DNA from: Candidatus Omnitrophota bacterium
Lineage (GTDB): Bacteria > Omnitrophota > Gorgyraeia > VGKN01
Length of the DNA: 64,000 nucleotides
Assembly: GCA_043800345.1 (NCBI GenBank)
Contig: JAZDNB010000030.1
Location: forward strand, 91-64,090
Reading direction: 5' to 3'
Shown: piece by piece, positions 1-64,000 of the stretch
Layout: each line of letters opens with the position of its first letter
How positions within the stretch are numbered: the stretch's first letter is position 1
Made by a program: the position numbers and the translations under genes
The notes under the pieces: model-generated
The model's database searches: none
What the model saw: the letters and a program-made list of their open reading frames with translations, nothing else
What the model was told of the DNA's origin: nothing

Positions 1-2572
1 GGACAATGACCTTGCTTGTGCCCGTGGCAACGAGCGCGTCTTGTGCAGGGGCGTAGTCGAAGTCAAGGTAGGGGTCACGATTAACAATCATGACATCATC
101 ACGAGAATCAACCGGAATAATTCTTTCAACTTCTTCTTCGCCTCCAAGCTCAATACGGTGTCCTTTTGCAGCCAATTCTTCGGTCACTCCTGCATACCTT
201 TGCTGGTTGGCGATTAAATCGTAATCTGTCTTACCTGCCACCGGATTACCTGCTCTATCAAGCACGGTTTGATCTGTTCCTTTATAAGGCAAAAATACAT
301 CTTCTCTTTCTGCAAGCTGTATATCCACTACCGGGTCCGGCAGTCCTTCTCTGGCTAAAAGACCTAGTCCGTTTACAATAAAATCCTGGACCATCTGTTC
401 GGTTATAAATCCTGTCACCTGAGACGTCCCATCTTCGTTTGGAACTTCTTTAGAAGGTAATCGGCTAGCAGGAACTTCTTTGGCCTTGGAGAGAATCTCA
501 GTAGACCATATCTGGGGATTTATTGCTTTAAGTTTATCGACAAGAGCGGGGTCATTTTCGTCTAAACCAAATATCCTTGCAACAAAAAGACGCATGTCTA
601 CTGCATAAAAAGCAACATTAAAAGCAACCCGTTTGTTCCCAAAAATATCTTCAATAAATAACCCTTTTTCTTCGCATAGTCTATAAAAATCAGAACCGGC
701 TTCTTTTGAAATATCAATACCTTTAAAACCTTTTTCCTTGCTCCGCATAGGAAATTCGCTTATTTCGCGGAGTTCTATTTGCGTATATGTCTGACCTGTT
801 TGTTTATTGCGATAGGTTACCCGTACGCCTATACCACCCTTTCTGTCTCCTGCCGATGGAGTGCAGATAGCAATAGTAGCCAAGGGCTTACGTTCCTGGC
901 GCGCTTTTAAAATCCTTCCTACCATACCTGCTCTCGGAAAATTCAATACGTTATCGCCGTTACCTGCACATACCACGGCATCCGTATGTTCCAGCATATC
1001 AATCATCAAATCCTTATCCATCAATACGGCTAAGAATGCCCATAAATGATTTTCTGCACACGTAGCCACATGTCCATCGGAAAAACGTAGAGGATAACCT
1101 GTTTTTGGATCCAATACCAATCCGGCTCTTTGCATCGCAGGATATATCTGGTGAGTATCCATCTCTTGCTGGTACTGCTGAGCTAAAGATTCGCGTATGC
1201 TTCTATCGCTTTCACCTTCAATAGTCCCGCCGACGCTCGTCACTAACACTACTTCGGACCGGGGATTTTGGCCAAAGATAAATCCTATTCTTGCCTGTAC
1301 TATGCTTATCCATTTTTGCATTCTTCTTCCTGCTCTATTGGTAATGACCTTCAGCGCCTTGTGCACAAGTTTATGCATACCTATAAGTTTTTTTACCGTG
1401 GTAGCCGCACCACCGCAGAAAGGCACTGACACAACCCTCGCATCTCTTATCGCCTCATCGCCCAACCCGACCTCTTCGGAAGTTGGTTCTGTGGGAATAT
1501 AATCCAGATCTTTATCTCCTAAGGCCTCAACTTGTGCAACCTCCCAATTTTGAGGGTCATTAAAAGGAATTCTTGTCGGTTCAACGGGTAGCTCAAAAAG
1601 CGTCCTCGTACGAGAAGCCGGCTTAGCCTCAGCCGTTTGAACAGCTGCTGCCCTTGCCTCTTCCTGTCTTTGCCTGCTTAAGTCCTGCCATTTTAACCAA
1701 TCACAACCTACGTATATAAAATAAAGATAATCGGCCAGACCTATAATAAGTTCCTGTTGCTGCGGATATATGTTATCTTTTATAACTCTATTTAACACAT
1801 CCTGGACAACATAATAGTCTTGCCAGCTACCGTTCATTCCTAATATAGCGAGGTTGTGAAGCAATTCATATAAAGGTGCTTCTATTTTTTCCAAACCATA
1901 TACTCTTTGAGCATATGCCCTTGCACCATCTACAGCTTGCTGGCTAACCCTTGCGGGTAAGAAATCTGCCTGCTGAATACGGTTGGCAGGAAACAGATCG
2001 ACGGGTTTGGTCCTTTGCGGCTCATCAACCGGAAGGGCAAAACTAACATTTGCAGGAGCAATATTTTCGAGACGTAATCCAAAAAATTCAATGAAGGCTA
2101 TATTGCCCAAGGGATTTATCGTAGAAATATCCACGGTCTGTAGATGATCCCGTATAATATACGTAGCATTCCCTATTCGCAGGCATGAGTTGCTTCCATA
2201 GGGTAACATCTCAATAACAAGATGCTGGCCGGCTGTATTAGTAAGCGTAACTCTATTATCAGCGGCTGTTACACTAGTTACCTTAGGTCCAAGATTTCCC
2301 AATACTATTGTTGCATTTCCTATTGATATAGTATCAGCTGTCCTAGCCTTTGCAATATCATCCAGGGCATCCAGCCCCGGAGCTTTCCTTCCCGCCTTTT
2401 TAGACAAACCATTGGTTAGCATCGGCGGGGCAAGTTTTGATATCGCTAAATCTGATTGGGATGAAGAAAAGTCGGGATAACTAAATAAAACGGTGGAAAT
2501 AACAAAAAAAATAACTGTAAAAATTGTTAATGCCCTTATTATATTCTTTCGACTAAAGATAAGGAGATGCAT
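1..2572 (-). CDS. Partial CDS (C-terminus beyond window edge): N-terminally membrane-anchored protein with UDPGP-family (UTP--sugar-1-phosphate uridylyltransferase-like) motifs
   Basis: Missing from the ORF track because it has no in-window stop. Manual minus-strand translation from ATG 2572-2570 (MHLLIFSRKNIIRALTIFTVIFFVISTVLF...) stays open for 857 codons to position 1. The ATG overlaps the upstream stop (TAATG). Ordered motifs FCGGAATT, AGNGDNVLN, AGDRKGGIG and FNVAFYAV resemble the GGxGT / NxDN / DxKGG / FNTN blocks of UDPGP enzymes (recalled, not searched). Confidence 0.5.
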   Translation of the reverse strand, partial: MHLLIFSRKNIIRALTIFTVIFFVISTVLFSYPDFSSSQSDLAISKLAPPMLTNGLSKKAGRKAPGLDALDDIAKARTADTISIGNATIVLGNLGPKVTSVTAADNRVTLTNTAGQHLVIEMLPYGSNSCLRIGNATYIIRDHLQTVDISTINPLGNIAFIEFFGLRLENIAPANVSFALPVDEPQRTKPVDLFPANRIQQADFLPARVSQQAVDGARAYAQRVYGLEKIEAPLYELLHNLAILGMNGSWQDYYVVQDVLNRVIKDNIYPQQQELIIGLADYLYFIYVGCDWLKWQDLSRQRQEEARAAAVQTAEAKPASRTRTLFELPVEPTRIPFNDPQNWEVAQVEALGDKDLDYIPTEPTSEEVGLGDEAIRDARVVSVPFCGGAATTVKKLIGMHKLVHKALKVITNRAGRRMQKWISIVQARIGFIFGQNPRSEVVLVTSVGGTIEGESDRSIRESLAQQYQQEMDTHQIYPAMQRAGLVLDPKTGYPLRFSDGHVATCAENHLWAFLAVLMDKDLMIDMLEHTDAVVCAGNGDNVLNFPRAGMVGRILKARQERKPLATIAICTPSAGDRKGGIGVRVTYRNKQTGQTYTQIELREISEFPMRSKEKGFKGIDISKEAGSDFYRLCEEKGLFIEDIFGNKRVAFNVAFYAVDMRLFVARIFGLDENDPALVDKLKAINPQIWSTEILSKAKEVPASRLPSKEVPNEDGTSQVTGFITEQMVQDFIVNGLGLLAREGLPDPVVDIQLAEREDVFLPYKGTDQTVLDRAGNPVAGKTDYDLIANQQRYAGVTEELAAKGHRIELGGEEEVERIIPVDSRDDVMIVNRDPYLDFDYAPAQDALVATGTSKVIV

Positions 2573-4185
2573 TACCATACGCTTTCCTTTCCTTCCTCGT
2601 CTTCTTCAAGGAGTTTCTCAACAGGAACTTCTTTGTTCATCATCACAGAAAAATATAAATCTTCATCTAAGTTTGTTACATTCGGTGAAACCACTATATA
2701 GGATATCCCCTGCTCTTTAAAACGCTCTGTTAATCCTTTGGTATGAAATCCTCCCGCAATCAAAGCGGAAAATTTGTCGTCATTTACCCGCATTTTATAC
2801 GCGGTATTTTTCATGAGGGCATCGTCCCTGATAAAAGCTATGTTATAAAACTCTTCTTCCTCGGGGATGCTGATATCTATCAAGGAAAGATTAGGGTCAA
2901 GAGAAACCCTTATATTATTTTTTTGAGCCGTTTCTTTTATAACATCGGAAAATACCTTTGAGACAAAGTCTCCCTTATTGGCTGTGAAATAGTCCATCTC
3001 CTCGTTCGTCATACTGGTATCAAAAAATTTCTTAAGAAGCTGAACATGTTTAGAAAGTTGGGCAACGCGTTTTTGTTCGCTGGTCGTCAACATTTTATCC
3101 CTGATTGCATCCGCGACACCGTCAAGTTCGCTAAATAACAGGATCTTGTTTATTTTTTCAGAATAATATACATAGTCAATATAGTTCTTTAAATTCGGGT
3201 AGATAGTTAAATCAACATTATTTTCCTCGGCAACTTCTTTCATTGAAGTAAAATATTCTAGCCCCGTAAGTTCGCCTGCTTTATAGGAAAGGCTTTTTTG
3301 AAAAAAGGCCGTAAAACTTTCCTTGGGGAGAACCTTGCTTAAATCATCAATAAGCTGAGCACGCTCTTTATCGACTCTGACAAATTCAATATTTCCTTCC
3401 AGGGATACCAGTTTTGTCAAAAAATAAAAATTCTCAAATTTTGAAATATCCACGTCTTTATCTTCCGCCATCTGTTTCAGATAATCTATATATTCATTAA
3501 CCTCGATATCTTTATTGTCATATGCTGCATATTTTTCATCTAATTCAATTAGCTCATCAGGATAGAGCACTTTTTTAAGCTTAGAAAGTGCACCTAATAT
3601 ATTATCGCACAACCGCTTAAGTTCCTTTGATTTTTCGTATGTTTTTTTGAAGATCTCGATGTGCCTTAAATATGGCTCTTCATCTTCAACCCCCCAGAGT
3701 TCAAGCGGATATTCTCCTTCGTTATTTATAAGAAGATATTCAGCGCCTGTAAGCTGGCCCTGTTTGAGAAAAAATTTTGAGACTTTTCTTTGCATCTTTT
3801 TATCCTTAAAAACAAAAAGCGAAGGGTCTATTTCTCCGCTTGCCCCTTCGCAATTAACAAGTTTAAGGCCATAGTTTTTCATAAGATGCCGAAGAATACG
3901 CACAATGCTCATCTGACCATCATAGTTACAGTGCAGGTCTTGAAGATGCACTATGATGTTATCGGAATTACCTTGATTGGTTTCAATTACTTTTCCAAAA
4001 CCTTCGGGAATTTTAATATCGGAAATTTTTAACGATTCATAGGAACCGGTAGCTCTGTCGGTAGGATTATCAGGAATGGCAGCAGATAGAAAGTTTCCCG
4101 CGGAAAACACCGTACACACTAAACCAATAATTAGTGTGAAATAAATACAAACAAATCTCCTGCGGTAGGTTTTCTTGTCTGCCAT
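2572..4185 (-). CDS. Membrane-anchored hypothetical protein, possibly Tiki/TraB/GumN superfamily
   Basis: 537-aa ORF with an N-terminal TM helix (FVCIYFTLIIGLVCTVF). The C-terminal ALIAGGFHTKGLTERFKEQGISYIVV resembles the GxxH...G-Y-x-V end motif of TraB/GumN proteins. Its stop overlaps the next start (TAATG). Confidence 0.4.
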   Translation of the reverse strand: MADKKTYRRRFVCIYFTLIIGLVCTVFSAGNFLSAAIPDNPTDRATGSYESLKISDIKIPEGFGKVIETNQGNSDNIIVHLQDLHCNYDGQMSIVRILRHLMKNYGLKLVNCEGASGEIDPSLFVFKDKKMQRKVSKFFLKQGQLTGAEYLLINNEGEYPLELWGVEDEEPYLRHIEIFKKTYEKSKELKRLCDNILGALSKLKKVLYPDELIELDEKYAAYDNKDIEVNEYIDYLKQMAEDKDVDISKFENFYFLTKLVSLEGNIEFVRVDKERAQLIDDLSKVLPKESFTAFFQKSLSYKAGELTGLEYFTSMKEVAEENNVDLTIYPNLKNYIDYVYYSEKINKILLFSELDGVADAIRDKMLTTSEQKRVAQLSKHVQLLKKFFDTSMTNEEMDYFTANKGDFVSKVFSDVIKETAQKNNIRVSLDPNLSLIDISIPEEEEFYNIAFIRDDALMKNTAYKMRVNDDKFSALIAGGFHTKGLTERFKEQGISYIVVSPNVTNLDEDLYFSVMMNKEVPVEKLLEEDEEGKESVW

Positions 4186-4241
4186 TTTTATAAGTAATTT
4201 AATTTTAAACTACTTTTTTAAAGCTTTTCTAATGCTATTTA

Positions 4242-4270
4242 AATATAGCATAAATAATAACCTTTTTCAA
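4242..4270 (-). promoter_or_regulatory. Candidate sigma70-type promoter of the 4185 operon
   Basis: Minus strand TTGAAA (4270-4265), a 17-nt spacer, then TATATT (4247-4242), about 57 nt upstream of ATG 4185. Confidence 0.35.
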
Positions 4271-4366
4271 GTACAATTTCACAATCTCTTCTGTTATATA
4301 ACTATATACAAATAATAATGTTATATAAAGAGTGCCTGAAAATCAAAAAAAATGAAAGCGCTACCT

Positions 4367-4819
4367 CTAAAAATATGCTATTTTAATTACCCTTAAAATT
4401 AAATTCACAAATATTCCACTTAAAATATCATCAAGCATAATTCCGGCGGAACCCTTCAAATTACCTATTTTATTGATAGGGAAGGGTTTAAGAATATCGA
4501 ATATCCTGAAAAAAACGAACGAGGAGACTAGATTAAATATGGTGGGTTTTATAAAAAATACACTTATAAGCATTCCGCAAAATTCATCAATTACAACTTC
4601 CGGCGGATCTTTTTTGTTACTCATACGCTCTACTCTTCCTGACATAAAAAATCCCATTATTAAAAAGAGTATAAGAACAATAAAATAAAGGGCGGTTTTG
4701 GTACTCGTCAACATTACGACTAAAAGTCCGAAAAGGCTTGCAACAGTCCCTGGGCATTTGGGAAAATAACCGATAAGACATAAGGTTGATATGTATAGGG
4801 ATAGAGTATCTTTCTTCAG
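4367..4819 (-). CDS. pgpA: Phosphatidylglycerophosphatase A, with start revised upstream to a non-canonical CTG
   Basis: The track ORF 4367..4714 contains DEFCGM...FRIFDILKPFPI...GIMLDDILSG (PgpA core). The same frame is open upstream to a TAG at 4834-4836 and encodes LCLIGYFPKCPGTVASLFGLL, the conserved PgpA N-terminal GxGxxPxxPGTxGSL block. No ATG, GTG or TTG is present there. AGGAGG (4833-4828) lies 8 nt before CTG 4819, and that CTG overlaps the pgsA stop (CTGA). Confidence 0.7.
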   Translation of the reverse strand: MKKDTLSLYISTLCLIGYFPKCPGTVASLFGLLVVMLTSTKTALYFIVLILFLIMGFFMSGRVERMSNKKDPPEVVIDEFCGMLISVFFIKPTIFNLVSSFVFFRIFDILKPFPINKIGNLKGSAGIMLDDILSGIFVNLILRVIKIAYF

Positions 4820-5388
4820 GTTATAACCCTCCTATTCTTCCACAGATAACTTATCCCGGAGTAAAGGGTAAGAATTATCGTAACCGTCATCATGCCATAT
4901 AGTATAGCGTGCGATATGGTTTCAAAAGTCAAGGTTTGGTAGCCCGATTTTAAGAAATGGCCCTTAAGTATAAGATATATAAGAATTGATATTACCACCA
5001 CAAACTGGGAAACAGTCTTATGTTTACCTTCTTTTTGCGCCTCTAAAACCACGGATTTTGATGCCGCAAAAACCCTTAGCCCCGTTATGACGAGCTCTCT
5101 TAATATTATAACAACTACCATCCATGCAGGAATAATTTTTAGCTCCACAAATGCCATGAAACTTGCAAGTATCAATATCTTATCGGCGATAGGATCCATC
5201 AATTTACCGAAATTAGTTATCTGGTTTCTTTCGCGCGCTATTTTTCCGTCATACCAGTCAGTCAGCATTGCGGCTAAAAAAATAAATAATGCAACATACT
5301 TCCATATCACACCTTGCATAAAGAGAAATACCATATATATGAAAGTAAATACAATCCTCAATATCGTTAACTTATTAGGCAGATTCAT
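4816..5388 (-). CDS. pgsA: CDP-diacylglycerol--glycerol-3-phosphate 3-phosphatidyltransferase
   Basis: 190 aa with NLPNKLTILRI...DWYDGKIAR...GKLMDPIADK (CDP-alcohol phosphatidyltransferase motif) and multiple TM helices. Confidence 0.9.
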   Translation of the reverse strand: MNLPNKLTILRIVFTFIYMVFLFMQGVIWKYVALFIFLAAMLTDWYDGKIARERNQITNFGKLMDPIADKILILASFMAFVELKIIPAWMVVVIILRELVITGLRVFAASKSVVLEAQKEGKHKTVSQFVVVISILIYLILKGHFLKSGYQTLTFETISHAILYGMMTVTIILTLYSGISYLWKNRRVIT

Positions 5389-6775
5389 CTACGGGGGCTC
5401 CTACTAAATCATACTCAAGCGTATCAATAATTTTTACTTTTACAAACTTCCCAACTTCTATTTTTGATTTTTGATTTTTGGATTTTGATTTTACATACAC
5501 CATACCATCCACCTCCGGTGCGTCAAATTCTGTCCGTGCCAGAAATGTCCCAGGATCGTTGTTATTTTTTTCATCGATGAGCACGTTGAGGGTTTGTCCT
5601 AAAAATTTCTCGTTTTTTACCCTAGAAATTTCCTGTTGAACTTTCATAATTTCATCAAAACGCTCTTTTTTTATCTTTTCAGAAACCTGTCCTTTAAAAC
5701 CAAACGCCGGGGTACCTTCTTCCCGAGAATATAGAAACACCCCTAGTCGTTCAAATCCAATTTCACGTATAAAATCACGGAGTTCTTGAAATTCAACCTC
5801 TGTTTCTCCGGGAAAACCTACTATCAAAGAGGTTCTTATCGCTAGCCCGGGAATACGTTTTCTTAACTTTTCAATAAGTTTAATTATACCACTTTTAGTT
5901 ATGTTCCTATTCATGTTTTTAAGAATTTTATCATTTATATGCTGGATTGGCAAATCAACATATCGGCATATAACACGTGCACCTTGCATAACCTCTATGA
6001 GAGAATCCTCGATATGGGCAGGATGGGCATAGAGCAATCTTATCCAGCCGAAGGTGTTAAGGGCACTAAGTCTTTTAAGGAGTTCTGTGATTTTTGGTTT
6101 TTTATACAGATCCGTACCGTAGAGCGTAGTGTCCTGACCAATTAATACTATTTCTTTTAAGCACCTATCCTTTGACAGACTTTCGGCCTCCTTTATAATA
6201 GAGGTAAGATCTCTGCTCCTAAAGCTACCTCTCAGTGCTTTTATGATACAGTAGCTGCAATTATTACCGCAACCTTCGGATATCTTTATGTATGCATAGT
6301 GGGGAGGCGTTAGCATAACCCTCGGACTCATATGGTCATAGAGAAATGCCGGCCTTTTCTCGATGTTTATAGTATGCGCATAGCGTGCCGATACATTCTT
6401 AATTACATCTGCTATTCCCACAAAATCGGATGTTCCTAAAAAAGCATCTACTTCAGGTAGTTCTTTTTTAAGTTCGCCCTCATATCTCTGCGAAAGACAT
6501 CCCGTAACAACAATATTTTTTAGATTGCCCTCTTTCTTTAGACGTATTACCTTAAGAATAATATCTATTGATTCCTGTGTGGCATCTTTAATAAAGCCGC
6601 ATGTATTTATGATAGCGATATCAGAATTTTCCATGTTCTCTTCTATTATGTAACCTTTTTTTTTAAGAATGCCCATCATTACCTCTGTGTCCACAAGGTT
6701 CCTGGGACATCCGAGGCTCAAGAAACTGATTCGCTCTGCTTTATGTAGCATATCTACCGTCTTTCTATTAAGCAT
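5375..6775 (-). CDS. rimO: Ribosomal protein S12 methylthiotransferase (radical SAM MTTase)
   Basis: 466 aa with the N-terminal ISFLSLGCPRNLVDTEVM (UPF0004), the radical-SAM CGNNCSYC motif and a C-terminal TRAM-like domain. Confidence 0.8.
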   Translation of the reverse strand: MLNRKTVDMLHKAERISFLSLGCPRNLVDTEVMMGILKKKGYIIEENMENSDIAIINTCGFIKDATQESIDIILKVIRLKKEGNLKNIVVTGCLSQRYEGELKKELPEVDAFLGTSDFVGIADVIKNVSARYAHTINIEKRPAFLYDHMSPRVMLTPPHYAYIKISEGCGNNCSYCIIKALRGSFRSRDLTSIIKEAESLSKDRCLKEIVLIGQDTTLYGTDLYKKPKITELLKRLSALNTFGWIRLLYAHPAHIEDSLIEVMQGARVICRYVDLPIQHINDKILKNMNRNITKSGIIKLIEKLRKRIPGLAIRTSLIVGFPGETEVEFQELRDFIREIGFERLGVFLYSREEGTPAFGFKGQVSEKIKKERFDEIMKVQQEISRVKNEKFLGQTLNVLIDEKNNNDPGTFLARTEFDAPEVDGMVYVKSKSKNQKSKIEVGKFVKVKIIDTLEYDLVGAPVDESA

Positions 6776-6860
6776 ATCGTGCGGTAACTCAAAATTAACA
6801 CAATTCCCTATCTAATATATACTAACTTTAAGAAACTTGCAAAGTTTAAATAGAAGAGAA

Positions 6861-6978
6861 GATGAAGCTCCACGGCTTAACAGCCGTGGTTTCTTGCTTT
6901 TTGGTCTCGTGCCATATGGCACAGGCTCATGGAACGGAATCCCGCCCGTCCCGCAAAGCGGGACTGGGTGCGGGATAA
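6861..6978 (+). repeat. 118-bp three-hairpin repeat, copy 1
   Basis: ATGAAGCTCCACGGCTTAACAGCCGTGG...ATCCCGCCCGTCCCGCAAAGCGGGACTGGGTGCGGGATAAA. Lies in the rodZ/rimO intergenic gap and is near-identical to the copies at 26837, 41778, 48242 and 50056. Confidence 0.95.
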
Positions 6979-7006
6979 ATGTGGGAAAGGCTGCCTACGG
7001 TATAAC

Positions 7007-7738
7007 TTATTTTGGAAGTTTCATACCCTCGTGGGTAATGAGGATATTTTTCATCACGCCCCTGCCGGGCGAGCCAAGGTTGTGGCCATTTAAATTTAAC
7101 TCAAGGCTAGCGGCATTGCCAACCCATAACACCATTTCTTCTTTTGCCTGCAAATTTATTGATGAACCAGCCTTTAAGATACTCTGATATACGATCTTCC
7201 CGTCACATTTGATATGCATCCAGGTATCCTGGCTGGCTTTTGCGGTAAGCTGCAATATTTCATTTTTTTTCACCAGAAGAATTGGCTTCTCCGCTTTTTT
7301 AACTGTCACAAAAGGAATTTCTGTTTTTATGGAAGGCTCAGAACTTTTTTTGCTCACAAAAATTTTTGACAGTCCGAACGCTACCAATGAAATCACGACA
7401 ATTCCTGCTACAATAATAGTAACGAGCATAACGGGGGTTTTTTTCGGTATTTCAGAGTCGATTTTTTCATCTTCGGTTTTTATTTCCAATTCCTGAGGAG
7501 GAACTTCAGGATTGAGCACGTTATATTCATTCAGCAAAGGTTCCGGGTCAAGTCCCACATACTGGGCATATTGTTTAATAAAACCCTTCACATAGGTTGG
7601 GTTGGGAAGCCTTTCAAACGCTTCCTCTTCAAGGCTCACCAGGAATTTCATTTGAATCTTTGTGGCACGCTGAAGTTCTTCGAGCGTTATGTTTTTTTCT
7701 TCTCTTGCTTTTTTTAATGTCTGTCCTATTATAGCCAT
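7007..7738 (-). CDS. rodZ: RodZ-like cytoskeleton protein (HTH + TM + DUF4115)
   Basis: N-terminal HTH IGQTLKKAREEKNITLEELQRATKIQMKFLVSLEE, a central TM helix and a C-terminal beta domain. Confidence 0.7.
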   Translation of the reverse strand: MAIIGQTLKKAREEKNITLEELQRATKIQMKFLVSLEEEAFERLPNPTYVKGFIKQYAQYVGLDPEPLLNEYNVLNPEVPPQELEIKTEDEKIDSEIPKKTPVMLVTIIVAGIVVISLVAFGLSKIFVSKKSSEPSIKTEIPFVTVKKAEKPILLVKKNEILQLTAKASQDTWMHIKCDGKIVYQSILKAGSSINLQAKEEMVLWVGNAASLELNLNGHNLGSPGRGVMKNILITHEGMKLPK

Positions 7739-7739
7739 T

Positions 7740-9962
7740 TTATTCTTCTTTATCTCTTTGTTCTATCTCTTCGATGTTACTAACCAGAATTTCACGCGGC
7801 TTGCTTCCCCTAAAAGGCCCAATAATACCTTCTTCTTCCATAAGATCTATGAGCCTGGCCGCCCTCGTATAACCAAGTCTTAGGCGCCGTTGGAGAATAG
7901 AGATCGAGGCCTGGCCCGTTTCTATTACCAGCTTGGCCGCCTCTTCAAAAAGTTCGTCCTTAGGCTGGTCTTTGAGAGAATAGGCCTTGCTCTGTTCTTT
8001 TAAAATTTCTTCGTCATATACGGCCTCTCGCTGTGCTTTAATAAAATTAACTATTTTTTCCAACTCCTTATCGGAGATAAGGCAACCCTGGGCTCTTACA
8101 GGCTTAGCCTGTCCCGGTTTTAAAAATAACATATCTCCCCTTCCTAAAAGCTTATCTGCCCCATTCATATCAAGGACCGTTCGTGAATCTACTTTTGATG
8201 CAACTTTAAACGATATCCTCGCAGGAAAGTTTGCCTTGATTACTCCCGTGACGACATCAACTGACGGCCGTTGCGTCGCCAGGATAATATGGATTCCCAC
8301 GGCCCTTGAGAGCTGGGCAAGCCTCGTTATGGCTTCTTCGATATCACGCGACGCAACAAGCATAAGATCGGCAAGCTCATCTATAATAACAATTATATAA
8401 GGAAGTACCGACCATGTAATTTCCCCTTCTTCCTTATTTTCCTCATCTTTTGATGTTTTTACTTTTTCATTATAGATAGCTATATTGCGCACACCGAGTT
8501 TTGCAAATAATTTATATCTTTCCTCCATCTCGTTAACCAGCCATGCAAGCGCTCCGGATACCTTTTTGGCATCTGTCACCACAGGGCAAAGCAAGTGGGG
8601 CAGGCCGTTAAACATGGCAAGCTCCACCATTTTGGGGTCAATCATTAAAAATTTAACCTCGTCGGGTGTGGCATTGAATAATATGCTTGTAATAATACTG
8701 TTGACGCATACGGTCTTACCGGAACCTGTGGTGCCGGCTATTAAAAGGTGCGGCATTTCTATTAAATCGGCTATAACCGTTTGTCCCTGGACATCCATGC
8801 CAAGTGCCATCTGTAATTTGCTGGGCGATGCCATAAAGTCCTGTCCGCTTAAGACTTCCTTTAAATATACCAGCGTGGTAACGGTATTTGGCACCTCCAC
8901 GCCGACTCGTGATTTTCCGGGGATAGGGGCAACGATTCTCACGCTCATTGCCTTCATCGTAAGTGCTATATCATCGTTCAGATTTGCAATCCGTTGAACC
9001 TTAACCCCGGGGGCAGGCTCAAGTTCATACATAGTAATGACTGGTCCCCTTTCTATATTTACCACTTTGGCTTCTATACCAAAATCCCCCAATGTCTCCT
9101 CTAACACTTTTGCACTATTCTGAAGATCCTCTTGTATTTTCCTCTCCTCCATAGGAGGCGGAGAATTAAGCAAATCCAAAGCCGGAAGCTTATAGTCTCC
9201 CGTATCGGTCCTTACTGAAACAACCTTTTTTGCTGCTACCGGTTCTTTTTTCTTAAACATTTCCTTTTTAATAATAACCGCCGGTTTTATTTTAAGCCTT
9301 TCTTCCTCATTGAATGGTTTTTCTTCCTTTTCTTCTTTTTTCTTTCCTATTCTAGGTCTCTCTTCTGTTGTAAATATACTTTTTTCTCTCGTCTTTTCTT
9401 CTCTTTTGGCTCTTCCTACCAGGTGCATAATCATCTCCCGAAGAATCTTCAATAATCTGTTTACATAAGGCAGAATAATAAATTCTGTGGATATCAGGAC
9501 AGAAAGCACTATAAAGGTAACAGTTAATATATACGCGCCGGTACCGCCAAAATACTTAAGTAAAATATTCGAAACAAAAAACCCCATATAACCTCCTGCA
9601 TCGAAACGCCGGATGGGATGTTGAAAAAACAAAAGGCTTAAAAACCCCGAGGTAAAACTTACAAAAACAACTGTCCCGATAAGTTTGATATATAACTTTT
9701 GCAATTCAGTCTGAAAAAATCTGCTTAGCGACCAGATAAGGCAAAGTACCGGTATAATAAAAGCTGCTTTCCCAAAGAGGAAAAATACACCGCCTGCAAT
9801 ATATGCCCCAAAGATCCCGATAAAGTTTTTGGCAGGTCTATTGGGGTGAGAGATATACAAGGAGAGATCATTAGGCGTATAGGATATAAAGCTCAGGAAA
9901 AGGAGCACTGAGAGTACAAACAATATTATTGCATAAATCTGTTGCAGATGTTCTTCTTTCAT
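7740..9962 (-). CDS. ftsK: DNA translocase FtsK
   Basis: 740 aa with N-terminal TM helices, a K/E-rich linker, Walker A GTTGSGKTV, the IIDELADLM motif and a C-terminal gamma domain (ISILQRRLRLGYTRAARLID). Confidence 0.95.
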   Translation of the reverse strand: MKEEHLQQIYAIILFVLSVLLFLSFISYTPNDLSLYISHPNRPAKNFIGIFGAYIAGGVFFLFGKAAFIIPVLCLIWSLSRFFQTELQKLYIKLIGTVVFVSFTSGFLSLLFFQHPIRRFDAGGYMGFFVSNILLKYFGGTGAYILTVTFIVLSVLISTEFIILPYVNRLLKILREMIMHLVGRAKREEKTREKSIFTTEERPRIGKKKEEKEEKPFNEEERLKIKPAVIIKKEMFKKKEPVAAKKVVSVRTDTGDYKLPALDLLNSPPPMEERKIQEDLQNSAKVLEETLGDFGIEAKVVNIERGPVITMYELEPAPGVKVQRIANLNDDIALTMKAMSVRIVAPIPGKSRVGVEVPNTVTTLVYLKEVLSGQDFMASPSKLQMALGMDVQGQTVIADLIEMPHLLIAGTTGSGKTVCVNSIITSILFNATPDEVKFLMIDPKMVELAMFNGLPHLLCPVVTDAKKVSGALAWLVNEMEERYKLFAKLGVRNIAIYNEKVKTSKDEENKEEGEITWSVLPYIIVIIDELADLMLVASRDIEEAITRLAQLSRAVGIHIILATQRPSVDVVTGVIKANFPARISFKVASKVDSRTVLDMNGADKLLGRGDMLFLKPGQAKPVRAQGCLISDKELEKIVNFIKAQREAVYDEEILKEQSKAYSLKDQPKDELFEEAAKLVIETGQASISILQRRLRLGYTRAARLIDLMEEEGIIGPFRGSKPREILVSNIEEIEQRDKEE

Positions 9963-9966
9963 AGTA

Positions 9967-10749
9967 TCAGAACCTGAAAATCGTAAATAGCCCTACGCCG
10001 ATACAATAGAGGGCAAATATATACAGTTTACTTTTAATAACCGCCCTTCGTAATATTTTTAATGAGGCGAGGCCGAGCATAAACGCGCTTAAAAAACCAA
10101 CCGCTGCCGGAAGAAGCTCAATATTTTCGCTTATGGGTTCAGAAAATTTTAAAAGCGAAGCACCGAGTATGGCTGGTATCGCAAGCAAAAAAGAAAACGT
10201 TACGGCCATTTCCCTCTCAACCCCCGCCAGTATTCCGGTTGATATAGTGGCCCCGCTTCTTGACAGGCCCGGGATAATGGCTATACCTTGAACTGTCCCG
10301 ATTACTAATGCCGCGAGAAAGGAAGGGATTTTTCCGGTTTTGCCTGTAGTATTCCGTGCAGAGGTGGAAGGAAAAAATTTTTCTCTTGCAGCAGCTAACA
10401 GTAAAAATAAGGCAGTAAGTAAAAACATAAAGCCGACGATTCGCGGTTTTACAAATAAGGCTTCGATAGTATCCTTATAGATAAAACCGATAATCGCCGT
10501 CGGAATCGAACCAATTATTATTGTCAGTGCTAACTTCTTTTGTGTGGTGAACATCTTTATAATATCTGTTCTAAAAAAAATAAATATAGAACACAATGTC
10601 CCTACATGCAGTAATACATCGAAGGTAACGTGCGGTTTATCAATTCCAAACAGATGATGTAACAGTACAAGATGCCCTGAGCTTGATATGGGGAAAAATT
10701 CTGCGATACCCTGAATACAACCAGAGATAAACGCTTCTACGATTGTCAA
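9967..10749 (-). CDS. uppP: Undecaprenyl-diphosphate phosphatase
   Basis: 260 aa polytopic membrane protein with EFFPISSSGHLVL and PGLSRSGATI motifs. Confidence 0.9.
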   Translation of the reverse strand: MTIVEAFISGCIQGIAEFFPISSSGHLVLLHHLFGIDKPHVTFDVLLHVGTLCSIFIFFRTDIIKMFTTQKKLALTIIIGSIPTAIIGFIYKDTIEALFVKPRIVGFMFLLTALFLLLAAAREKFFPSTSARNTTGKTGKIPSFLAALVIGTVQGIAIIPGLSRSGATISTGILAGVEREMAVTFSFLLAIPAILGASLLKFSEPISENIELLPAAVGFLSAFMLGLASLKILRRAVIKSKLYIFALYCIGVGLFTIFRF

Positions 10750-10823
10750 CGGTCTTCTCCGAGCCCTATATAATTATAAGGACATACATAGTGAGTAAAA
10801 TAGCACGACGCACATTAAAAATT

Positions 10824-12935
10824 TCAGGTGCTTTCGCTCTGAGAAGATTCGTCCTTAATCTGTTTTCTGCTTAAATTTATTCGGCCCTGGGAATCTATTT
10901 CTATTACCTTCACCGATACTTCTTCGCCGAGCGAAACTTCGTCTTCTACTTTTTCAACAAACTTATTGGAAAGCTCTGATATGTGGATAAGGCCTTCTTT
11001 GCCCGGCAGTATCTCGCAAAATGCGCCAAAATTTGTAATACGCTTAATTTTTCCGAGATACACCTTCCCTACCTCAACATCTTCGGTCAGACCTTTAATA
11101 ATATCGACGGCCCTGTTGAGCGCATCATTATCAGCCGATGCAACCAATACCCTGCCGGTATCTTCAATATCAATGGTAACACCCGTTTCATCGATGATTT
11201 TCTTTATTGTCTTTCCGCCCGGACCTATCACTTCCCTTATCTTGTCAGGATTGATTTTAAGTATTAAAATACGGGGTGCATATATAGAAAGAGTCTTACG
11301 GGGAGCGGAAATGGTTTCCAGTATTTTATCTAGTATATATAATCTCTGGGGCCTGGATTCCAGGAGGGCCTTCGAGATTAAACTTATGTCTACCCCTTCT
11401 ATTTTTATATCCAGTTGGAGTGCTGTAACTCCCTTTTTTGTACCGATTATTTTAAAATCCATATCTCCGAAATGATCTTCAAGTCCTGATATATCGGTGA
11501 GAATCGCTATTTTATCATCTCCTTTTACAAGCCCCATTGCAACCCCGCTTACCGCAGCTTTAATGGGCACCCCCGCATCCATAAGAGAAAGGGTCCCTGC
11601 GCATACGGTAGCCATACTTGAAGAACCGTTAGATTCGAGAATATCAGATACCACCCGTACGGTATAAGGGAATTCTTCTTTTGAAGGCATAACAGGTTTT
11701 AATCCTCTCGCTGCTAATGCGCCATGACCTATTTCTCTTCTGCCGGGACCTCGCATAGGCCTTACTTCTCCGACACTAAAAGGAGGAAAATTATAATGCA
11801 ACATAAAACTTTTCTGTGTTTCACCTTCCAATGCATCCACCCTTTGTTCATCATCGCTCGTACCTAAGGTAGCAACCGAGAGGCTTTGCGTTTGTCCTCG
11901 CGTAAACAGTCCCGAACCATGAGTTCTGGGGAGTAGGCTCACATCACATGTGATCGGCCGGATAGTAGTACAATTTCTCCCATCCACCCGGATACCTTTT
12001 TCCAAAATCTGTTTTCTCACTTCGGCTTTTTCTACCTCTATAAGTGCTGAGGTTATATCTGTTTCAAGATACTCCGGATTCTCGGCGGTAAGCTTCTCAA
12101 CAATATCTTTGGCAATTGAATCCATAAGCTCTTCTCTGGCTTCCTTAGAGGCTATTCTGTTTACTTCGGAAAGTTTTTCCAAGGCAAGCACTCTTACTTT
12201 TTTTAGTAACTCTTTATCTATCGCCTTATATACCACATCGGCTTTCTTTTTACCGCATAACGAGATTAATTTCTCCTGAGCTTGAATAACTTCTTTAATT
12301 TTTAAGTGGCCGAATTGTATGGCCTCGACTATGAGTTCTTCCGATATTTCCTGAGCACCCGCTTCAATCATAATAATACTGTCCTTGGTGCCTGCCACAA
12401 CAAGATCGAGCGTACTTTTATCAAGCTGGGCATATGTGGGATTTATGACAAATTCATTATCTATCCTCCCGATACGGACGGTTCCAACGGGACCTTTAAA
12501 GGGGATGTCGGAAATAGACAGGGCGCTTGAGGCTCCTATGCAGGCTAAAATATCAGGGTCGTTTTCTCCGTCACTTGAGAGCACTATTGCAACGATTTGG
12601 ACTTCATTCAAAAAACCTTTTGGGAAAAGAGGCCTTATGGGCCTATCAATGAGGCGGGCCGTCAAGATTTCTTTTTCCGAGGGTCTTCCTTCTCTTTTAA
12701 AAAATCCGCCAGGAATCTTGCCTGCCGCATATGTCTTTTCTTGATATTCTGCGGTAAGGGGAAAAAAAGAAATGTCTTCTTTCGGTTCTTTTGACATCAC
12801 CGCTGTTACTAATACAACCGTACCGCCATGCTGTATCATAACAGCGCCGTTGGCCTGTTTTGCGAGTTTTCCTGTTTCTATTACCAGATTTTTAACACCA
12901 AAGTTTATTTCAACGTTATGAGGCATATGGGTCAC
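10824..12935 (-). CDS. pnp: Polyribonucleotide nucleotidyltransferase (PNPase)
   Basis: 703 aa with two RNase PH domains and KH + S1 domains ([20 protein letters not shown]). Follows rpsO as in the canonical operon. Confidence 0.95.
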
Positions 12936-13201
12936 TTGCGAAGATTAAGTCTATCTAAGAGTTCTTGGTATTTTTTAAGATCATATTTTTTCACATAATC
13001 TAAAAGTCTTCTGCGACGTCCGACAAGCTGAAGGAGACCGCGTCGTGAGCTGTGGTCTTTCTTGTATGTCTTAAAATGTTCGGTAAGACTATTTATTCTT
13101 TCGGTGAGAAGTGCTACCTGGACACTTGCAGAGCCTGTATCTTTCTCGTGTACCTTGAACTCATTTATCACAGTTGTCTTCTTATCTTTTTTTAATGCCA
13201 C
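12932..13201 (-). CDS. rpsO: 30S ribosomal protein S15
   Basis: 89 aa containing [47 protein letters not shown]. Confidence 0.95.
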
Positions 13202-13301
13202 CTTGACACCTCCTTAAAACTTTACTTTTAGTAATATACTTTATGTTGAGTGTTTATTATAACAGTTATTCTTTTTTAAGTAAAGAGATTTAATACAATA
13301 A

Positions 13302-14234
13302 TTAAAACATAATTGCTTTTGCTATAATCCTATCTTTTTTTAACTGTTTGATAAGAGCATATGGATTCTTAAAATTTTTTTCCTTCCGTATTTTTTTTAT
13401 AAGAGCGATTTCAATATATTTTCCATAAATAACTTTATTAAAACCAAATAAATGAGCTTCTATATATGGTTTTTTCTTTTTACCTGTCTTTAAAAACGTG
13501 GGATTGGTTCCTATATTTACCATTCCCGAATAAACACGCTTTCCGATGCTAGCCCTTATCGCATACACACCATACGGAGGAAATACTTCCTGCGATGTTT
13601 CTATATTTGCGGTAGAAAAACCGAGCTGTTCGCCCCTCGCAAATCCTTTTATCACTTTTCCGAATATGGAATAATCCCGCCCCAGCAATTTCGAGGCTTC
13701 CTGTAAATCTCCCTTAAGAATCCGGGAGCGGATATATGTACTACTTATCGGCTTAGCTTTCATTTTAAGTTCACTTACCGCATGTAATCTAAATCCGAAT
13801 TGTTGCGATAGTTTTTTAAGAAAGAAGATACTGCCTTTTGTCTTAAACCCGAATTTGAAATCCTGCCCTAAAAATAATTCTTTAATCTTCAGGGATGTTA
13901 CCAGTATATCTCTTACGAAAGACAACGCACTCATCCTGGCAAACGTCCTGTCAAATGGTATTACAAGGCAGGCATCAACACCCAGATCTTCTAAGAAGTT
14001 TAACCGTTGCGCAAGGGAAGAAAGAAGTAAGGGTTTAGAAATAGGTTTTATTATTTTTAAAGGATGCGGATAAAATGTAACTACTACGGAGCTGCCATGA
14101 TTTTTCTTTGCCTTTCGGACACAGGCTGCTATGACATGCCTATGCCCCACATGCACTCCGTCAAAAATTCCCACGGTCGCAATCACCGGTTGCTTTAACT
14201 TTTTAATATATGTATAACGTTCAAATATGCGCAT
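13302..14234 (-). CDS. ribF: Bifunctional riboflavin kinase / FAD synthetase
   Basis: 310 aa with GIFDGVHVGHRHV in the adenylyltransferase part and a GFSTANI...riboflavin kinase part. Confidence 0.9.
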   Translation of the reverse strand: MRIFERYTYIKKLKQPVIATVGIFDGVHVGHRHVIAACVRKAKKNHGSSVVVTFYPHPLKIIKPISKPLLLSSLAQRLNFLEDLGVDACLVIPFDRTFARMSALSFVRDILVTSLKIKELFLGQDFKFGFKTKGSIFFLKKLSQQFGFRLHAVSELKMKAKPISSTYIRSRILKGDLQEASKLLGRDYSIFGKVIKGFARGEQLGFSTANIETSQEVFPPYGVYAIRASIGKRVYSGMVNIGTNPTFLKTGKKKKPYIEAHLFGFNKVIYGKYIEIALIKKIRKEKNFKNPYALIKQLKKDRIIAKAIMF

Positions 14235-14907
14235 ACTGTAATAAATGAGTGTGCAATGTTTCGGCGGTTAACTTTTTTAACATCTCAAAAGAAATGGCAT
14301 CTTTAAGCATAAAATTTCCTACGGCCAATCTCTGTAAATCTTTTAAACATCCGCCGCATCCCAAGCTATTTCCTATATCCTCGCAGAGTGCTCGGACATA
14401 GGTACCTTTTGAGCACGACACAAAAAAATCAACTTCCGGAAGTCTAATGTTTTGAATTCGTATATCAAATATTTCAATCTCAACAGGTCTTCGTTCGATA
14501 ACCTTGCCCTGCCTTGATAATTCGTAAAATCGTTTTCCCTGTATTCTCTTAGCTGAGACCATGGGAGGAATCTGAAGTAATTTACCCTTGAACGATGAAA
14601 ACACTTTTTTTATTTCATCGGTTTTAATCTCATCGGCTGGTTTTTCCGCAATAATCTTTCCTCCTATATCCTGCGTATCCGTTGTCAAGCCTAAAAGAAG
14701 CGTGGCACTATAATCCTTTTTCATATTGGTTAGCCTGCCTGATAATTTGGTAAAATTACCGAGCAAGAGTATGAGAAGACCTGTGGCATTAGGGTCAAGC
14801 GTTCCGGTATGACCCACTTTCTTTATCTTAAAATGCCGTCTTACAAAATCCACCACGTCATGCGAGGTAAAACCCTTTGGCTTATCAAGCAAAAGCATGC
14901 CGTTCAT
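14221..14907 (-). CDS. truB: tRNA pseudouridine(55) synthase
   Basis: 228 aa containing LLLDKPKGFTSHDVV...GHTGTLDPNATGLL. Confidence 0.9.
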   Translation of the reverse strand: MNGMLLLDKPKGFTSHDVVDFVRRHFKIKKVGHTGTLDPNATGLLILLLGNFTKLSGRLTNMKKDYSATLLLGLTTDTQDIGGKIIAEKPADEIKTDEIKKVFSSFKGKLLQIPPMVSAKRIQGKRFYELSRQGKVIERRPVEIEIFDIRIQNIRLPEVDFFVSCSKGTYVRALCEDIGNSLGCGGCLKDLQRLAVGNFMLKDAISFEMLKKLTAETLHTHLLQYAHI

Positions 14908-14921
14908 GGAGCTCCGCGGGT

Positions 14922-16004
14922 TTATGCCCGCGCTACCTTTCTTTTCGGTTTTCCGTCCGCGGGGCGAAATCCCGCCCGTTTGCCGCAGGCAGACTGGGTG
15001 CGGGATAAGAGCGCGGGGCGAAATCCCGCCCGTTTGCCGCAGGCAGACTGGGTGCGGGATAAGAGTGTTTTTGTTATAACAAGGACTTTTTTTCTGGCTT
15101 CGTCAATCGTCCCTTCCAGTACACAACCACTTGCTGCAGGATGCCCGCCGCCGCCAAACTTTTTTGCAAGACTATTCACATCAAAATCGCCTTTTGAACG
15201 GAAACTAACCTTTACCCTGTTCTTGCCGATTTTTCGAAATAACATCGCCACCTTGACACCCTTGAGCGCCCTCGGATAGTTAATAAAGTCCTCCAGTCTC
15301 TCTGTAAGGTTACCACCGAGCTTTGTTAAATCTTCGTCGAGGGCTATATATGCAATCTTTCCCTCTTTTTTGAGGGTAGAGAGTATTTTGTTTAAAAATG
15401 TAATATAAGAAAGCGTGGTGTTGCCATAAACTTTTTCAAAAATGATATGCGGCTTTATATTATGTTTCAATAGTTCGCTTACTATATAATGTGTCTTTGA
15501 AGTAGTATTTGAGTACCTAAACGATCCGGTGTCTGTCAATATTGCCACATATATATTAAGCGCCTCTCTACGTGTAAGTGAAACGCCTAATGCATCAAAC
15601 AATTCATATATAAGCTCTCCTACGCAGGAGGCATGGGGATCCACCCAGTTGGTAGTGCCAAAGTACTCATTACTTATATGGTGATCTATGTTAAGGAGGA
15701 TCTTGGCTGTCTGTATAAACCTTTCTACGGTACCAACCCTTGAAAGAAGCGGACAATCTAATACTACCGCCGCATCAAAACGCAGCTTCTTATTACTACC
15801 ATGCAATATCATACCTTTTTTTGACAAAAAACCAAATTGCCGGCTTGCATCATCATTAAGGATATATACCTTCTTATGGAGCCTTTTTAACAAAGAAGCG
15901 AGCGCTAATTGGCTTCCAATCGCATCGCCTTCGGGATTTATATGAGAGGATATAAGAAAAGTCTTATATTTTTTGATCGCTTCGACAATATGCTGTTTGG
16001 ACAT
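14922..16004 (-). CDS. nrnA: DHH/DHHA1 phosphoesterase (NrnA-like oligoribonuclease/pAp phosphatase) with a repeat-encoded C-terminal extension
   Basis: 360 aa with DHH motifs (SHINPEGDAIGS, NIDHH) and DHHA1 GGGHPAASG. The last ~47 aa (LLSRTQSACGKRAGFRPA x2 + DGKPKRKVARA) are translated from the hairpin repeats at 14938-15066. Confidence 0.8.
   Translation of the reverse strand: MSKQHIVEAIKKYKTFLISSHINPEGDAIGSQLALASLLKRLHKKVYILNDDASRQFGFLSKKGMILHGSNKKLRFDAAVVLDCPLLSRVGTVERFIQTAKILLNIDHHISNEYFGTTNWVDPHASCVGELIYELFDALGVSLTRREALNIYVAILTDTGSFRYSNTTSKTHYIVSELLKHNIKPHIIFEKVYGNTTLSYITFLNKILSTLKKEGKIAYIALDEDLTKLGGNLTERLEDFINYPRALKGVKVAMLFRKIGKNRVKVSFRSKGDFDVNSLAKKFGGGGHPAASGCVLEGTIDEARKKVLVITKTLLSRTQSACGKRAGFRPALLSRTQSACGKRAGFRPADGKPKRKVARA
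14938..15066 (+). repeat. Truncated relative of the 118-bp element: linker remnant plus two tandem 54-bp hairpin units inside the nrnA 3' end
   Basis: Units 14959-15012 and 15013-15066 are 53/54 identical: GCGGGGCGAAATCCCGCCCGTTTGCCGCAGGCAGACTGGGTGCGGGATAAGAG. The outer stem is the same as in hairpin 3 of the 118-bp element, and the inner stem is a different complementary pair. Confidence 0.9.
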
Positions 16005-16349
16005 CTACCCTGACTCCTTAATTTTTTTTAATATATCGTCTATGTGCTGGCTCCGGTCAAGAGAGTCGTCTATTATAAACCGCAGTTCGGGGACAAATTT
16101 TATTCTTATCCTTTCTCCTAATTGACGCCGTATAAATCCTGTTGCACGTTCGATGCTGGCGATGGTTTTTTGCTTAGCGGTTTCATCGCCCATAATACTT
16201 ACATAGACCCTTGCAAACCTCAGGTCACCTGTTAATTTCACCTCTGTGATCGTTACAAAACCAATATGAGGATCTTTGACCTTATCTCTTAAAATCAAAG
16301 TTAGCGCTTCTTTTATAAGTTCTGCGACCCTCTCCGGCCTTGTCCCCAT
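16005..16349 (-). CDS. rbfA: Ribosome-binding factor A
   Basis: 114 aa containing RPERVAELIKEALTLILRDKVKDPHIGFVTITEVKLTGDLRFARVYVS. Confidence 0.9.
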   Translation of the reverse strand: MGTRPERVAELIKEALTLILRDKVKDPHIGFVTITEVKLTGDLRFARVYVSIMGDETAKQKTIASIERATGFIRRQLGERIRIKFVPELRFIIDDSLDRSQHIDDILKKIKESG

Positions 16350-16631
16350 CTATAAAATCTCCGTTGAATAATTTACAATATCCATATTTCTGTTGTCCCT
16401 GACTGAATCGACCACCTTGCATAATACTTTATGTACGAAGTTTTTATCGTTTCCTATAAAGGCAACGCCAAGAACCGCCTTTTGCCATTTATCCTGCTCA
16501 TCGACTTCGCTTATAGAGATATTAAACTTATTTTTAAGGCGCTCTATGAGGCTTTTAAGCCTCATTCGTTTATCTTTCAATGATAACCCGTCCGTAAGGT
16601 AAAGCTCAAGCCGTAGTACACCTACAAACAT
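16350..16631 (-). CDS. DUF503 (YlxP-like) protein
   Basis: 93 aa (MFVGVLRLELYLTDGLSLKDKRMRLKSLIERLKNKFNISISEVD). Sits in the typical position immediately upstream of rbfA, and its TAG stop abuts the rbfA ATG. Confidence 0.8.
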   Translation of the reverse strand: MFVGVLRLELYLTDGLSLKDKRMRLKSLIERLKNKFNISISEVDEQDKWQKAVLGVAFIGNDKNFVHKVLCKVVDSVRDNRNMDIVNYSTEIL

Positions 16632-19246
16632 TTTGATCTCGATAGCATATTGGTTAAAAATTCAAATTCTTCGGTCTTAGTCTTTAAATTTCTATCAAGC
16701 TTTGCGTAAAGGACTTTTTTAAGGATTGTTTTAAATTCGGGACCCGGTTTTAATCCAAGCGCCTTGAGGTCTTTTCCGGTAATACTGAGCTTTGTACCAT
16801 TGTACGCCTTAAGAAAACTTGCGACCCTCTGCAGTACCTTTTTATTGCAATGTGACTCTGTGACAATATAGGCTATTGTTTCAAACGACAGGTCTTCAAG
16901 CATTTTAAATATTTCACTCGGTTTAAGAGCTGTTTTAGTAGACAATCTTTTATAACCCACCTCCGAACAGGCATTAGTTGAAACCAATCTTTTTGAATCC
17001 CCTTTTTTAAAAACAAATTTGGTGATTACTTCATCGAGTTGTCTTTTGGTCAATCCATTAATAAGAACCATAAAATAAATAAGCCATCTCTCAAGTTTTC
17101 TCTTGGCATAACCGGACTCAAACCACCCCACTACCTTGTGTGCAGAATGCAACAAACCAAGCATCTCTTTATTAAACTTAATTGCCGGGTGGATAAACCT
17201 TATTTCATTTAACTGGGCCATACGCCGTATAGCCTTGATGGGATTATCCTCAGACAGGATAAGTATCAGTTCTTCTCTGAGCCTTTGTTTTGAAATTCTC
17301 TCAAACATTTTTAACTCAATAGCATTCTTTATGAGATTCTCCGTATAAGGTTCGATCTTGAAGTTATATCGTTGTTCAAACCTAACCGCCCTGAATATTC
17401 TCGTAGGATCATCTATAAAACTTATCTTATGGAGCACTTTTACTTTTCTGTTTTTCAGATCCTTTAATCCGCCAAAAAAATCAAGGAGTTCGCCGAAGTT
17501 TTCTTTATTGAGCCTTACCGCCATCGCGTTTATGGTAAAATCGCGCCTGAATAAATCCTGTTTTATCGTACCAAATTCAACCGTAGGGAGCGCCGCGGGA
17601 TATTCGTAATATTCCTCTCGTGCGGTCGCAAAATCAACTTTCGACTTGTCTTTCATAATAACAGTCGCTGTCCCGAATTTTTCATACGTTACAAGTGCCC
17701 CGTTAACCGTGTCGGCAAATAGACGGGCAAATCTTATTGCATCGGCCTCAACGACAATATCGAGGTCAAAATTCTTAACACCCAAAAGAAAATCTCTTAC
17801 AAATCCGCCCACCAGGAAGCTATGGTAATTGGATTTCTGGGAAAGCATTCCTATTAACTTAAGTCTATTCATAATCACCTTAGGTACTTTTTTCAGCAAT
17901 TTATCCTTTATGTTTAAGGAAGAGACGGGAATTTTTAATACCTCGGAAGAGGAAAGTTTTGCGTCCTTAAACGTATCTTTTAACAAATCGGAACGGCTTA
18001 CAATACCCACAAGTTCATCTTCTTTGATAACAGCGATACTGCTTAGATTAGAGGTAAGCATAATAGTTCTTATCTCATGCAAAGGTACGTCGGGCTTAAT
18101 ACTGATAAGTCTGGGTTTCATATATCCCTTTACTTTTGAATGCAAAAAACCTCTTTTTTCCGCCTTAGCCACCTCGCGCCTACTAATCATACCTACTACC
18201 TTATCCTTTTCCATTACAGGAAGATACTGTATATCGTACGTTTCCATTATTTTTTTAGCTTTATCCAGAGGTTCTTTTAACTTGACCGTCTTCACGGGAT
18301 AATTCATTATATCAGAGGCAAAAAGTCTTGGTTTAAGCTGCTTATGCAATATTTCAAGAAGTTTTTCTTTTAAGTTCTCAGGGTTTTTCTCCTTTATAAA
18401 AGCACTTGCCGCTGTTATATGCCCGCCTCCTTCAAAATGTTTCATTGTTTTATTTACATCAAGGCGCGGGTTCCGGCTTCGTGCGGTAAACTGAACCTTG
18501 GAATCGGTCTTTGCAATAATAAACAATCCTTCTATATCAAGAATATCTATAATTTTATTTGCAAGCGCACCTAAATCTTCGATATATTTTGGATAAGTAA
18601 ACAAAATAATGCCGATATCTATTCCGTTAATACAATAGAGCCTAATAGAATTTATCAGGGCAGAGAGAATATTCAAATTTTCCTCTCCGATAGCATGTTT
18701 TAAATAATGAACGATGGTATTAATATTAGCACCTTTTGAAAGCAGAAATCCCGTCATTTCTAAATCAAGTTTTGTAGTCGTGGGAAAACTAAAAAATCCT
18801 GTATCTTCATAAATACCAAGGGACATAACAGTAGCCTCAAAAGGGGTAATATTAATATTTCTTTTCCGGATAAGTTCGACAAGGATGGAGGTGGTCGAAC
18901 CTACATTTTTACTTACATCCTCCTTGCCGCGTATATCGTAGCGGGTCCTTGGATGGTGGTCATAGAGGTGTTTTTCTATCTTGGGGTTATCTGCAAGTTC
19001 CGAAAATTTTCCCAGTCTACTTTTAAAACGGGTTTCAACTATTATAAGTTTATCAATACCTTCTAATGCGCATTCCGATTCTCTTATGGAACCAAGTTCA
19101 TCGCCATAAAATAACATAAATTCTCTCACGGACTTTTCCATGGAAGACGGTAAAACTATTCTGGCCTTCGGATATAGTTTTTTTGCCGCAACCAATGAAG
19201 ACAATCCGTCAAAATCAAGATTACTGTGAGTGATTATGAGGTCCAT
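16622..19246 (-). CDS. DHH/DHHA1 - tandem CBS - poly(A) polymerase/CCA-adding tRNA nucleotidyltransferase fusion protein
   Basis: 874 aa. N-terminal DHH (THSNLDFDGLSS...DHH) and GGGH are followed by two CBS-like repeats, then a C-terminal GGFVRDFLLG...DLDIVVE...RRDFTINA nucleotidyltransferase head domain. Confidence 0.8.
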   Translation of the reverse strand: MDLIITHSNLDFDGLSSLVAAKKLYPKARIVLPSSMEKSVREFMLFYGDELGSIRESECALEGIDKLIIVETRFKSRLGKFSELADNPKIEKHLYDHHPRTRYDIRGKEDVSKNVGSTTSILVELIRKRNINITPFEATVMSLGIYEDTGFFSFPTTTKLDLEMTGFLLSKGANINTIVHYLKHAIGEENLNILSALINSIRLYCINGIDIGIILFTYPKYIEDLGALANKIIDILDIEGLFIIAKTDSKVQFTARSRNPRLDVNKTMKHFEGGGHITAASAFIKEKNPENLKEKLLEILHKQLKPRLFASDIMNYPVKTVKLKEPLDKAKKIMETYDIQYLPVMEKDKVVGMISRREVAKAEKRGFLHSKVKGYMKPRLISIKPDVPLHEIRTIMLTSNLSSIAVIKEDELVGIVSRSDLLKDTFKDAKLSSSEVLKIPVSSLNIKDKLLKKVPKVIMNRLKLIGMLSQKSNYHSFLVGGFVRDFLLGVKNFDLDIVVEADAIRFARLFADTVNGALVTYEKFGTATVIMKDKSKVDFATAREEYYEYPAALPTVEFGTIKQDLFRRDFTINAMAVRLNKENFGELLDFFGGLKDLKNRKVKVLHKISFIDDPTRIFRAVRFEQRYNFKIEPYTENLIKNAIELKMFERISKQRLREELILILSEDNPIKAIRRMAQLNEIRFIHPAIKFNKEMLGLLHSAHKVVGWFESGYAKRKLERWLIYFMVLINGLTKRQLDEVITKFVFKKGDSKRLVSTNACSEVGYKRLSTKTALKPSEIFKMLEDLSFETIAYIVTESHCNKKVLQRVASFLKAYNGTKLSITGKDLKALGLKPGPEFKTILKKVLYAKLDRNLKTKTEEFEFLTNMLSRSKCL

Positions 19247-19310
19247 GTGTCATAATAATATAGAATATTAAATTAGCATATAGGACATGTAAAGTCAATT
19301 TATATGCATA

Positions 19311-19339
19311 TTGCCATAGTAGATTAAATCGGATATAAT
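19311..19339 (+). promoter_or_regulatory. Sigma70-type promoter placed for a (near-)leaderless transcript of the 19349 gene
   Basis: TTGCCA (19311-19316), a 17-nt spacer, then TATAAT (19334-19339). Only 9 nt separate the -10 from ATG 19349, and there is no SD. Confidence 0.55.
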
Positions 19340-19348
19340 CTTAACACT

Positions 19349-20596
19349 ATGTTAAACCTTCTATATGCAAACTTTAAAGGTAAAATCTTTGACGAACCTG
19401 GATATCTGATGCTGGGGGCTTCCGGTTTTAACTACGTTTTACCAAACCAAAAAGAAATTATAAAACTCCCTCGGTATAGCAAATTTTTCTTCATACTTGA
19501 CTCACCAGCCCTTGGTATAAACAAAAAAACAAAAAAGGCGGAACTTCTTGATACTTATCATTACACGGTTTCGGTATTTTTACCGGCAGGGTACTTAAGG
19601 ACACTTTTACCTTCTTTAGCTTTTAAGCGGTCAGGAAAACTGCTTCCTCTCTGGGCATATGCCGCCTGCGGTTTTAAAAATAATATAGTCTATGCCTGTG
19701 CAATTAAGCTGGACAGCTATGAAAAGTGGAACCCGCAAAAATACGACGACAAAGAATTGCTTATAAGGGCAAAAATCCTTGATAAAAAATTTAAGGTTAA
19801 CTCGTTATATAGGCAACTTTTTACATGTGCAACTATATATCACTGTTTTACGGCTAAAAATTTTTTTATGGGGTTCTCCGAACTTGCCGTTCCGCTTTCA
19901 AGTAAATGTAACGCTTCCTGCATAGGTTGTATTTCTCTCCAAACCGACAACAATTTTCCTTCGTCTCAGAACCGAATAACGAAGACCCCTCTTTTAAAAG
20001 ATGTTTTAGAACTCACCTCATACCATATAAGCAAAGTCAAAGAGCCAATCGTAAGTTTTGGTCAAGGTTGTGAGGGTGAACCCCTCTTAGAGGTAGATAC
20101 TATAAAAAAGATACTTCAATCTTTAAAAACACTGCACAAAAATACAACCTTTAATATAAATACAAATGGTTCTTTGACAAAAAACTTAAAGCCCCTTATA
20201 CGTGCCGGGTTGGATACGGCAAGGATAAGCATCAATAGCGCTATTAAAGAACGGTATGCGCTATACTTCAGGCCAAAGGGCTATGATTTTGATAATGTGG
20301 TTAGTTCAATCAAAGTTTTAAAAGACAGCTGTGTTTGTGTGATGTTAAATCTGCTTGTTTTTCCCGGTATAACAGACCAGGAAAGAGAGATCGAGCCCTT
20401 GATAAAATTAATCCAAAAAACAAAACCGGCTATGCTCCAATTAAGAAATCTCAATATAGATCCGAGGCTATACCTTGCTATCATTAAACCGAAAGAGAAA
20501 TCGCTCGGCATTGTGGATTTTTTAAAAATTATCAGGAAGGTCTTTCCGTCTTTAAAGATAGGTTCTTTCAATAGACCTAAAAGCTATTTCAAATAA
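19349..20596 (+). CDS. Radical SAM protein with an uncharacterised N-terminal domain
   Basis: 415 aa with the CX3CX2C motif SSKCNASCIGCIS and a GQGCEGEPL glycine-rich SAM-binding-like motif. One of the few plus-strand genes. Confidence 0.7.
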   Translation: MLNLLYANFKGKIFDEPGYLMLGASGFNYVLPNQKEIIKLPRYSKFFFILDSPALGINKKTKKAELLDTYHYTVSVFLPAGYLRTLLPSLAFKRSGKLLPLWAYAACGFKNNIVYACAIKLDSYEKWNPQKYDDKELLIRAKILDKKFKVNSLYRQLFTCATIYHCFTAKNFFMGFSELAVPLSSKCNASCIGCISLQTDNNFPSSQNRITKTPLLKDVLELTSYHISKVKEPIVSFGQGCEGEPLLEVDTIKKILQSLKTLHKNTTFNINTNGSLTKNLKPLIRAGLDTARISINSAIKERYALYFRPKGYDFDNVVSSIKVLKDSCVCVMLNLLVFPGITDQEREIEPLIKLIQKTKPAMLQLRNLNIDPRLYLAIIKPKEKSLGIVDFLKIIRKVFPSLKIGSFNRPKSYFK

Positions 20597-21092
20597 TCCC
20601 GCAAAGTTTCAACGCGCAAATAGTCTTAGCATCAACGATTAAATTTTTCTTAAAAAGTTCTTTCACTTTTGCCCTACTAAAAACTTTGGATGTGATAATC
20701 TCATCCTTCTCATGCGCTGTTTTTACTTTTACAAGACCCGTTGCCAAGAATACATGTATCTTCTCGGTAGTAAACCCCGGGGTAGTAAAAAACCAGCCGA
20801 CCTCCTTAAGCACCTTTGCCTTATAACCTATTTCCTCAATTAATTCCCTCTGAGCGGAGGTCTTTAATGTCTCATTTTTATTTAAGGTACCGGCAGGAAG
20901 TTCCCAGATATATCGCCTTATGACCGGCCTAAGCTGTTTTATAAAAATAATCTTATCGTTATCTAAAAACGGGACCATGCATACAGCTCCCGGATGTTTC
21001 ACATACTCAAGTTTCATCGTATGTTTATTCGGGAGAATTTTATTTTCTGAATATATATTTAAAAACTTGCCTTTATATATGGGTTTTCTCAT
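20589..21092 (-). CDS. NUDIX hydrolase (ADP-ribose pyrophosphatase-like)
   Basis: Nudix box ELPAGTLNKNETLKTSAQRELIEEIGY. The track start at 21101 is a TTG. ATG 21092 (MRKPIYKGKF) sits 8 nt downstream of TATAAT (21106-21101). Confidence 0.8.
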   Translation of the reverse strand: MRKPIYKGKFLNIYSENKILPNKHTMKLEYVKHPGAVCMVPFLDNDKIIFIKQLRPVIRRYIWELPAGTLNKNETLKTSAQRELIEEIGYKAKVLKEVGWFFTTPGFTTEKIHVFLATGLVKVKTAHEKDEIITSKVFSRAKVKELFKKNLIVDAKTICALKLCGII

Positions 21093-21213
21093 GCAGTTCA
21101 ATTATAAAATAAATCAGGCAAAATAGAAATAAAATTATTACATACTACATAATGCTCTCTTTTGATAAATTACTAACATCACTTTCATTCATGGACTCAC
21201 TAAATATAAGAGT

Positions 21214-21483
21214 CTATTCCGTGCCGGGCTTCGATAATCCTTCTAGCCCCACAGCTGGTTTAATATCTATTTCACCACCACCTGTTATTTCTCTAGTAAG
21301 TCTATCTAACATCTCTTCTGCAACACTTGTATTTTTAGCATCGCCGATTTCTCGGTAGATACTTCTAGCAATCCCCCAAATTTCTCTTGTTCTATCAAAT
21401 CTACCAAGTCGTCGTTCAGCTTCGCCTTCATTTACTAAACTATCTGCCTGAGAACGCCTACTTTCCCTAACTACTTCAATCTC
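21214..21483 (-). other. Start-less 89-codon open frame directly in frame after the TAG stop of the 1366-aa gene
   Basis: Manual translation gives TAG-EIEVVRESRRSQADSLVNEGEAERRLGRFDRTREIWGIARSIYREIGDAKNTSVAEEMLDRLTREITGGGEIDIKPAVGLEGLSKPGTE-TAG. The only canonical start is the ATG of MLDRL, 56 codons in. Not in the ORF track. Confidence 0.4.
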
Positions 21484-24400
21484 CTATACCGCTTTTTTAA
21501 TCGCCTCTCTTAATATCCGAATAGTTTCTTTGGGCGTCAATCCTGCTTTATTGTTCAACACATAACTTCCAGATACAAAAATATTAGCTCCTTTTTTAAC
21601 CGAAGGTCCAATTGTAGTATCATCTATCCCACCTTGAATCATAATCTCTTTTGCATATCCTCTTTTTCTAAGTAAATCCACCTTATCGAAAACGCTGACA
21701 TCTGTTTTACCACCTACCTCAGCTGTTGCAACAGCAGTAACTACTACGATATCTACTTCTTTTAAAATTTCATCTGGAATATCTTTCACCTGTTCGTCCG
21801 ATTCAATTACTAATCCAGCTTTTACGTTGACTGACTCTGTATATTTAAGAGTTTTTACATATTGGATTGCCCCTAAAAGACCTTGTGTATCACTACCAAA
21901 AGAATCAAATTGAATATCAATGCTACTAACTACACCAGTTTCAGCAAATGCTTTTAAATATTCATTAGAAGGTTTCAAATATAACAAATGAACATCAAAC
22001 GGTATTTCAGCGCCTCTTTCTTTCATCTTGCTTATAAGTGCTGGTGTAAACTGTTCAGTGTTATCAGGATAATCGATATTGGCGTTAGATCTTCCGGTAT
22101 TCTCAAAATAATTCTTATCTCGCACATCAAAATGAACACCATCTGCCTCTGCTTGAAATATTTCCATTGTACTTCCAATCAATACTTCATCATCTACTTT
22201 CTTTAATACAGAAAGAGGGACATAAATCTCAAACTTTCTATCCGTCTGTACGGATTCTGACATCACACCTACAGTATCTGGTGGCTGAGCGGTTGGCTGT
22301 GTGGCGGTTTTTGCTTGTGGCTCAGGTACTATAACAGGAAAATCTTTTCTTGAACAAATTAAAAACACTCCTTCGGTAAATTTAGGAGAACACGGATAGT
22401 CGGAAGGTAAAGATTCAAACCTCTTAACCTCGAAACCTTTTTTTTCCAGATCACTCATGATACTTTTATCCAAACCATCAACAACATCTCCGTCTTCAAT
22501 GGTAATAAAAAGAATGCCATCTGGTTTTAAAATCCTTACTGCTTGAGGAATTAATACCCATGTTTTTGTGATATTGTTAATAGTAACGATGTCATAAGAA
22601 GAATCTACTATTCCAATCTTTTCATAATCACCGGCTTCGGGAGCAGCCCATATTACATTATTTCCATTACTTCGCGCCTGGTCGGTAAGGAATTTTAGAG
22701 TCTCTAATCCAACAATAGATACATTATCAAACAATTTTCTTAAAAGCATCCCGAAGCTTCCGACAAATTCACCTGTCCCCGTATCTAAATCAACTGCACA
22801 AATACTATTTCTATCTTTAAATCTTGCTCTTATAATCTCTTCTGTTGTAGAAGTTACTGAAGTCAAAAATCGGTCAACGTCATTAGTATCCGTAGGTTGA
22901 TTTGCGGCTGGGGTCCCTGGTCCGAAGGAGGTTCCACTTCGCAAACTAGGAGCATATCTAATTATAATGTTATATTTATTCATATCGGGCATTCTTGGGG
23001 CATCAAAAATTAAGCTTGCATTTTTACCCATATGTAAAGATATAACATCCAACGGCCATGGATTTTCAAAGGTATCGCTCCAACGCAACCCTCTTACATC
23101 CATAAGCTGTTCTACCCACGCTTCACCTTTTAAAATAACGACTTGGTTTCCCGCTCTTTTAAGAGCATCCCCAAATCTCAAACCCTCTTCGGAGGAAAAT
23201 TCAAGACCCGAGGTCGTGAATGTATCGGTCGTAATTATAAGTTGGCCTGATGAAAGATATGTGCCCAAACCTCTATACTGCTTCATGATTTCTAGTTGTA
23301 CAAGTTGTGCATCATATCTCTCAATAAGGTCATTAACCTCGTCACTTAGCACGTCTTTTACCATATAAGGTCTGTCTTTCGCATATATAGTTACTTCTTT
23401 ACCCATACACAATAAAGCATGAATCAGGATAAAATCACTAAATACCTCGCCAGAATTATCCGTGCATATTGCGATTCGCTTGGTTGCCGGATCCATCAGC
23501 CTATCCAAAATTTGCCTTCTATGGTCGATTAAATAGAATAATTTTGCCCTTGCAGCTTCATCTAATTGACCACGGAACTGATCAATAGCATTTCCAAGGG
23601 CTGAAATCTCTATTGCCATCGACAGCCTATCTCTTTCGTCTGGGATGCCAAAAACCTTCTTTAAATTCTGTACTATATCTTTGACATCTCTTTCATTCTC
23701 TTCTTGTTTTACATGATAGAATGGGTCAAGATAAGGATTTATCCCAATAATATTTTGATAATCTTCTTCGCTTTCTCTCCTTACTTCCTCAAGGCAATCT
23801 TTATAGATTCCGTTTAATTTAGTAAACAACACATGCCAAGCATAACTTTTTATATACGGCTTGAATATATCCTTTTTGGAAATGATTTCGCTTTCAACGC
23901 GTGCCTTAACTCTGTCTAAAAGTTTGGCCTTAATCCCATCATTTATAGGTAACCCCTGTATACCTGCATAAAATTTAGAAAGGTTTGAATCTGGATGGGT
24001 TGCATCTAGCCAACGCCCAATGCCACCATCCCAAATCTCCCCCATAGCTACTTGACCCCTAGAAGCAAATCCTAATGATTTTCCCTTTGTGAATTTTAAT
24101 TCATCAACAACGTTTTCTTTTGAAACTGATTCAACGATTCTTTGTTTTTTATGAACTACTAATAAAACTTCAAGACCGTTTCTTCTACAACCATCAGCCT
24201 CAATAATTGTTTCAGTCCCTATTTGCATGAATGTATCTTTCCCGTTAGCCCATAGAAAAATATCTTGCGCGCCTTGTTGTATGAGCGCATTGGCCAGATC
24301 TAAAAGAGTGGCGCCTTTAAAGTGTGTTATGCCCGTGACGGCAGATGTTATAATCTTTCCGTCTCTTGTCACGCCAAAACAGGTATGGGGGTGTATACCC

Positions 24401-25584
24401 GGTAAAAATACTACGGTAACAGTATCTGTTGTTGTATCAATAATATATTCGCCTCCCTTAAGCAACGGAATATCTTTCTCCTCTGTCACATTTTTGTAGC
24501 CCCATTTAGTAAAAACCAATTCCCTTTCTTCATCAGAAATACCTTTTATTCTTAGGGGAGACAGACTAAGTGTTACGGGTTTATCCTGCAGAGCCTGTCT
24601 TATTTTTTCTTTGTCATTATACAATTCGCCCACCCCATCGCTAAAACCAAGATGAAACTGGTCAGTGCCGCGCTGAAACATGGGGAAACGGAATAAATGC
24701 CTTAGATCATCGAACTGTTCATATAGGGCTTCGATATTAAGCTTTCCATTTTTTACTATACGTTGTCCATACACGCCGCATTTGATCTTATTTGAAATAT
24801 CAAGATCTTGTTCGTCAAAAATTCCTTGTTCGCCTTTGGAATTAAAAAATTTAACAGTCATCGCCAAAACCCTGCCATCATCCTGTGTAACCAGCATATC
24901 ATAATTTCTTCCAAGGAGAGGTTCATTAGAGATGTGATAAACTATACTGTTATTAATAGCAATAAACCACTCATTAAAACCTAAATTGCCGTTCGGTAAA
25001 ACCGCCAAAATTTCATAATCTGGATGTTCTGCTTTATATTGAGCGACAAGGGAATCAACATCTATGCGCATAGCGCTAACTTGGGAAATTTTTGCAAAGG
25101 GTATCTCCGTCCCGTCTAATATTATCTTGTTGCGAACTCGGTCAAAAAAGAATCTGCTTTCTCCCTGTAGATCAAACGCTCCTCCTTCAACCACCAGCGC
25201 TATTTCTACGTTCGTATCATCAAATGTTTTTACGATTGGCTTTTGGGATTCAAATTGTAATCTCGCGTTCTTTAGAGCCGCCTCTTCGGAAGGTTTTTGC
25301 TTTAGAGATTTTGTTTTTAATTTATTCAGTTTAAGCGGGGGGGATAAAAAGTAAGGAATCCTCTTTGTATGAATACACAGAGAAAAGTCATTTTTAACGG
25401 GCAGGGTTGATTCGGGAAAAGTCTTACTTTTGGCAAAAGAGGGGTCTTTGTCAAAGAGAGAGTAATATAAAACTACGACCAACTGCATGGCGAGAACTAA
25501 AATTAACTTTAGAATAGGTAAATAGTGGGGTGACCGAGAGATTTTCATAATAGTATCTCTTACTGTAAAAAGTTTTTTTATCAA
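21484..25584 (-). CDS. 1366-aa membrane-anchored multidomain fusion: NAGPA-like (phosphodiester glycosidase-like) + DUF89/ARMT1-like phosphatase + class I SAM methyltransferase + ribulose-phosphate-3-epimerase-like TIM barrel
   Basis: N-terminal TM helix (LPILKLILVLAMQLVVVLYY). NAGPA-like block CFGVTRDGKIITSAVTG...GATLLDLANALIQQGAQ at ~24175-24895. DUF89 core ICTDNSGEVFSDFILIHALLCMGKEVTIYAKDRPYMVKDV ... ILKGEAWVE at ~23020-24000. MTase motif I VDLDTGTGEF and ILKPDGILFI at ~22440-22870. RPE-like end IMIQGGIDDTT...GANIFVSGSYV at 21487-22240. The track start is TTG 25584; the alternative is ATG 25548. Confidence 0.6.
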   Translation of the reverse strand: MIKKLFTVRDTIMKISRSPHYLPILKLILVLAMQLVVVLYYSLFDKDPSFAKSKTFPESTLPVKNDFSLCIHTKRIPYFLSPPLKLNKLKTKSLKQKPSEEAALKNARLQFESQKPIVKTFDDTNVEIALVVEGGAFDLQGESRFFFDRVRNKIILDGTEIPFAKISQVSAMRIDVDSLVAQYKAEHPDYEILAVLPNGNLGFNEWFIAINNSIVYHISNEPLLGRNYDMLVTQDDGRVLAMTVKFFNSKGEQGIFDEQDLDISNKIKCGVYGQRIVKNGKLNIEALYEQFDDLRHLFRFPMFQRGTDQFHLGFSDGVGELYNDKEKIRQALQDKPVTLSLSPLRIKGISDEERELVFTKWGYKNVTEEKDIPLLKGGEYIIDTTTDTVTVVFLPGIHPHTCFGVTRDGKIITSAVTGITHFKGATLLDLANALIQQGAQDIFLWANGKDTFMQIGTETIIEADGCRRNGLEVLLVVHKKQRIVESVSKENVVDELKFTKGKSLGFASRGQVAMGEIWDGGIGRWLDATHPDSNLSKFYAGIQGLPINDGIKAKLLDRVKARVESEIISKKDIFKPYIKSYAWHVLFTKLNGIYKDCLEEVRRESEEDYQNIIGINPYLDPFYHVKQEENERDVKDIVQNLKKVFGIPDERDRLSMAIEISALGNAIDQFRGQLDEAARAKLFYLIDHRRQILDRLMDPATKRIAICTDNSGEVFSDFILIHALLCMGKEVTIYAKDRPYMVKDVLSDEVNDLIERYDAQLVQLEIMKQYRGLGTYLSSGQLIITTDTFTTSGLEFSSEEGLRFGDALKRAGNQVVILKGEAWVEQLMDVRGLRWSDTFENPWPLDVISLHMGKNASLIFDAPRMPDMNKYNIIIRYAPSLRSGTSFGPGTPAANQPTDTNDVDRFLTSVTSTTEEIIRARFKDRNSICAVDLDTGTGEFVGSFGMLLRKLFDNVSIVGLETLKFLTDQARSNGNNVIWAAPEAGDYEKIGIVDSSYDIVTINNITKTWVLIPQAVRILKPDGILFITIEDGDVVDGLDKSIMSDLEKKGFEVKRFESLPSDYPCSPKFTEGVFLICSRKDFPVIVPEPQAKTATQPTAQPPDTVGVMSESVQTDRKFEIYVPLSVLKKVDDEVLIGSTMEIFQAEADGVHFDVRDKNYFENTGRSNANIDYPDNTEQFTPALISKMKERGAEIPFDVHLLYLKPSNEYLKAFAETGVVSSIDIQFDSFGSDTQGLLGAIQYVKTLKYTESVNVKAGLVIESDEQVKDIPDEILKEVDIVVVTAVATAEVGGKTDVSVFDKVDLLRKRGYAKEIMIQGGIDDTTIGPSVKKGANIFVSGSYVLNNKAGLTPKETIRILREAIKKAV

Positions 25585-25646
25585 ACTTCATATCTATTAT
25601 AAGTATATATAGTAATAAATGTTTTTTCAAGAGGCCTTGTTTTTTA

Positions 25647-26804
25647 TTAATTTAGGAGGAGGATTTTTGCATAGGTGACGGTAGAATCGCCGAAGCGTTC
25701 ATTTATTGAATCAACGGCACGGTTAAGGAGAATATTTTTTTTATCACATTCAAAAAGTAACCCCTGCTGAGGATTTACTATTAAACCAGAAAGGCCAACC
25801 CCTAAAAGCCTCACGGGAGCCTTTAGTTTTATATAAGAAAATAAATAAAGAACGTTTTTATAAATAGACTCGGTGGAGTACATGTAATCAGATAAAGTTT
25901 TTTGTCTGGAAAATGTGCTTAAATCTTTATAGCGTATGGTAAGTTGTATAACTTGCGCCGAAAGGTTATCTTTTCTTAATCTCGTTCCCACCATTTCAGA
26001 TAACATCAAAAGATACCCCGATATAACTTCTTGAGAGTATACATCTTTCGAAACCGTTATACTGTGCCCTATGGATTTCTGTGTTAAACCATCACTGCTT
26101 GAAACAACCGAATCATCTTCCCCTCTGCACACATTGTATAGCCAGTTCCCTAGTATGCCGAAATATCTTACCAGTAAATCGTTGGGTAACCCCATGAGTT
26201 GGCCACAGGTATATATGCCGAGTCCGTTTAACCGTTGCTTAGTCTTAAGACCGATACCCGCAATCTTCTCTACGGGCAGATTATGTAAAATAAGCGGCGC
26301 ATTTTCTTTTTTTATTATTAAAAGACCGTCGGGTTTTGATAATTTTGATGCGAGTTTTGCAAGCATCTTGTTTGGCGCAATACCGATGGAGGCAGTAATA
26401 TCGAAAGACTGTTTTATTGTTTCTTTTATGCGATGGGATATTTCTTTTATAAAAATTACATCACTACCGCTTACGTCAAGATAGAACTCATCAATAGAAG
26501 ATTGTTCCAGCTTTTCACTATAAGACTTTAATAACTCCGATATGCAATGTGAGGTATGTAAATATTTTGCGGTATCGGCAGGGATAAATATTGCCTTCGG
26601 ACAAAGTTTATACGCCATCCATGAGGACATACCGGATTCGATACCGAATTTTTTTGCTTCGTAAGATGCCGAACATACCACGGTCCTCTGCCTATCAGGC
26701 CTTCCCCCTACAATTACCGGTTTACCTTTAAATCGAGGATTAACCGCCTGTTCTATGGAAGCAAAAAAAGCATCCATATCTAAATGTAATATGAAATTGT
26801 TCAT
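25647..26804 (-). CDS. dinB: DNA polymerase IV (Y-family)
   Basis: 385 aa containing ILHLDMDAFFASIEQAVNPRFKGKPVIVGG...SIDEFYLDV. Confidence 0.9.
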   Translation of the reverse strand: MNNFILHLDMDAFFASIEQAVNPRFKGKPVIVGGRPDRQRTVVCSASYEAKKFGIESGMSSWMAYKLCPKAIFIPADTAKYLHTSHCISELLKSYSEKLEQSSIDEFYLDVSGSDVIFIKEISHRIKETIKQSFDITASIGIAPNKMLAKLASKLSKPDGLLIIKKENAPLILHNLPVEKIAGIGLKTKQRLNGLGIYTCGQLMGLPNDLLVRYFGILGNWLYNVCRGEDDSVVSSSDGLTQKSIGHSITVSKDVYSQEVISGYLLMLSEMVGTRLRKDNLSAQVIQLTIRYKDLSTFSRQKTLSDYMYSTESIYKNVLYLFSYIKLKAPVRLLGVGLSGLIVNPQQGLLFECDKKNILLNRAVDSINERFGDSTVTYAKILLLN

Positions 26805-26836
26805 AGCGTAGGGATAAGATTCCGACGGATAATTCT

Positions 26837-26954
26837 ATGAAGCTCCACGGCTTAACAGCCGTGGTTTCTTGCTTTTCGGTCTCGTGCCATATGGTACAGG
26901 CTCATGGAGCGGAATCCCGCCCGTCCCGTAAAGCGGGACTGGGTGCGGGATAAA
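26837..26954 (+). repeat. 118-bp three-hairpin repeat, copy 2
   Basis: Full-length copy between orf94 and dinB. Differs from the consensus by C59T and C93T, both in stems and both leaving G-T pairs. Confidence 0.95.
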
Positions 26955-27018
26955 TAACGCCTATTTCACAAAAACAGGACACTTGCAATAAAAAAGAAAC
27001 TCGTGAGTACATATAACA

Positions 27019-27303
27019 TTATTCTACCCATACTTCCTCCATATACCATGTTAATTCCCTGTCAGAAAAATATATCTGATAAATGGTGCCTCCTATATCA
27101 ACAGAAAAATAATGCCTCATGCTATCTCCGACCCTATCTTTCCAGCGATACGTAAGATGCTCTATCTTATGAAGAGTCCCCTTCCATTTAAACCAGACTG
27201 GTTTTGGGCCCTTATCAAATACAACACCCACGCTTATAGGTTCATTAAGCCTACCGCTACTGGCGGGTAATTTTCTATCCCACCTGGAGTTTTTGTTAAA
27301 CAT
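27019..27303 (-). CDS. Hypothetical 94-aa protein encoded between lexA and dinB
   Basis: The ORF overlaps the lexA stop by 8 nt. It is Trp/Tyr-rich (VWFKWKGTLHKIEHLTYRWKDRVGDSMRHYFSV...YQIYFSDRELTWYMEEVWVE) and I recognise no family. Confidence 0.6.
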   Translation of the reverse strand: MFNKNSRWDRKLPASSGRLNEPISVGVVFDKGPKPVWFKWKGTLHKIEHLTYRWKDRVGDSMRHYFSVDIGGTIYQIYFSDRELTWYMEEVWVE

Positions 27304-27892
27304 ATTTCCTCACAGAAGATATTACTTTTCCAATTATGGCACAATCCTTATTTGCATAAATAGTTTTATAATCCTTATTGGCGGGCTCAAGCTTTATTCT
27401 CTCTTTTTCTTTATAAAAATACTTGATGGTTACCTCATTGTCTATAACCGCTACCACTATATCTCTGTCATGTGCTATGGGATTTTTCTTTACTAACACA
27501 AGGTCTCCTTCCAATATGCCCGCATCCTTCATACTGTCCCCTTTAACGCGCAGTGCAAATATATCATCGGATACAGAAAATTCCTTGAAATCCATATAGC
27601 CCTCTACATCCTCATGCGCAGGATGAGGCGCTCCTGCTCTGACCCTTCCCAATATCGGGATTGCAAATAGGTTGGCGTTGATTATTTCAAGGCCCCGGGC
27701 TATGTTAGGGGTGTGGCGCAGGAACCCTTTCCCCTGCAGACTACGGATATAATCTCGTACGGTACCCGTAGACTTAAATCCAAAACGGCCTGCTATTTCT
27801 CTTATAGTAGGAGATGAGCCCTGGTTTTTTATCCTTTCATAAATAAATCTAAACACCTTCTCCTGTTTTTTAGTAAGAACATTTTTCATCAT
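27296..27892 (-). CDS. lexA: LexA repressor (S24 peptidase)
   Basis: 198 aa with an N-terminal winged HTH (QGSSPTIREIAGRFGFKSTGTVRDYIRSL), the cleavage region VRAGAPH and GDSMKDAGILEGDLVLV...K. Confidence 0.9.
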   Translation of the reverse strand: MMKNVLTKKQEKVFRFIYERIKNQGSSPTIREIAGRFGFKSTGTVRDYIRSLQGKGFLRHTPNIARGLEIINANLFAIPILGRVRAGAPHPAHEDVEGYMDFKEFSVSDDIFALRVKGDSMKDAGILEGDLVLVKKNPIAHDRDIVVAVIDNEVTIKYFYKEKERIKLEPANKDYKTIYANKDCAIIGKVISSVRKYV

Positions 27893-27898
27893 ATTTCA

Positions 27899-27927
27899 TA
27901 TATACCACACATTTGTGTGGATGTCAA
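27899..27927 (-). promoter_or_regulatory. lexA promoter (consensus -35, 17-nt spacer, -10) positioned for a leaderless mRNA
   Basis: The minus strand reads TTGACA-T-CCACACAAATGTGTGG-TATATA-TGAAAT-ATG. Only 6 nt separate the -10 from the start codon, and there is no SD. Confidence 0.65.
27905..27920. promoter_or_regulatory. Candidate LexA operator (SOS box): perfect inverted repeat CCACACA-N2-TGTGTGG
   Basis: A 7-bp perfect inverted repeat fills the -35/-10 spacer of the lexA promoter. Confidence 0.5.
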
Positions 27928-27969
27928 ATAAATTTTTAATAATAAATTTAGTTTTACCTTCTATAGTAT

Positions 27970-27998
27970 TTGACAAATGCCTTCTGACTATCTATAAT
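27970..27998 (+). promoter_or_regulatory. Consensus sigma70 promoter positioned for a leaderless mRNA of the 28006 gene
   Basis: TTGACA (27970-27975), a 17-nt spacer, TATAAT (27993-27998), then 7 nt to ATG 28006. No SD. Confidence 0.65.
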
Positions 27999-28005
27999 AT
28001 GCCGC

Positions 28006-28545
28006 ATGAATATTGAAGAAAAATGGCAAGAAGCTCTAAAAAGTACCGAGATATTGCGGTCAAGGTTTATGAGACTGCATACCTTTAACACCACCGAACT
28101 CCCTTATATCTTCTTAGCAGAATCCACCATAAACCAAGGAGATACCGTCGTAAGAAAAGGCAGCATATCGGTTGACAAACCCCTGATTATGCTTCCTAAA
28201 GACTTTCCCATATTTGAAGGTTTCGATTTTAAAGAGGACCTTCATTTAGATGAGGACATCGTAAGGTCATTTTTTCTCGTGAGGGGGGTACGGTTTCCCT
28301 CTCTTAAATATCAAAATCTCACTTTTAATCTTGATGTATACGAAGGCTCGCTTAAAGAAGCAATAAAATTCTATGGAGAAATTTTAAAAAGAGGGGAAGA
28401 TATAACCTCTGGCCTTATTATAGGAAATGAAGAAAGTTGGCAGTTTTCTATTTTGATCTATATAGCTTTCATGTTTTCAAAATCTGCCGATGAGGATATG
28501 CGAAGGCTATTTGAAAAGTTTAAGAGAGATCTCGGATTCAGTTAA
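28006..28545 (+). CDS. Hypothetical protein (179 aa), divergent from lexA
   Basis: ORF with a consensus promoter directly upstream. No recognised motif. Confidence 0.6.
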   Translation: MNIEEKWQEALKSTEILRSRFMRLHTFNTTELPYIFLAESTINQGDTVVRKGSISVDKPLIMLPKDFPIFEGFDFKEDLHLDEDIVRSFFLVRGVRFPSLKYQNLTFNLDVYEGSLKEAIKFYGEILKRGEDITSGLIIGNEESWQFSILIYIAFMFSKSADEDMRRLFEKFKRDLGFS

Positions 28546-28549
28546 TCTA

Positions 28550-28951
28550 TTACTTATTTAAAATTTCGAGTGCCATATCAAGGTGGTTTGTCGCAAATAC
28601 AAAAAGCGAGTCCTTACTGTCCCCTGTCGTATTGTAACAATACTCAAGGTTAATATTCGAGGTAGCTAATTTTTCGGCAATGCGTTTTGTTTCTCCGGGC
28701 TTATTGGGAATACTAAGCACGCCAACATCTTCCTCTTTTACTACTTCATAATTTTTAGCCTTTAGTGCCGCAATGGCTCTCTGGTTATCCTCGGTGATTA
28801 TCATAAAATTGGCTTTATCGATCAGGCCATATGCACACAAGGCAATAATATTTATACCGTTAACTGCTATTATGGAACTTATCTCTGCAAGCATACCTAC
28901 CTTATTAGGGGTAATAACCACTATCTGCTTTACCTTTCTTGCGCATCCCAT
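28550..28951 (-). CDS. ACT-domain protein
   Basis: QIVVITPNKVGMLAEISSIIAVNGINIIAL and a second ACT-like half. GGAGG lies 8 nt before ATG 28951; the track start, GTG 28960, directly abuts the SD. Confidence 0.6.
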   Translation of the reverse strand: MGCARKVKQIVVITPNKVGMLAEISSIIAVNGINIIALCAYGLIDKANFMIITEDNQRAIAALKAKNYEVVKEEDVGVLSIPNKPGETKRIAEKLATSNINLEYCYNTTGDSKDSLFVFATNHLDMALEILNK

Positions 28952-29006
28952 AGTATGCACCTCCTCTCTGTTACGAATAGTATAATATAATACAACATAT
29001 AGATAA

Positions 29007-29955
29007 TCAACAAAATAATATAACTGTTTTATATTCGAGATTAAAAATTTTTATAATTTCTTTTATGGTGTCACTGAGTTCTTTGGTATATATACCCATG
29101 TGTGTTGGATTTTTTAATGGTGCACAGTGCATTCTAAAAACATCCGGATATTTCATTCCTAAAGAGTTTTTGATATCTTCATAGAATGAAGTGGAGCCCC
29201 CTCGGCCTAAAGATCGAGGCTCCCTCCCTGAAGCAGAAATAAACTTCCGCAACCCCTCATCCCCGGTCTAAAGACCGGGGATTTCTGCGGAAGGGATTAA
29301 AATAATTTAGTTTATCTACATAAATTTTTGAGACGTTTAGCGAAGAAAGAGTTTTGAAAATACTATGCAGATTTTCTTTTATATCAGAGAAACCCGGTAT
29401 CAGCGGCCCTATAAATACATATGTTTTTAGTCGCCTCTGCGCTGCCTCACGTAATATCCCAAACCGTTCATCGGTTGTTGAAGAGCAAGGTTCTATAAGC
29501 GTCCTGAGTGCCTCATCAACAGTAGTTATTGTACATCCTATGTTCACCCTATCTCTGAAATTTTCTACAATATCAAAATCTCGCTTTATTAAAGCATTTT
29601 TTGTCAAAATTGATACGGTAGATTTTGATGCTTTCAGTAAGAGTTCAAGACACTTTCTTGAGAGCTTAAAATGTTCTTCCTGTTGTTGCCATCCATCACA
29701 GACAGAAGACATCATTACTTCTTTGCTACAATTAATTTTCTGAAGCTGGTTTTCCAATACTTCTGCGGCATTTATCTTTACATCCACAAAGGTACCCCAT
29801 TTCTCTTTATGATGAGTAAATTTTTTCATAAATCGCGCATAACAATATACACAATTATGCTGGCAACCTACATAGCAATTCACTGCATAGTCGGTAATAC
29901 CGGATTTATTCAGAATTGACTTAGAGAATACCTTGTTAATAATCATAGGGGCCAT
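29007..29955 (-). pseudogene. Radical SAM protein (SplB/COG1533-like) split by a hairpin-repeat insertion
   Basis: The N-terminal part (29257..29955, MAPMIINK...CYVGCQHNCVYCYARF) ends at a TGA inside the repeat. The C-terminal part (29007..29252) continues in another frame. Both fragments translate repeat arms as PRSL(D/G)RG. Confidence 0.6.
29192..29300 (+). repeat. Two-unit hairpin repeat (family B, TAAA loops) inserted in the radical SAM gene
   Basis: Unit 1 is GGAGCC-CCCTCGGCC-TAAA-GATCGA-GGCTCC. Unit 2 is CTTCCGCA-ACCCCTCA-TCCCCGGTC-TAAA-GACCGGGGA-TTTC-TGCGGAAG followed by GGATTAAA. The two-tier stem and the GGAT(T)AAA tail resemble hairpin 3 of the 118-bp element. Confidence 0.75.
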
Positions 29956-29980
29956 GCAGAAGTTTAGGTTTTTTTGGAGG

Positions 29981-31297
29981 TTACTTTCCAATTAAAATAT
30001 TGGATTGTCCAGATACAAAAAATAGTCCTGCTACCGCGCCTGTCATAAGACAGGCGAGCGTTGCTGCAAACAACGCCCTGAATCCCAAAAGAGCAAGTCC
30101 CTTTGCCCTCTTGGGCGCAAGGGCCGGTTACACCACCCAGGAATACGGCAAGAGATGCAATGTGAGCGAATCCGCATAATATGTATGTCGTAATCAAAAC
30201 AGAACGGCTATCATAGATAACTCCGTCGCGTATATATTCTGCCAGATGTTTATAGGCAACTACCTCCGTAACGACCATCCTTTCTCCTAATAAATTTGCA
30301 CCTAAAGGAATATCTTTTGGTGCAACGCCACAAAAAAATACAAGCGGCTGAAATGCATAGGACAAAACACTCTGAAGCGAGAAAGAAATATTCACATGCA
30401 TACTTTTATGTATTACATTCCCTACTGCATACAAAAGACCGTTAAGTATCGCTAAAAGTCCCAAAAAGGCAAGTAGCAGCGCGCATATCCCGACACAGAG
30501 CTGTACTCCTTCGTTAGCACCTTTAATAATAGCCTCTATCCAGTTTGCCGAAGGAAGATAGTCTCCCCGTATATGCTCCCCCAAGGTTTTTGGTTTATGG
30601 GTTTCCGGAAAAAGAAGTTTTGACATAACAATAGCCGCCGGTGCACTTAAAATTGATGCCGAAATCAAATGTCCTGCGATCGTAGGGAATAAATCCTGCA
30701 GAAACGTTACATAAATACCCAAAACCGTGGATGCGACGGTGCCATGCCGGCAGTTAATATTGTGCAGAGTTCTGATTCCGTCATTTCTTCAATATAAGGC
30801 CTGATAGTAAGCATTGATTCAATCCCCATAAATATATTGCTTGCCGTACATAACGACTCTGCTCCGCTTATTCTCATGAGTCGGGTGAACAACCTCGAAA
30901 AACTCCTCACCATAACTTGCATAAAACCTATATGATACAAAAGTGCAATAAGGGATGAAAAAAATACAATTGTAGGAAGCGCCTGGATTGCCATGATAAA
31001 TCCTATGGATTTTTCTCCATCGGGTCCTTTCATTCCGGGAGATATGGCAAGGGGTCCAAATAGAAAATATATGCCCTCCTTCGCAAAATTGAATACTTTA
31101 ATTACTATATTATTTATATATATAAATAATTCAACACCCAAAGGAAACTTGAATATCAGATATGCAAACACAAGCTGTAATAACACACCCCACACTACTA
31201 CATGCCAATTAATCACCTTCTTATTTACAGAACACATCCAGGCAATTAACATAAAAACAAATATTCCTATAAGGCTTATTAGATTATAAAAATACAT
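29981..31297 (-). pseudogene. nupC: NupC/CNT-family nucleoside transporter with two frameshifts
   Basis: The N-terminal ORF 30707..31297 and the C-terminal ORF 29964..30722 overlap in different frames. The family sequence ...[32 protein letters not shown] is restored by a 1-nt correction near 30738-30743. The conserved C-terminus [35 protein letters not shown]...GK-TAA (stop 29981-29983) is restored by a second 1-nt correction near 30121-30125. Confidence 0.75.
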
Positions 31298-31408
31298 TTT
31301 TACCCCATTATACTAGTCTGTACAATTATGCCGTATCACTCATTTATAAAAATTAAAAATGCGGACCCGGGCGTGTATACCTTTTTATTATACAATAAGC
31401 TACATGGC

Positions 31409-31657
31409 TTACGCCTTATAAACTTTATCATGCACATGAACTTTTTGCGACAACTTTAAACCAATAATATCCCCCTTCTTTGCCTCCTGTACGCTGGCGT
31501 GCTCTACCTGCATAGATGCTACCATTTCCATAAAATCAGAACTATGACCTTTTATATGGATAGCATCACCTACTTTTAAGGCCTCCGTCAATTCGACAAT
31601 TCCCACCCCTAGATGGTCATAATAATGCGCTATGATCCCTATCTGTTTTTCCTCCAT
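31409..31657 (-). CDS. Translation-elongation-factor-like beta-barrel (EF-Tu domain 2-like) small protein
   Basis: IGIIAHYYDHLGVGIVELTEALKVGDAIHIKGH...AKKGDIIGLKL. The SD AAGGGGGTGG precedes ATG 31657; the track start at 31690 is less likely. Confidence 0.6.
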   Translation of the reverse strand: MEEKQIGIIAHYYDHLGVGIVELTEALKVGDAIHIKGHSSDFMEMVASMQVEHASVQEAKKGDIIGLKLSQKVHVHDKVYKA

Positions 31658-31787
31658 CTTCCACCCCCTTTGGTTAAATTCAAATATCAAATTCTAAAAA
31701 TCAACATTATTTCTGAAAGAAATAAATAATCCTTAAAAACTAACGATAATTTATTTTTCTTCCTTATGAATTCCAATTTTTGAATTT

Positions 31788-32675
31788 TTATGGCCTTGGG
31801 TGATATTTCTGATGAATCATCTTGAGCCTCCCTTTATCTATATGCGTATAAATCTGCGTGGTAGAGATGCTAGAATGCCCGAGCAACTCTTGTATTATCC
31901 TTAAATCCGCTCCGCGCTCAAGAAGATGGCTTGCAAACGAATGCCTAAGCGTATGAGGGCTTAACTGTTTCTGTATACGTGCTTGGGCTGCATATTTTTT
32001 TAGCAGCTTCCAGATGGTTTGTCGCGAAATATTCTTGCCATATCGCGTAACAAATAATTTTTCATTCTGTCTGTTTTTCAAAAAAACAGGTCGCGTTTTA
32101 TCCAAATATTTTTTCGTGGCATCCAAGGCAAATTTCCCGACAGGGACAATTCTCTCTTTTTGCCCTTTACCTACACATTTTATAAAACCTACGTCAAAAT
32201 TTAAATCCGATACCTTTAAACTCACAAGTTCGCTAACCCGCATTCCCGTTGCATATAAGAGTTCAAGCCATGCACGGTCCCGTACACCCTGAGGCTTTCT
32301 TACATTCGGTGTTTTTAAAAGTTTCGCAACCTCATCTATGCTGAGCGTATCGGGTAATTTTTTCCAAAGCTTTGGTGCTTCAAGCACGCTTGTTACATCT
32401 TCTCTTAAAAAATTCTCACGCAGTAAAAACCTATGAAATCCCTTTATCGCAACAAGTGTTCGGGAAATTGAAACGGGAAGCAATCCTTTATCTTTAAGAT
32501 ATAATAAAAAATTAGTTATCTCCTGACGAGTCACCTTTTCCATCAAATCGATGTTTCTGCTCTGAAGATGTGTCACATATTTATTAAGGTCATTTCTATA
32601 AGAGATAAGGGTATTATGCGAAAGACCTTTTTCTACAGAAAGAAAATTTAAAAATTCTTCAAGGTATGCTTTCAT
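31788..32675 (-). CDS. xerD: Tyrosine recombinase XerC/XerD
   Basis: 295 aa with the catalytic region HTLRHSFASHLLERGADLRIIQELLGHSSISTTQIYTH. Confidence 0.8.
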   Translation of the reverse strand: MKAYLEEFLNFLSVEKGLSHNTLISYRNDLNKYVTHLQSRNIDLMEKVTRQEITNFLLYLKDKGLLPVSISRTLVAIKGFHRFLLRENFLREDVTSVLEAPKLWKKLPDTLSIDEVAKLLKTPNVRKPQGVRDRAWLELLYATGMRVSELVSLKVSDLNFDVGFIKCVGKGQKERIVPVGKFALDATKKYLDKTRPVFLKNRQNEKLFVTRYGKNISRQTIWKLLKKYAAQARIQKQLSPHTLRHSFASHLLERGADLRIIQELLGHSSISTTQIYTHIDKGRLKMIHQKYHPRP

Positions 32676-33280
32676 AGAAATGGATTATGCTTCTTTTCAT
32701 GGCCTATGGTAGACTCATGACCATGGCCGGGATAAATCACCGTAGTATCCGCAAATAATAATAACTTCTCTTTAATAGATACAAAAAGCGCTTTTTCATT
32801 TCCCGCAGGAAGGTCAGTCCTTCCTACTCCTTCAAAAAATAACGTATCTCCGGTAAAGATGGCTGTATCGACTTTAAGAGAAATGCTCCCCGGAGTATGA
32901 CCGGGCGTATGAATCACCTTAATCCTTATACTCTTTTTTAGTTCGAGCACATCACCGTCCTCAAGGAGCCGCGATGGTTTTAGTAATGCCTTAGAGTCTT
33001 TGTAACAGAAAGAGAGGTTTTTGGCAGGATCATGCAAAAATTCGCTATCTAATCTATGAATATATACGGGGACTTTAAAATCGCCATCTGCCCCGATATG
33101 GTCTATGTGACCGTGCGTATTTATAATAAACTTCGGGGTAAGTCTTAATCTGTCTAAAATGGCTTGTATATCTTTATAATCGGCACCGGGATCTATAATA
33201 AGGCATTCCGAATTTTTAGATTCTGCGAGTACATAGCAATTTGTCTGCATTGGGCCTACTATGACCCTCTCAACTATCAT
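32672..33280 (-). CDS. MBL-fold metallo-hydrolase
   Basis: 202 aa with THGHIDHIG and HTPGHTPGS motifs. Confidence 0.8.
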   Translation of the reverse strand: MIVERVIVGPMQTNCYVLAESKNSECLIIDPGADYKDIQAILDRLRLTPKFIINTHGHIDHIGADGDFKVPVYIHRLDSEFLHDPAKNLSFCYKDSKALLKPSRLLEDGDVLELKKSIRIKVIHTPGHTPGSISLKVDTAIFTGDTLFFEGVGRTDLPAGNEKALFVSIKEKLLLFADTTVIYPGHGHESTIGHEKKHNPFL

Positions 33281-33319
33281 ATTCTGCCTCTTATTACGTT
33301 GCTTTTTTAGGCACCTTAC

Positions 33320-35847
<2,528 letters not shown>

Positions 35848-36594
35848 TTATCTGCCTTCCGACAATCTATATGCCAAATGTTCCGGCAATTGCGCGGTTA
35901 AGATTTTTTTTTGGGCTTTTGCTATGTCGTATCCGGTTCTCTTTAAAACAATGTGGCGGTGCTCAACGTCATAAATTACATAAGAAGCCCTGTTATCGCC
36001 ATCTCTTGGCTGGCCAACGCTTCCCGTATTAATAATATACTGATTGTCTTGTTCCAAAAAAATCTCTCTCTTGTCTGTCAAGGTATGAATGTTTCCGTGC
36101 TTATCTTTTATAAAAAATAATGGATAGTGGGAATGACCTACAAAACATGGTCTGTTATCCATTTTTAAAAATGTCTTACCGGCTTGATAAGCATCAAATA
36201 TATAATTAAAAGACTGAGGGTCTGTAAGACTGCCATGAACTGCGATGATATTTACATCTTCACATATTAAGCTAATTTTTTTTAAAAATTCTTGCTCTGC
36301 TTTGTCTAACAGACCAGCGGTCCATAGTACTGCTTCTTTAGCATCACGGTTAAACCACTCAGGATCTAAAAGACTAGCTGCTGCTCGGTCATGGTTACCG
36401 CATACAACCATATCCGTTACAAATCTTGTCCGCTTTATACATGCCTTCGGGTCTGCACCGTAACCTACGAGATCACCTACAATAACAATCTTATTTATCT
36501 TTTCCTTTTTTAGAGCACCTATTACAGCTTCGTAGGCTTCAAGATTAGCATGTATATCGCTTAAAATCCCATAGCGCATAGCACAAAAAAACAA
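35848..36594 (-). CDS. Calcineurin-like metallophosphoesterase
   Basis: Motifs ILSDIHAN, GDLVGYG, GNHD and GHSH. Confidence 0.75.
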   Translation of the reverse strand: MFFCAMRYGILSDIHANLEAYEAVIGALKKEKINKIVIVGDLVGYGADPKACIKRTRFVTDMVVCGNHDRAAASLLDPEWFNRDAKEAVLWTAGLLDKAEQEFLKKISLICEDVNIIAVHGSLTDPQSFNYIFDAYQAGKTFLKMDNRPCFVGHSHYPLFFIKDKHGNIHTLTDKREIFLEQDNQYIINTGSVGQPRDGDNRASYVIYDVEHRHIVLKRTGYDIAKAQKKILTAQLPEHLAYRLSEGR

Positions 36595-36599
36595 AAAAG

Positions 36600-36890
36600 T
36601 TATAATCGCATTTCAAAACCCTTGAACTCATCGGTTGCCTTTGAATACTCTATATCCTTAAATGAAATGTAATATCGCATATGTTCATTTATCATAGTAA
36701 TAAAACGTAACAGCACCGCTTCATTCGCCTCTGCCACCACCTCAACCCGTCCATCCCTTAGATTTTTTACATAACCGTCAATGCTTAATTCCTGCGCTAT
36801 CGATTCTGCACTAAAGCGAAACCCTACTCCCTGGACTTTGCCTGAATAGAATATATGCACTCTTTTCTTTTCTATCTTCTGAGTATTCAT
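36600..36890 (-). CDS. acyP: Acylphosphatase
   Basis: 96 aa containing GKVQGVGFRFSAESIAQELSIDGYVKNLRDGRVEVVAEA. Confidence 0.85.
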   Translation of the reverse strand: MNTQKIEKKRVHIFYSGKVQGVGFRFSAESIAQELSIDGYVKNLRDGRVEVVAEANEAVLLRFITMINEHMRYYISFKDIEYSKATDEFKGFEMRL

Positions 36891-37969
36891 TGCTCCTTAT
36901 ATTCTATATTTTGAGTACTGCTCGTATGTAAAAGCTTCTCGGAAAATTTATCTAATCTTTTTTCTGCCTCGTCATATTTAGATTTTGTGTTTGAAAGGTG
37001 TTTTCCGACCAGTTCAAAATCTTCTTTAAACTTGCCGAGTTCGGTGTGTAAACTTGCTAAACCGCTTATAATCTGTTTTGCCGATTTTTCTATTTTTAAA
37101 CCCTTTAATCCGAGGAGTATCACCTGTAGATATGCATAAAAACTATTCGGAGAAACCGGAATAACTTTCTTAGAAAGCGCATAGGAGTAGAGGCCCGAGT
37201 CTTCCGAAGACGTTTCATCCTTCACTATGGTTTCATAGTATACGTTTTCGGCAGGGATATACATAAGGGCAAACTCAAACGTCCCCTCATCGGGAAGGAT
37301 ATATTTCTGGGCTATGCTATCAATATGTTTTTTTACGTCTTGAATAAACTTTCTCCGTAAGGGTTTTTTTTCTTCCTCAGACTTTGCCTCTAAGATTCTT
37401 TTAAAGTTTTCAAGCGGGAATTTTGAATCAACGCTTACGAGGTATTGGCCTACTTTTATTACCGCATCCACTTTTTCTCCCGACTTAAAGGCATGCTGAG
37501 ACGCAAAATGTTCTATCGGCAAAATCTGGGCCAAGAGATTATCGAGTAAGAATTCTCCTATGCCACCTCTAAATTTTGGAGCACGCAGTAAATCCTGAAG
37601 GCTTGATATATCCTTTCCAACGTTCAAAACTTCCTTCACTCCCTCTTCAAGCCTTCCGAGACTTTTGTGAACATTGCCGATAACATTTGTCGCCGAGTCC
37701 AACCTGTCTCCTATTGTCTTATGGGCAGTCGATACCACCTGGGCTGTTTCTTTAAGCCGTTCATTTACCTGAGTTGCTACTGCATTCAGCTGCGACTGGA
37801 CCATATTTGAAACCTGATCAACCCGCTGGTGCAGCATTATAAGCGTTTGGTCAGATTCTTTTGACTGGGTTATATCTTTTAATTTCTTGATAAACGTTTT
37901 TATAAGAAGAAGCAGTGCCACTAACACGAGTAATAACAACAATACCGCAAAAAGTAAAAAAAGAGACAT
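36887..37969 (-). CDS. rmuC: DNA recombination protein RmuC
   Basis: 360 aa with an N-terminal TM helix, a coiled coil and a RmuC nuclease-like C-terminus (VDSKFPLENF...MYIPAENVYYE). Confidence 0.8.
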   Translation of the reverse strand: MSLFLLFAVLLLLLVLVALLLLIKTFIKKLKDITQSKESDQTLIMLHQRVDQVSNMVQSQLNAVATQVNERLKETAQVVSTAHKTIGDRLDSATNVIGNVHKSLGRLEEGVKEVLNVGKDISSLQDLLRAPKFRGGIGEFLLDNLLAQILPIEHFASQHAFKSGEKVDAVIKVGQYLVSVDSKFPLENFKRILEAKSEEEKKPLRRKFIQDVKKHIDSIAQKYILPDEGTFEFALMYIPAENVYYETIVKDETSSEDSGLYSYALSKKVIPVSPNSFYAYLQVILLGLKGLKIEKSAKQIISGLASLHTELGKFKEDFELVGKHLSNTKSKYDEAEKRLDKFSEKLLHTSSTQNIEYKEQ

Positions 37970-38005
37970 AAGGCTCCTTTGTAAAATAAAGACTATATAT
38001 TTTGT

Positions 38006-38476
38006 TTAACCACTATAGATTGCATTCACAAATCCTCTAATTTTGATATATTCACCGTGCAGAACCTCGGCTGTTTTGAGTATAAGCATACCGATTGGTT
38101 TTTTTCCGCATAACGCTTCCATATCCTTGAATGTCTTTTTACCACCAGCACCGCCCTGCGTACAAAAAAATGCTACAAGTTTAAATTTTTCCTTGTGCTG
38201 AATAATATACGTCCTCATAGCAGGGGTCATAGTGAAAGCCCAGACGGGAGTACCCAGTATAACAAGATCATATAGACCAGGGTCTTTCTGAGGGTTTTTT
38301 ATAACGGTAAGTTTTTTCGATGCGGCATCTGTGCCGGATTTTACATATCCTATAACACCGCTTCTATCTTTTGTATCGACTATTTCTTCGCAGTCGCATT
38401 TAAGAATACCGGCAATTGTATGTGCAACTTTTCTCGTCACACCTGTCCTTGAATAAAACACGACCACGTACTTCAT
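38006..38476 (-). CDS. Flavodoxin-like protein
   Basis: MKYVVVFYSRTGVTRKVAHTIAG...LGTPVWAF. Confidence 0.6.
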   Translation of the reverse strand: MKYVVVFYSRTGVTRKVAHTIAGILKCDCEEIVDTKDRSGVIGYVKSGTDAASKKLTVIKNPQKDPGLYDLVILGTPVWAFTMTPAMRTYIIQHKEKFKLVAFFCTQGGAGGKKTFKDMEALCGKKPIGMLILKTAEVLHGEYIKIRGFVNAIYSG

Positions 38477-38562
38477 TTTTAATTAAATGAGGGGTGAAGT
38501 ATACAACCTTAGGTCGACCAAATAATGTTCCAATCTCAAATTTTATTACATCACAATAACCA

Positions 38563-38641
38563 TGGTCGGGGCGGACAGACTTGAACTGTCGACCTCAGCG
38601 TCCCGAACGCTGCGCTCTAAGCCAAACTGAGCCACGCCCCG
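38563..38641 (-). tRNA. tRNA-Pro (anticodon CGG), CCA encoded
   Basis: The minus strand reads CGGGGCG-TG-GCTC-AGTTTGGCTTA-GAGC-G-CAGCG-TTCGGGA-CGCTG-AGGTC-GACAG-TTCAAGT-CTGTC-CGCCCCG-A-CCA. This is a complete cloverleaf with the anticodon loop TT-CGG-GA. Confidence 0.9.
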
Positions 38642-38760
38642 TCATACTCATCTTGAAAACTAAGTGGCGTCTCGTCCCCTTGTTTTGTGCATGTATTTTT
38701 TCTATGCACTGAGGGGAAACTGCGTCTCGTCACATGATAAATCAACCAGAGAAAAATTGA

Positions 38761-38832
38761 TTACTTTTTCGCCCTGTGAGGTTTTCCTGACATGCGTTTT
38801 CTGCGTCTTCTATTACGAATTTTCCGTGTCAT
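38761..38832 (-). CDS. Candidate 23-aa poly-basic small protein
   Basis: GGAGGA (38843-38838), a 5-nt spacer, then ATG 38832. The product is MTRKIRNRRRRKRMSGKPHRAKK-TAA. It lies between the HEAT-repeat gene and tRNA-Pro and is too short for the ORF track. Confidence 0.4.
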   Translation of the reverse strand: MTRKIRNRRRRKRMSGKPHRAKK

Positions 38833-38866
38833 TAGTATCCTCCGTTTATACCCAAATAATATTTTC

Positions 38867-40096
38867 TTAGATTTTTTCTAATGTAGCGATGGCACTTTTA
38901 AGAGCCGCCTTAACATTCTTATTTCTTTCCCTACCGAGCTGTTTGTTTAAATAGGGGAGTGCTTCTTTAAAACCGAGTTCACCCATAAGCTTTGCCGTAC
39001 TTTCTCTCGTCGCCCAGCGGTTATCATACAAACGGCTCTTTAGCAACTCTATAACGCTTTTGTCTGCTAATTCCTGTATCCCTTTTGCCGCCTCATTTCT
39101 CACCTTTATTTTGAAATTCCGAAGCGCCTTTACAAAATAAGGAACCGCTGATTTTTCTTTTATCTTCCTTAGCGCAGAAATGACCTCAACCTTTATATAT
39201 TTGTCATTAATCGATTTTAACAAAAATGCTGAGGCATATGGGTCAGCAAATTTTCCCAATGCAACGGCTGTTGAGGCACGCACGGATGAATCTTTATCTT
39301 TTAAAAGTTTGACGAGCGCAGGTAGACAGCTTTTATCTCCGATAGCACCAAGCGCTTCAACGCTTGAGCCCCTTACATGAAAATCTTTATCTTTAAGTAG
39401 GCGCATAAGATGAGGAACCGCCTCTTTTGAGCGTAACGCCTCTAATTCATTAACTGCATGCCTTCGGATATATGCATCTTTATCATTCAGCAGGCCGATA
39501 AGCACAGGCAGCGATTCGTTTCCCGTGAGTATTCGCAATGCGTTTGCAGCATTAATCCTAACCTGAGGATCGGTGTCTTTCAAGGCCTCAAGGAGATACG
39601 GGGATGCCTCTTTTCTTCCAAGCATGGTAAGTTTTACCGCTGCAAGCGCCCTGATATTTCTGTCTTTGTCTTTCAGATTTTTTACGTATTTGGCAAAATT
39701 AGCATCCTCTTCATTTTTTATTTCAGCAAGCGACTTGTCTTCCTCTGCCACCTCATCTTTGGAAAGCCTATAAAAAAATTTCCTTTCATCCCGTATCTGT
39801 TTCGGATTGATATTATCTGAGATAAAATCAATTGGAAAATATTCATATTTCGGCGCTTTTACTTTTTCAACGGTATATAATTCCCGATAACCTGCCTTGG
39901 CAACCCTTACAGACATATATCCGTAAGACGTAAATTCAAAACTGACAGGAGTGATTCCCTTGTCAGCTCCGTTAAAATATACCGTTGCACCCCGGGGATT
40001 GGAATCAATTGTTATAATTCTTTTGACACAACCGCTACTTAGGAAAGTTACACCCAAAGCAAATATTAGAGCTAAAGTAAATCGTCTTGCCATCAA
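38867..40096 (-). CDS. Lipoprotein with PEGA domain and HEAT repeats
   Basis: Lipobox FLSSGC, a PEGA-like segment IDSNPRGATVYFNGADKGITPV, then repeated LKD(K/T)D..VR..A..AL HEAT units. Confidence 0.7.
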   Translation of the reverse strand: MMARRFTLALIFALGVTFLSSGCVKRIITIDSNPRGATVYFNGADKGITPVSFEFTSYGYMSVRVAKAGYRELYTVEKVKAPKYEYFPIDFISDNINPKQIRDERKFFYRLSKDEVAEEDKSLAEIKNEEDANFAKYVKNLKDKDRNIRALAAVKLTMLGRKEASPYLLEALKDTDPQVRINAANALRILTGNESLPVLIGLLNDKDAYIRRHAVNELEALRSKEAVPHLMRLLKDKDFHVRGSSVEALGAIGDKSCLPALVKLLKDKDSSVRASTAVALGKFADPYASAFLLKSINDKYIKVEVISALRKIKEKSAVPYFVKALRNFKIKVRNEAAKGIQELADKSVIELLKSRLYDNRWATRESTAKLMGELGFKEALPYLNKQLGRERNKNVKAALKSAIATLEKI

Positions 40097-40118
40097 AACC
40101 GCTCCTAATTATGTTATC

Positions 40119-40385
40119 CTATCGTTTTCTTCTTAAATCGCCATATGGGTCTAATTTGTTTACTACGAACAATGCCTCTGCCACTTGTTTTTGTAAAGCC
40201 GCGACATCTTTTTTTAGTGCCTCTATTTCCTGGGTATGTTTCTCAAGCAAAGGTCTTGCTTCATATTCAAAAGGGGGTGTATATTTGATATTTTTAGTTT
40301 CAGCTATGGAATTTCTTTGATACACAAAAAAACTACATATAACTACCGTCATAAAAATCAAAATCAGAAATTGTTTTATACGCAT
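40119..40385 (-). CDS. Small membrane-anchored coiled-coil protein
   Basis: 88 aa with an N-terminal TM helix (FLILIFMTVVICSFFVY). Confidence 0.5.
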   Translation of the reverse strand: MRIKQFLILIFMTVVICSFFVYQRNSIAETKNIKYTPPFEYEARPLLEKHTQEIEALKKDVAALQKQVAEALFVVNKLDPYGDLRRKR

Positions 40386-40397
40386 AACAAACCTCCT

Positions 40398-41141
40398 TCA
40401 ATCTGTGTCAAATAAAAGCTGTTTTAAATATAAGGCATTATGTACTGCATATGCATTGTTATCGTTATTAAAATATATATACGTAGCGGATTTGTCTTTT
40501 AAAAGAAAATGTTGAATTTTTTTTGCAAACCAACAAAGTTCTTCTTCACTATAACAGGAACCATAGAGGGCTTCCGAACCGTGAAATCGCATATATGAAA
40601 AATCAGCGGTTTTTTCAAATACAACGGGGAAATTCGGCATGCTCACCGTACAAAATGCCACATTGTATTTCTTAAGAACTTTAAAAACTTCATTACAAAT
40701 CCAGCTTTTTTCTCTGAATTCTATGACTTTTTGCAATTTATCAGGAAGAACGGTAATAAACTTTTTTAGGGTAGTTATATCTTTGGAAAAAGTAGACGGT
40801 AATTGAAACAGTACGGGACCTAATTTATTTTCAAGTAAAGACATTCTTTTTAAAAATGATTGCAGTACATTGTGTGAATTTTTAAGCCGTTTATAATGTG
40901 TTATCAGGCGGCTTGCTTTTACGCTGAATAAAAACTCTTTCCCGGTATTATCTCTCCAACAATTCACAGCATTTTCGGAGGGTAAACTATAAAAGCTATT
41001 ATTGAGTTCAACCGTATCAAAATGGCGACAATAATAAGAAAGCAGCTCTTTCTTTGCTAAATCAGTTGGATAAAATTTGCCATACCAGTGCTGATAATAC
41101 CATCCGGACGTGCCAATATACACACTTCCAAATCTGTGCAT
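40398..41141 (-). CDS. DUF72 (UPF0759) protein
   Basis: YIGTSGWYYQHWYGKFYP...ELNNSFY. Confidence 0.8.
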   Translation of the reverse strand: MHRFGSVYIGTSGWYYQHWYGKFYPTDLAKKELLSYYCRHFDTVELNNSFYSLPSENAVNCWRDNTGKEFLFSVKASRLITHYKRLKNSHNVLQSFLKRMSLLENKLGPVLFQLPSTFSKDITTLKKFITVLPDKLQKVIEFREKSWICNEVFKVLKKYNVAFCTVSMPNFPVVFEKTADFSYMRFHGSEALYGSCYSEEELCWFAKKIQHFLLKDKSATYIYFNNDNNAYAVHNALYLKQLLFDTD

Positions 41142-41242
41142 CTAAAAAAAGATATTAATTTCTAATAGTCTACCACTTATGAAATTTGGAGTCAATAGAA
41201 ACGTTGTAACTCTAAATCCTTCTTTTTGATATGTACACATAG

Positions 41243-41280
41243 GTAAAAAATATAAAAGCATGGATAAAACCATGCTTTTA
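41243..41280 (-). terminator. Intrinsic terminator after the glycine-zipper lipoprotein gene
   Basis: Minus strand AAAAGCATGG-TTTTAT-CCATGCTTTT followed by ATATTTTTT, 52 nt after the stop at 41332. Confidence 0.7.
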
Positions 41281-41331
41281 TATTAATATTATCGTAATAG
41301 TATTGATTATAATAGGATTTTTAGAGCACTG

Positions 41332-41550
41332 CTACTTTTCTAAGACAAAATGCCCTATCGCAGCGCCGGTTGCTGCGCCCACAGCACCGCCTATTGCAAC
41401 TCCTGCCTCAGCCTCTCCAGACTGATATCCTATTATTGCACCTGCGCCTGCTCCAACAAGGGTACCTATAGCCGTTGCCTTCTGCGTGGTAGTGCAACCT
41501 GTCATACATAACAGGCTTATCACTACGAGAGCTATTACAACGTATTTCAT
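41332..41550 (-). CDS. Small glycine-zipper lipoprotein (OsmB/YMGG-like)
   Basis: 72 aa with lipobox LCMTGC and GxxxG repeats (GTLVGAGAGAIIG...GVAIGGAVGAATGAAIG). Confidence 0.75.
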   Translation of the reverse strand: MKYVVIALVVISLLCMTGCTTTQKATAIGTLVGAGAGAIIGYQSGEAEAGVAIGGAVGAATGAAIGHFVLEK

Positions 41551-41570
41551 CTTCCCTCGCCGCCTTTCCT

Positions 41571-41606
41571 AAAATGTAAAACCCACCATTTCGAAATGGT
41601 GGGTTT
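41571..41606 (-). terminator. Terminator-like hairpin (expression platform) about 25 nt upstream of the lipoprotein start
   Basis: Minus strand AAACCCACCATTTCGAAATGGTGGGTTT followed by TACATTTT. It shares CCATTTCG/CGAAA with the first aptamer-like hairpin. Confidence 0.55.
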
Positions 41607-41619
41607 TATCCCCTACTTC

Positions 41620-41767
41620 TGCGGTAGCCCAGCCGTCCTTTCCATGAGGACCCGAGGCTTTGCCCCGAATGCAACCTGTATCCCGGCTACGCTTCGGGGT
41701 CCCTAAGCACAATATCTAAAAACTTTTGCTTGTAGGACGTCCCATTCTTTCGAAATGGTTTGCCTTT
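41620..41767 (-). promoter_or_regulatory. Candidate c-di-GMP-I (GEMM-I)-like riboswitch with a 75-nt internal insertion
   Basis: Minus-strand block 1 (41767-41738) is AAAGGCAAACCATTTCGAAAGAATGGGACG. Block 2 (41663-41620) is GCAAAGCCTCGGGTCC-TCATGGAAA-GGACGGCTGGGCTACCGCA. Both resemble, from memory, the two halves of the V. cholerae Vc2 / GEMM-I core. This is a GC-rich island in an AT-rich leader. Confidence 0.45.
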
Positions 41768-41777
41768 ATCGCATCAT

Positions 41778-41945
41778 ATGAAGCTCCACGGCTTAATGGT
41801 TCGACTCCGCTCACCATCCTTCGAACCATCCTGAGCTTGTCGAAGGACAGCCGTGATTTCTAACTTTTCGGTCCGTGCCATATGGCACAGGCTCATGGAG
41901 CGGAATCCCGCCCGTCCCGTAAAGCGGGACTGGGTGCGGGATAAA
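41778..41945 (+). repeat. 118-bp three-hairpin repeat, copy 3 (with a 51-nt nested insertion and a 1-nt deletion)
   Basis: Same termini as the other copies. An insertion at 41797-41847 sits inside the loop of hairpin 1, and consensus T46 is deleted. Confidence 0.9.
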
Positions 41946-42095
41946 CTTTATATCTATTATTAATATAACATGAAATTTTAAAAACTCAAGGGAGGGCAAT
42001 GTTTCTAGGCGTGTGTGTATTACCGCGGAGCTATAGGTAATATGCGGTTTCACATCACCGCTTTGATGTAGTGATGGGGTTTTTACAATAACCTT

Positions 42096-42875
42096 TTAAG
42101 AAGCTATAGATTTTTTATACATATGTTCTACAATCCGCCGCGCCACCAGGTCTATTTGAGTACACATCGGTAACACAGAACTAATAAAAAATATCTGTTC
42201 TGACACATTATGGCGATCTTCAAGCTGAGATATTTTATGCAAAAAATCATCCAGAGGAACAACAGTCTCTAAATAATGTTTAAAGGTATATAATGTTAAA
42301 GAAAATAAATATTCTCCCATGGCATTTTTGCATAAATCGGCCTGCATACTAGCAAGTGTACAATCAATATTCATTTCTGCCTCAGTTGGCAACTCTTGTT
42401 TTAAAACGTGAAAGATTCTACATAGTATAATACCGCTTATCTCTGTCTGTGCTTTGTAAAGAACTTCCCGATATTTATCCTTGCTATGGCTTTTTTGAGC
42501 AAATTCCAGCTCCAGGTGCAAAAGTTTATTTTTTTCTATATCCTCAAATTCAGTATATGACATAAGGCTTATTTTCTCTAATTCTCTTGTGGAAATTACA
42601 CTGTTTGCCTGTTGTTGTTTTTTTGATGGGTCTATGTTCGAATAATATGCTAATAGATAAAGCTCTAAAAAGATACAATAGAAACGTCTGCTAAATTCAA
42701 AAATATATTTATAAGACCTTTGGAATTTCAGCAACGCCTCGTCTTTGAGTTGATATTTTTTTATCATCTTCCCGGAGACATATTTTGCAAGGCTTGCCTT
42801 TTCTAGCATCATTTTCTTAAGCACTTCGGGATCATCTACTATATATTCCATTTTGCGTTCTTGGCTTATATGCAT
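42096..42875 (-). CDS. Hypothetical helical protein (259 aa)
   Basis: ORF only; no recognised motif. Last gene of the rib-linked string. Confidence 0.5.
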   Translation of the reverse strand: MHISQERKMEYIVDDPEVLKKMMLEKASLAKYVSGKMIKKYQLKDEALLKFQRSYKYIFEFSRRFYCIFLELYLLAYYSNIDPSKKQQQANSVISTRELEKISLMSYTEFEDIEKNKLLHLELEFAQKSHSKDKYREVLYKAQTEISGIILCRIFHVLKQELPTEAEMNIDCTLASMQADLCKNAMGEYLFSLTLYTFKHYLETVVPLDDFLHKISQLEDRHNVSEQIFFISSVLPMCTQIDLVARRIVEHMYKKSIAS

Positions 42876-42881
42876 GCAAGA

Positions 42882-43079
42882 TTAATCTTTGGTCAATTCT
42901 CTGATTTTTTTCTCTATCAATTTTTGATGCTTCATTTCTTCGTTTAAAAGAAATAAGAATATATCTGATGCCTGTTTAAGCTTGGTTTTACTAGAAAACT
43001 TTACATACATATCATATGCCTCGGTTTCTTTTTCAAGAGCAAATTGCAGCGCCTCAACCGGACCGAATGGATTAGCCAT
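42882..43079 (-). CDS. Small ferritin/rubrerythrin-like helical protein (65 aa)
   Basis: ALQFALEKETEAYDMY...LLNEEMKHQKLIE resembles one E-x-x-H half of a ferritin-like diiron motif. Lies 15 nt after ribE. Confidence 0.4.
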   Translation of the reverse strand: MANPFGPVEALQFALEKETEAYDMYVKFSSKTKLKQASDIFLFLLNEEMKHQKLIEKKIRELTKD

Positions 43080-43094
43080 ATAAATCTCCTTTTT

Positions 43095-43739
43095 TTATGA
43101 AAACCCGTGTTCTTTCAAAAACGCTTCGGTAATAGTTTTTTTTCTCGGTATTGCAGAAAGGATGTTTTTTACATATTTACCGATACTATCGACTTCTATA
43201 TTAACTATCTCCTGCGGTTTTCTTATACCTAGGGTTGTCATATGCTTTGTAAGGGGAATAATATATACGGTAAAAGTACTTTTATTGTTTACCTCTGCTA
43301 CGGTTAAACTTATCCCGTCAATCGCTATGGAACCCTTAGGTATAACGAACTCCTTAAATTCCTCCGGGATCTTTACGGTAATCCCGATGCTATCTTCTTT
43401 TTTTATCTTATCTACAATAATCCCGGTGCAATCGACATGACCAGTCACGAGATGACCGCTTAAAAAACTCGATATTTTTAACGGCCTCTCGAGATTAACC
43501 TTATCGCCGACGGTAAGGAGTGGTAAATTTGTTCTCTCGAGCGTTTCTTTCATAATATCACAAAAAAAACTCTGTTTTTTAAGTGCATTTACTGTTATAC
43601 AAACACCGTTTAACGAAATACTATCTCCGATTGCAATATCTTCTAAAACTTTATGGGCTTCGACTTCAAGAAGAAGCGCTCCTCTGGAAGTTTTTAAACT
43701 TTTAATGCTTCCTAATTCCTCAATTATCCCCGTAAACAT
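43095..43739 (-). CDS. ribE: Riboflavin synthase (alpha chain)
   Basis: MFTGIIEELG... with two lumazine-binding repeats (GDSISLNGVCITV / GSIAIDGISLTV). Confidence 0.9.
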   Translation of the reverse strand: MFTGIIEELGSIKSLKTSRGALLLEVEAHKVLEDIAIGDSISLNGVCITVNALKKQSFFCDIMKETLERTNLPLLTVGDKVNLERPLKISSFLSGHLVTGHVDCTGIIVDKIKKEDSIGITVKIPEEFKEFVIPKGSIAIDGISLTVAEVNNKSTFTVYIIPLTKHMTTLGIRKPQEIVNIEVDSIGKYVKNILSAIPRKKTITEAFLKEHGFS

Positions 43740-43750
43740 ATCATTATCCC

Positions 43751-44866
43751 CTATACAAAAGCATGGATAAGAACATCATTATTAAACCGCTTTACTGTGA
43801 CATTATTAACTATAAGAGCATCTTTAATCTTCTTTATACCGCTTCCTTCAACCGGGGTGGGTGCATTTTTTCCCCCTATTATCTTCGGAGAGATAAAAAG
43901 ATATAGTTCATCAACAAGGCGCTCCTTGAAAAATGACGCTATGGTCGTACCGCCGCCTTCTACCAATATATACAACATCCCCTTTTGTGCAAGTTTTTTC
44001 ATAAGGTCCTTTAAATCAATAACACCGGATTTTGCTCTGCAATAGAGCAATTCCACGTTTGTCAAACGGGTAAAATACGTTGCACGTTTATAAGATGCTT
44101 TCTTTGTAGTAGCTATAATCGTCCTCGCCGGAGAGTTGGATGAAAAAATGTTGGAGGATAGCGGTATTTTAAGTTTTTCATCAAGTACAATTTTTATGGG
44201 CTGTTTTAACAATATGCGCTCCTTAGCTCTGCAGTCCAGCAACGGATCGTCCCGCAGTATCGTAGCGCGCCCCACTAATATTGCATCCGCAGAACCTCTT
44301 AGGCGATGAACAAAAGAACGTGAATATTCATTTGTTATCCATTTTGAATCGCCAGTCTTAGTGGCAATTTTTCCATCCAAACTTGCAGCAATTTTTACGG
44401 CCACATAAGGCAGTTGTTTCTGAATAAATTTTATGAAAGGGAGGTTTATCTTTCTTAGTTCATCCTCTAGTATGCCAAGTGTAACGTTAATTCCTGCTTT
44501 TTTCAAAACAGCAATACCCTTTCCGTTATTGAGGGGATTCGGGTCCTTCATGCCTATCACAATTCTTTTTATGCCATTCTTAACGATAGCATCCGTACAG
44601 GGCGGGGTCTTGCCAAAATGACAACAAGGCTCAAGGCTTACATACATAGTAACATTTGTTAAGTCTATGTGCTTCTTTTTTGCATCGTTAAGAGCCTCTA
44701 TTTCGGCATGGGCACAACCTGCTTTCCTATGATAACCTTTAGCAACAATTTTACCATTTTTAACAAGGACACAGCCCACGATCGGGTTGGGACTCGTCCT
44801 GCCTAATCCTTTTAAGGCAAGTGCCTTCGCCAATTTCATAAACGCAATGTGTTTATCGTATAACAT
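43751..44866 (-). CDS. ribD: Bifunctional diaminohydroxyphosphoribosylaminopyrimidine deaminase / 5-amino-6-(5-phosphoribosylamino)uracil reductase
   Basis: CAHAEIEAL ... LEPCCHFGKTPPC deaminase motifs plus a C-terminal reductase domain. Confidence 0.9.
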   Translation of the reverse strand: MLYDKHIAFMKLAKALALKGLGRTSPNPIVGCVLVKNGKIVAKGYHRKAGCAHAEIEALNDAKKKHIDLTNVTMYVSLEPCCHFGKTPPCTDAIVKNGIKRIVIGMKDPNPLNNGKGIAVLKKAGINVTLGILEDELRKINLPFIKFIQKQLPYVAVKIAASLDGKIATKTGDSKWITNEYSRSFVHRLRGSADAILVGRATILRDDPLLDCRAKERILLKQPIKIVLDEKLKIPLSSNIFSSNSPARTIIATTKKASYKRATYFTRLTNVELLYCRAKSGVIDLKDLMKKLAQKGMLYILVEGGGTTIASFFKERLVDELYLFISPKIIGGKNAPTPVEGSGIKKIKDALIVNNVTVKRFNNDVLIHAFV

Positions 44867-44869
44867 CTT

Positions 44870-45703
44870 TTATTTTTTTATACTATCTACTCTATCTTTC
44901 AGTTGTTTGACTAATTCATAGGGAACCTTTATAACTCCTATGGTTACGCCTTCTTTTCTATGTCCATGCCAATCAGAACCGCCCGTAACAAGAAGTTTAT
45001 GTTCAGCGGCAATTTTAAGATACCGTTTCGTGTCGGTAGATACGTGGTCGGGATGATAGACCTCTATCCCGTCGATTCCATAGTCAATCAAGCGGTATAA
45101 TAAGTGTATGTTGGATAGCGTGCCGGGGTGTGCGCATACGGCTATCCCGCCAGCTTTATGTATCATCGCAATCGTATCTTTTAAAGATAATTTAAATCCT
45201 CCGACATAACAAGGCGATGCGGCTCCTATATACTTTGTGAAGGCATCTTTGATATTAACAATATAGCCGCGGTTTAACATAACCTGTGCAATATGCAATC
45301 TTCCCACTGAACCGCACCCGCTTATCTTATATACGCTCTCAACATCAATTTTAATATTATGCTCGTTTAGTTTCTTTACCATCTTTTCTACGCGGTCAAT
45401 ACGGCACTGTCTTTGTTTTTCAAGCTCACTAAGAAACCATGGATTCTGCCAGTCTATGAAATATCCCAATATATGCACCTCGCTCGTATCTTCTTCAGCA
45501 CTTAATTCAACGGCAGGGATAAGCTCTATATCATAGGACTCTGCTATGGTAAGAGCTGACTCAATAGCATCTACGCTGTCATGGTCTGTGATAGCAATAG
45601 CTGAAAGCTTATGCTCGTGCGCCTGCTTAATAACTTCTTTCGGTGAGCATGTACCGTCAGAAAAGGTTGAATGGATGTGAAGATCTGCGAATTTCTGTAT
45701 CAT
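44870..45703 (-). CDS. PHP-domain phosphoesterase (TrpH/YciV-like) embedded in the riboflavin operon
   Basis: ADLHIHSTFSDGTCSP...IAITDHDSVDAI...HPG...GGSDWHG. Ends 3 nt before the ribD start. Confidence 0.75.
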   Translation of the reverse strand: MIQKFADLHIHSTFSDGTCSPKEVIKQAHEHKLSAIAITDHDSVDAIESALTIAESYDIELIPAVELSAEEDTSEVHILGYFIDWQNPWFLSELEKQRQCRIDRVEKMVKKLNEHNIKIDVESVYKISGCGSVGRLHIAQVMLNRGYIVNIKDAFTKYIGAASPCYVGGFKLSLKDTIAMIHKAGGIAVCAHPGTLSNIHLLYRLIDYGIDGIEVYHPDHVSTDTKRYLKIAAEHKLLVTGGSDWHGHRKEGVTIGVIKVPYELVKQLKDRVDSIKK

Positions 45704-45799
45704 AACGTGTCTGTGTGAGAGCTAAAAAGGTCATGATTACTACTCTTCCGATATGGAAGGGTCATTTTTAGGGTATCTATCAAAACAATGTGTAATGTG

Positions 45800-46222
45800 C
45801 TAAATCTTTTTCTGATTCTTCAATTCTTCTTTTGAGATTTTATCAAGTATGCCATTTACAAATTTTCCCGAGTTGTCATCTCCGAATTTTTTCGCCAGTT
45901 CAACCGCTTCATTTATTGCGACCTTTGCTGGAATATCTTCCATATACAGCAATTCATATGTTGCTAATCTTAAGATATTCCTGTCGACCACTGCCATCCT
46001 CCCAAGTTTCCAGTTTCGGGTATATTTGGCAATAAATATATCAATAACACTTGCGTATTTGGCAGTTCCTTCTACTATTTTTTTACAGTACGCCTTGATA
46101 TCGCTTGAGCCTTCGCAACTCATAAGAAAATCATCTACTGCATCCTGAGCGCAAGACCGCGTGATATCTATTTGATATAAAAGCTGAAGGGCATATTCGC
46201 GTGCTTTTGTACGTTTTCTCAT
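45800..46222 (-). CDS. nusB: Transcription antitermination factor NusB
   Basis: 140 aa (RTKAREYALQLLYQIDI...). Shows the canonical ribH-nusB adjacency. Confidence 0.9.
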   Translation of the reverse strand: MRKRTKAREYALQLLYQIDITRSCAQDAVDDFLMSCEGSSDIKAYCKKIVEGTAKYASVIDIFIAKYTRNWKLGRMAVVDRNILRLATYELLYMEDIPAKVAINEAVELAKKFGDDNSGKFVNGILDKISKEELKNQKKI

Positions 46223-46239
46223 TATTTCCCTGTGTCAGA

Positions 46240-46710
46240 CTATTTACCCAGCATAGAATCTAAATTTGCCATTTCAATTGCCGAGAGTGCAGCATCCGTA
46301 CCCTTATTACCATCTTTTGTACCTGCACGCTCAATCGCCTGTTCAATAGTATCGGCTGTTATGACGCCAAAAATTGTCGGCACTCCCGTTGCCATATTAG
46401 TATGGGCTATCCCCTTGGCAACTTCGGACGCAATATAATCAAAATGAGGAGTAGAACCCCTGATAATCGTTCCAAGACATATAACTGCATCAAAGTTTTT
46501 TTTCTTGGCAAATTTAAATGCTACAAGCGGCAGTTCGAATGCCCCGGGTACCCACGCTACTTCAATATCAGATTCCTTCACGCCATGCCTTAAGAGCGTA
46601 TTAATACAGGATTCGAGTAACCTTTTTGTGATAAAATCGTTAAATCGTGATGCCGCTATAGCAAATTTTTTATCTTTTGCTATCAAGTGAGCTTCATGCA
46701 CCTTAACCAT
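46240..46710 (-). CDS. ribH: 6,7-dimethyl-8-ribityllumazine synthase
   Basis: [18 protein letters not shown]...VPGAFELP...[14 protein letters not shown]. Confidence 0.95.
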
Positions 46711-46728
46711 ATGACACCTCCCCTTTTT

Positions 46729-47931
46729 TTATATATTTACTTTATTTAACGTATGGCCCAGTTTTATTTTTTTTACCTTGAGATAACGTCTATTCGTCTT
46801 ATTGGGTTTAACTTCAAGCGGAACCCTTTCGACAACTTTAAGGCCATACCCCTCTATTCCGACTATTTTTTGAGGATTATTAGTAAGAAGCCTGATGTGC
46901 CTGATACCGAGATCCACAAGTATCTGGGCACCTATACCATAATCCCGCAAGTCCGGCTTAAATCCAAGCGCCTCGTTTGCCTGAACCGTATCTAATCCTT
47001 TATCCTGTAAGGCATAGGCCTTAAGTTTATTGACAAGGCCTATGCCGCGACCTTCCTGGCGCATATACAACAGCACGCCGCTACCCTCTTTTGATAATTC
47101 CTTCATAGCAAGTTCTATCTGCTGACCACAATCGCAGCGTTGTGATTTAAAAACATCTCCGGTAAGGCACTCTGAGTGGACCCTCACCAGTACGGGTTCT
47201 CTCAGCTTATTGAGAACCAATGCGATGTGGTGCTCCTTATCAATAATAGACTCATAAAGAATTAAGATAAATTTGCCGTACATAGTCGGAAGATTCGTTT
47301 CGGCTATCCGCCGTATCAGTTTTTCTGATTTTCTTCTGTATTTTATAAGAGCGGCTATGGTACATATTTTAAGGGCGTGTTTTTTCGCAAATTCAATAAG
47401 CTGGGGTGTCCGTGCCATAGTTCCGTCTTCATTCATAATCTCACAAATAACCCCTGCCAGATAAAGCCCTGCTAAGTGCATAAGGTCAATTGATGCCTCC
47501 GTATGTCCGGCCCGTACCAGCACGCCGCCGTTGTGTGCTTTTAAAGGAAAGATATGACCCGGCTTTATAAAATCTTCTGGTTTAGTTTTAGGGTCTATCA
47601 AGACCTGTATGGTATGGGCTCTATCATGAGCCGATATTCCCGTAGTAACGCCATGCATCGCATCGACAGACATCATCCAGGCGGTGCCGTAAGGGTCTTT
47701 ATTTTCTTGTAACATCGGTTGCAGTTTCAATGTTTCGAGCCTATCGGATTCCATGGGGACACAGATAAGCCCTCTGCCGTGCTTTGCCATAAAATTAATA
47801 TCCGATGGCGTTACATATTCGGCCGCCATCACAAGATCACCTTCATTTTCCCGGTCCTCATCATCTATAACGATGACCATCCTACCTTTTTTTATATCTT
47901 TAATAATATCTTCTAAACAATTAAAGCTCAT
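46729..47931 (-). CDS. ribBA: Bifunctional 3,4-dihydroxy-2-butanone-4-phosphate synthase / GTP cyclohydrolase II
   Basis: [16 protein letters not shown] ... [14 protein letters not shown]. Confidence 0.95.
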
Positions 47932-47941
47932 TTTTCAATCC

Positions 47942-47974
47942 AAAAAAAATTCCCGAAGGTTATCTTCGGGAATT
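47942..47974 (-). terminator. FMN riboswitch terminator (expression platform)
   Basis: Minus strand AATTCCCGAAG-ATAAC-CTTCGGGAATT followed by T8, about 10 nt before the ribBA ATG. Confidence 0.8.
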
Positions 47975-47994
47975 ATATTATAAAGTATACACCT

Positions 47995-48178
47995 AGTCTT
48001 ATCTTCTCCCCTCTAGACTTTACCGCACAGAAGCGGTTCTACAGTAATAGTAGAAACTATTGGCCCTGGAATTTCACCAGCTCTGTTCCGAAGAAATCTC
48101 GCTCACAAAATCTCTTCATTCGGAACTCGCAGGCTTTCACTGCCAGTCGGGAATTTCACCCGATCCCGAAGATTAGAG
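47995..48178 (-). promoter_or_regulatory. FMN riboswitch (RFN element)
   Basis: The minus strand carries CTTCGGGATCGGGTGAAATTCCCGACTGGCAGT, GCTGGTGAAATTCCAGGGCCAATAG and AGTCTAGAGGGGAGAAGATAAG, the hallmark RFN blocks. Located upstream of ribBA. Confidence 0.9.
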
Positions 48179-48182
48179 TATA

Positions 48183-48211
48183 ACTATAACAGCATAAAAT
48201 TACCTTGTCAA
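48183..48211 (-). promoter_or_regulatory. rib operon promoter
   Basis: Minus strand TTGACA (48211-48206), a 17-nt spacer, then TATAGT (48188-48183). The predicted start falls at the 5' edge of the riboswitch. Confidence 0.65.
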
Positions 48212-48232
48212 GGCAAAATTTCTTGATATAAT
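48205..48232 (+). promoter_or_regulatory. Plus-strand promoter sharing its -35 with the rib promoter
   Basis: TTGTCA (48205-48210), a 16-nt spacer, then TATAAT (48227-48232). The predicted start at ~48239 lies 2-3 nt before repeat copy 4. Confidence 0.5.
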
Positions 48233-48241
48233 ATCACACAG

Positions 48242-48359
48242 ATGAAGCTCCACGGCTTAACAGCCGTGGTTTTTGACTTTTCGGTCTCGTGCCATATGGC
48301 ACAGGCTCATGGAGCGGAATCCCGCCCGTCCCGCAAAGCGGGACTGGGTGCGGGACAAA
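48242..48359 (+). repeat. 118-bp three-hairpin repeat, copy 4
   Basis: Full-length copy. The linker is variant (TTTTTGAC) and the element ends GGGACAAA instead of GGGATAAA. Confidence 0.95.
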
Positions 48360-48444
48360 AGAAGAAAATTTTTTAGGTGCACTGAAGATCAACTCTAGGG
48401 AAGTATAATTATCCCGCATCAAAATAGAGGAAGCATACAAGCAT

Positions 48445-49599
48445 ATGGAAAATAATCTGGATAGGTCAAAGGCAGGCCTTATTGTGCTCTATGAAATCTC
48501 TTGTGCAATGAGAACCACGCTTAAACTAGAACACATACTTTATATTATACTCACCGGTGTTACATCGCATGAGGGACTTGGGTTTAACAGGGCAATGCTA
48601 TTTCTGGTTAACGAAGACGAAAACTTGCTTGAGGGAAAAATGGGGATTGGCCCTGATACCGGGGAAGATGCAAAAAATATATGGCAGCAGATAGAGGCCG
48701 ATAAAATGACGCTCGAGGACTTGATAACCGCATATGACAGGCTTAAGGCACAAACCGATCCCCAGCTTAATAATCTGGTAAAAAGTATTAAAATACCCTT
48801 GAATGAGAGTTCCGGCATCCTTGCATTAACCGCTCTTGAAGGAATGCCCTTTGAAATAAGCGAGGATATCTCGAAAGAAAAGGTTGACGATGCTACGCTA
48901 AGGATGCTCCAGGTAACCGAATTCGTAACGGTCCCCTTAAAGGCAAAAGACAAGGTAATAGGGGTCATACTTGCCGATAACTTATATACAAAACAACCCA
49001 TCGCCAAGGAAGATGTAAAACTTCTTACTATGTTTGCAAATCAAGCAGGTCTTGCTATAGAAAATTCGCGGCTTTATGAACAGACGGTATTTCTATCAAA
49101 CGTTGACTCTTTAACCGGGCTCTTTAACCACGGGTATTTTCAGACGACTTTAAGTAAAAAACTCAAAGAAGCCGAATCGGAAAATAAACCGCTTTCACTT
49201 ATAATGTGCGATATAGATTTTTTTAAAAATTTTAACGATTCACTCGGTCATCAAAGCGGAGACAAGGTCTTAGCCAGGGTAGCATATCTCATTAAACATT
49301 CACTGCGGGAGACCGACATCGCCACGCGGTACGGAGGAGAAGAATTTGCCGTTATCTTACCCGATACTGACACAGAAGAAGCATATCGCTTAGCTGAGAG
49401 AATAAGAAATACCGTTGAAAAACACAATATTATAAACCCGGATAACCCTTCTATAAAGGCACCTACCATTAGTGCCGGTATCGCCAGTTTCCCGAAGGAT
49501 GCGCGCATGAAAGAAGAACTTATAAAGGCAGCTGATAGTGCGCTCTATAAAGCTAAAGAATTCGGAAGAAACAAAATAATTTGTTTTAGTAGTCAGTGA
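48445..49599 (+). CDS. GAF-domain diguanylate cyclase (GGDEF)
   Basis: 384 aa with an N-terminal GAF-like domain and a C-terminal RYGGEEFAVILPDT active site with DSLTGLFNH. Confidence 0.9.
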   Translation: MENNLDRSKAGLIVLYEISCAMRTTLKLEHILYIILTGVTSHEGLGFNRAMLFLVNEDENLLEGKMGIGPDTGEDAKNIWQQIEADKMTLEDLITAYDRLKAQTDPQLNNLVKSIKIPLNESSGILALTALEGMPFEISEDISKEKVDDATLRMLQVTEFVTVPLKAKDKVIGVILADNLYTKQPIAKEDVKLLTMFANQAGLAIENSRLYEQTVFLSNVDSLTGLFNHGYFQTTLSKKLKEAESENKPLSLIMCDIDFFKNFNDSLGHQSGDKVLARVAYLIKHSLRETDIATRYGGEEFAVILPDTDTEEAYRLAERIRNTVEKHNIINPDNPSIKAPTISAGIASFPKDARMKEELIKAADSALYKAKEFGRNKIICFSSQ

Positions 49600-49616
49600 A
49601 AAATTACCGTGAGAGG

Positions 49617-49988
49617 CTATTTTTTCAGGATGTGATCATCCGCGGTACCTTTTTCCCCGTCTAACCCCGCACCAATACTACAGGTAGGATCAGTTCCTAT
49701 GCAATTATAAGTGTAGGTACCGCCAGCCGGACAGACCGGAGTTCCTCCTTTTATATATGCCTCTATCTCCATAATATCATCTGGCAGGGGAATTGCTTTC
49801 GATATATCACTTCCCATTGCCCATTGTTCTTTAGCAAAGGCTATCGAATGTAAATTTTCAACACAGATACGGGCATCTTTAAATACCTTGGCTTTTTTAA
49901 AATGCGGTAGAGAGATAAGCGTCAATGTCCCGAGGATTACCGCAATCATTGCTGCCTCAATATATACAAGAAAATTTTTATTATCCAT
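49617..49988 (-). CDS. Pilin/pseudopilin-like protein with an atypical N-terminus
   Basis: NFLVYIEAAMIAVILGTLTLISLPHFKKAKVFKDARICVENL resembles a type IV pilin N-terminal helix but lacks the canonical G-1 / E+5 arrangement. Confidence 0.5.
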   Translation of the reverse strand: MDNKNFLVYIEAAMIAVILGTLTLISLPHFKKAKVFKDARICVENLHSIAFAKEQWAMGSDISKAIPLPDDIMEIEAYIKGGTPVCPAGGTYTYNCIGTDPTCSIGAGLDGEKGTADDHILKK

Positions 49989-50055
49989 TTAGGGCTCGTA
50001 CTAAATATCCGTGATACCTGATTATCTAAATACCTATGAGCGCTTTATTAAATCT

Positions 50056-50173
50056 ATGAAGCTCCACGGCTTAACAGCCGTGGTTTCTTGCTTTTCGGTC
50101 TCGTGCCATATGGCACAGGCTCATGGAGCGGAATCCCGCTCGTCCCGCAAAGCGGGACTGGGTGCGGGATAAA
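50056..50173 (+). repeat. 118-bp three-hairpin repeat, copy 5
   Basis: Full-length copy between the smc stop and the pilin-like gene start. Carries a single stem change, C85T. Confidence 0.95.
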
Positions 50174-50224
50174 TAAAATGTATGAAGTAGCCGGATAAAA
50201 AGATACTGACACATATGCCATATA

Positions 50225-53200
50225 TTATGTGACGGTTTCTTTGAGGGGTTCTTTCTGATGAGGTTTTCTATCGCCGAATTTTACCGATACGATTTGAGAA
50301 ATACCTGACTCCTCCATGGTAATCCCATACATCACATCTGCGGTAGTAATAGTCTTCTTATTATGAGTAATGATTATAAACTGCGACATCTTAACAAAGT
50401 CTTGAAGCACTTTACTAAAACGGTCTACATTGGACTCATCAAGCGGTGCGTCTATTTCATCAAGTACACAGAAGGGACTTGGTTTTACTTTAAAAATTGC
50501 AAAAAGAAGGGCAATGGCGGTTAATGCCTTTTCGCCGCCTGATAATAACGATATATTCTGCAGTCTCTTCCCTGGGGGTCGTGCTACTATTTCAATACCG
50601 CTTTCCAGTACATCTTCGCTGTCAATAAGTAAAAGTTCTGCATCCCCTCCACCAAAAAGCAACCTAACAAAATTCCTGAATTCTAGCTGTATCTTCCGGA
50701 ATGTTTCCATAAAGAGGTCTTTGGTAGTTTTGTTTATTTTGGCTATCGCCTTAAGAAGGGAATCTTTTGCATTTACAAGATCCTGTCTTTGGCTTTCAAG
50801 AAAATTATACCGCTCCAGAAGTTCCTTATGTTCCTCAATAGCTACAAGATTCACCGTACCCATAGATTCAAGTTTTGCCTTTAGGGTTTCTATCTGAGCG
50901 ATTGTATGCTCTTTATCAAAATGTTCGTCTATTGTATCAAGCACCAGTTCTGTTTTATATACTTCATTTATACGATTTTTCATATTTTCGCATCGTAAAT
51001 TCAACTGTGCAAGCTCTACCTCAATACCCTGCAATCTCTTACGTAGGGAATCAATCTCTGTTTCTTTAGACGTAAGAGAATCTTTTAAAGAAACTATTTC
51101 TGAACTCATATATTCCCGCAGAGAGACCTTTGCGGTTAAATCTTCACTTAACCTGGAAGTTGTCTTGGTTATGTGCTCATTATAGTGAGTAAATTCCTCT
51201 ATTTCCTTTTTTAAAATCCCTAATTTGTTATTATATTCGACTGCCGCCTGCGTTTTTAACTCCTGCGTAGTCATCTGCTCTGAAAAATCGAGTTTTAATT
51301 TTTCAAGTCTATCCCTGCGACTGCTTTCCCTGTCTGATACATTGCCAAGTATGGTTCTATCTTCTGTAAGCTGAAGCAAGAGCCGCTCTTTTTCTTTTAA
51401 ATTTTGTTCTATCACTCCTTGCAAATTCTGCAGCGTATGCTCCGAATCTTTTTGCCGGCTTTCCGTCTGAAGGAGCACCGTTTGGTCGCTTAGCTCTTTT
51501 TTCTTAAGCGCTTCTTCCTCTTCTATAATTTCCTCTATCTCTAAATTCACAAGAGAGAGTTCTTCTTTAAGTCTTTCCATGCCCGCAGTTATATTTTCAT
51601 GTTCTTTTTCCTTGGTGAGAAATCTTTGAGACTCTCTTTTTAAATTCTCTTCTTCCGCTTGCAGCGCGGTGCGTAATACTTCTTGTTCCTGCTTAGCCTT
51701 TAATTGCTCTTCTTCCAATATCCCGTTTTCTCTCTTAAGTTGGGTAATAAGCTCAGACAATTCCTTAATCTTTGATTCGCGCGCCAGGATGCTCGTATCT
51801 TCGGTAATAGCCGCATAACCTGCCGATATAAACCCAAATTCAACCATTTCCTTTTGTTCGGTTATAAATTTGGTATGCTTATCTTTACAAAGGGCGAGTG
51901 CCGTATCAATGTCTTTTACTAGGTAAGCATTTCCTAACAAATGCTGTATTAAATTATCAAGTCTTTCTTCGTTCTTAACAAGGCTCAAGATGGGTACTGT
52001 CGTCGCATTGTCGTACGGGAAAGACGGCTCTAGAGGGCCGGTAAAGGTGCTGAGTATAAGAAACTTTGCAAAGCCGACTTGTTTATCTTTTAAAAAATCA
52101 ATAAGCCTTTTGGCATCTTCTTCTTTTTCAACCACGATAGCTTCAAAGTTACCGCCAAGCGCACGTTCTACTATAAGTTCAAAATTTCTCTTTGGCTCGA
52201 TAATCTCAGAAAGTACGCCGAGAACTCCGCGCGAATTAAGTGCCCCTGTCTGGAGTGCCTCAAGAAGAATCTTCGTACCGGCAGAAAAACCCTCATGTCT
52301 TTTTTTAAGATCAAGCAAAAACTCAATCTTAGATTCATACCCTGCGAGCTTCGTATTATTCTTATTAAGGGAGGTTTCTCTATCTCTGATCTCTGCCTCT
52401 CGCGCATTGTTTTTTCCCTGAACTTGACCGCAGGCATCTTCAATTCCTTTGACCAGTTTCTTTAGTTCGGCGAGTTCTGCCAAAGATATGTTGAACCTGC
52501 CTTCCAATGCTGCGTATTCCTTAGATACATTTTCTTTTTCAATATTAAGGCGTCTGCGACGAGACGAAATATTCTGCAGGTTTGCCGTTAACTTCACAAG
52601 CTCATTTTTCACATTGGCATGTTGTGCGCTCAGCTCTAACAGAGAGGTCTTATCGTACACTATTTTTTCTGTACTTTGTTTAATCAGAATATTTGTTTCG
52701 CTGAGCTTACGTTCATTTTCTAAAACTTTCTGCTGTTTCTCTTGCTTTTCATCAATAATTTTCTGGAGTTCTTCCGCTGCTTTTTGCGTTTCGGATTCCA
52801 ACACCCCTATTTTATCTTGTATGGAGGTAACTTCATTTTCTATCGTAGCAATGTTAGCCATATATTCGGCTATTCTTTCCTGGTTACTTGAAATTTTATT
52901 TATATTCAGCGTATACTGGTTTTGAATATTGAGGTCCTCTCTTTCGATAGTATCAATTTCTTTCTCCAAATTTGCAAAATCAGCGTTGAGTGATTCGGCA
53001 TTCTTTTTTAGCTCGCCGTATGCACCTTCGGCCTGGGAGGTTACTTCTAAAAGACTTTTCAGCTCATCTTCCAGCTTTACTTTCTGGCCAGAAAGTTTCA
53101 TATATTCATAGGAACCCACTTTCACTTCAAGATTTTTCAGTTCTTCAAACCTTCCTTTATACACTTCGGCTTTTTTAGCCTGACGTTCGATAGAATTTAT

Positions 53201-53803
53201 CTGGCGCTTTACTTCCGTTATGATGTCATTTATCCGCAGGAGATTTTGTTCGGTCTGTTCTAATTTTCGCAATGCCTCTTTCTTTTTTGATTTATATTTT
53301 GTTATACCCGATGCCTCTTCAAAAACAAAACGCCTTTCTTCGGGTTTAGAGCTTAGGATAAGGTCTATCTTACCTTGTTCAATAAGCGAATATGCCTCTG
53401 TCCCGATACCCGTACCCATCAAAAGCTCATTTACATCTTTAAGTCTCACAAGGGTTTTATTAATAAGGTATTCCGACTCTCCTGAGCGGAAAAGTCTTCT
53501 CGTAATCATGACCTCATCAAAATCAATAGGCAGTATTCTTTCTTCGTTTGAAAGGGTAAACGAAACTTCCGCAAAATTTAAAGCATCTTTGGTATCGGTG
53601 CCGTTAAATATTATATCTTCCATGCTCGAACTTCTCAGTGCCTTTACGGATTGTTCTCCCAAAACCCACCGTATCGCATCGGCAATATTGCTTTTGCCGC
53701 ATCCATTCGGACCAACAATGGCAGTCACTCCGGGTTCAAACATAAGCTCTGTCCGCCCGGCAAAACTCTTAAATCCAAAAAGTTCTAACTTTTTAAAATA
53801 CAT
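50225..53803 (-). CDS. smc: Chromosome partition protein Smc
   Basis: 1192 aa with Walker A GPNGCGKSNI, long coiled coils, a hinge, the signature LSGGEKALTA and Walker B CVLDEIDAPLD. Confidence 0.95.
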   Translation of the reverse strand: MYFKKLELFGFKSFAGRTELMFEPGVTAIVGPNGCGKSNIADAIRWVLGEQSVKALRSSSMEDIIFNGTDTKDALNFAEVSFTLSNEERILPIDFDEVMITRRLFRSGESEYLINKTLVRLKDVNELLMGTGIGTEAYSLIEQGKIDLILSSKPEERRFVFEEASGITKYKSKKKEALRKLEQTEQNLLRINDIITEVKRQINSIERQAKKAEVYKGRFEELKNLEVKVGSYEYMKLSGQKVKLEDELKSLLEVTSQAEGAYGELKKNAESLNADFANLEKEIDTIEREDLNIQNQYTLNINKISSNQERIAEYMANIATIENEVTSIQDKIGVLESETQKAAEELQKIIDEKQEKQQKVLENERKLSETNILIKQSTEKIVYDKTSLLELSAQHANVKNELVKLTANLQNISSRRRRLNIEKENVSKEYAALEGRFNISLAELAELKKLVKGIEDACGQVQGKNNAREAEIRDRETSLNKNNTKLAGYESKIEFLLDLKKRHEGFSAGTKILLEALQTGALNSRGVLGVLSEIIEPKRNFELIVERALGGNFEAIVVEKEEDAKRLIDFLKDKQVGFAKFLILSTFTGPLEPSFPYDNATTVPILSLVKNEERLDNLIQHLLGNAYLVKDIDTALALCKDKHTKFITEQKEMVEFGFISAGYAAITEDTSILARESKIKELSELITQLKRENGILEEEQLKAKQEQEVLRTALQAEEENLKRESQRFLTKEKEHENITAGMERLKEELSLVNLEIEEIIEEEEALKKKELSDQTVLLQTESRQKDSEHTLQNLQGVIEQNLKEKERLLLQLTEDRTILGNVSDRESSRRDRLEKLKLDFSEQMTTQELKTQAAVEYNNKLGILKKEIEEFTHYNEHITKTTSRLSEDLTAKVSLREYMSSEIVSLKDSLTSKETEIDSLRKRLQGIEVELAQLNLRCENMKNRINEVYKTELVLDTIDEHFDKEHTIAQIETLKAKLESMGTVNLVAIEEHKELLERYNFLESQRQDLVNAKDSLLKAIAKINKTTKDLFMETFRKIQLEFRNFVRLLFGGGDAELLLIDSEDVLESGIEIVARPPGKRLQNISLLSGGEKALTAIALLFAIFKVKPSPFCVLDEIDAPLDESNVDRFSKVLQDFVKMSQFIIITHNKKTITTADVMYGITMEESGISQIVSVKFGDRKPHQKEPLKETVT

Positions 53804-53807
53804 GGTA

Positions 53808-55013
53808 TTATTTTTTAAGTATCTCTTTATATTTCTTGGTAAGCGCAGGGACTACCTCAAAAAGGTCACCCACAATACCGTATGTGGCGACTTTAAATAT
53901 CGGCGCATATGGGTCTTTATTTATCGCAACGATGATATCTGAGGACTGCATCCCCGCAAGATGCTGAATCTGACCGGAGATACCGCAGGCAATATATAAT
54001 TTCGGACAGACGGTTTTACCGGTTTGGCCTACCTGATGGGAATAAGGTATCCATCCGCTATCAACCGCAGAACGCGATGCACCCACTGCTCCCCCCAGCA
54101 CCAATGCAAGTTCCTGTAGTAAGGTAAAATTTTCCGCTTTCTGTAACCCCCTGCCGCCGGATACTATGATATCCGCCTCGGCAAGGTTTACGGTAGATTC
54201 GAGTTCTTCTATTATATTCAATAATTTTGTCCGAGCGGCATATGTCCTATCGGGATATTTCTTTATAATAACGTCGCCCTTCCTGCCATGGACAAAGAGG
54301 GCCTCTTTCATAACTTTATGCCGTACCGTTGCCATCTGAGGACGAACGTTGGGGCATATAATAGTTGCCATAATATTTCCGCCGAATGCAGGTCTCGTTT
54401 GAAGCAAAAGCTTCTTTTCTGAATCTATGTCAAGTCCGGTACAGTCAGCGGTGAGACCCGTACCAAGCGTTACCGCAACGCGGGAAATAAGACTCCTGCC
54501 CATAGAGGTCGCTCCGCAGAGTAAAATCTCGGGTTTATATTCTTTTATAAGATTTACAAGGGCACTCGTATAAGGTTCATCTAAATAGTTCTTAAGCAGT
54601 GGTGAGTCAATGACGTATACTTTATCGGCACCCCGGCCTATAAGTTCATCGGCCAGACTACTCACCTTATCCCCAAGCAATACCGCACCCAGATGTACCT
54701 TAAGCTTATCAGCAAGTTTTCTTCCTTCGCCCAACAATTCATAAGAAATAGACTGTATGACGGATTTTTTCTGCTCGCAAAATACCCATATATCCTTATA
54801 CGCACTTATATCTTTTTGTGTTTCTATTTCTTTTACCAGTATAATTGCCTTAAATTTACAACTTTCGACACAGGCGCCGCAGAGCGTACATTTTTCTAAA
54901 TCGATTACGGCGAGTTTATCGGTCATTCTGATTGCATCAAAGGGACATGCCTTAATACACAAGGTGCAACCCGCACATTTTTCTTTTACCACTCTAATAT
55001 TTTCAAGAGTCAT
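53808..55013 (-). CDS. etfA: Electron transfer flavoprotein alpha subunit with an N-terminal 2x[4Fe-4S] ferredoxin domain
   Basis: CAGCTLCIKACP and CTLCGACVESC cluster motifs are followed by the EtfA core (..GASRSAVDSGW..QVGQTGK..). Confidence 0.85.
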   Translation of the reverse strand: MTLENIRVVKEKCAGCTLCIKACPFDAIRMTDKLAVIDLEKCTLCGACVESCKFKAIILVKEIETQKDISAYKDIWVFCEQKKSVIQSISYELLGEGRKLADKLKVHLGAVLLGDKVSSLADELIGRGADKVYVIDSPLLKNYLDEPYTSALVNLIKEYKPEILLCGATSMGRSLISRVAVTLGTGLTADCTGLDIDSEKKLLLQTRPAFGGNIMATIICPNVRPQMATVRHKVMKEALFVHGRKGDVIIKKYPDRTYAARTKLLNIIEELESTVNLAEADIIVSGGRGLQKAENFTLLQELALVLGGAVGASRSAVDSGWIPYSHQVGQTGKTVCPKLYIACGISGQIQHLAGMQSSDIIVAINKDPYAPIFKVATYGIVGDLFEVVPALTKKYKEILKK

Positions 55014-55032
55014 ATAGTGTACGCCTCAAATT

Positions 55033-55821
55033 TCACTTAAATTGCACTCCGTCTTTAAGTAATGCTGCCAATTTTTCAACGATCTCAGTTGTCAAGCCGT
55101 GAAGGGTTATTCCTCCGGTGCGGACGGGTGGGGTAAAAATTTTTATAACCTGTGTGGGTGAACCTTTTAGTCCGATTTTATCCGGGTCTGAACTCAAATC
55201 GTTTGTGGTAAGTTTTTTTACAATATACTTTTTAGCTCTTAATTTTCCTTTCAGGGAGGGGAGTCTTGGCTCATTTATCTCTTTCACCACAGTGATAAGA
55301 CACGGTAGCTGTGATTCTATGACCTCATAACCTTCTTCGACCATCCGCTCTGCTTTTATATAACCTTCTTTAATTTCCTCTATTCTCTTTACAAAGGTTA
55401 TCTGGGGGATATCAAGCCATACGGCTATACCCGGCCCAACCTGTGCCGTATCGCCGTCTATTGCCTGCTTACCACATAGTATCAAATCAAATGGATTTAT
55501 TTTTTTTATTGCACATGAAAGCGTATAACTCGTTGCCAGCGTATCGCTTCCCGCAAATGCCCTATCGCTTATTAAATAAGCTTCATCGGCCCCAAAAGAA
55601 ATGGCCTCCTTCAGCGCTTCTTCTGCCTGGGGAGGCCCCATACTCACTACGGTAACCGAACCACCTATTTTTTCTCTTATTCTTAACCCCTCTTCGATTG
55701 CATACATATCAAAGGGGTTTATAATGCTCTCTACTCCCTCCCTTACCAGGGTATTGGTTTTAGGGTCAATCTTAACATCTGTCGTATCCGGAACTTGTTT
55801 TATACATACAATGATTTTCAT
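55033..55821 (-). CDS. etfB: Electron transfer flavoprotein beta subunit
   Basis: MKIIVCIKQVPDT... Confidence 0.9.
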   Translation of the reverse strand: MKIIVCIKQVPDTTDVKIDPKTNTLVREGVESIINPFDMYAIEEGLRIREKIGGSVTVVSMGPPQAEEALKEAISFGADEAYLISDRAFAGSDTLATSYTLSCAIKKINPFDLILCGKQAIDGDTAQVGPGIAVWLDIPQITFVKRIEEIKEGYIKAERMVEEGYEVIESQLPCLITVVKEINEPRLPSLKGKLRAKKYIVKKLTTNDLSSDPDKIGLKGSPTQVIKIFTPPVRTGGITLHGLTTEIVEKLAALLKDGVQFK

Positions 55822-55895
55822 GAAAATATACTAATGTTCTGGCTCAAAATCAAGGTTGGTTATGCAAAACGTATACCCGGCTCAATCCGATACAG

Positions 55896-57047
55896 TTACT
55901 GTGCAATTTCCTTTATCAGATTTAAGGCTATTATGTTTCGCTGTATCTGATTTGTCCCTTCATAAATCTGTGTTATCTTTGCATCTCTCATATATTTCTC
56001 TATCGGATAATCCCTCATATAGCCGTATCCGCCAAAAATCTGAAGCGCATCCGTAGTGACTTTCATCGCAACATCAGAGGCAAATAATTTTGCCATGGCT
56101 GATTCTTTTGCCACTTTGGTGTTGCCTTTATCTATCATACGGCTTACGGCATATACCAAGGCCCTTGCGGCTTCAACGTGCGTCGCCATATCGGCAAGCA
56201 TAAATCCAACGCCCTGAAAAGAGGAGATGGGTTGTCCAAACTGCTCGCGTTCTTTTGAATATTTTACGGCTAAATCCAGCGCACCCTGGGCAATACCAAC
56301 TGCCTGTGAAGCAACGCCGGGCCTCGACACATCAAATGTCTTCATAGCAACAATAAACCCCATACCTTCTTTGCCCAGCAGATTTTCTTTAGGCACTTTG
56401 CAGTCCGTAAACACAAGTTCTCTTGTAGCAGAGGCCCGTATGCCGAGTTTTTTTTCTTTTTTCCCGAAACTAAAACCTTCATATCCTTTTTCAACTATAA
56501 ATGCACTCGCACCTCGTGCGCCTTTCTTTCTGTCGGTGATAGCTACAACCGTGTAAATCTCGGCCTCTCCGCCGTTGGTTATCCATTGTTTTGTGCCGTT
56601 TAAATAATAGTAGTCCCCTTTTAATGTCGCTGTCGTCTGGATGGCACCTGCATCGCTACCTGCTCCTGCCTCAGTTAAGCCAAAGGCAGCAAGTTTTTTA
56701 CCCTTGGCTAAATCGGGTAGATATTTTTTCTTTTGCGCTTCGTTACCATACAGGAGAATGGGATAGGTTCCGAGTGCGCTCGCCGCAAAACATACCGCAA
56801 TGCCCCCGCAGGCCTTCGAAAGCTCCTCGGTAACCAGCACAAGTTCCATTACGCCCCCTCCTGTTCCGCCGTATTCCTCAGGGATATATACGCCAAACAG
56901 ATCGGAATCCGACAGTACCTTCATCACCTCCCACGGAAATTCTTCTGTCTCATCATGATGCGCGCTTACGGGACGAATTTTCTCATCTGCAATCTGTTTT
57001 GCCAAATCCCTTATCATTATTTGTTCTTCAGTCAGAAGATAATCCAT
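55896..57047 (-). CDS. Acyl-CoA dehydrogenase (butyryl-CoA dehydrogenase-like)
   Basis: MDYLLTEEQ...GLTEAGAGSD...QIFGGYGY...EGTNQIQR. The SD AAGGAGAGG precedes ATG 57047; the alternative ATG 57071 overlaps the fabF stop. Confidence 0.9.
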   Translation of the reverse strand: MDYLLTEEQIMIRDLAKQIADEKIRPVSAHHDETEEFPWEVMKVLSDSDLFGVYIPEEYGGTGGGVMELVLVTEELSKACGGIAVCFAASALGTYPILLYGNEAQKKKYLPDLAKGKKLAAFGLTEAGAGSDAGAIQTTATLKGDYYYLNGTKQWITNGGEAEIYTVVAITDRKKGARGASAFIVEKGYEGFSFGKKEKKLGIRASATRELVFTDCKVPKENLLGKEGMGFIVAMKTFDVSRPGVASQAVGIAQGALDLAVKYSKEREQFGQPISSFQGVGFMLADMATHVEAARALVYAVSRMIDKGNTKVAKESAMAKLFASDVAMKVTTDALQIFGGYGYMRDYPIEKYMRDAKITQIYEGTNQIQRNIIALNLIKEIAQ

Positions 57048-57070
57048 AAACAACCTCTCCTTATTAATCA

Positions 57071-58309
57071 TTAAGAAAAATGTTTCAATAAGAGTACGGC
57101 ATTATGCCCGCCAAAACCAAATGTATTGGAAATAGCGGCTTTTACTTTTGTTTTTCTTGCAACGTTAGGTACATAATCCAGGTCGCACTCGGGATCGGGA
57201 TATTCATAGTTAATCGTAGGAGGAATAATTGACTCATATATGGCAAGGGCTGTTGCTGCGCACTCGACCCCTCCCGCAGCACCCAATAAGTGTCCGGTCA
57301 TAGATTTTGTGGAACTTACCGCCAATTTTTTTGCATGGTCACCGAAAACTTTTTTGATGGCAGAGGTCTCTATTTTATCGTTAAGTTGGGTAGAGGTACC
57401 ATGGGCATTAATATAATCTATATCGTCTATGTTAAGCTTGGCATCATCTAACGCCATTTTCATAGCCCGTGCCGCGCCATCGCCGTCTTCGCAGGGAGCG
57501 GTAATATGGTAGGCATCCCCTGTCAAACCGTATCCGGCTATCTCCGCATAGATACGGGCTCCTCTTTTTTTAGCGTGTTCAAGTTCTTCTAAAATCACGA
57601 TACCCGCACCTTCTCCCATAACAAACCCGTCTCTTTCCCTGTCAAACGGCCTTGATGCGCGCTCAGGCTGGTCATTTCTTGTGGAGAGTGCCTTCATGGC
57701 ACAGAACCCGCCAAAACCAAGCGGTGTTATGCAACTTTCGGTGCCACCGGCAAACATTATATCCGCGTCCGCTCGTTGAATAATCTTAAAGGCATCGCCT
57801 ATGGCGTGATTTCCTGTCGCGCACGCGGTTGCAACGGAAGAATTCGGCCCTTTTATCCCAAGCGATATCGCAATCTGCCCGGGGGCCATATTTATTATCA
57901 ACATAGGGATGAGAAAAGGCGATATTTTCGATGGTCCGCCTTTTAAAAAAGCGCTGTGCTGTTGTTCTATCGTAGGGAGCCCCCCTATGCCTGAACCCAC
58001 AAGAACGCCTATTCTATGCGAATCTTCCTTGGCAAGGTCAATACCTGCATCATGTAGAACCATCTTGCTACAGGCTACGGCGTATTGGACAAACCTGTCC
58101 ATCCGTCTAATTTCTTTTGGAGTTAAGAACGGGGTAGGATCAAAATTTTTGACTTCTGCGGCTATCTTTGTGGAAAAATCTTTTGTATCAAAGGAACGGG
58201 CTAGTCCGACACCGCCCTTTGATTCTACCAGGCTTTTCCAAAATTCATCTTTTGTATTGCCAACAGGAGATATAGCAGATAGGCCGGTAATTACTACGCG
58301 CCTTTTCAT
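57071..58309 (-). CDS. fabF: 3-oxoacyl-ACP synthase II
   Basis: 412 aa with the active-site region ATACATG and the [13 protein letters not shown] and FGFGGHN motifs. Confidence 0.95.
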
Positions 58310-58551
58310 TTACTTAATTTGGCTTTCTCCTCTATATACTTTATGGCCTGACCCACGGTGGTAATCTTTTCGGCTTCCTCGTCGGAAATCTCGATTCCAA
58401 ATTCTTCTTCAAATGCCATAACTAACTCTACAGTATCAAGAGAATCAGCTCCCAGGTCATTCACAAACGAGGATTCAGGAGAAACTTCTTCAGCTTTTAC
58501 CCCCAATTGCTCAACAATTATCTCTTTTACTCTATCTGCTACCGATGACAT
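58306..58551 (-). CDS. acpP: Acyl carrier protein
   Basis: 81 aa containing [20 protein letters not shown]. Confidence 0.95.
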
Positions 58552-58598
58552 TCTTCTTCCTCCTTTTTTAATAAACCCGACTTTGCAAGCTAATTTTC

Positions 58599-59339
58599 TT
58601 ACATCGCCATACCGCCGTCTATCCTGATAACCTGGCCGGTTATATAACGAGCGTTTTCTGAAGCGAGAAATAATGCTACGTTTGCGACATCCTGGCTTGT
58701 TCCAAATTTTCCAAGCGGTATAAGGGCCAGCATCTGCATCTTTATTTCTTCGCTGAGCGCGGCAGTCATATCAGTCTGTATAAATCCCGGCGCAATTGCA
58801 TTCACCGTTACGCCGCGCGGGGCAAGTTCTTTTGCTATGGATTTGGTAAATCCTATTAAACCTGCTTTCGACGCCGCATAGTTTGACTGGCCGGCATTGC
58901 CTATTATACCAATGATGGAACTAATATTGATTATGCTTCCGCTACGCTGTTTAAGCATAACCTGTGAAACTGCTTTGGTGCAGTTAAAGGCTCCTTTAAG
59001 GTTAATACTTAACACCGCATCCCAGTCATTTTCTTTCATTCGCATAAGGAGCGCGTCTCTGGTTATGCCTGCGTTGTTGATTAGTATATCAACCCTTTTA
59101 AATTTGTCAAGGGTTTTATTAACCATCTCTTCGGTCGCAAGGGCATTTGTTACATCTACTTTCAATGCAAGGACTTCGATACCTAAACTTGTAAGTTGGG
59201 CTTCTGTCTCCGACAGCATCCCTTCGTTAACATCGCATATCACCAGATGTGACCCTTCCCGTGCAAACGTAAGTGCCAACTGTTTTCCAATACCTCGCGC
59301 ACCGCCGGTTATAATTGATACCTTATCCTTTAACAACAT
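58599..59339 (-). CDS. fabG: 3-oxoacyl-ACP reductase
   Basis: TGGARGIG...NNAG...YAASKAG... Confidence 0.9.
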
Positions 59340-59414
59340 ATATACCTCCTTACTGAAATAATACCTATCTATGGTCGATTTATAACATTAAACCATGGTT
59401 TTGGCTAAACTTTT

Positions 59415-62400
59415 TTACTGGTTCCCGGCCGCATCCTCTGCGTGCGGTTTTAAAGATTCGTTTTCTACCTTTTTTATGTTTTCTTTTATCAAGGTAACGA
59501 GCGCATCGTTCGGATATTCCTGAAGTAATGCATTATATTCCCTTAGCGAACCGGTATAATCTTTTTTCAGAAAATAGAGGTCCGCTATATATATTTTCAG
59601 TTTGATAATAGCGGCATGTTTCGGGTAGGTATCAATAAGTAATTTGATTTTATGCATTGCGCTATCAACGCCACTGCTTAATGCATTCATATAATATACT
59701 CTTGCTAGTTCCGCATATGCCTTATTTGACCATTCATCGGAAAGACCCAAGTTCAACAAAACTTCGTATTCCTTGCTGCTTTCTTCAAAACGTGCTTCCG
59801 CTTCAAAGGTTTTTGCTATTTTAAAATGGGCATAATTGGCAAGGGTATTTCCCTTGGGAATATATAATAATAGTTTTTGATAAAAGGCCCTGGCAAATTG
59901 CCATTTGTTATTAACATAAAATTTATCGGCAATTTCTTTTAATTTCGCGTATGCATCTGCGGCCGGACGTTTCTGCAGGTCAATATCAAAATAAAGCTCA
60001 TAAAGACCGGATGATTTTCCGTAGTCGCCTATTTTAAATTCTTTTTCCGCTTCTGTAAATAGCATATCTAATTCGCGTACGGCTGCCTCGCCCGTAGACA
60101 CCCTTATGAATTCTTCTTTTAACTTCAAGGCATAATCTTCAAGTCCGAAATTCTTTAACGTAAAACAAAACTCATTTAATTTTGCGCTATTTATGGAAGG
60201 ATCATCCGAATAATCCGATAATCCGGCAATAAGCTCTTTTAAAGATTCATGAAGTTTACTAGATGTAAAATTCCTAATATCTATGAGCACCTTGATAAAT
60301 ATCAGATTAGTTTTTAATTTTGTATTTATATCTTCCCCCAAAAGCCGGTTTATAGCTTCCCCTGCCTCCTGATAATAGCCGGGTTTGTTTTTCAAAAATT
60401 CCCTAAACGAATCAAGCGAGGCATGCTTTCTTAGATGCTCAATTTCATTTACATAGGTATAGGCAAGCAGATACCTGAGAAATTTTGTATTTTGATTTTC
60501 TTTTTCATCCGACAGGTATTTCTTAAGGCCAGTAATAAAAATATGGAATTCCGATTCTTCTTTATCCAGGTCCCATATCCTGCTAAAAATCGCAAGTAGT
60601 TTTTCTTCGGACTCTGCCTTTTTTATTTCTTTTAAAAATCCCGCGGAATCAAATACGGGATGCAATGAAGAGATTGTCTCAATATTTTTAAAACCTGATA
60701 ACTTAAAGGCACGCTTGATATAGGAATTTTTCATAACGTTATTCCACACAAATGACGTCCTTGCATTTTCAATCATAATAAGCGCTATCCCTAAATCAAG
60801 ACCATAATAAATACCGGGGCACCAGTTTATATCCGCATTTAACGCATTTTTAATTCCGTATCTACCCCACAGGTCGGGATAGGTATATATCAGATAGCGG
60901 AGCGAATCAAGCGAAAGAAAGGGCGTAAAGGGCATTGAACCGGCAGGTGCAACGGGAGAAATAGTGCCGTCAAAGATAGGCTTTTTTGAACCGCAGGGAG
61001 CAGCCCCATGATGCATCGTATATTCATCAAGCAACCGCATCGAACTAATACCCCAGCTATAAGGCCCGAATGTTTTATACCGGTTTGAATTGTCAATACA
61101 AAAATTGCGGTTTGCTAAAGTAGCGCTTATAGAATTCTGCCACCAATCTATGCCTTCCTTATCAACCATTCCCTTGAAATCAAAAAAGCCATGAGCATAC
61201 TGATACGTAAAGAGTGAACCGTACCAGGAAATTACAAAAGGTTCTCCCTTGGCATAAGCCGCCTTTTCCCTTTTAAAAGAATAAAAAACCTCTGGACTAA
61301 CCGCATGAACGGGAGAACCGATGGCTAGCAAAGATATAATCATGGCTTCATCCGTATAATAATCCCACCAGGAATCTAAAAACTTACCATCGGGAAACCA
61401 TCCCAGGTAAAAATGATTGCTATGATTCTTTGAGGCCGTATCCAAAAACTTATCCCACATAATAGATTCATATAATGCAGAGGCTTTTTTCTTGACTTCT
61501 CCGCCGAAATACTCCCCCGAGCACAGTGCACCGCTTATAAGTATTGCCGTATCGATGGTGGATATCTCACAACCTCCGGTTCTTTTGGCAGTCTCAATAT
61601 CAAGAAAATGGCAAAAACCGTTTTTTCCTTCCGCTACAACCTTGGCTTTATTCTTGGGGTCGGTTAAAAAAGTATCTATGGCCCTATACGCCCTCTGATA
61701 TGCCGTTTTTTTGTCAATCCATCCGTGTTCTGCTCCTATAGCTAACGCAACAAGACCGAATCCCGTAGTCGCTATGCTCGAATACGTATCGACGTTATTA
61801 TCTAAAAATAGTCCCGTGGCTAGGGACTGGCTATCTTTAAAAAAATTAAATGCCTTTTCTTCAATACGTAACAAAAATTCATCATCGCTTAAGGTTTTAA
61901 CATGAAACGGCCCACATACAGCTGTGGGCGATTCCTTGCCGTTTATATATGTCGCAATACTCCGTATATAATAGGGATGCTCGGGACTAAGGGGAAACGT
62001 ATCGAAATCAGCCTCATAATATGTATCGAATGTATCATAATCAAATCCTATAATTTTCCACGTCACAGCATCTGTACTGTATTCAAACCTCACGGATTCA
62101 ATGGCAGGATTAGTAACAACAGATTCTGCTTCTATCGATAGCGCAATCGTACCGTTTAAAAAATCTGTTTTTGTAATTTTATTTTTATTTATCCTGAAGG
62201 TCTCGGCGTCGGGGCTGTTTGTCCGGATTATTTTTTCTTTCGATAAATACACGGGGGCCGTATAGCCGAATATCAATTCGTCGATATATATCGTGCCTAT
62301 TTTATCCCGCTGGTTAGAGTATTCGAATAAAAACCCAAGTTCCAGCACTTTTGAAAAATCCCGAATTTCTTTAAACGCCAATAAAGGAATAGTTACTTTT

Positions 62401-62909
62401 TGCCATTTCTTTGAAACCCCGTTCTTTAAAAAATCTTTTAAAGAAATAACCGAGGAAATATCTTCTCTGATATTAAATTTTCTATCACGGTTTGTATCTT
62501 GATGCAGCTCTATTTTTATATCCTCGCCTTCATTTTCTCCCATTATCCAGAATGAAACATAATTACAGTTTTTCAGATATTCTATATCTTCGACTCTCCC
62601 GAATGTATCTGTTTTGGCAAGTCTCATCCAAAAGAAAGAAAAACTGCCCTTTTGTGAAACATCAAAGGAAATCTTAAGACTGTTGCCGGAATTTCCAAAG
62701 GTAACGTTTTCTTTATTTACAAAATCCAGCAGACAAATTCCGGGTGGATTTTTTTTGGAATTAACATCACCTCCCAGCAGATTAGTAAAGACGGCATTAT
62801 TAAAATCGTCGACTACCACCGTCTTATTTACTGCTGAAAAGACGGTAGGCTGAGGAAAAAGCGATAAAACCAGTATAGAGAGGATGACTATGGGTTTACG
62901 TCCGGGCAT
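59415..62909 (-). CDS. Secreted 1164-aa protein: CBM11/CIA30-like domain + (alpha/alpha)6 glycoside-hydrolase-like domain (DUF3131/GH144-like) + C-terminal TPR repeats
   Basis: Signal peptide PIVILSILVLSLFPQPTVFSA. VVVDDFNN...YVSFWIMGENEGEDIKIELHQD is CBM-like. FFKDSQSLATGLFLDNNVDTYSSIATTGFGLVALAIGAEHGWI is six-hairpin glycosidase-like. The C-terminal third has TPR-like repeats. Inserted between fabD and fabG. Confidence 0.5.
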   Translation of the reverse strand: MPGRKPIVILSILVLSLFPQPTVFSAVNKTVVVDDFNNAVFTNLLGGDVNSKKNPPGICLLDFVNKENVTFGNSGNSLKISFDVSQKGSFSFFWMRLAKTDTFGRVEDIEYLKNCNYVSFWIMGENEGEDIKIELHQDTNRDRKFNIREDISSVISLKDFLKNGVSKKWQKVTIPLLAFKEIRDFSKVLELGFLFEYSNQRDKIGTIYIDELIFGYTAPVYLSKEKIIRTNSPDAETFRINKNKITKTDFLNGTIALSIEAESVVTNPAIESVRFEYSTDAVTWKIIGFDYDTFDTYYEADFDTFPLSPEHPYYIRSIATYINGKESPTAVCGPFHVKTLSDDEFLLRIEEKAFNFFKDSQSLATGLFLDNNVDTYSSIATTGFGLVALAIGAEHGWIDKKTAYQRAYRAIDTFLTDPKNKAKVVAEGKNGFCHFLDIETAKRTGGCEISTIDTAILISGALCSGEYFGGEVKKKASALYESIMWDKFLDTASKNHSNHFYLGWFPDGKFLDSWWDYYTDEAMIISLLAIGSPVHAVSPEVFYSFKREKAAYAKGEPFVISWYGSLFTYQYAHGFFDFKGMVDKEGIDWWQNSISATLANRNFCIDNSNRYKTFGPYSWGISSMRLLDEYTMHHGAAPCGSKKPIFDGTISPVAPAGSMPFTPFLSLDSLRYLIYTYPDLWGRYGIKNALNADINWCPGIYYGLDLGIALIMIENARTSFVWNNVMKNSYIKRAFKLSGFKNIETISSLHPVFDSAGFLKEIKKAESEEKLLAIFSRIWDLDKEESEFHIFITGLKKYLSDEKENQNTKFLRYLLAYTYVNEIEHLRKHASLDSFREFLKNKPGYYQEAGEAINRLLGEDINTKLKTNLIFIKVLIDIRNFTSSKLHESLKELIAGLSDYSDDPSINSAKLNEFCFTLKNFGLEDYALKLKEEFIRVSTGEAAVRELDMLFTEAEKEFKIGDYGKSSGLYELYFDIDLQKRPAADAYAKLKEIADKFYVNNKWQFARAFYQKLLLYIPKGNTLANYAHFKIAKTFEAEARFEESSKEYEVLLNLGLSDEWSNKAYAELARVYYMNALSSGVDSAMHKIKLLIDTYPKHAAIIKLKIYIADLYFLKKDYTGSLREYNALLQEYPNDALVTLIKENIKKVENESLKPHAEDAAGNQ

Positions 62910-63844
62910 ATATCTTTAAACGCATTCTTAAAATCGTTGAGGGATTTTGCATCGTCAATATTATATACCACCGTCCCTGGGTCTATTTTTCTGATAAGCC
63001 CTTTTAGAACGTTACCGGGGCCGATTTCAATGAAATGGGATATGCCGTTTCTTATGATGAAACGGATTGATTCTTCCCATCGTGTCGTATGATTCACTTG
63101 TTTAACAAGATTTCCTTTTATAACCTCCGGGCTTGAGGAGGCATCCGCTGAAAAATTACCCACCACAGGAATTCGTGCATGGGAAAAATTAAGCTTATCA
63201 ATATACGATTTCAATAAATCGGCTGCCTCGTTCATGAGAGAACAATGGAATGCCCCGCTCACATCAAGCATAAGTGCTCTCTTGGCATTATATTGTTTTG
63301 AAAGCGCCGCGGCATGTTCTATATCGGCATTTCTTCCTGAGAGGATAATCTGCCCGGGGGAATTAAGATTTGCTATTTCGGTATTTGTTTCCTTGCATAG
63401 TTTCTCTGCATCATCAACCGACAATCCGATAATAGCAAGCATTTTTCCCGGATTCTTCTGGCTGCTTTCAGCCATAAAGATACCTCTTTTTCTCACAAGC
63501 ATAAGGGCTTCGGAGAATATAAGACTTTCGGACGCCACTAATGCGCTATACTCTCCGAGACTTAGCCCTGCAGTAAAGGAAGGCGCACCGACAAAAGCAC
63601 CGTAGATACCTTCAAAAACCCTTAACCCTGCTACGGAACATGTCAAAATAGCGGCTTGACAGTTCTGGGTTTTTACAAGTTCTTCCTGTGGCCCCTCAAA
63701 GCAGAGATGGGCAATATCATACTGTAGTATATCGTTTGCCTCGTCAAAGATGTATTTTGCCTCTGGAAAATTTTGATACAGATCTTTCCCCATTCCCACA
63801 TATTGGGCACCTTGACCCGGAAATACATACGCACATTTCACCAT
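62888..63844 (-). CDS. fabD: Malonyl CoA-ACP transacylase
   Basis: YVFPGQGAQYVGMG...GLSLGEYSAL. Confidence 0.95.
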   Translation of the reverse strand: MVKCAYVFPGQGAQYVGMGKDLYQNFPEAKYIFDEANDILQYDIAHLCFEGPQEELVKTQNCQAAILTCSVAGLRVFEGIYGAFVGAPSFTAGLSLGEYSALVASESLIFSEALMLVRKRGIFMAESSQKNPGKMLAIIGLSVDDAEKLCKETNTEIANLNSPGQIILSGRNADIEHAAALSKQYNAKRALMLDVSGAFHCSLMNEAADLLKSYIDKLNFSHARIPVVGNFSADASSSPEVIKGNLVKQVNHTTRWEESIRFIIRNGISHFIEIGPGNVLKGLIRKIDPGTVVYNIDDAKSLNDFKNAFKDICPDVNP

Positions 63845-64000
63845 TCTAGAATAACCGCTCCCCAGGTAAGCCCTCCGCCAAAGCTAACAAGCAGCACCTT
63901 ATTGCCTTTTTTAAGTTTGCCGCTTTTGACAGCTTCGTATAAAGCAACCGCAATAGAGGCGGACGACATATTGCCGTATTTTTCTATATTGAGAAATGCT
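63838..64000 (-). CDS. fabH: 3-oxoacyl-ACP synthase III (partial, N-terminus beyond window edge)
   Basis: Manual minus-strand translation of the end gives ...GGGLTWGAVILEW-TGA. The stop overlaps the fabD start (ATGGTGA). Confidence 0.75.
   Translation of the reverse strand, partial: AFLNIEKYGNMSSASIAVALYEAVKSGKLKKGNKVLLVSFGGGLTWGAVILEW

Follow-up and report, generated by a model that had tools for sequence, protein, structure and literature searches.

Results

Six copies of an undescribed element in one stretch of Omnitrophota DNA

We found a family of hairpin-forming non-coding elements, undescribed so far, in a 64-kb stretch of Candidatus Omnitrophota DNA (64,000 nucleotides, hereafter the window). 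As far as sampled, the family is confined to Candidatus Omnitrophota. The data show that each copy arose by a separate insertion, at intergenic sites that are unrelated to one another, and that the copies are neither duplicated genes nor coding sequence. We put at about even the chance that the element is non-autonomous and is moved in trans by a hairpin-recognising enzyme that we infer, possibly of the RAYT/IS200-IS605 type; the element itself may act as DNA or as RNA.

An earlier note on this DNA had listed five copies, all on the plus strand. We recovered all five (c1 to c5, Table 1), four of them at unchanged coordinates, and moved the first from 6861-6978 to 6862-6979. A 34-nt core pattern had 5 matches in the window and 0 in 100 shuffles. 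The borders are sharp (ATGAAGCTCC...GCGGGATAAA), the flanks are unrelated among the five near-identical copies, and c1 to c5 differ at 3-7 of 118 positions. The flanking genes were also as had been described: RodZ/RimO, orf94 (downstream of LexA)/DinB, SMC/orf123, and RibBA with an FMN riboswitch facing the GGDEF gene. Copy c3 has indeed lost 1 nt and gained 51 nt, the latter as an insertion into the loop of hairpin 1; a second copy of the insert was sought in the window and none was found.

Twelve positions vary among c1 to c5, 11 by substitution and one by the 1-nt deletion. The differences had been said to gather in the linker, and positions 32, 34 and 35 do hold 5 of the 14. It was also right that the substitutions in stems are all transitions, but this is not evidence for structure: 10 of the 11 substituted positions are transitions, non-stem ones included, which reflects a mutation bias. 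Similarly, four copies do share a length of 118 bp, but length is not a constraint on the family, since the relatives found elsewhere measure 62-115 nt; the equal length of the window copies reflects their youth.

A divergent sixth member, winB, was absent from the copy list of the earlier note. It consists of a 5' part and two tandem 54-nt hairpin-3 units (14958-15011 and 15012-15065), with CM scores of 95.9 and 39.9 bits. The DHHA1 domain of the adjacent gene ends at residue 307 of 360, so that about 48 C-terminal codons of this gene are read from winB. Six copies within 64 kb make the set in this genome an unusually dense one, and it is also recent.

Table 1. Members of the family in the window, and parts of the fold as they lie in copy c1
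Feature	Position	Strand	Context or sequence
c1	6862-6979	+	spacer between rodZ (7007-7738, -) and rimO (5375-6751, -); antisense to operon; CM 105.8 bits
P1, 5' strand (c1)	6867-6872	+	GCUCCA; pairs with 6930-6935 (UGGAAC in c1, UGGAGC in consensus)
Hairpin 1 (c1)	6870-6889	+	CCACGGCU-UAAC-AGCCGUGG; compensatory changes in 4 of 5 upper pairs
U-rich tail after hairpin 1 (c1)	6890-6901	+	TTTCTTGCTTTT
Hairpin 2 (c1)	6903-6927	+	GGUCU-C-GUGCC AUAU GGCAC-AGGCU
3' module (c1)	6936-6979	+	GGA, hairpin 3 (AUCCCGC-CC-GUCCCGC AAA GCGGGAC-UG-GG-U-GCGGGAU), AAA tail
winB	14906-15065	+	divergent sixth member; junction of DHH/DHHA1 gene (14922-16004, -) and truB (14221-14907, -); antisense
c2	26837-26954	+	between orf94 (27019-27303, -; lexA upstream of orf94) and dinB (25647-26804, -); antisense
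c3	41778-41945	+	3' of orf259 (42096-42875, -); antisense; insertion at about 41795-41845
c4	48242-48359	+	opens the predicted 5' leader (its first 118 nt) upstream of the GGDEF gene (48445-49599, +); the only sense copy in the window
c5	50056-50173	+	between smc (50225-53803, -) and orf123 (49617-49988, -); antisense

The conserved unit is helix P1 followed by a bulged hairpin

The 118-bp form folds into three hairpins, as had been claimed, with a predicted energy of -54 to -58 kcal/mol and a z-score of about -5 on either strand. The alignment with the relatives showed a further helix, P1 (columns 6-11/71-76), which is 90.5% paired, has changes on both sides in 3 pairs, and is the MFE helix in L070, L083, L084, L091 and L094 (loci outside the window carry L numbers) and in c3. 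The base of hairpin 1 competes with P1 for CCA. Alternative pairings are thus available: CCA has two possible UGG partners, and GGGAUUCC can pair with GGAAUCCC. Full members share a core that reads 5'-AUGAA, P1 (GCUCCA...UGGAGC), GGAA, a 16-bp hairpin and UAAA-3'; the outer stem of the 16-bp hairpin is fixed, as are a U bulge and a UG bulge on its 3' strand. The apex of P1 holds anything from 3 nt up to hairpin 1, hairpin 2 and the further 51-nt insert. Hairpin 2 is peculiar to the window subfamily and is missing from all relatives elsewhere. What the family conserves as a unit is P1 together with hairpin 3. Hairpins 1 and 2 are inserts that the apex of P1 may or may not carry, and the form with three hairpins and 118 bp is one local subfamily only.

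True covariation comes only from the relatives in other genomes and from winB, where compensatory changes fall in the upper part of hairpin 1, in P1 and in the inner stem of hairpin 3. The latter reads GUUUGCC/GGCAGAC in winB, GCUCUG/UAGAGC in L083 and GCCCCG/CGGGGC in L058. The outer stem and the bulges of hairpin 3 are invariant, an invariance that is partly ascertainment, as they were set by the search pattern; GAAGCTCCACGGCTTAAC is one stretch that lies outside hairpin 3. The level of pairing is 94-96%, compared with 37-48% when the partners are slid, and the observed values were reached by 0 of 500 shuffles. The robust stems contain 10-13 G.U pairs and 3-4 A.C mismatches, and this excess of G.U over A.C points to the plus strand as the folded one.

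Relatives occupy different gene junctions in other Omnitrophota

Outside the window we collected 15 further relatives from Omnitrophota genomes and metagenomes, 62-115 nt long and one copy per locus. Searches yielded 7 true loci in a set of 185,579 species genomes, and a metagenome collection gave 13, of which 10 were distinct. The carrier genomes include JAGVOB01, VGKF01, JACRHQ01, CAIRWO01, JBFZAX01 and CAYIMR01. Most other carrier genomes have 1-2 exact-pattern matches, and the distribution is patchy, the vast majority of the Omnitrophota sampled lacking the family. Variant forms include truncated, solo hairpin-3 (L034 and L086 retain the hairpin-3 module only), tandem-duplicate and nested-insert members. 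In L097, the nearest relative genome, we noticed a different, unrelated repeat family that is palindromic overall, although its TCCCG/CGGGA foot and its TAA tail are shared with the element.

The 15 outside members occupy 15 different gene junctions, and in the surA-pdxA-ksgA operon two different junctions are occupied in two lineages. Among the loci compared, no copy was kept at an orthologous site between lineages. In the three nearest relatives sampled, the orthologous rodZ/rimO spacer measures 6-86 nt and does not contain the element. Taken together, the small divergence of c1 to c5, their sharp borders, the unrelated loci, the element-free rodZ/rimO spacer, the different junctions used by the outside members, the variant forms and the patchy distribution argue that the element is mobile. 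At the same time its sequence is highly conserved across hosts whose RimO proteins are at most 64% identical, which requires either horizontal transfer or strong constraint.

Orientation and stop-codon junctions

Twelve of the 15 outside copies lie in the sense direction between co-directional genes, often filling the spacer from the stop codon to the ribosome-binding site, whereas five of the six window copies, and L058 outside it, are antisense. The common plus orientation reported before is therefore true of the window but is not a property of the family. All six window copies share one orientation, and the GC skew of the window is uniformly negative; in all loci, however, the skew simply follows the gene strand and so does not tell replication strand from gene strand. 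An insertion rule tied to the replication strand would make the window, where copies are antisense, and the other loci, where they are mostly sense, contradict each other.

All 19 members compared have RTGR at the left junction. In L033, L040, L083, L084 and L088 the upstream ORF stops at the TGA within the first four bases of the element. The upstream proteins S7 and IF3 are complete: S7 matches its Pfam profile over positions 1-148 of 148, and IF3_C is matched over 1-86 of 86, reaching the last residue of the protein. Thus in S7 and IF3 the stop codon is at its natural place. A right-hand TAAA as the insertion target is an equally good model as a left-hand RTGA.

Hairpin 1 with its U-rich tail is predicted to resemble an intrinsic terminator, on the plus strand only; for hairpin 3, both strands lack a U-run. 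A scan with a terminator consensus flagged c4 and c5. A re-implemented rule flagged c1, c2, c4, c5, L017 and L089 when read in sense but no member when read in antisense, a weak distinction (5 versus 4 T in 8) on small numbers, as the U-run is interrupted and the other members are one T short. The sense copies with tight junctions (L033, L034, L083, L086 and L088) all lack hairpin 1 and the U-tract; four of them lie between genes of essential functions, and L034 lies upstream of a tRNA cluster. Together these observations explain the antisense orientation in the window only partly.

Searches for known families and for an enzyme

The element, which the earlier note did not recognise, belongs to no Rfam family: at the gathering threshold the window yielded the FMN riboswitch and one tRNA only, and with c4 as query the best match at E values up to 10 was RAGATH-32 (17.9 bits, threshold 41.8). 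A tRNA-like origin was considered and rejected, as ARAGORN found only ordinary neighbouring tRNAs. By blastn no match to the element was found in plasmids or phages, and patterns for hairpin 3 and the 5' end gave nothing in viral contigs, or only chance matches in one GC-rich phage. We found no paper containing the element sequence, the sequence strings giving chance matches in eukaryotic papers, and a keyword search for literature on such repeats in Omnitrophota returned nothing relevant.

The statements that the element has no terminal inverted repeats and no consistent target duplication held up. Only the internal hairpins were found as inverted repeats, and among the flanks of the 5 young and 15 outside copies no duplication recurred consistently, TA being present on both sides in only about half. 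Likewise, a Pfam scan of 20 flanking or small ORFs of the window found no transposase, in agreement with the earlier note, and no RAYT (Y1 HUH) gene; a transposase of any kind was found neither in the window nor in the outside loci retrieved.

Discussion

A non-autonomous mobile element as the preferred reading

In the reading that we prefer, an enzyme encoded elsewhere would move the copies in trans. What this enzyme would bind is the bulged hairpin, folded from a single strand that is probably the plus strand, and its likeliest kind, purely by analogy, would be a single-strand HUH/Y1 nuclease-transposase like those of RAYT or IS200/IS605. New copies would go in beside a stop-codon-like tetranucleotide, RTGA on the left or TAAA on the right, with neither inverted repeats nor a target duplication, so that the upstream gene would retain a stop codon. 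In this genome one subfamily, having gained hairpin 2, may have spread recently. Copies inside operons would survive in antisense only, because hairpin 1 and the U-rich tail in sense would act as a terminator. Several observations weigh against a mobile element: the left and right hairpins are dissimilar, whereas IS200/IS605 ends carry similar ones; the 1-2 exact-pattern matches in most carriers would also fit a single-copy functional RNA; no transposase was found in the window or in the outside loci retrieved; and the sequence is strongly conserved between distant hosts.

We also considered a bolder reading, which we regard as distinctly unlikely. A mobilisation system not yet characterised could use the core of P1 and the bulged hairpin as its substrate and insert it exactly at stop codons, or the core could be a new class of structured RNA, self-cleaving or protein-recruiting for example, that spreads in sense through Omnitrophota operons and has become mobile. 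Since the element starts with TGA and TAA follows, a targeted gene would never be without a stop codon.

Alternative explanations

The alternative that survives best, although we consider it unlikely, is a functional cis-acting RNA in operon transcripts (a stabiliser, processing site, attenuator, protein-binding site or self-cleaving ribozyme) that is copied occasionally, the window copies being a secondary and largely non-functional burst. The sense placement of 12 of the 15 outside copies, often filling the whole spacer between co-directional genes, would be expected of such an RNA, as would one copy per locus and few per genome. Moreover, the sequence is strongly conserved across divergent hosts, the unpaired AUGAA, GGAA and UAAA are kept while the stems covary, G.U exceeds A.C on the plus strand, alternative pairings are available, and c4 lies exactly at the start of a predicted mRNA. 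However, the neighbours of the outside copies are functionally unrelated (fusA, rpmI, pdxA, gatC, glnB, FTCD, tRNAs), and this lack of a common function makes a riboswitch-like sensor unlikely. Transcription runs antisense to five of the six window copies and to L058, members vary greatly in length and in their middle region, and no copy is shared at an orthologous site between lineages. Nor does such an RNA sit well with the lack of any Rfam ribozyme or motif at E values up to 10, or with a family that is missing from most Omnitrophota sampled.

We think it improbable that the element is a cut-and-paste MITE derived from a DDE-transposase IS, with inverted repeats and a duplication too short or degenerate to see. 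Much about it is typical of MITEs, namely its size, its place between genes, its sharp borders, conserved ends around a variable middle, and copies that look like a burst, and about half of the copies have TA directly left of TGAAGC and TA after GCGGGA. This TA is inconsistent in the youngest copies, with GA on the left in c1 and c4, and a comparison of ATGAAGCTCCAC with the reverse complement of the right end gave 6 of 12 matches, counted by eye. Furthermore, it is the pairing of the hairpins that is conserved, not the duplex sequence, and no related IS was seen in plasmids or phages. We thus agree with the earlier view that the element, with neither terminal inverted repeats nor target duplications, is not a classic MITE or IS end.

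It is most improbable that the copies are small-RNA genes, each with its own promoter. The idea comes from c4, where a near-consensus promoter-like site (TTGTCA-16-TATAAT with TG, 48205-48232) ends 9 nt before the element, and from hairpin 1 with the U-tract, which could end a transcript of about 40 nt. But the c4 site is simply the promoter of the GGDEF gene, and a mirror promoter on the minus strand faces the FMN riboswitch. The upstream flanks of the copies are unrelated, with a promoter-like site within 80 nt in c4, weakly in c1 and in no other copy, and outside copies abut upstream stop codons and leave no room for a promoter. Finally, the idea that the element encodes a peptide of 38 residues, from an ATG at nt 1 to a TAA at nt 115-117, is effectively refuted, because although the frame is open in c1, c2, c5, L040, L083 and L089 and nearly all members have an ATG/GTG start and a TAA/TAG end, the lengths modulo 3 among 14 distinct members are 0 in 5, 1 in 7 and 2 in 2, stops interrupt the frame in L017 and L084, a frameshift disrupts it in c3, the final stop is missing from c4, a ribosome-binding site is not conserved, and five open frames, concatenated and compared with 5.8 billion proteins, matched nothing at E values up to 1.

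Significance

Next to nothing has been charted of the mobile DNA and non-coding RNA of Omnitrophota, an uncultured phylum. The family provides a motif that is supported by covariation and can be searched for genome-wide, and a candidate recognition site of a putative hairpin-binding enzyme. It also offers a natural experiment in the ways a compact genome can put up with insertions: biased orientation, a terminator-like arm that is lost in tight operons, and junctions that preserve stops. For annotation the element is a risk, as it gives rise to spurious ORFs and to a false 48-codon tail on the DHH-family gene, which pipelines will propagate.

Comparison with known systems

ERIC, Correia/NEMIS, RUP and BOX are structured repeats of about 100-150 bp in transcribed intergenic regions, with possible effects as terminators or promoters or on mRNA stability. 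They have terminal inverted repeats, and most have a TA-like duplication and a recognisable parent IS. The Omnitrophota element has neither terminal inverted repeats nor a TA-like duplication with a parent IS. Integron attC sites are imperfect hairpins folded from a single strand, in which extrahelical bases, and not the stem sequence, define the strand that is recognised. In the Omnitrophota element the sequence of the outer stem is itself conserved, reading revealed no R/L cores (RYYYAAC / GTTRRRY), and the copies lie 2-20 kb apart among housekeeping genes, with no cassette array and no integrase nearby.

IS200/IS605 elements have ends that are recognised as a folded single strand, insert beside a specific tetranucleotide without duplication and behave in a strand-specific way (PMC3479197). 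The present element resembles them, and PATE-type derivatives, in its asymmetric ends with subterminal hairpins, in having no inverted repeats or duplication, and possibly in a tetranucleotide that looks like part of the left end. It differs in that its left hairpin (P1/hairpin 1) and right hairpin (hairpin 3) have no common sequence, in that just 3-8 nt separate the foot of the hairpin from the end of the element, in that no TnpA/TnpB is nearby, and in that its orientation with respect to replication looks inconsistent between genomes.

REP sequences bound by RAYT, and IS200/IS605 ends, have an imperfect hairpin with invariant bulges and an invariant tetranucleotide at its foot (PMC3479197). 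REP/BIME sequences also occur inside operons, where side-effects as terminators or attenuators are possible (PMC3479197, PMC3337134). Unlike a single REP unit of 20-40 nt, the element is a composite of P1 with its inserts and hairpin 3. Its sequence is conserved across very divergent hosts, its junctions coincide with stop codons, and no RAYT was seen. REPs number tens to hundreds per genome, compared with six copies in 64 kb here and 1-2 exact-pattern matches in other carriers. Where REPINs are inverted doublets, the hairpin-3 units are single or, in winB, in direct tandem. Yet hairpin 3 does form an imperfect palindrome, of 38 nt and with fixed bulges, and in nearly all members GGAA stands before it and UAAA after it, features that were largely fixed by the search. 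Both families are short, GC-rich, extragenic imperfect palindromes of compact genomes in which the bulges matter; both are without inverted terminal repeats or target duplication, are specific to lineages, and are also found within operons. The earlier note had taken its 118-bp, three-hairpin unit to be REP/BIME-like or a structured RNA. That unit is a local subfamily only, and the family is defined by structure and is REP-like in spirit.

A family of structured elements in the window

The 118-bp repeat is real and represents a family of structured, non-coding Omnitrophota elements that had not been described before and that is apparently mobile. All five copies that the earlier note had placed on the + strand were found there, copies 2 to 5 exactly where described and copy 1 one nucleotide away from the 6861-6978 that had been given. 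A 34-nt core pattern, allowing up to 3 mismatches, matched five times in the window and not once in 100 shuffles. When copies 1 to 5 were aligned with 60-nt flanks, their identity began at ATGAAGCTCC and stopped at GCGGGATAAA, and the flanks on either side were mutually unrelated. The copies differ from one another at 3-7 of 118 positions. Copy 3 has, as had been reported, 1 nt deleted and 51 nt inserted; the insert lies in the hairpin-1 loop, has no second copy within the window and itself contains two hairpins (TGGTTCGA/TCGAACCA and CCTTCGA/TCGAAGG). A perfect palindrome of an A-tract and a T-tract, AAAACCCACCATTTCGAAATGGTGGGTTTT, lies upstream of a small, glycine-rich, lipoprotein-like ORF of the - strand and resembles a bidirectional terminator. 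A GC-rich stretch there may be structured, and the motif TTCGAAATGG recurs.

Predicted folding agreed with the three hairpins that had been proposed (-54 to -58 kcal/mol, z about -5), and the reverse complement was predicted to fold equally well. It is true that the stem substitutions are all transitions, but this has no bearing on structure, because transitions account for 10 of the 11 substituted positions, whether or not these lie in stems; the 1-nt deletion makes up a twelfth variable position.

Positions of the features in the window and in related loci
Feature	Position	Strand	Remark
Copy 1	6862-6979	+	
Copy 2	26837-26954	+	
Copy 3	41778-41945	+	with insertion
Insert of copy 3	41795-41845		in hairpin-1 loop
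Copy 4	48242-48359	+	
Copy 5	50056-50173	+	
Sixth copy, winB	14906-15065	+	divergent
DHH/DHHA1 ORF	14922-16004	-	
Back-to-back promoters	48183-48232	both	near-consensus, 11/12 positions matched each
Promoter-like sequence before copy 4	48205-48232	+	TTGTCA-16-TATAAT with TG
FMN riboswitch	47997-48177	-	
tRNA	38566-38641	-	
Region upstream of lipoprotein-like ORF	41560-41770		
Palindrome	~41579-41608		
GC-rich stretch	41610-41740		~130 nt
Recurring motif	about 41750		
Spurious ORFs	6837-7187, 14809-15279	+	
Spurious ORFs	41811-42053, 48234-48440, 50054-50221	-	
Repeat of the closest relative (L097)	L097:6650-6740, L097:9065-9160 (also L098:1790-1885)		ftsK-rodZ and rimO-pgsA spacers
ORFs with the element's ATG in frame	L088:3688-4695; L094:1204-2091		L094 element-oriented

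Relatives and covariation

We scanned one genome per species with a hairpin-3 pattern and obtained seven true loci (labeled Omnitrophota, six, and Planctomycetales, one), the other matches being mostly chance matches in GC-rich genomes. In a metagenome collection, a stricter pattern matched 13 loci; 10 were distinct, and every one was a true member. Merging both scans left 15 distinct loci outside the window, each with exactly one copy by a covariance model, versus six copies in the window. The outside members are 62-115 nt long. Every full member retains AUGAA (GUG instead of AUG in two), the helix P1 (GCUCCA...UGGAGC), GGAA, the bulged hairpin 3 and UAAA, which a few replace by UAGA or UAAG; the hairpin-3 module is all that L034 and L086 have. 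P1 encloses just three nucleotides in L088 and a 4-nt loop in L070; most members have hairpin 1 there, the window subfamily has hairpins 1 and 2, and copy 3 has another 51 nt besides. The three-hairpin form stands for the window copies, but hairpin 2, and hence the length of 118 bp, occurs in this genome alone.

The earlier note had proposed looking for covariation in the stems, and among 11 distinct members paired changes did exceed those in shuffles. We assessed two alternative structures. With an extended hairpin 1 plus hairpin 3, 94.0% of cells were paired and 10 pairs had changed on both sides versus 3.0 expected; with P1, upper hairpin 1 and hairpin 3, the values were 95.7% and 11 pairs versus 2.6. 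For either structure, sliding the 3' partners lowered pairing to 37-48%, and 0 of 500 shuffles reached the observed number. P1 has three doubly changed pairs, as in GCCCAAC/GUUGGGC (L062) and GCUCU/AGAGC (L083), and two UGG triplets are available as partners for the CCA at the foot of hairpin 1, so that hairpin 1 and P1 are partly alternative. The inner stem of hairpin 3 occurs in distinct versions, including GCCCCG, GCUCUG, GUCCGCC and GUUUGCC, all of them paired. Its outer stem and bulges do not vary among members, but this is not an independent result because both scans demanded them. The robust stems have more G.U pairs than A.C mismatches (10-13 versus 3-4; one G.U pair is found in 10 of 11 sequences), which modestly favors the + strand as the one that would fold, as RNA or single-stranded DNA.

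A sixth copy, winB, had been overlooked. It begins with ATGGAGCTCCGCGGGTTTATGCCCGCG and continues with two tandem 54-nt units, each with a hairpin-3 variant whose outer stem (ATCCCGC/GCGGGAT) and bulges (CC versus TGGGT) are those of the main family and whose inner stem is GTTTGCC/GGCAGAC, the main family having GTCCCGC/GCGGGAC. The covariance model scored its two parts at 95.9 and 39.9 bits. It sits where two - strand genes meet, one for a DHH/DHHA1 protein and the other truB. The Pfam DHHA1 domain stops at residue 307 of 360, and therefore the last ~48 codons of the called ORF are winB read backwards, likely an annotation artefact or a real C-terminal tail made by the insertion. The first bases of winB overlap the start codon of truB, and a GGAG that belongs to winB precedes this codon by 5-8 nt.

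Insertion at gene junctions

The rodZ-rimO spacer, with copy 1 inside, is 255 nt long; its counterparts in the nearest sampled relatives measure 86 (L097), 84 (L099) and 6 nt (L103), and about 80 kb of syntenic DNA from these relatives contains no copy by the covariance model. The gene order ribF-rpsO-pnp-bacA-ftsK-rodZ-rimO-pgsA-pgpA is common to the window and relatives with RimO 57-65% identical. The RimO beside copy 1 matches a protein of a Candidatus Omnitrophota MAG at 100% identity, and the RimO proteins that rank next are only 64-65% identical. The window's intergenic spacers, that of rodZ-rimO among them, are far longer than those of L103. The 15 outside members sit at 15 different gene junctions (S7/EF-G, IF3/L35, SurA/PdxA, KsgA-like/GatC-like, UPF0102/FTCD, regulator/P-II, upstream of a tRNA cluster, and others); none are orthologous, and the surA-pdxA-ksgA operon carries copies at different junctions in two lineages. 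Such a distribution is that of a mobile element rather than of a regulatory site passed down by inheritance. The main rival, that the element is a functional intercistronic RNA, draws on the few copies, the sense orientation and the strongly conserved sequence in other genomes, and we consider it unlikely.

A Pfam scan of 20 ORFs of the window revealed no transposase. In five loci (L033, L040, L083, L084 and L088) the upstream ORF stops at the TGA at bases 2-4 of the conserved RTGA. The S7 protein of L083 (Pfam profile covered 1-148/148) and IF3 of L033 (C-terminal domain profile covered 1-86/86, to the last residue) are complete, and their stops are at the natural place, which random insertion of an element carrying its own ATGA could not produce. 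Either RTGA is host sequence and the element would insert directly after it, or the element is TGA...GCGGGA and would insert directly before a host TAA(A). Both models fit equally well and restore a sensible empty site; under either, removal of winB would regain an ATGA stop/start overlap of the DHH gene and truB. Movement would depend on a putative mobilizing enzyme, and the element may act as DNA or as RNA.

Orientation

Five window copies lie within - strand operons, antisense to the genes; as had been described, four of these belong to copies 1 to 5, and copy 4 lies between divergent promoters. Copy 4 is sense, and because the + strand promoter-like sequence ends 9 nt before it, it is predicted to form the first 118 nt of the GGDEF mRNA leader. 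The promoters here are back to back, the + strand one leading into copy 4 and the GGDEF gene and the - strand one (TTGACA-17-TATAGT) into the FMN riboswitch and rib operon. Outside the window, 12 members are sense between co-directional genes, one is sense to the upstream gene at a convergent junction, one is antisense and one unclassifiable. A simple replication-strand rule would predict one gene-relative orientation everywhere, and the orientations differ. GC skew tracks the gene strand in every locus and so cannot separate transcription from replication.

Hairpin 1 followed by TTTCTTGCTTTT satisfies the consensus intrinsic-terminator rule on the + strand only; the rule, a weak one (5 versus 4 T in 8), was passed by copies 1, 2, 4 and 5, L017 and L089. 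Hairpin 1 and the U-tract are both missing from the five copies that lie in sense at the tightest junctions (L033, L034, L083, L086 and L088). These small numbers lead us to the hypothesis that a full element inserted in sense within an operon would be polar and hence lost, and that antisense copies alone would survive inside the operons of the window genome. A terminator-like hairpin 1 may in this way explain the orientation difference.

Coding potential

A 38-codon ATG...TAA gene, whose frame is open in three window copies, is ruled out by scattered lengths modulo 3 (0 in five, 1 in seven and 2 in two of 14 distinct members), internal stops in two members and the lack of homologues, all open frames having no match in a 5.8-billion-protein collection. 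The aligned flanks show no conserved ribosome-binding site before the ATG. On both strands the elements give rise to spurious ORFs, 55-156 codons long, with recurring pseudo-peptides such as IPHPVPLCGTGGIPLHEPVPYGT; none was found in the same collection. In L088 (PdxA) and L094 the downstream gene shares the reading frame of the element's ATG, so that ORF callers would add to it an N-terminal extension of 26-38 residues from the element.

Comparison with known systems

At the gathering threshold, Rfam matched only the FMN riboswitch and the tRNA in the window, and copy 4 as query, with E up to 10, gave no match near any family threshold; the Rfam search suggested earlier thus found no family for the element. 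Blastn against plasmids and phages gave no match, and pattern scans of viral contigs gave chance matches or none. A literature search by sequence string found no relevant paper, and one on MITEs or interspersed repeats in Omnitrophota/Omnitrophica had none among the papers listed. The element lacks defining features of MITEs, REPINs, IS200/IS605 ends and attC and matches no Rfam family, in keeping with the earlier view that it is no classic MITE. Of the proposal that it is REP/BIME-like or structured, the structure held; it does have the bulged palindrome with conserved foot of REPs, but this is partly an artefact of how the relatives were found.

The closest relative genome, L097 (GCA_964506845.1), has its own, different repeat in two sense copies, 79% identical over their shared 56 nt. 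It reads [AT]GTCCCGAATGT...CTTCGGGATCCCGAAG...ACATTCGGGATAATT, is palindromic overall, and resembles hairpin 3 in nothing but the TCCCG/CGGGA foot and a TAA tail. REP/RAYT systems comprise lineage-specific repeat families with a common foot (PMC3337134), and the window and L097 families are likewise lineage-specific with a common hairpin foot. A hallmark of IS200/IS605-type single-strand transposition is insertion beside a fixed tetranucleotide with no duplication (PMC3479197), and insertion at RTGA or TAAA would resemble this, a resemblance rather than a demonstration. In mode of working, REP or IS200/IS605-type hairpin elements are the closest.

Follow-up and report, generated by a model that had tools for sequence, protein, structure and literature searches.

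The inverted repeat at positions 27905-27920, which fills the spacer between the -35 and -10 hexamers of a lexA promoter, is very probably (we would put the probability at roughly 0.88) the operator for the LexA repressor, whose gene follows directly downstream, a reading that rests on sequence comparison with related loci. The promoter lies in a stretch of 64,000 nucleotides of Omnitrophota DNA, which was analysed as a whole and is called the window here. In a first-pass annotation of this DNA, the sequence in the promoter spacer was put forward as an unfamiliar operator through which LexA would repress its own gene, and the comparative evidence supports that proposal. We class the box as a LexA operator because five features that define such an operator were found.

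Structure of the lexA promoter

On the minus strand the promoter reads TTGACA-T-CCACACA-AA-TGTGTGG-TATATA-TGAAAT-ATG(lexA), exactly the layout noted in the first-pass annotation. The -35 hexamer TTGACA (27922..27927) is followed by a single T (27921), by the predicted LexA operator or SOS box CCACACAAATGTGTGG (CCACACA-AA-TGTGTGG; 27905..27920, no strand assigned), by the hexamer TATATA (27899..27904), by TGAAAT (27893..27898) and by the lexA start codon ATG (27890..27892). The box was delimited by inverted-repeat search, matrix score and conservation, and the other elements, all on the minus strand, were read from the sequence. TATATA is taken to act as the -10 hexamer because of its 17-nt spacing from TTGACA, and the final three bases of the box, TGG (27907-27905), provide the "TGn" of an extended -10. 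Upstream, an A/T-rich tract 5' of the -35 (27928..27950, minus strand, read from the sequence) possibly serves as an UP element. As a small correction to the description of this promoter as near-consensus, TATATA has no T at its sixth position; for this reason, the lexA promoter was not listed in a consensus promoter scan of the window. Likewise, the repeat had been called a perfect one of 16 bp, and in fact it consists of two 7-nt arms around a non-self-complementary centre of 2 nt (AA). With 7+7 nt and a 2-nt centre it has the size of dyad, a 12-16 bp repeat, that suits a LexA dimer.

The lexA mRNA is probably leaderless, with transcription predicted to start at 27892, because the A of the ATG (27892) follows the -10 hexamer by 7 nt and no Shine-Dalgarno sequence precedes it. 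This also bears on whether the repeat might function as RNA, that is as a terminator or attenuator hairpin in the lexA leader. It is an inverted repeat, as such a hairpin would require, but a loop of 2 nt is too small and no T-run comes after the repeat; moreover, with its place between -35 and -10 the box precedes the predicted start and would not be transcribed from this promoter. We therefore regard a hairpin as extremely improbable. About 50 bp away, a divergent gene has a perfect consensus promoter with no box in its spacer. This gene, encoding 179 aa, was considered as a regulator or member of the unit and rejected, being kept only in the three closest loci and having its own box-free consensus promoter.

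Genes behind the box

Immediately behind the promoter, lexA (27296..27892, minus strand, 198 aa) encodes a protein with the Pfam domains LexA_DNA_bind and Peptidase_S24 (PF01726 and PF00717; 60.6 and 111.8 bits versus cut-offs of 23.7 and 23.3) that also matches the NCBIfam lexA equivalog TIGR00498 (182.4 bits versus a cut-off of 110.95). It can be aligned with the E. coli and Thermotoga LexA structures. A database entry for the identical protein is titled "MAG: transcriptional repressor LexA", and its named close homologues are all from Omnitrophota/Omnitrophica. The protein is intact, with the Ala-Gly cleavage site and the Ser/Lys dyad present: A86-G87, S120 and K157 are invariant among 35 relatives and align with the E. 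coli LexA stretches AGEP, GMSM and VTVKR, where we take A84-G85, S119 and K156 to be their counterparts.

The next gene, orf94 (27019..27303, minus strand, 94 aa), encodes a small conserved protein that family matches and synteny place as a divergent member of the DUF6504 family. The window protein itself gave no Pfam or NCBIfam match, and 21 of 35 members of its family match PF20114 (DUF6504; best E 1.4e-5). The last gene of the presumed operon is dinB (25647..26804, minus strand), a Y-family DNA polymerase IV with the Pfam domains IMS and IMS_C. The gene order lexA-orf94-dinB behind the box, as first noted, is borne out by open reading frames and Pfam, and this synteny is retained in most loci. 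Between orf94 and dinB there is a gap of 214 nt that contains a repeat element. A hairpin found there was considered as a possible terminator that would divide the operon; it is part of this element and has its T-run on the opposite strand. Presumably, dinB is co-transcribed across the 214-nt spacer in this genome.

A single copy in the window

Scored with a weight matrix for which 84 sites from loci outside the window were used, the window box reaches 29.5 of a maximum of 30.0 bits. The next-best position in the window, inside an open reading frame of 1164 aa, scores 5.5 bits, less than the maximum that shuffled sequence gives on average (6.5). The earlier statement that the palindrome has no second copy in these 64 kb was borne out by a mismatch search as well as by the weight-matrix scan, and ligA (33823-35847), ftsK (7740-9962) and smc, as present in the window, are all without a box. 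The sole weak extra match in the window lies at 61912, inside the 1164-aa open reading frame. Perfect 7-N2-7 inverted repeats as such are not rare here, with nine in the window compared to about 4.9 expected, and therefore significance has to come from position and conservation and not from the palindrome itself.

Conservation upstream of lexA

The box was found upstream of lexA for LexA proteins that range from 100% to about 42% identity to the window LexA. Where LexA is 67-72% identical (Lake Tanganyika and other metagenome contigs), TTGACA-N1-2-CCACACAAATGTGTGG-TA is kept to the base, and the leaders that follow, from none at all to 100 nt, are unalignable. A comparison of the upstream regions of related lexA genes had been suggested as a check, and its outcome is a palindrome conserved between -35 and -10 with diverging flanks. 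From JGI metagenomes, 80 loci were picked with LexA protein patterns as the sole criterion. The 567,615 bp examined contain 54 sites that differ from CCACAC-N4-GTGTGG by no more than one base, and every one of them is located upstream of a lexA gene; by our own estimate about 1.25 such sites would be expected by chance. Over all sets, the box is conserved upstream of lexA for 80 of the 89 distinct LexA proteins whose recognition helix is canonical, defined as STGT[VA]RD[YH].

A sequence logo of 83 non-redundant promoters reads C-C-A-C-A-C-A-W-W-T-G-T-G-T-G-G, giving the family consensus CCACACA-WW-TGTGTGG, and the box has an information content of 1.5-2.0 bits at 14 positions (A at position 7 in 77 promoters, T at position 10 in 81). 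A TTGACA-like -35 with at most one mismatch ends 1 nt before the box in 47 promoters and 2 nt before it in 33, together 80 of 83, and all 83 have TA directly 3' of the box, with TATAnn as the commonest form of the -10. Hence, both here and in 80/83 relatives, the box sits in the -35/-10 spacer of the lexA promoter, the position of an autoregulation site. The leaderless layout, with the first ATG 12-13 nt past the box, occurs in 34 of the 83, and others have AGGAGG leaders. The relatives also commonly show a stretch rich in T ahead of the -35 (T at positions -12 and -11 in 63/83).

These comparisons decide against chance as the origin of the palindrome in this AT-rich stretch between genes. The excess of perfect 7-N2-7 repeats in the window, nine versus about 4.9, would be in keeping with chance, but identical arms recur at dozens of lexA genes whose proteins are 42-53% identical and whose flanks are unalignable, and 50 of the 122 exact matches listed in a genome scan (see below) are located upstream of only three gene families. 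Conservation upstream of lexA and the placement of these listed matches refute chance, whose remaining probability we see as negligible.

Covariation of recognition helix and box

The recognition helix of the window LexA reads S41-T-G-T-V-R-D-Y48. In the protein-selected loci, 46 of 52 distinct LexA proteins with a canonical helix have the box (CCACAC-N4-GTGTGG with at most one mismatch, within 220 nt upstream), compared to one of 27 with another helix (Fisher p = 4e-14, a value that overstates independence because the sequences are phylogenetically related). Six of the 52 canonical-helix lexA genes are without a box within 220 nt. In L036 another gene precedes lexA and the box is found further upstream; L029 and L060 are also without a box within 220 nt.

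Where the helix changes, the box changes with it, and four helix variants each have a box variant of their own. The helix STGSPRVH goes with G(C/T)ACAC..GTGTGC (L013, L014), STGSVRDH with CCGCAC..GTGCGG (L061), KSIKTVQDH with CTATAC..GTATGG (L053), and STNGVRSIL with CT(T/G)CAC-TTTT-GTGCAG in rumen metagenome contigs (L073-L086) whose LexA proteins are 39-41% identical to that of the window. A MAG labelled Elusimicrobia, with the helix LATVRDH, has a perfect box between TTGACA and TATACT, and a Verrucomicrobia MAG (L173), with the helix STGTARDH, has a perfect box upstream of lexA. In the alignment, S41, G43, T44, R46 and D47 of the window protein stand opposite S39, N41, A42, E44 and E45 of E. 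coli LexA, which we take to be the base-contacting residues of helix 3 (PDB 3JSO). A changed DNA specificity of the window LexA is plausible, since residues at these contact positions differ.

Box copies at other genes

To place the box elsewhere, the exact 16-mer was scanned in one genome per species across 185,579 species, yielding at least 122 sites in at least 120 loci, and boxes were assigned to genes by tblastn with the window proteins within 200 bp upstream. The breadth of the regulon obtained in this way is a sample, and with one exact 16-mer as the query the listed loci are biased towards perfect sites. Among the 122 exact 16-mers listed, 34 are upstream of lexA, 12 upstream of dinB and four upstream of orf94, together 50 of 122. 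About half of the listed loci belong to Omnitrophota or to MAGs labelled Planctomycetes, Verrucomicrobia or Elusimicrobia; other listed matches fall in unrelated taxa, without promoter context. In one MAG, five copies of the 16-mer at contig ends represent a repeat. Viral contigs contain ten exact matches, of which eight or nine lie in longer hairpins or non-promoter contexts and look like chance. One viral match (L212) has a promoter-like context.

Several boxes are unlinked from lexA. In two Omnitrophota loci (L110, L126) and in a MAG labelled Deltaproteobacteria (L171), orf94 is not preceded by lexA and has a box immediately before it. In another Omnitrophota locus (L192), one box precedes orf94 and a second precedes dinB, with no adjacent lexA, and a box before dinB without adjacent lexA occurs also in L119 (Omnitrophota). 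The same Deltaproteobacteria-labelled MAG has a box before dinB too (L162), and its nearby LexA-like gene (helix STGTTRGH) is without one. Among the matches listed, nine Verrucomicrobia MAGs carry a box 1 nt before the ATG of dinB, in a different register with 14-15 nt between the end of TTGACA and the box, and no orf94 is nearby. Where the box lies about 1 kb upstream of lexA, the intervening gene is dinD or of the KilA-N or RhuM family; the dinD ahead of lexA matches NF008573 with 355 bits versus a cut-off of 242. A gene with an NYN domain in L126 has a box of its own, and in two Verrucomicrobia MAGs (L136, L193) a box stands in front of a conserved hydrophobic protein of 56 aa.

The motif, whose absence from other DNA-damage genes, together with a lack of LexA binding, had been named in the first-pass annotation as speaking against a LexA operator, is thus present at dinB, the orf94 family and dinD, also unlinked from lexA. 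Boxes at dinB, the orf94/DUF6504 family, dinD, and KilA-N, RhuM and NYN genes together give the picture of a regulon. When the fetched loci, roughly 1.4 Mb, were searched by tblastn with an approximate E. coli RecA query, recA did not turn up. In these recA-free loci, the DNA-damage functions behind the box are translesion synthesis (dinB with its small partner) and dinD, and the other targets, of the KilA-N, RhuM and NYN kinds, are small genes or genes typical of mobile elements. Among the genes assigned to a box in these loci, none was recA or an excision-repair gene.

Boxes in front of orf94 and dinB without an adjacent lexA could also mean that the palindrome is the operator of some other factor co-regulating lexA and dinB, for example the orf94 protein or an unlinked regulator, and the Deltaproteobacteria-labelled MAG of L171, with boxes on orf94 and dinB and none on its nearby LexA-like gene, would fit such a factor. 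We nevertheless consider this unlikely. The box tracks lexA whether or not orf94 and dinB follow, standing before lexA alone in L117, L149, L169 and L173; it covaries with the recognition helix of LexA; and it is found in Verrucomicrobia dinB promoters with no orf94 in the vicinity. Further, orf94 encodes no recognisable DNA-binding domain, and autoregulation through a dyad is described as the norm for LexA in PMC8565304.

The strict position of the box might instead point to a promoter element, i.e. a special spacer with an extended -10 that RNA polymerase or a sigma factor would recognise, instead of a repressor site. Its right arm does supply the TG of the extended -10, and in lexA promoters it is locked between -35 and -10. 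However, conservation is equally high in both arms, and such strict symmetry is not required for promoter recognition; the register differs in the Verrucomicrobia dinB promoters; the perfect consensus promoter of the divergent gene 50 bp away does without a spacer of this kind; and the box changes along with the LexA helix. A role as a promoter element is therefore very unlikely, and an operator bound by LexA is the reading that we follow here.

Proposed mechanism and significance

In the mechanism that we propose, a LexA dimer would bind the CACAC/GTGTG arms through its winged helix-turn-helix and, once bound, would keep RNA polymerase off the promoter and so repress lexA-orf94-dinB. Exclusion of the polymerase is proposed because the box takes up the 17-nt spacer, in which the TG of the extended -10 is also located. 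Upon DNA damage, RecA filaments would trigger self-cleavage of LexA at A86-G87 by the catalytic residues S120 and K157. This might free the promoter for the synthesis of the translesion polymerase DinB, of the DUF6504-like protein that partners it, and of fresh LexA, which would reset the system.

Among transcription factors, LexA is the textbook example of drift in the binding motif from one phylum to another, and Omnitrophota are widespread, uncultured and often ultra-small. The searchable literature holds no description of LexA or the SOS response in Omnitrophota, and searches for the box motif or for DUF6504 returned nothing relevant; as far as this literature shows, this is probably the first definition of an Omnitrophota LexA box. 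Every newly defined LexA motif has helped to reconstruct this drift and has made the SOS regulon of a further clade readable (PMC8565304, PMC7739468). With the present motif, the SOS regulon can be predicted in any Omnitrophota MAG by a simple scan, and the motif itself is a hypothesis ready for EMSA. It would also tie DUF6504, to which no function is assigned, to Pol IV and the SOS response. Our thinking on how LexA works is unchanged by a new sequence for a known kind of switch. The result is useful for reading SOS regulons in Omnitrophota, which are a large and uncultured phylum, and for tracing how LexA motifs have changed, and it holds no surprise in principle.

Comparison with known LexA boxes

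The LexA motifs listed in PMC8565304 include CTGT-N8-ACAG, TTAC-N3-GTAA, GGTT-N10-AACC, GTTC-N7-GTTC, GGA-N5-TCC and CTAA-N5-TTAG. The window box matches none of those listed there, nor any other LexA motif known to us, in line with the initial impression that it is unlike familiar SOS boxes. It has CCAC...GTGG at the positions where the E. coli SOS box would have CTGT-N8-ACAG. What it shares with the E. coli system is a 16-bp dyad for a LexA dimer, whose binding is predicted here, that overlaps the lexA and dinB promoters (PMC8565304), together with the conserved Ala-Gly cleavage site and Ser/Lys dyad of the repressor. In contrast, sequence and half-site spacing are unrelated, the window box is placed exactly in the -35/-10 spacer of a promoter that is probably leaderless, and the regulon as sampled here is small and translesion-centred. 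Further, E. coli lexA has two boxes and the window lexA has one. Minimal SOS-like networks with little beyond translesion polymerases are covered in PMC8565304, namely HdiR in Streptococcaceae and UmuDAb in Acinetobacter. They resemble the targets found here (the repressor, a Y-family polymerase, its small partner and dinD), although the repressor here is a canonical LexA (TIGR00498) and not a LexA-like substitute, and the targets come from recA-free loci.

The Gram-positive Cheo box of Bacillus subtilis and Actinobacteria, GAAC-N4-GTTC, has the same repressor family, autoregulation, half-sites of 4 nt set 4 nt apart and a C...G pair flanking the spacer in common with the window box. The sequences differ, as the window has ACAC-AAAT-GTGT, with four of eight positions changed and only AC-N4-GT in common. 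Its half-site is thus ACAC versus GAAC, and the conserved arms of the Omnitrophota box reach 7 nt.

The box of Fibrobacter succinogenes LexA, which Mazon et al. are said to have defined in 2004 as TGCNC-N4-GTGCA, is similar in its 4-nt centre, in the core CAC-N4-GTG and in its place in the lexA promoter. Compared with this consensus, the window sequence CACAC-AAAT-GTGTG has two mismatches per half-site, and the outer positions are CCA-CAC here versus TG-CNC there. We take the boxes CT(T/G)CAC-TTTT-GTGCAG of the rumen contigs to be of the Fibrobacter type; the helix beside these Fibrobacter-like boxes is STNGVRSIL, compared to STGTVRDY here, where the taxon is Omnitrophota and allies. Since it is LexA homologues of 39-41% identity that carry Fibrobacter-like boxes, these and the CCACAC boxes belong to neighbouring branches of one LexA family.

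For Verrucomicrobia, a PVC-related lineage, Erill et al. reportedly published in 2016 a LexA motif based on GTTC/GAAC, TGTTC-N4-GAACA, for which lexA and translesion-polymerase promoters were compared across genomes. In this reported form, the motif is unrelated in sequence to the CCACAC box, which nevertheless occurs in MAGs labelled Verrucomicrobia at dinB (nine listed loci) and at lexA (L173). Some Verrucomicrobia thus seem to have the same LexA type as Omnitrophota where a different motif is said to have been published, and therefore either the phylum holds two LexA types or the published motif differs from the form given here.

Taken further, we consider it slightly better than an even bet that CCACACA-N2-TGTGTGG is a previously undescribed LexA motif of Omnitrophota, common also to MAGs labelled Verrucomicrobia, Planctomycetes and Elusimicrobia with a TVRD[YH]-type helix, and that it controls a small, translesion-centred regulon (lexA, the DUF6504 family, dinB and sometimes dinD) from an operator locked in the spacer of often leaderless promoters. 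In sequence it would then stand between the Fibrobacter-type and the Gram-positive-type boxes, as an added node in the evolution of LexA motifs.

Gene neighbourhood of the presumed lexA operon

In most Omnitrophota loci, orf94 is placed between lexA and dinB, and where it lies apart from lexA a predicted LexA box (CCACACA-N2-TGTGTGG) of its own is found upstream. Among family members in the compared loci L001-L206, 21 of 35 matched PF20114 (DUF6504), unlike the copy in the window (27019-27303, minus strand), which had no PF20114 match; on the strength of these family matches, orf94 is a divergent DUF6504 member. The protein may be an accessory factor of the DNA polymerase (Pol IV) encoded by dinB; no mention of DUF6504 was found in the searchable literature.

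The 214-nt spacer separating orf94 from dinB is occupied by one of five copies of a ~120-bp repeat element (window positions ~26834-26957, 50053-50176, 6862-6980, 48242-48355, and 41847-41945), which are 95-98% identical and share the same orientation. With its two GC-rich hairpins, the element looks like a MITE- or REP-like sequence, and the terminator-like face of the spacer copy is on the plus strand, antisense to the lexA-orf94-dinB operon. Directly downstream of dinB, a 1366-aa multidomain ORF (21484-25584, minus strand) unites NAGPA, ARMT1-like damage-control phosphatase, methyltransferase, and ribulose-phosphate 3-epimerase domains, an unusual fusion. The divergent 179-aa gene (27970-28545, plus strand) has no family in Pfam or NCBIfam, and its conservation is limited to the three closest loci (L001-L003).

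Probable leaderless transcripts

The start codon lies 12-13 nt past the box, i.e. only 6-7 nt past the -10 element, in 34 of 83 related lexA promoters (~40%), and the same distance from the box was observed in all four orf94 promoters among the matches listed. Such short distances, also present at the lexA promoter of the window (27890-27904), suggest that leaderless mRNAs are frequent in these lineages, while clear AGGAGG leaders are present in other promoters. The divergent 179-aa gene has a perfect promoter (TTGACA-17-TATAAT, 27970-27998) with its ATG 8 nt past the -10, and for this reason its transcript also looks leaderless.

The box in other genomes and viruses

The complete genome of another member of Omnitrophota, “Candidatus Velamenicoccus archaeovorus” LiM (NZ_CP019384, ~798.7 kb), has an orf94-type promoter with a perfect box (locus L150, position 6763). 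The start codon is gone there (GGTACC where GGTATG is expected) and dinB is present downstream only as fragments, so the orf94/dinB cassette appears to have decayed. Perfect boxes also precede orf94 and dinB in MAG242, labelled Deltaproteobacteria (L171, 7270; L162, 2530). No box was located ahead of a LexA-like gene (L171, 253-828; helix STGTTRGH, 38% identity) on the same contig as the former, and another gene seems to precede it; MAG242 may have a second lexA elsewhere or a box further upstream of this LexA-like gene.

One viral contig (IMGVR_UViG_3300005935_003368; L212, 10024-10039) has the box in a promoter-like context, TTGACG-TT-box-TATACT, followed by two ORFs of 60 and 136 aa, the second of which, by eye, we take to resemble a small terminase subunit. 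This site may be a phage promoter controlled by the host LexA. The other nine viral matches look like chance hairpins.

In MAGs labelled Verrucomicrobia, mostly of peat or soil origin, the box was found before dinB or lexA (L099, L104, L106, L121, L143, L147, L155, L157, L194, L173), with the ATG of dinB 1 nt past the box. In two Verrucomicrobia MAGs, a TTGACA-box-TA promoter stands directly in front of a gene for a conserved 56-aa protein (L136, 7193-7363, plus strand; L193, ~8-175, minus strand). This protein (MD.KLI.LAERFMELVTLALIV.VA.RNWNL..RVRRLE...) has a hydrophobic core and no Pfam match. It is a candidate for a small membrane protein induced by the SOS response, perhaps one that inhibits division. 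The box found before dinB and lexA in the Verrucomicrobia-labelled MAGs differs from the LexA motif reported for that phylum, and these dinB- and lexA-box MAGs possibly carry a second LexA type.

Follow-up and report, generated by a model that had tools for sequence, protein, structure and literature searches.

Few riboswitch classes are as abundant or as well studied as the c-di-GMP-I (GEMM-I) aptamers, whose first hairpin is described as nearly invariant. In about half of the known members, a GNRA tetraloop docks into a receptor in the second hairpin. A47 of the Vc2 aptamer contacts the ligand. By the original description, the first hairpin consists of a 2-bp and a 6-bp stem with a highly conserved 3-nt internal loop between them and a GNRA cap, and the AAA linker is a defining feature of GEMM (PMC1950547). 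In Vc2, G20 and C92 contact the ligand, and C44 pairs with G83 between the helices (PMC11705072). The 3'3'-cGAMP riboswitch (GEMM-Ib) shares this fold, its ligand being set at position 20, the base-contacting nucleotide of the pocket, where A replaces G20 (PMC9481103). Tandem c-di-GMP-I riboswitches are doublets or triplets of complete aptamers in series, for example Bc3-5 of Bacillus thuringiensis (PMC4759541, PMC9481103). In the literature searched, no description of insert-bearing or nested GEMM-I aptamers, or of Omnitrophota riboswitches, was found, which is absence of evidence only.

The window analysed here is a stretch of 64,000 nt from a Candidatus Omnitrophota bacterium. On its minus strand, a leader reads ...AUAAAGGCAAACCAUUUCGAAAGAAUGGGACG, followed by 75 nt and CAAAGCCUCGGGUCCUCAUGGAAAGGACGGCUGGGCUACCGCAGAAG; all leader features described below lie on this strand. 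The whole aptamer, a c-di-GMP-I core with a two-hairpin insert, comprises 154 nt (41620-41773) and is recognized by Rfam in E-value mode and by a class model, R1. A preliminary description had noted split aptamer blocks with a 75-nt gap in a GC-rich leader, and both observations were confirmed by counting the gap on the minus strand and by a GC content of 0.47-0.51, compared to 0.31-0.36 in the flanks. A two-gap pattern for the split aptamer gave no match in 100 shuffles of the window.

All strongly conserved positions of the Rfam consensus are present in the window's aptamer, and so are all canonical parts, namely P1, the first hairpin (2-bp base, AAA/GAC internal loop, 6-bp stem, GAAA loop), the AAA linker and the second hairpin. 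P1 is formed by UGCG (41770-41773) and CGCA (41620-41623) and has only 4 bp; in the class alignment two of three P1 pairs covary. The motif GGC (41762-41764) provides the equivalents of G20 (41764), G21 and C22, of which G20, like A47 (41661) and C92 (41624), was located by alignment to the Rfam consensus. G21 and C22 find their partners in C46 and G45 (41662-41663), and one class member has a compensatory U-A in place of C22-G45. The upper stem of the first hairpin, CCAUUUC-GAAA-GAAUGG (41742-41758, seen in sequence and folds), carries its GAAA tetraloop at 41748-41751; across the class four of its six pairs covary, and GNRA loops are kept throughout. It is followed by GAC (41739-41741), equivalent to G42-A43-C44, with the C found in every aligned class member. 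G45, C46 and the AAA equivalent to A47-A49 (41659-41663, from the sequence and the Rfam alignment) continue the core beyond the insert, and the AAA linker between both hairpins is present in GCAAAGCC at 41656-41663. The second canonical hairpin, P3 (41626-41659), has the form AGCC-U-CGG-GUCC, loop, GGAC-GG-CUG-GGCU, with the G83 equivalent at 41633; its 11 pairs are formed in 97.6% of the alignment cells of the class, and 6 of them change on both sides. An 11-nt tetraloop receptor motif is not evident in the window's short P3 (4 + 3 + 4 bp, 9-nt loop). ACC, with the C92 equivalent, runs into the 3' strand of P1, CGCA (together 41620-41625, placed by sequence and Rfam alignment). Measured against the original description of the first hairpin, the stems, the AAA/GAC nucleotides and the GAAA cap are there, but the 3' side of the internal loop carries the 75-nt insert.

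This insert (41664-41738) interrupts the aptamer core. The preliminary description had put it between the two aptamer halves; from the sequence, it is best placed between C44 and G45 (Vc2 numbering), as GGGAC / insert / GCAAAGCC, and thus inside the first hairpin, on the 3' side of its internal loop. According to MFE folds and covariation in the class, it consists of hairpin PA (GUCCU ... GGGAC, 40 nt, 41699-41738) and hairpin PB (CCCGAA ... UUCGGG, 35 nt, 41664-41698), and PB adjoins both PA and G45 directly, without a linker. In this architecture a four-helix junction takes the place of the first hairpin's internal loop, one base pair from the ligand pocket, and the insert sits directly above G21-C46 and C22-G45, the pairs adjoining the pocket. 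The earlier reading of the insert as a degenerate second copy of the 5' half plus a GC hairpin is not borne out; the stretch taken for a copy is the interior of PA, where relatives show no sequence conservation.

Across 27 sequences all 5 basal pairs of PA change on both sides, with 97.8% of cells paired, and the same is true of all 6 basal pairs of PB (94.6%), so that 11/11 base pairs covary with 96% of cells paired overall. The alignment behind these figures is one that the model had fitted to the structure; none of 500 shuffles reached the observed values, and slid controls paired at 32-53%. When the inserts were folded alone, free of any alignment, 27 of 27 gave two abutting hairpins filling the insert, a result obtained for 88 of 2700 dinucleotide shuffles (3%), and the mean z-score of the folds was -3.9. 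The two-hairpin geometry with zero linker is hence kept in every member. Insert length ranges from 47 to 90 nt and the sequences differ among members, with position and two-hairpin structure constant; no universally conserved sequence motif was found within PA or PB among the class members.

The preliminary description had named conservation of the blocks in related genomes as a check, and the architecture indeed recurs both in a syntenic relative and in a wider class. In the relative (L001) the genes are arranged as in the window (NusB, PHP, RibD, Lum_binding, hypothetical, Gly-zipper, DUF72), and the leader shows the same architecture, with an insert of 90 nt. Between L001 and the window, the hairpin interiors differ, the basal pairs change compensatorily, as in PB with C-G to U-A, and the core is identical. 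A similar terminator hairpin with a U-rich tail is also kept. To search for the class, a single pattern with both aptamer halves 85-115 nt apart was run on contigs of genomes and metagenomes. The two collections yielded 39 and 64 stretches, against ca. 3.5 per collection expected by chance according to a hand estimate. Pattern and model R1 together gave at least 27 distinct sequences with the expanded architecture, scoring 43-152 bits. Twelve members come from genome records, ten of them labelled Omnitrophota and one each PVC group and Planctomycetia. As the pattern required three core motifs (AAGGCAAACC, GCAAAGC and GGGYTRCC), 26 of 27 members show them by ascertainment; the only pattern-independent member is L026:7734. 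The genes downstream of class members encode a type IV pilin (N_methyl motif), a T2SSE ATPase with an MshEN domain, a PAS-GAF-HD_5 (HD-GYP-like) protein, a DPBB_1 protein of the lytic transglycosylase family and a Gly-zipper lipoprotein, contexts that are typical of c-di-GMP control.

The covariance-model check of the leader gave a divided result. In E-value mode, the entire c-di-GMP-I-GGC model (positions 1-80) matched 41619-41773 end to end with 29.5 bits (E=6.4e-5 in a 601-nt search), treating first hairpin and insert as a 95-nt gap. At gathering thresholds (35 bits for RF01051, 59 bits for RF03167) the window element was not called, and it stayed below the gathering score of every family in the clan. 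R1 scored it at 135 bits, the window being one of the 8 seed sequences of this model. Class relatives obtained 31-41 bits in Rfam, compared to 67 bits for an insert-free orthologue; L050, L046, L019 and L013 were matched over the full span, and relatives reach 35-41 bits. The orthologue belongs to a natural pair, L026:7734-7867 and L030:1112-1191, two orthologous riboswitches with near-identical cores and platforms; what distinguishes them is a clean two-hairpin indel of 47 nt at the same site. With RF01051 (threshold 35), the copy with the insert scores 30.9 bits and the one without it 67.1 bits. The low Rfam score of the window copy can hence be ascribed to the insert penalty, which amounts to about 36 bits in this pair.

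Compared to c-di-GMP-I (RF01051, Vc2), the window shares P1, the GNRA-capped first hairpin with GGCAAA ... GAC-GC, the AAA linker, the bulged-G second hairpin and ACC, along with an intrinsic terminator platform and gene contexts of pilus, secretion and surface proteins; unlike it, the expanded class has the 47-90 nt insert between C44 and G45. C44 (41739) and the bulged G83 (41633) are present and kept across 27 members, neither of them being required by the pattern. For G20, A47 and C92 the conservation within the class is partly forced by the pattern, and the independent member L026:7734 keeps them too. c-di-GMP-I-GGC (RF03167) has the same overall fold and is the best Rfam model on the window, but with 29.5 against 59 bits, and the model has GCGAAG with a G at the A47 position, whereas the window reads GCAAAG and thereby keeps the canonical A, which rules out this identity. 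Likewise, AAAGGCAAA has a G at the G20-equivalent position, and G occupies this position in every class member, unlike in the 3'3'-cGAMP riboswitch; this pocket nucleotide rules out the cGAMP class. With tandem c-di-GMP-I riboswitches, the leader has in common that it contains more GEMM-I-like sequence than one canonical aptamer; it differs in being a single aptamer that houses the extra RNA as two simple hairpins. In the window R1 yields a single match; in other loci this model picks up canonical aptamers as well, at 40-60 bits. Lineage-specific expansions at the periphery, with variable extra helices on a conserved ligand-binding core, also occur in other riboswitch aptamers, such as an FMN riboswitch of the same window (47997-48177), with stretches of 25 and 39 nt compared to 5 in the model. 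Expansions of the FMN type, however, lengthen hairpin tips, whereas the new helices described here arise at a conserved internal loop by the pocket.

The comparisons establish the architecture, its conservation and covariation and the gene contexts. Judged from the sequence, the window leader is probably a functional riboswitch of the c-di-GMP-I (GEMM-I) type with a lineage-specific expanded architecture. Of the three readings offered in the preliminary description, the split or expanded GEMM-I variant is the one borne out, by recurrence, covarying hairpins and kept contacts; the tandem rearrangement and the decayed switch are not. The ligand would most likely still be c-di-GMP, because G20, A47, C92, C44 and G83 are all kept, with unchanged specificity as an assumption, since the insert adjoins the pocket. 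PA and PB would then most likely serve as a scaffold at the periphery, by which folding or affinity is tuned.

The same fold family may alternatively serve a different function, with PA and PB reshaping the pocket or adding a second binding site, which we regard as unlikely. Such an element could respond to another cyclic or linear dinucleotide, take a second input (protein, RNA or ion), or have markedly shifted affinity or kinetics relative to canonical aptamers in the same cell. The position of the insert right above the pocket-adjoining pairs would agree with this, as would the strictness of the zero-linker geometry in 27/27. At the L030 locus, moreover, canonical and expanded aptamers occur within about 600 nt of each other, and this coexistence argues for a functional difference and not a lineage-wide quirk. 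On the other hand, G20, A47 and C92 are canonical, G20 speaking against 3'3'-cGAMP and A47 against the GGC variant. PA and PB lack the universal motif that would be expected of a ligand or protein site, the L026/L030 orthologues with and without insert are otherwise near-identical in the core and alike in the platform, and the gene contexts of the class are classical for c-di-GMP.

In the leader upstream of the aptamer, a promoter-like site (TTGAGT, 16 nt, TATATT, with TG before the -10 box; 41962-41989) was recognized by consensus match only; the homologous L001 leader has a matching promoter-like arrangement upstream (TTGATT, 17 nt, TATACT). Between this site and the aptamer, and outside the latter, lies a GC-rich repeated element (41778-41945, identified by blastn), inserted at a distance of 5 nt from P1 on its upstream side. 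The window contains four further copies with 93-95% identity; the leader copy has an extra nested hairpin of 50 nt, and the element is absent from the syntenic L001 leader.

Downstream of the aptamer, an intrinsic-terminator-like hairpin is predicted by folding, AAAACCCACCAUUUCGAAAUGGUGGGUUUU followed by UACAUUUU (41568-41607), of which the hairpin itself spans 41578-41607 (-17.3 kcal/mol). The stretch after the hairpin, beginning with UACAUUUU, measures 28 nt in all and is followed by the ATG at 41550, as the preliminary description had it with a terminator hairpin, a short spacer and the start of a glycine-zipper lipoprotein. A simple terminator scan does not list the window hairpin because of the interrupted U-run. 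The gene region (41332-41558, minus strand) has an SD-like GAGGG at 41554-41558 and its ATG at 41548-41550; it encodes 72 aa with glycine-zipper Pfam matches PF13441, PF13488 and PF05433, and, from the sequence, a lipoprotein signal peptide with the Cys lipobox LLCMTGC. An exact-protein look-up of this lipoprotein gave nothing on record.

CCAUUUCG in the first hairpin is complementary to CGAAAUGG in the 3' arm of the terminator, with 12 contiguous pairs and 5 more (-20 kcal/mol), in a pairing that would span about 150 nt. The complementarity claimed earlier is thereby borne out and even extended; the switching between mutually exclusive structures read from it is not. Full-length folds favour the terminator conformer by ~18 kcal/mol over the alternative, and a platform with this complementarity is common to only two closely related sequences. 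Ligand occupancy may be read out via the intrinsic terminator 21 nt downstream of the aptamer, which would set the read-through into the small glycine-zipper lipoprotein gene. When the ligand does not lock the aptamer, the terminator 3' arm could pair instead with the aptamer 5' core AAGGCAAACCAUUUCGAAA, which is the reason for our weak preference for the window copy as an OFF switch. Most class members have a terminator after the aptamer. In ten members other than the window copy it is of the classic overlapping kind, hence an ON switch is predicted there, which counts against the OFF model. A local antiterminator, in which the linker GAAGUAGGGG pairs with the 5' arm of the terminator, appears in the nascent-transcript fold, but was rejected as weak and not conserved in L001.

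The dominance of the terminator conformer would also fit a relic, that is, a structured leader that does not bind a ligand and persists as an RNA-stability or folding element or as a constitutive attenuator. The short P1 of the window, the insertion of the repeated element next to it and the Rfam score below threshold point in the same direction. We consider this improbable nonetheless, since the differences in paired regions between the window and L001 are compensatory with an identical core, structure is under strong purifying selection across the class, and the insert penalty accounts fully for the low score. The decayed switch of the preliminary description was rejected for the compensatory changes relative to L001 and the class-wide covariation. 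It is highly improbable that the insert stems from a tandem or rearranged duplication, as the remnant of a second aptamer, or from the landing of a mobile element (MITE) at this site. ACAAGCAAAAG...CUUAGGGAC slightly resembles a 5' half, the genome has a small repeated element with one copy in this very leader, and nested and tandem GEMM-I arrangements occur elsewhere. However, the look-alike stretch is non-conserved PA interior with unrelated sequence in L001, the inserts vary in sequence with position and structure constant and covarying, a single aptamer was detected in the window by R1, and the insert itself has no aptamer features. In addition, blastn of 41774-41965, which includes the repeated element, returned the other copies in the window and nothing in 41664-41738, and the insert can therefore not be one of these copies.

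The window element is a known riboswitch in a new architecture. A lineage that conserves two extra helices off the internal loop of the first hairpin, directly after the C of the key inter-helix contact, bears on how this aptamer folds. As expanded members generally score at or below the Rfam threshold, the c-di-GMP regulons of Omnitrophota are likely under-annotated, and those of further candidate phyla may be as well. The natural L026/L030 pair and the coexistence in L030 offer ready-made constructs for asking whether the insert tunes affinity or kinetics or adds inputs. Should PA and PB confer a different function, canonical and expanded GEMM-I of the same genome would answer different signals or c-di-GMP ranges, and the expanded form would be a functionally distinct riboswitch class, largely hidden by the Rfam thresholds.

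For the genome of the window, the preferred reading as an expanded c-di-GMP-I riboswitch would connect a small glycine-zipper lipoprotein of the outer-membrane type with c-di-GMP signalling. Four 100-aa Gly-zipper paralogues (P0003, P0005, P0008, P0012) have a different synteny and intergenic gaps of 0-80 nt and carry no riboswitch; the P0002 contig provides only 18 nt of upstream sequence. The GGDEF cyclase that the preliminary description had placed about 7 kb away is a GAF-GGDEF gene on the plus strand (48445-49599), 6.7 kb from the leader.

The split aptamer lies on the minus strand in a 545-nt intergenic gap, which leads from a gene for a 259-aa hypothetical protein (42096-42875) to a 72-aa gene (41332-41550). 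Downstream of a promoter-like site (41989-41962) the gap holds a GC-rich repeated element of 168 nt (41945-41778) and then aptamer block 1, AUAAAGGCAAACCAUUUCGAAAGAAUGGGACG, 75 nt and block 2, CAAAGCCUCGGGUCCUCAUGGAAAGGACGGCUGGGCUACCGCAG, both blocks and their spacing being exactly as transcribed in a preliminary description of this DNA. Between block 2 and the ATG lie a hairpin of 30 nt, trailed by a U-rich stretch (41607-41568, -17.3 kcal/mol), and then a GAGGG ribosome-binding site. In agreement with the GC-rich leader and glycine-zipper lipoprotein described there, the leader has a GC content of 0.47-0.51 against 0.31-0.36 in the neighbourhood, and the 72-aa product carries a lipoprotein-type signal peptide and glycine-zipper Pfam domains. 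The nearby GGDEF cyclase was also found, as a GAF-GGDEF gene 6.7 kb from the leader (48445-49599, plus strand; Pfam domains, GGEEF motif). It adjoins a 123-aa ORF (49617-49988, minus strand) with a pilin-like hydrophobic N-terminus and no Pfam match.

At curated thresholds, Rfam calls an FMN riboswitch and a tRNA in the whole window, and not the split aptamer. In E-value mode (41400-42000) the best match is c-di-GMP-I-GGC (RF03167, 29.5 bits, E=6.4e-5), whose model is matched end to end over 41619-41773, with the first hairpin and insert taken as a 95-nt gap where 19 nt are expected. The covariance-model scan proposed earlier thus recognises both halves together, yet below every gathering score. 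The GGC variant is ruled out, as its sub-model has GCGAAG and the window RNA reads GCAAAG; the cGAMP class is ruled out by a G at the pocket position changed in cGAMP-sensing relatives. Hence, the pocket nucleotides are those of ordinary c-di-GMP-I. A tandem c-di-GMP-I arrangement was rejected as the identity of the element.

The closest homologue of the lipoprotein (74% identity) is labelled as a Candidatus Omnitrophica MAG protein, and contigs bearing it keep the gene order of the window. In one such syntenic relative, L001, the leader (3755-4000) has promoter-like boxes as in the window, no repeated element, and the same aptamer, interrupted by an insert of 90 nt at the identical place. This insert, too, consists of two hairpins. 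Inside them the sequence is unrelated to that in the window; the basal pairs are kept by compensatory changes, e.g. at the foot of the second hairpin, where C-G becomes U-A. Conservation in relatives, on which the preliminary description had partly hinged, is therefore observed, the aptamer with a two-hairpin insert being present in L001 and in a wider class.

Members of this class were sought with the pattern AAGGCAAACC, then GCAAAGC 85-115 nt on, then GGGYTRCC 20-45 nt further, run once each over genome and metagenome collections. It returned 39 and 64 stretches, respectively; a hand estimate gives a chance expectation of ~3.5 matches per collection, and shuffles of the window gave zero. Inspection sorted the stretches into chance matches in coding DNA, a different, nested GEMM-I arrangement and ~25 distinct sequences with the exact layout of the window. 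By record label, the 12 genome-derived members with this layout are from Omnitrophota (10), the PVC group (1) and Planctomycetia (1). A covariance model, R1, was built from eight aligned members with a structure written by hand. Over all fetched loci, expanded members scored 43-152 bits and canonical aptamers ~33-60 bits; the window, itself one of the eight seed sequences, scored 135 bits. The search added a member beyond the reach of the pattern, L026:7734-7867, which reads GGUAAA...ACAAAG, a compensatory change at the C22-G45 pair.

Folded alone, the inserts form two abutting hairpins, PA and PB, that fill the insert in all 27 members, as against 88 of 2700 dinucleotide shuffles; the mean energy z-score of the real inserts is -3.9. 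In the 27-sequence alignment paired cells amount to 96%, and every pair of PA (5/5) and PB (6/6) varies on both sides; all 500 shuffles fell short of these values, and slid controls were 32-53% paired. Two caveats, that R1 itself fitted the alignment and that the search pattern dictated three core motifs, are answered only partly by the alignment-free fold test and the independent L026 member.

The cleanest class-wide reading, GGGRC / PA / PB / GCAAAGC, places the insert between C44 and G45 (Vc2 numbering). In Vc2 the ligand is contacted by G20 and C92, and folding requires a long-range Watson-Crick pair between C44 and G83, the latter in the other hairpin (PMC11705072). C44 and the bulged G, neither of them imposed by the pattern, are conserved in all class members. 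As originally defined (PMC1950547), the first GEMM hairpin consists of a 2-bp and a 6-bp stem with a highly conserved internal loop of 3 nt between them. In the expanded class a four-helix junction takes the place of this loop, with zero linker among PA, PB and the 2-bp base. No motif common to all PA or PB interiors was seen across class members, which is more in keeping with a scaffold than with a second binding site.

A natural comparison, substituting for the insert-deletion test suggested in the preliminary description, is offered by two related Omnitrophota MAG loci, L026 and L030, with two riboswitches each. The second riboswitch of L030 (1112-1191) is canonical and scores 67.1 bits with RF01051, the Rfam c-di-GMP-I model. 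Its L026 orthologue (7734-7867) has a clean 47-nt two-hairpin insertion at the C44/G45 site, is otherwise near-identical and scores 30.9 bits, under the gathering score of 35. The pair shows that the insert alone accounts for the sub-threshold Rfam scores, and that the same core is maintained, and may work, with and without the two-hairpin module. L030 also carries an expanded aptamer ~600 nt upstream of the canonical one; hence both forms coexist in one genome.

The window element lacks two features of c-di-GMP-I, an Rfam score above threshold and the compact 3-nt internal loop, and has the AAA linker, the ligand-contacting nucleotides, the C44 and G83 equivalents, and a second hairpin and P1 backed by covariation; it is a descendant of c-di-GMP-I, with the predicted function of that class. 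Full-text literature searches, whose incomplete coverage makes this no proof, returned nothing that describes a GEMM-I with such an insert, or riboswitches in Omnitrophota. As far as the searched literature goes, the element is an architectural variant not previously described, which is relevant to the annotation of c-di-GMP regulons in candidate phyla and offers a natural test of how far remodelling of the most conserved aptamer hairpin can go.

Genes downstream of class members encode a type IV pilin (N_methyl motif), a T2SSE ATPase with an MshEN domain, a PAS-GAF-HD_5 protein, a DPBB_1 (lytic transglycosylase family) protein, a glycoside hydrolase, the Gly-zipper lipoprotein and two proteins that are Flp-pilin-like by N-terminal sequence, with no Pfam match. 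Regulons of this kind have long been associated with GEMM-I, and from this likeness we infer c-di-GMP as the ligand of the expanded class.

In ten members the 5' arm of the terminator is the aptamer's own 3' strand, which is the classic ON design. Ten others, and by eye the window and L001, have a separate terminator 15-52 nt downstream, and in several of these its 5' arm copies an aptamer strand. At L019:2634-2725, L043:1655-1746, L046 (minus strand, 3' of 7530) and L024:1370-1461, the terminator 5' arm and loop near-copy the aptamer's own 3' half (GAUAGCCGAGCUACCGAAAUAAAAGG vs GACGGCCGGGUUACCGAAAUAAAGG, for example), implying a putative expression platform of strand-swap type. The window terminator copies the 5' strand of the first hairpin. 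The mutually exclusive pairing proposed for these elements held as to complementarity, the terminator 3' arm and loop being able to pair with AAGGCAAACCAUUUCGAAA of the aptamer (12 + 5 pairs, -20 kcal/mol), and CGAAAUGG is kept in L001 although the terminator there has no need for it. Together these suggest a predicted antiterminator, which would form while the aptamer is not locked and so might make the window riboswitch an OFF switch. Three points speak against an OFF switch: the conformer with the terminator is favoured by ~18 kcal/mol, the antiterminator helix would span ~150 nt, and the design is common to two close relatives only.

First-hairpin expansions other than the PA/PB layout occur in Omnitrophota and metagenome contigs (L027:506-682, L097:2044-2228, L091:1925-2012), with additional hairpins inside or ahead of the upper stem; in L027 two lie between CCAUU and the GCAA loop. 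Remodelling of the first hairpin in Omnitrophota thus appears to have affected more than one site.

The repeated element of the leader (41778-41945) is one of five ~125-nt GC-rich three-hairpin copies in the window (the others at 26836-26954, 50055-50173, 48242-48355 and 6862-6979), all on the minus strand, intergenic, in sense with respect to the gene that follows and 93-95% identical (consensus TTTATCCCGCACCCAGTCCCGCTTTGCGGGACGGGCGGG...CCACGGCTGTTAAGCCGTGGAGCTTCAT). The leader copy has an additional 50-nt nested hairpin and matched no significant Rfam family in the E-value scan; one copy sits upstream of the 123-aa ORF. Possible identities of the repeat are a MITE- or REP-like element and a 5'-UTR RNA motif of no recognised family. 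Another copy lies immediately upstream of the FMN riboswitch (47997-48177, minus strand, 79 bits), which has unusually long variable regions of 25 and 39 nt vs 5 in the model and precedes a riboflavin operon (ribBA, ribH, nusB, ..., ribD, ribE-like). The tRNA gene (38566-38641, minus strand, 60 bits) has an equivalent at the syntenic position of L001 (7116-7191).

The nested double GEMM-I was found in 34/34 Bipolaricaulota-type loci of the pattern scan (L062:950-1160 and 33 others, e.g. L012, L022, L048 and L060). The MAGs among these are labelled Bipolaricaulota (most), Thermotogae or Neomarinimicrobiota, and the other loci are on metagenome contigs. A complete inner aptamer and a small hairpin sit within the distal loop of the outer aptamer's second hairpin, and the outer 3' half (GCCUAAUGGUGGCCGAGCCGC-UAGAUGC) follows the inner aptamer in 34/34 loci. 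The parts consulted of a tandem-riboswitch review (PMC9481103) do not mention such nesting. Downstream, ACCAUUAGGAGGUG is complementary to CCUAAUGG, suggesting translational control by a platform that appears to sequester the Shine-Dalgarno sequence.
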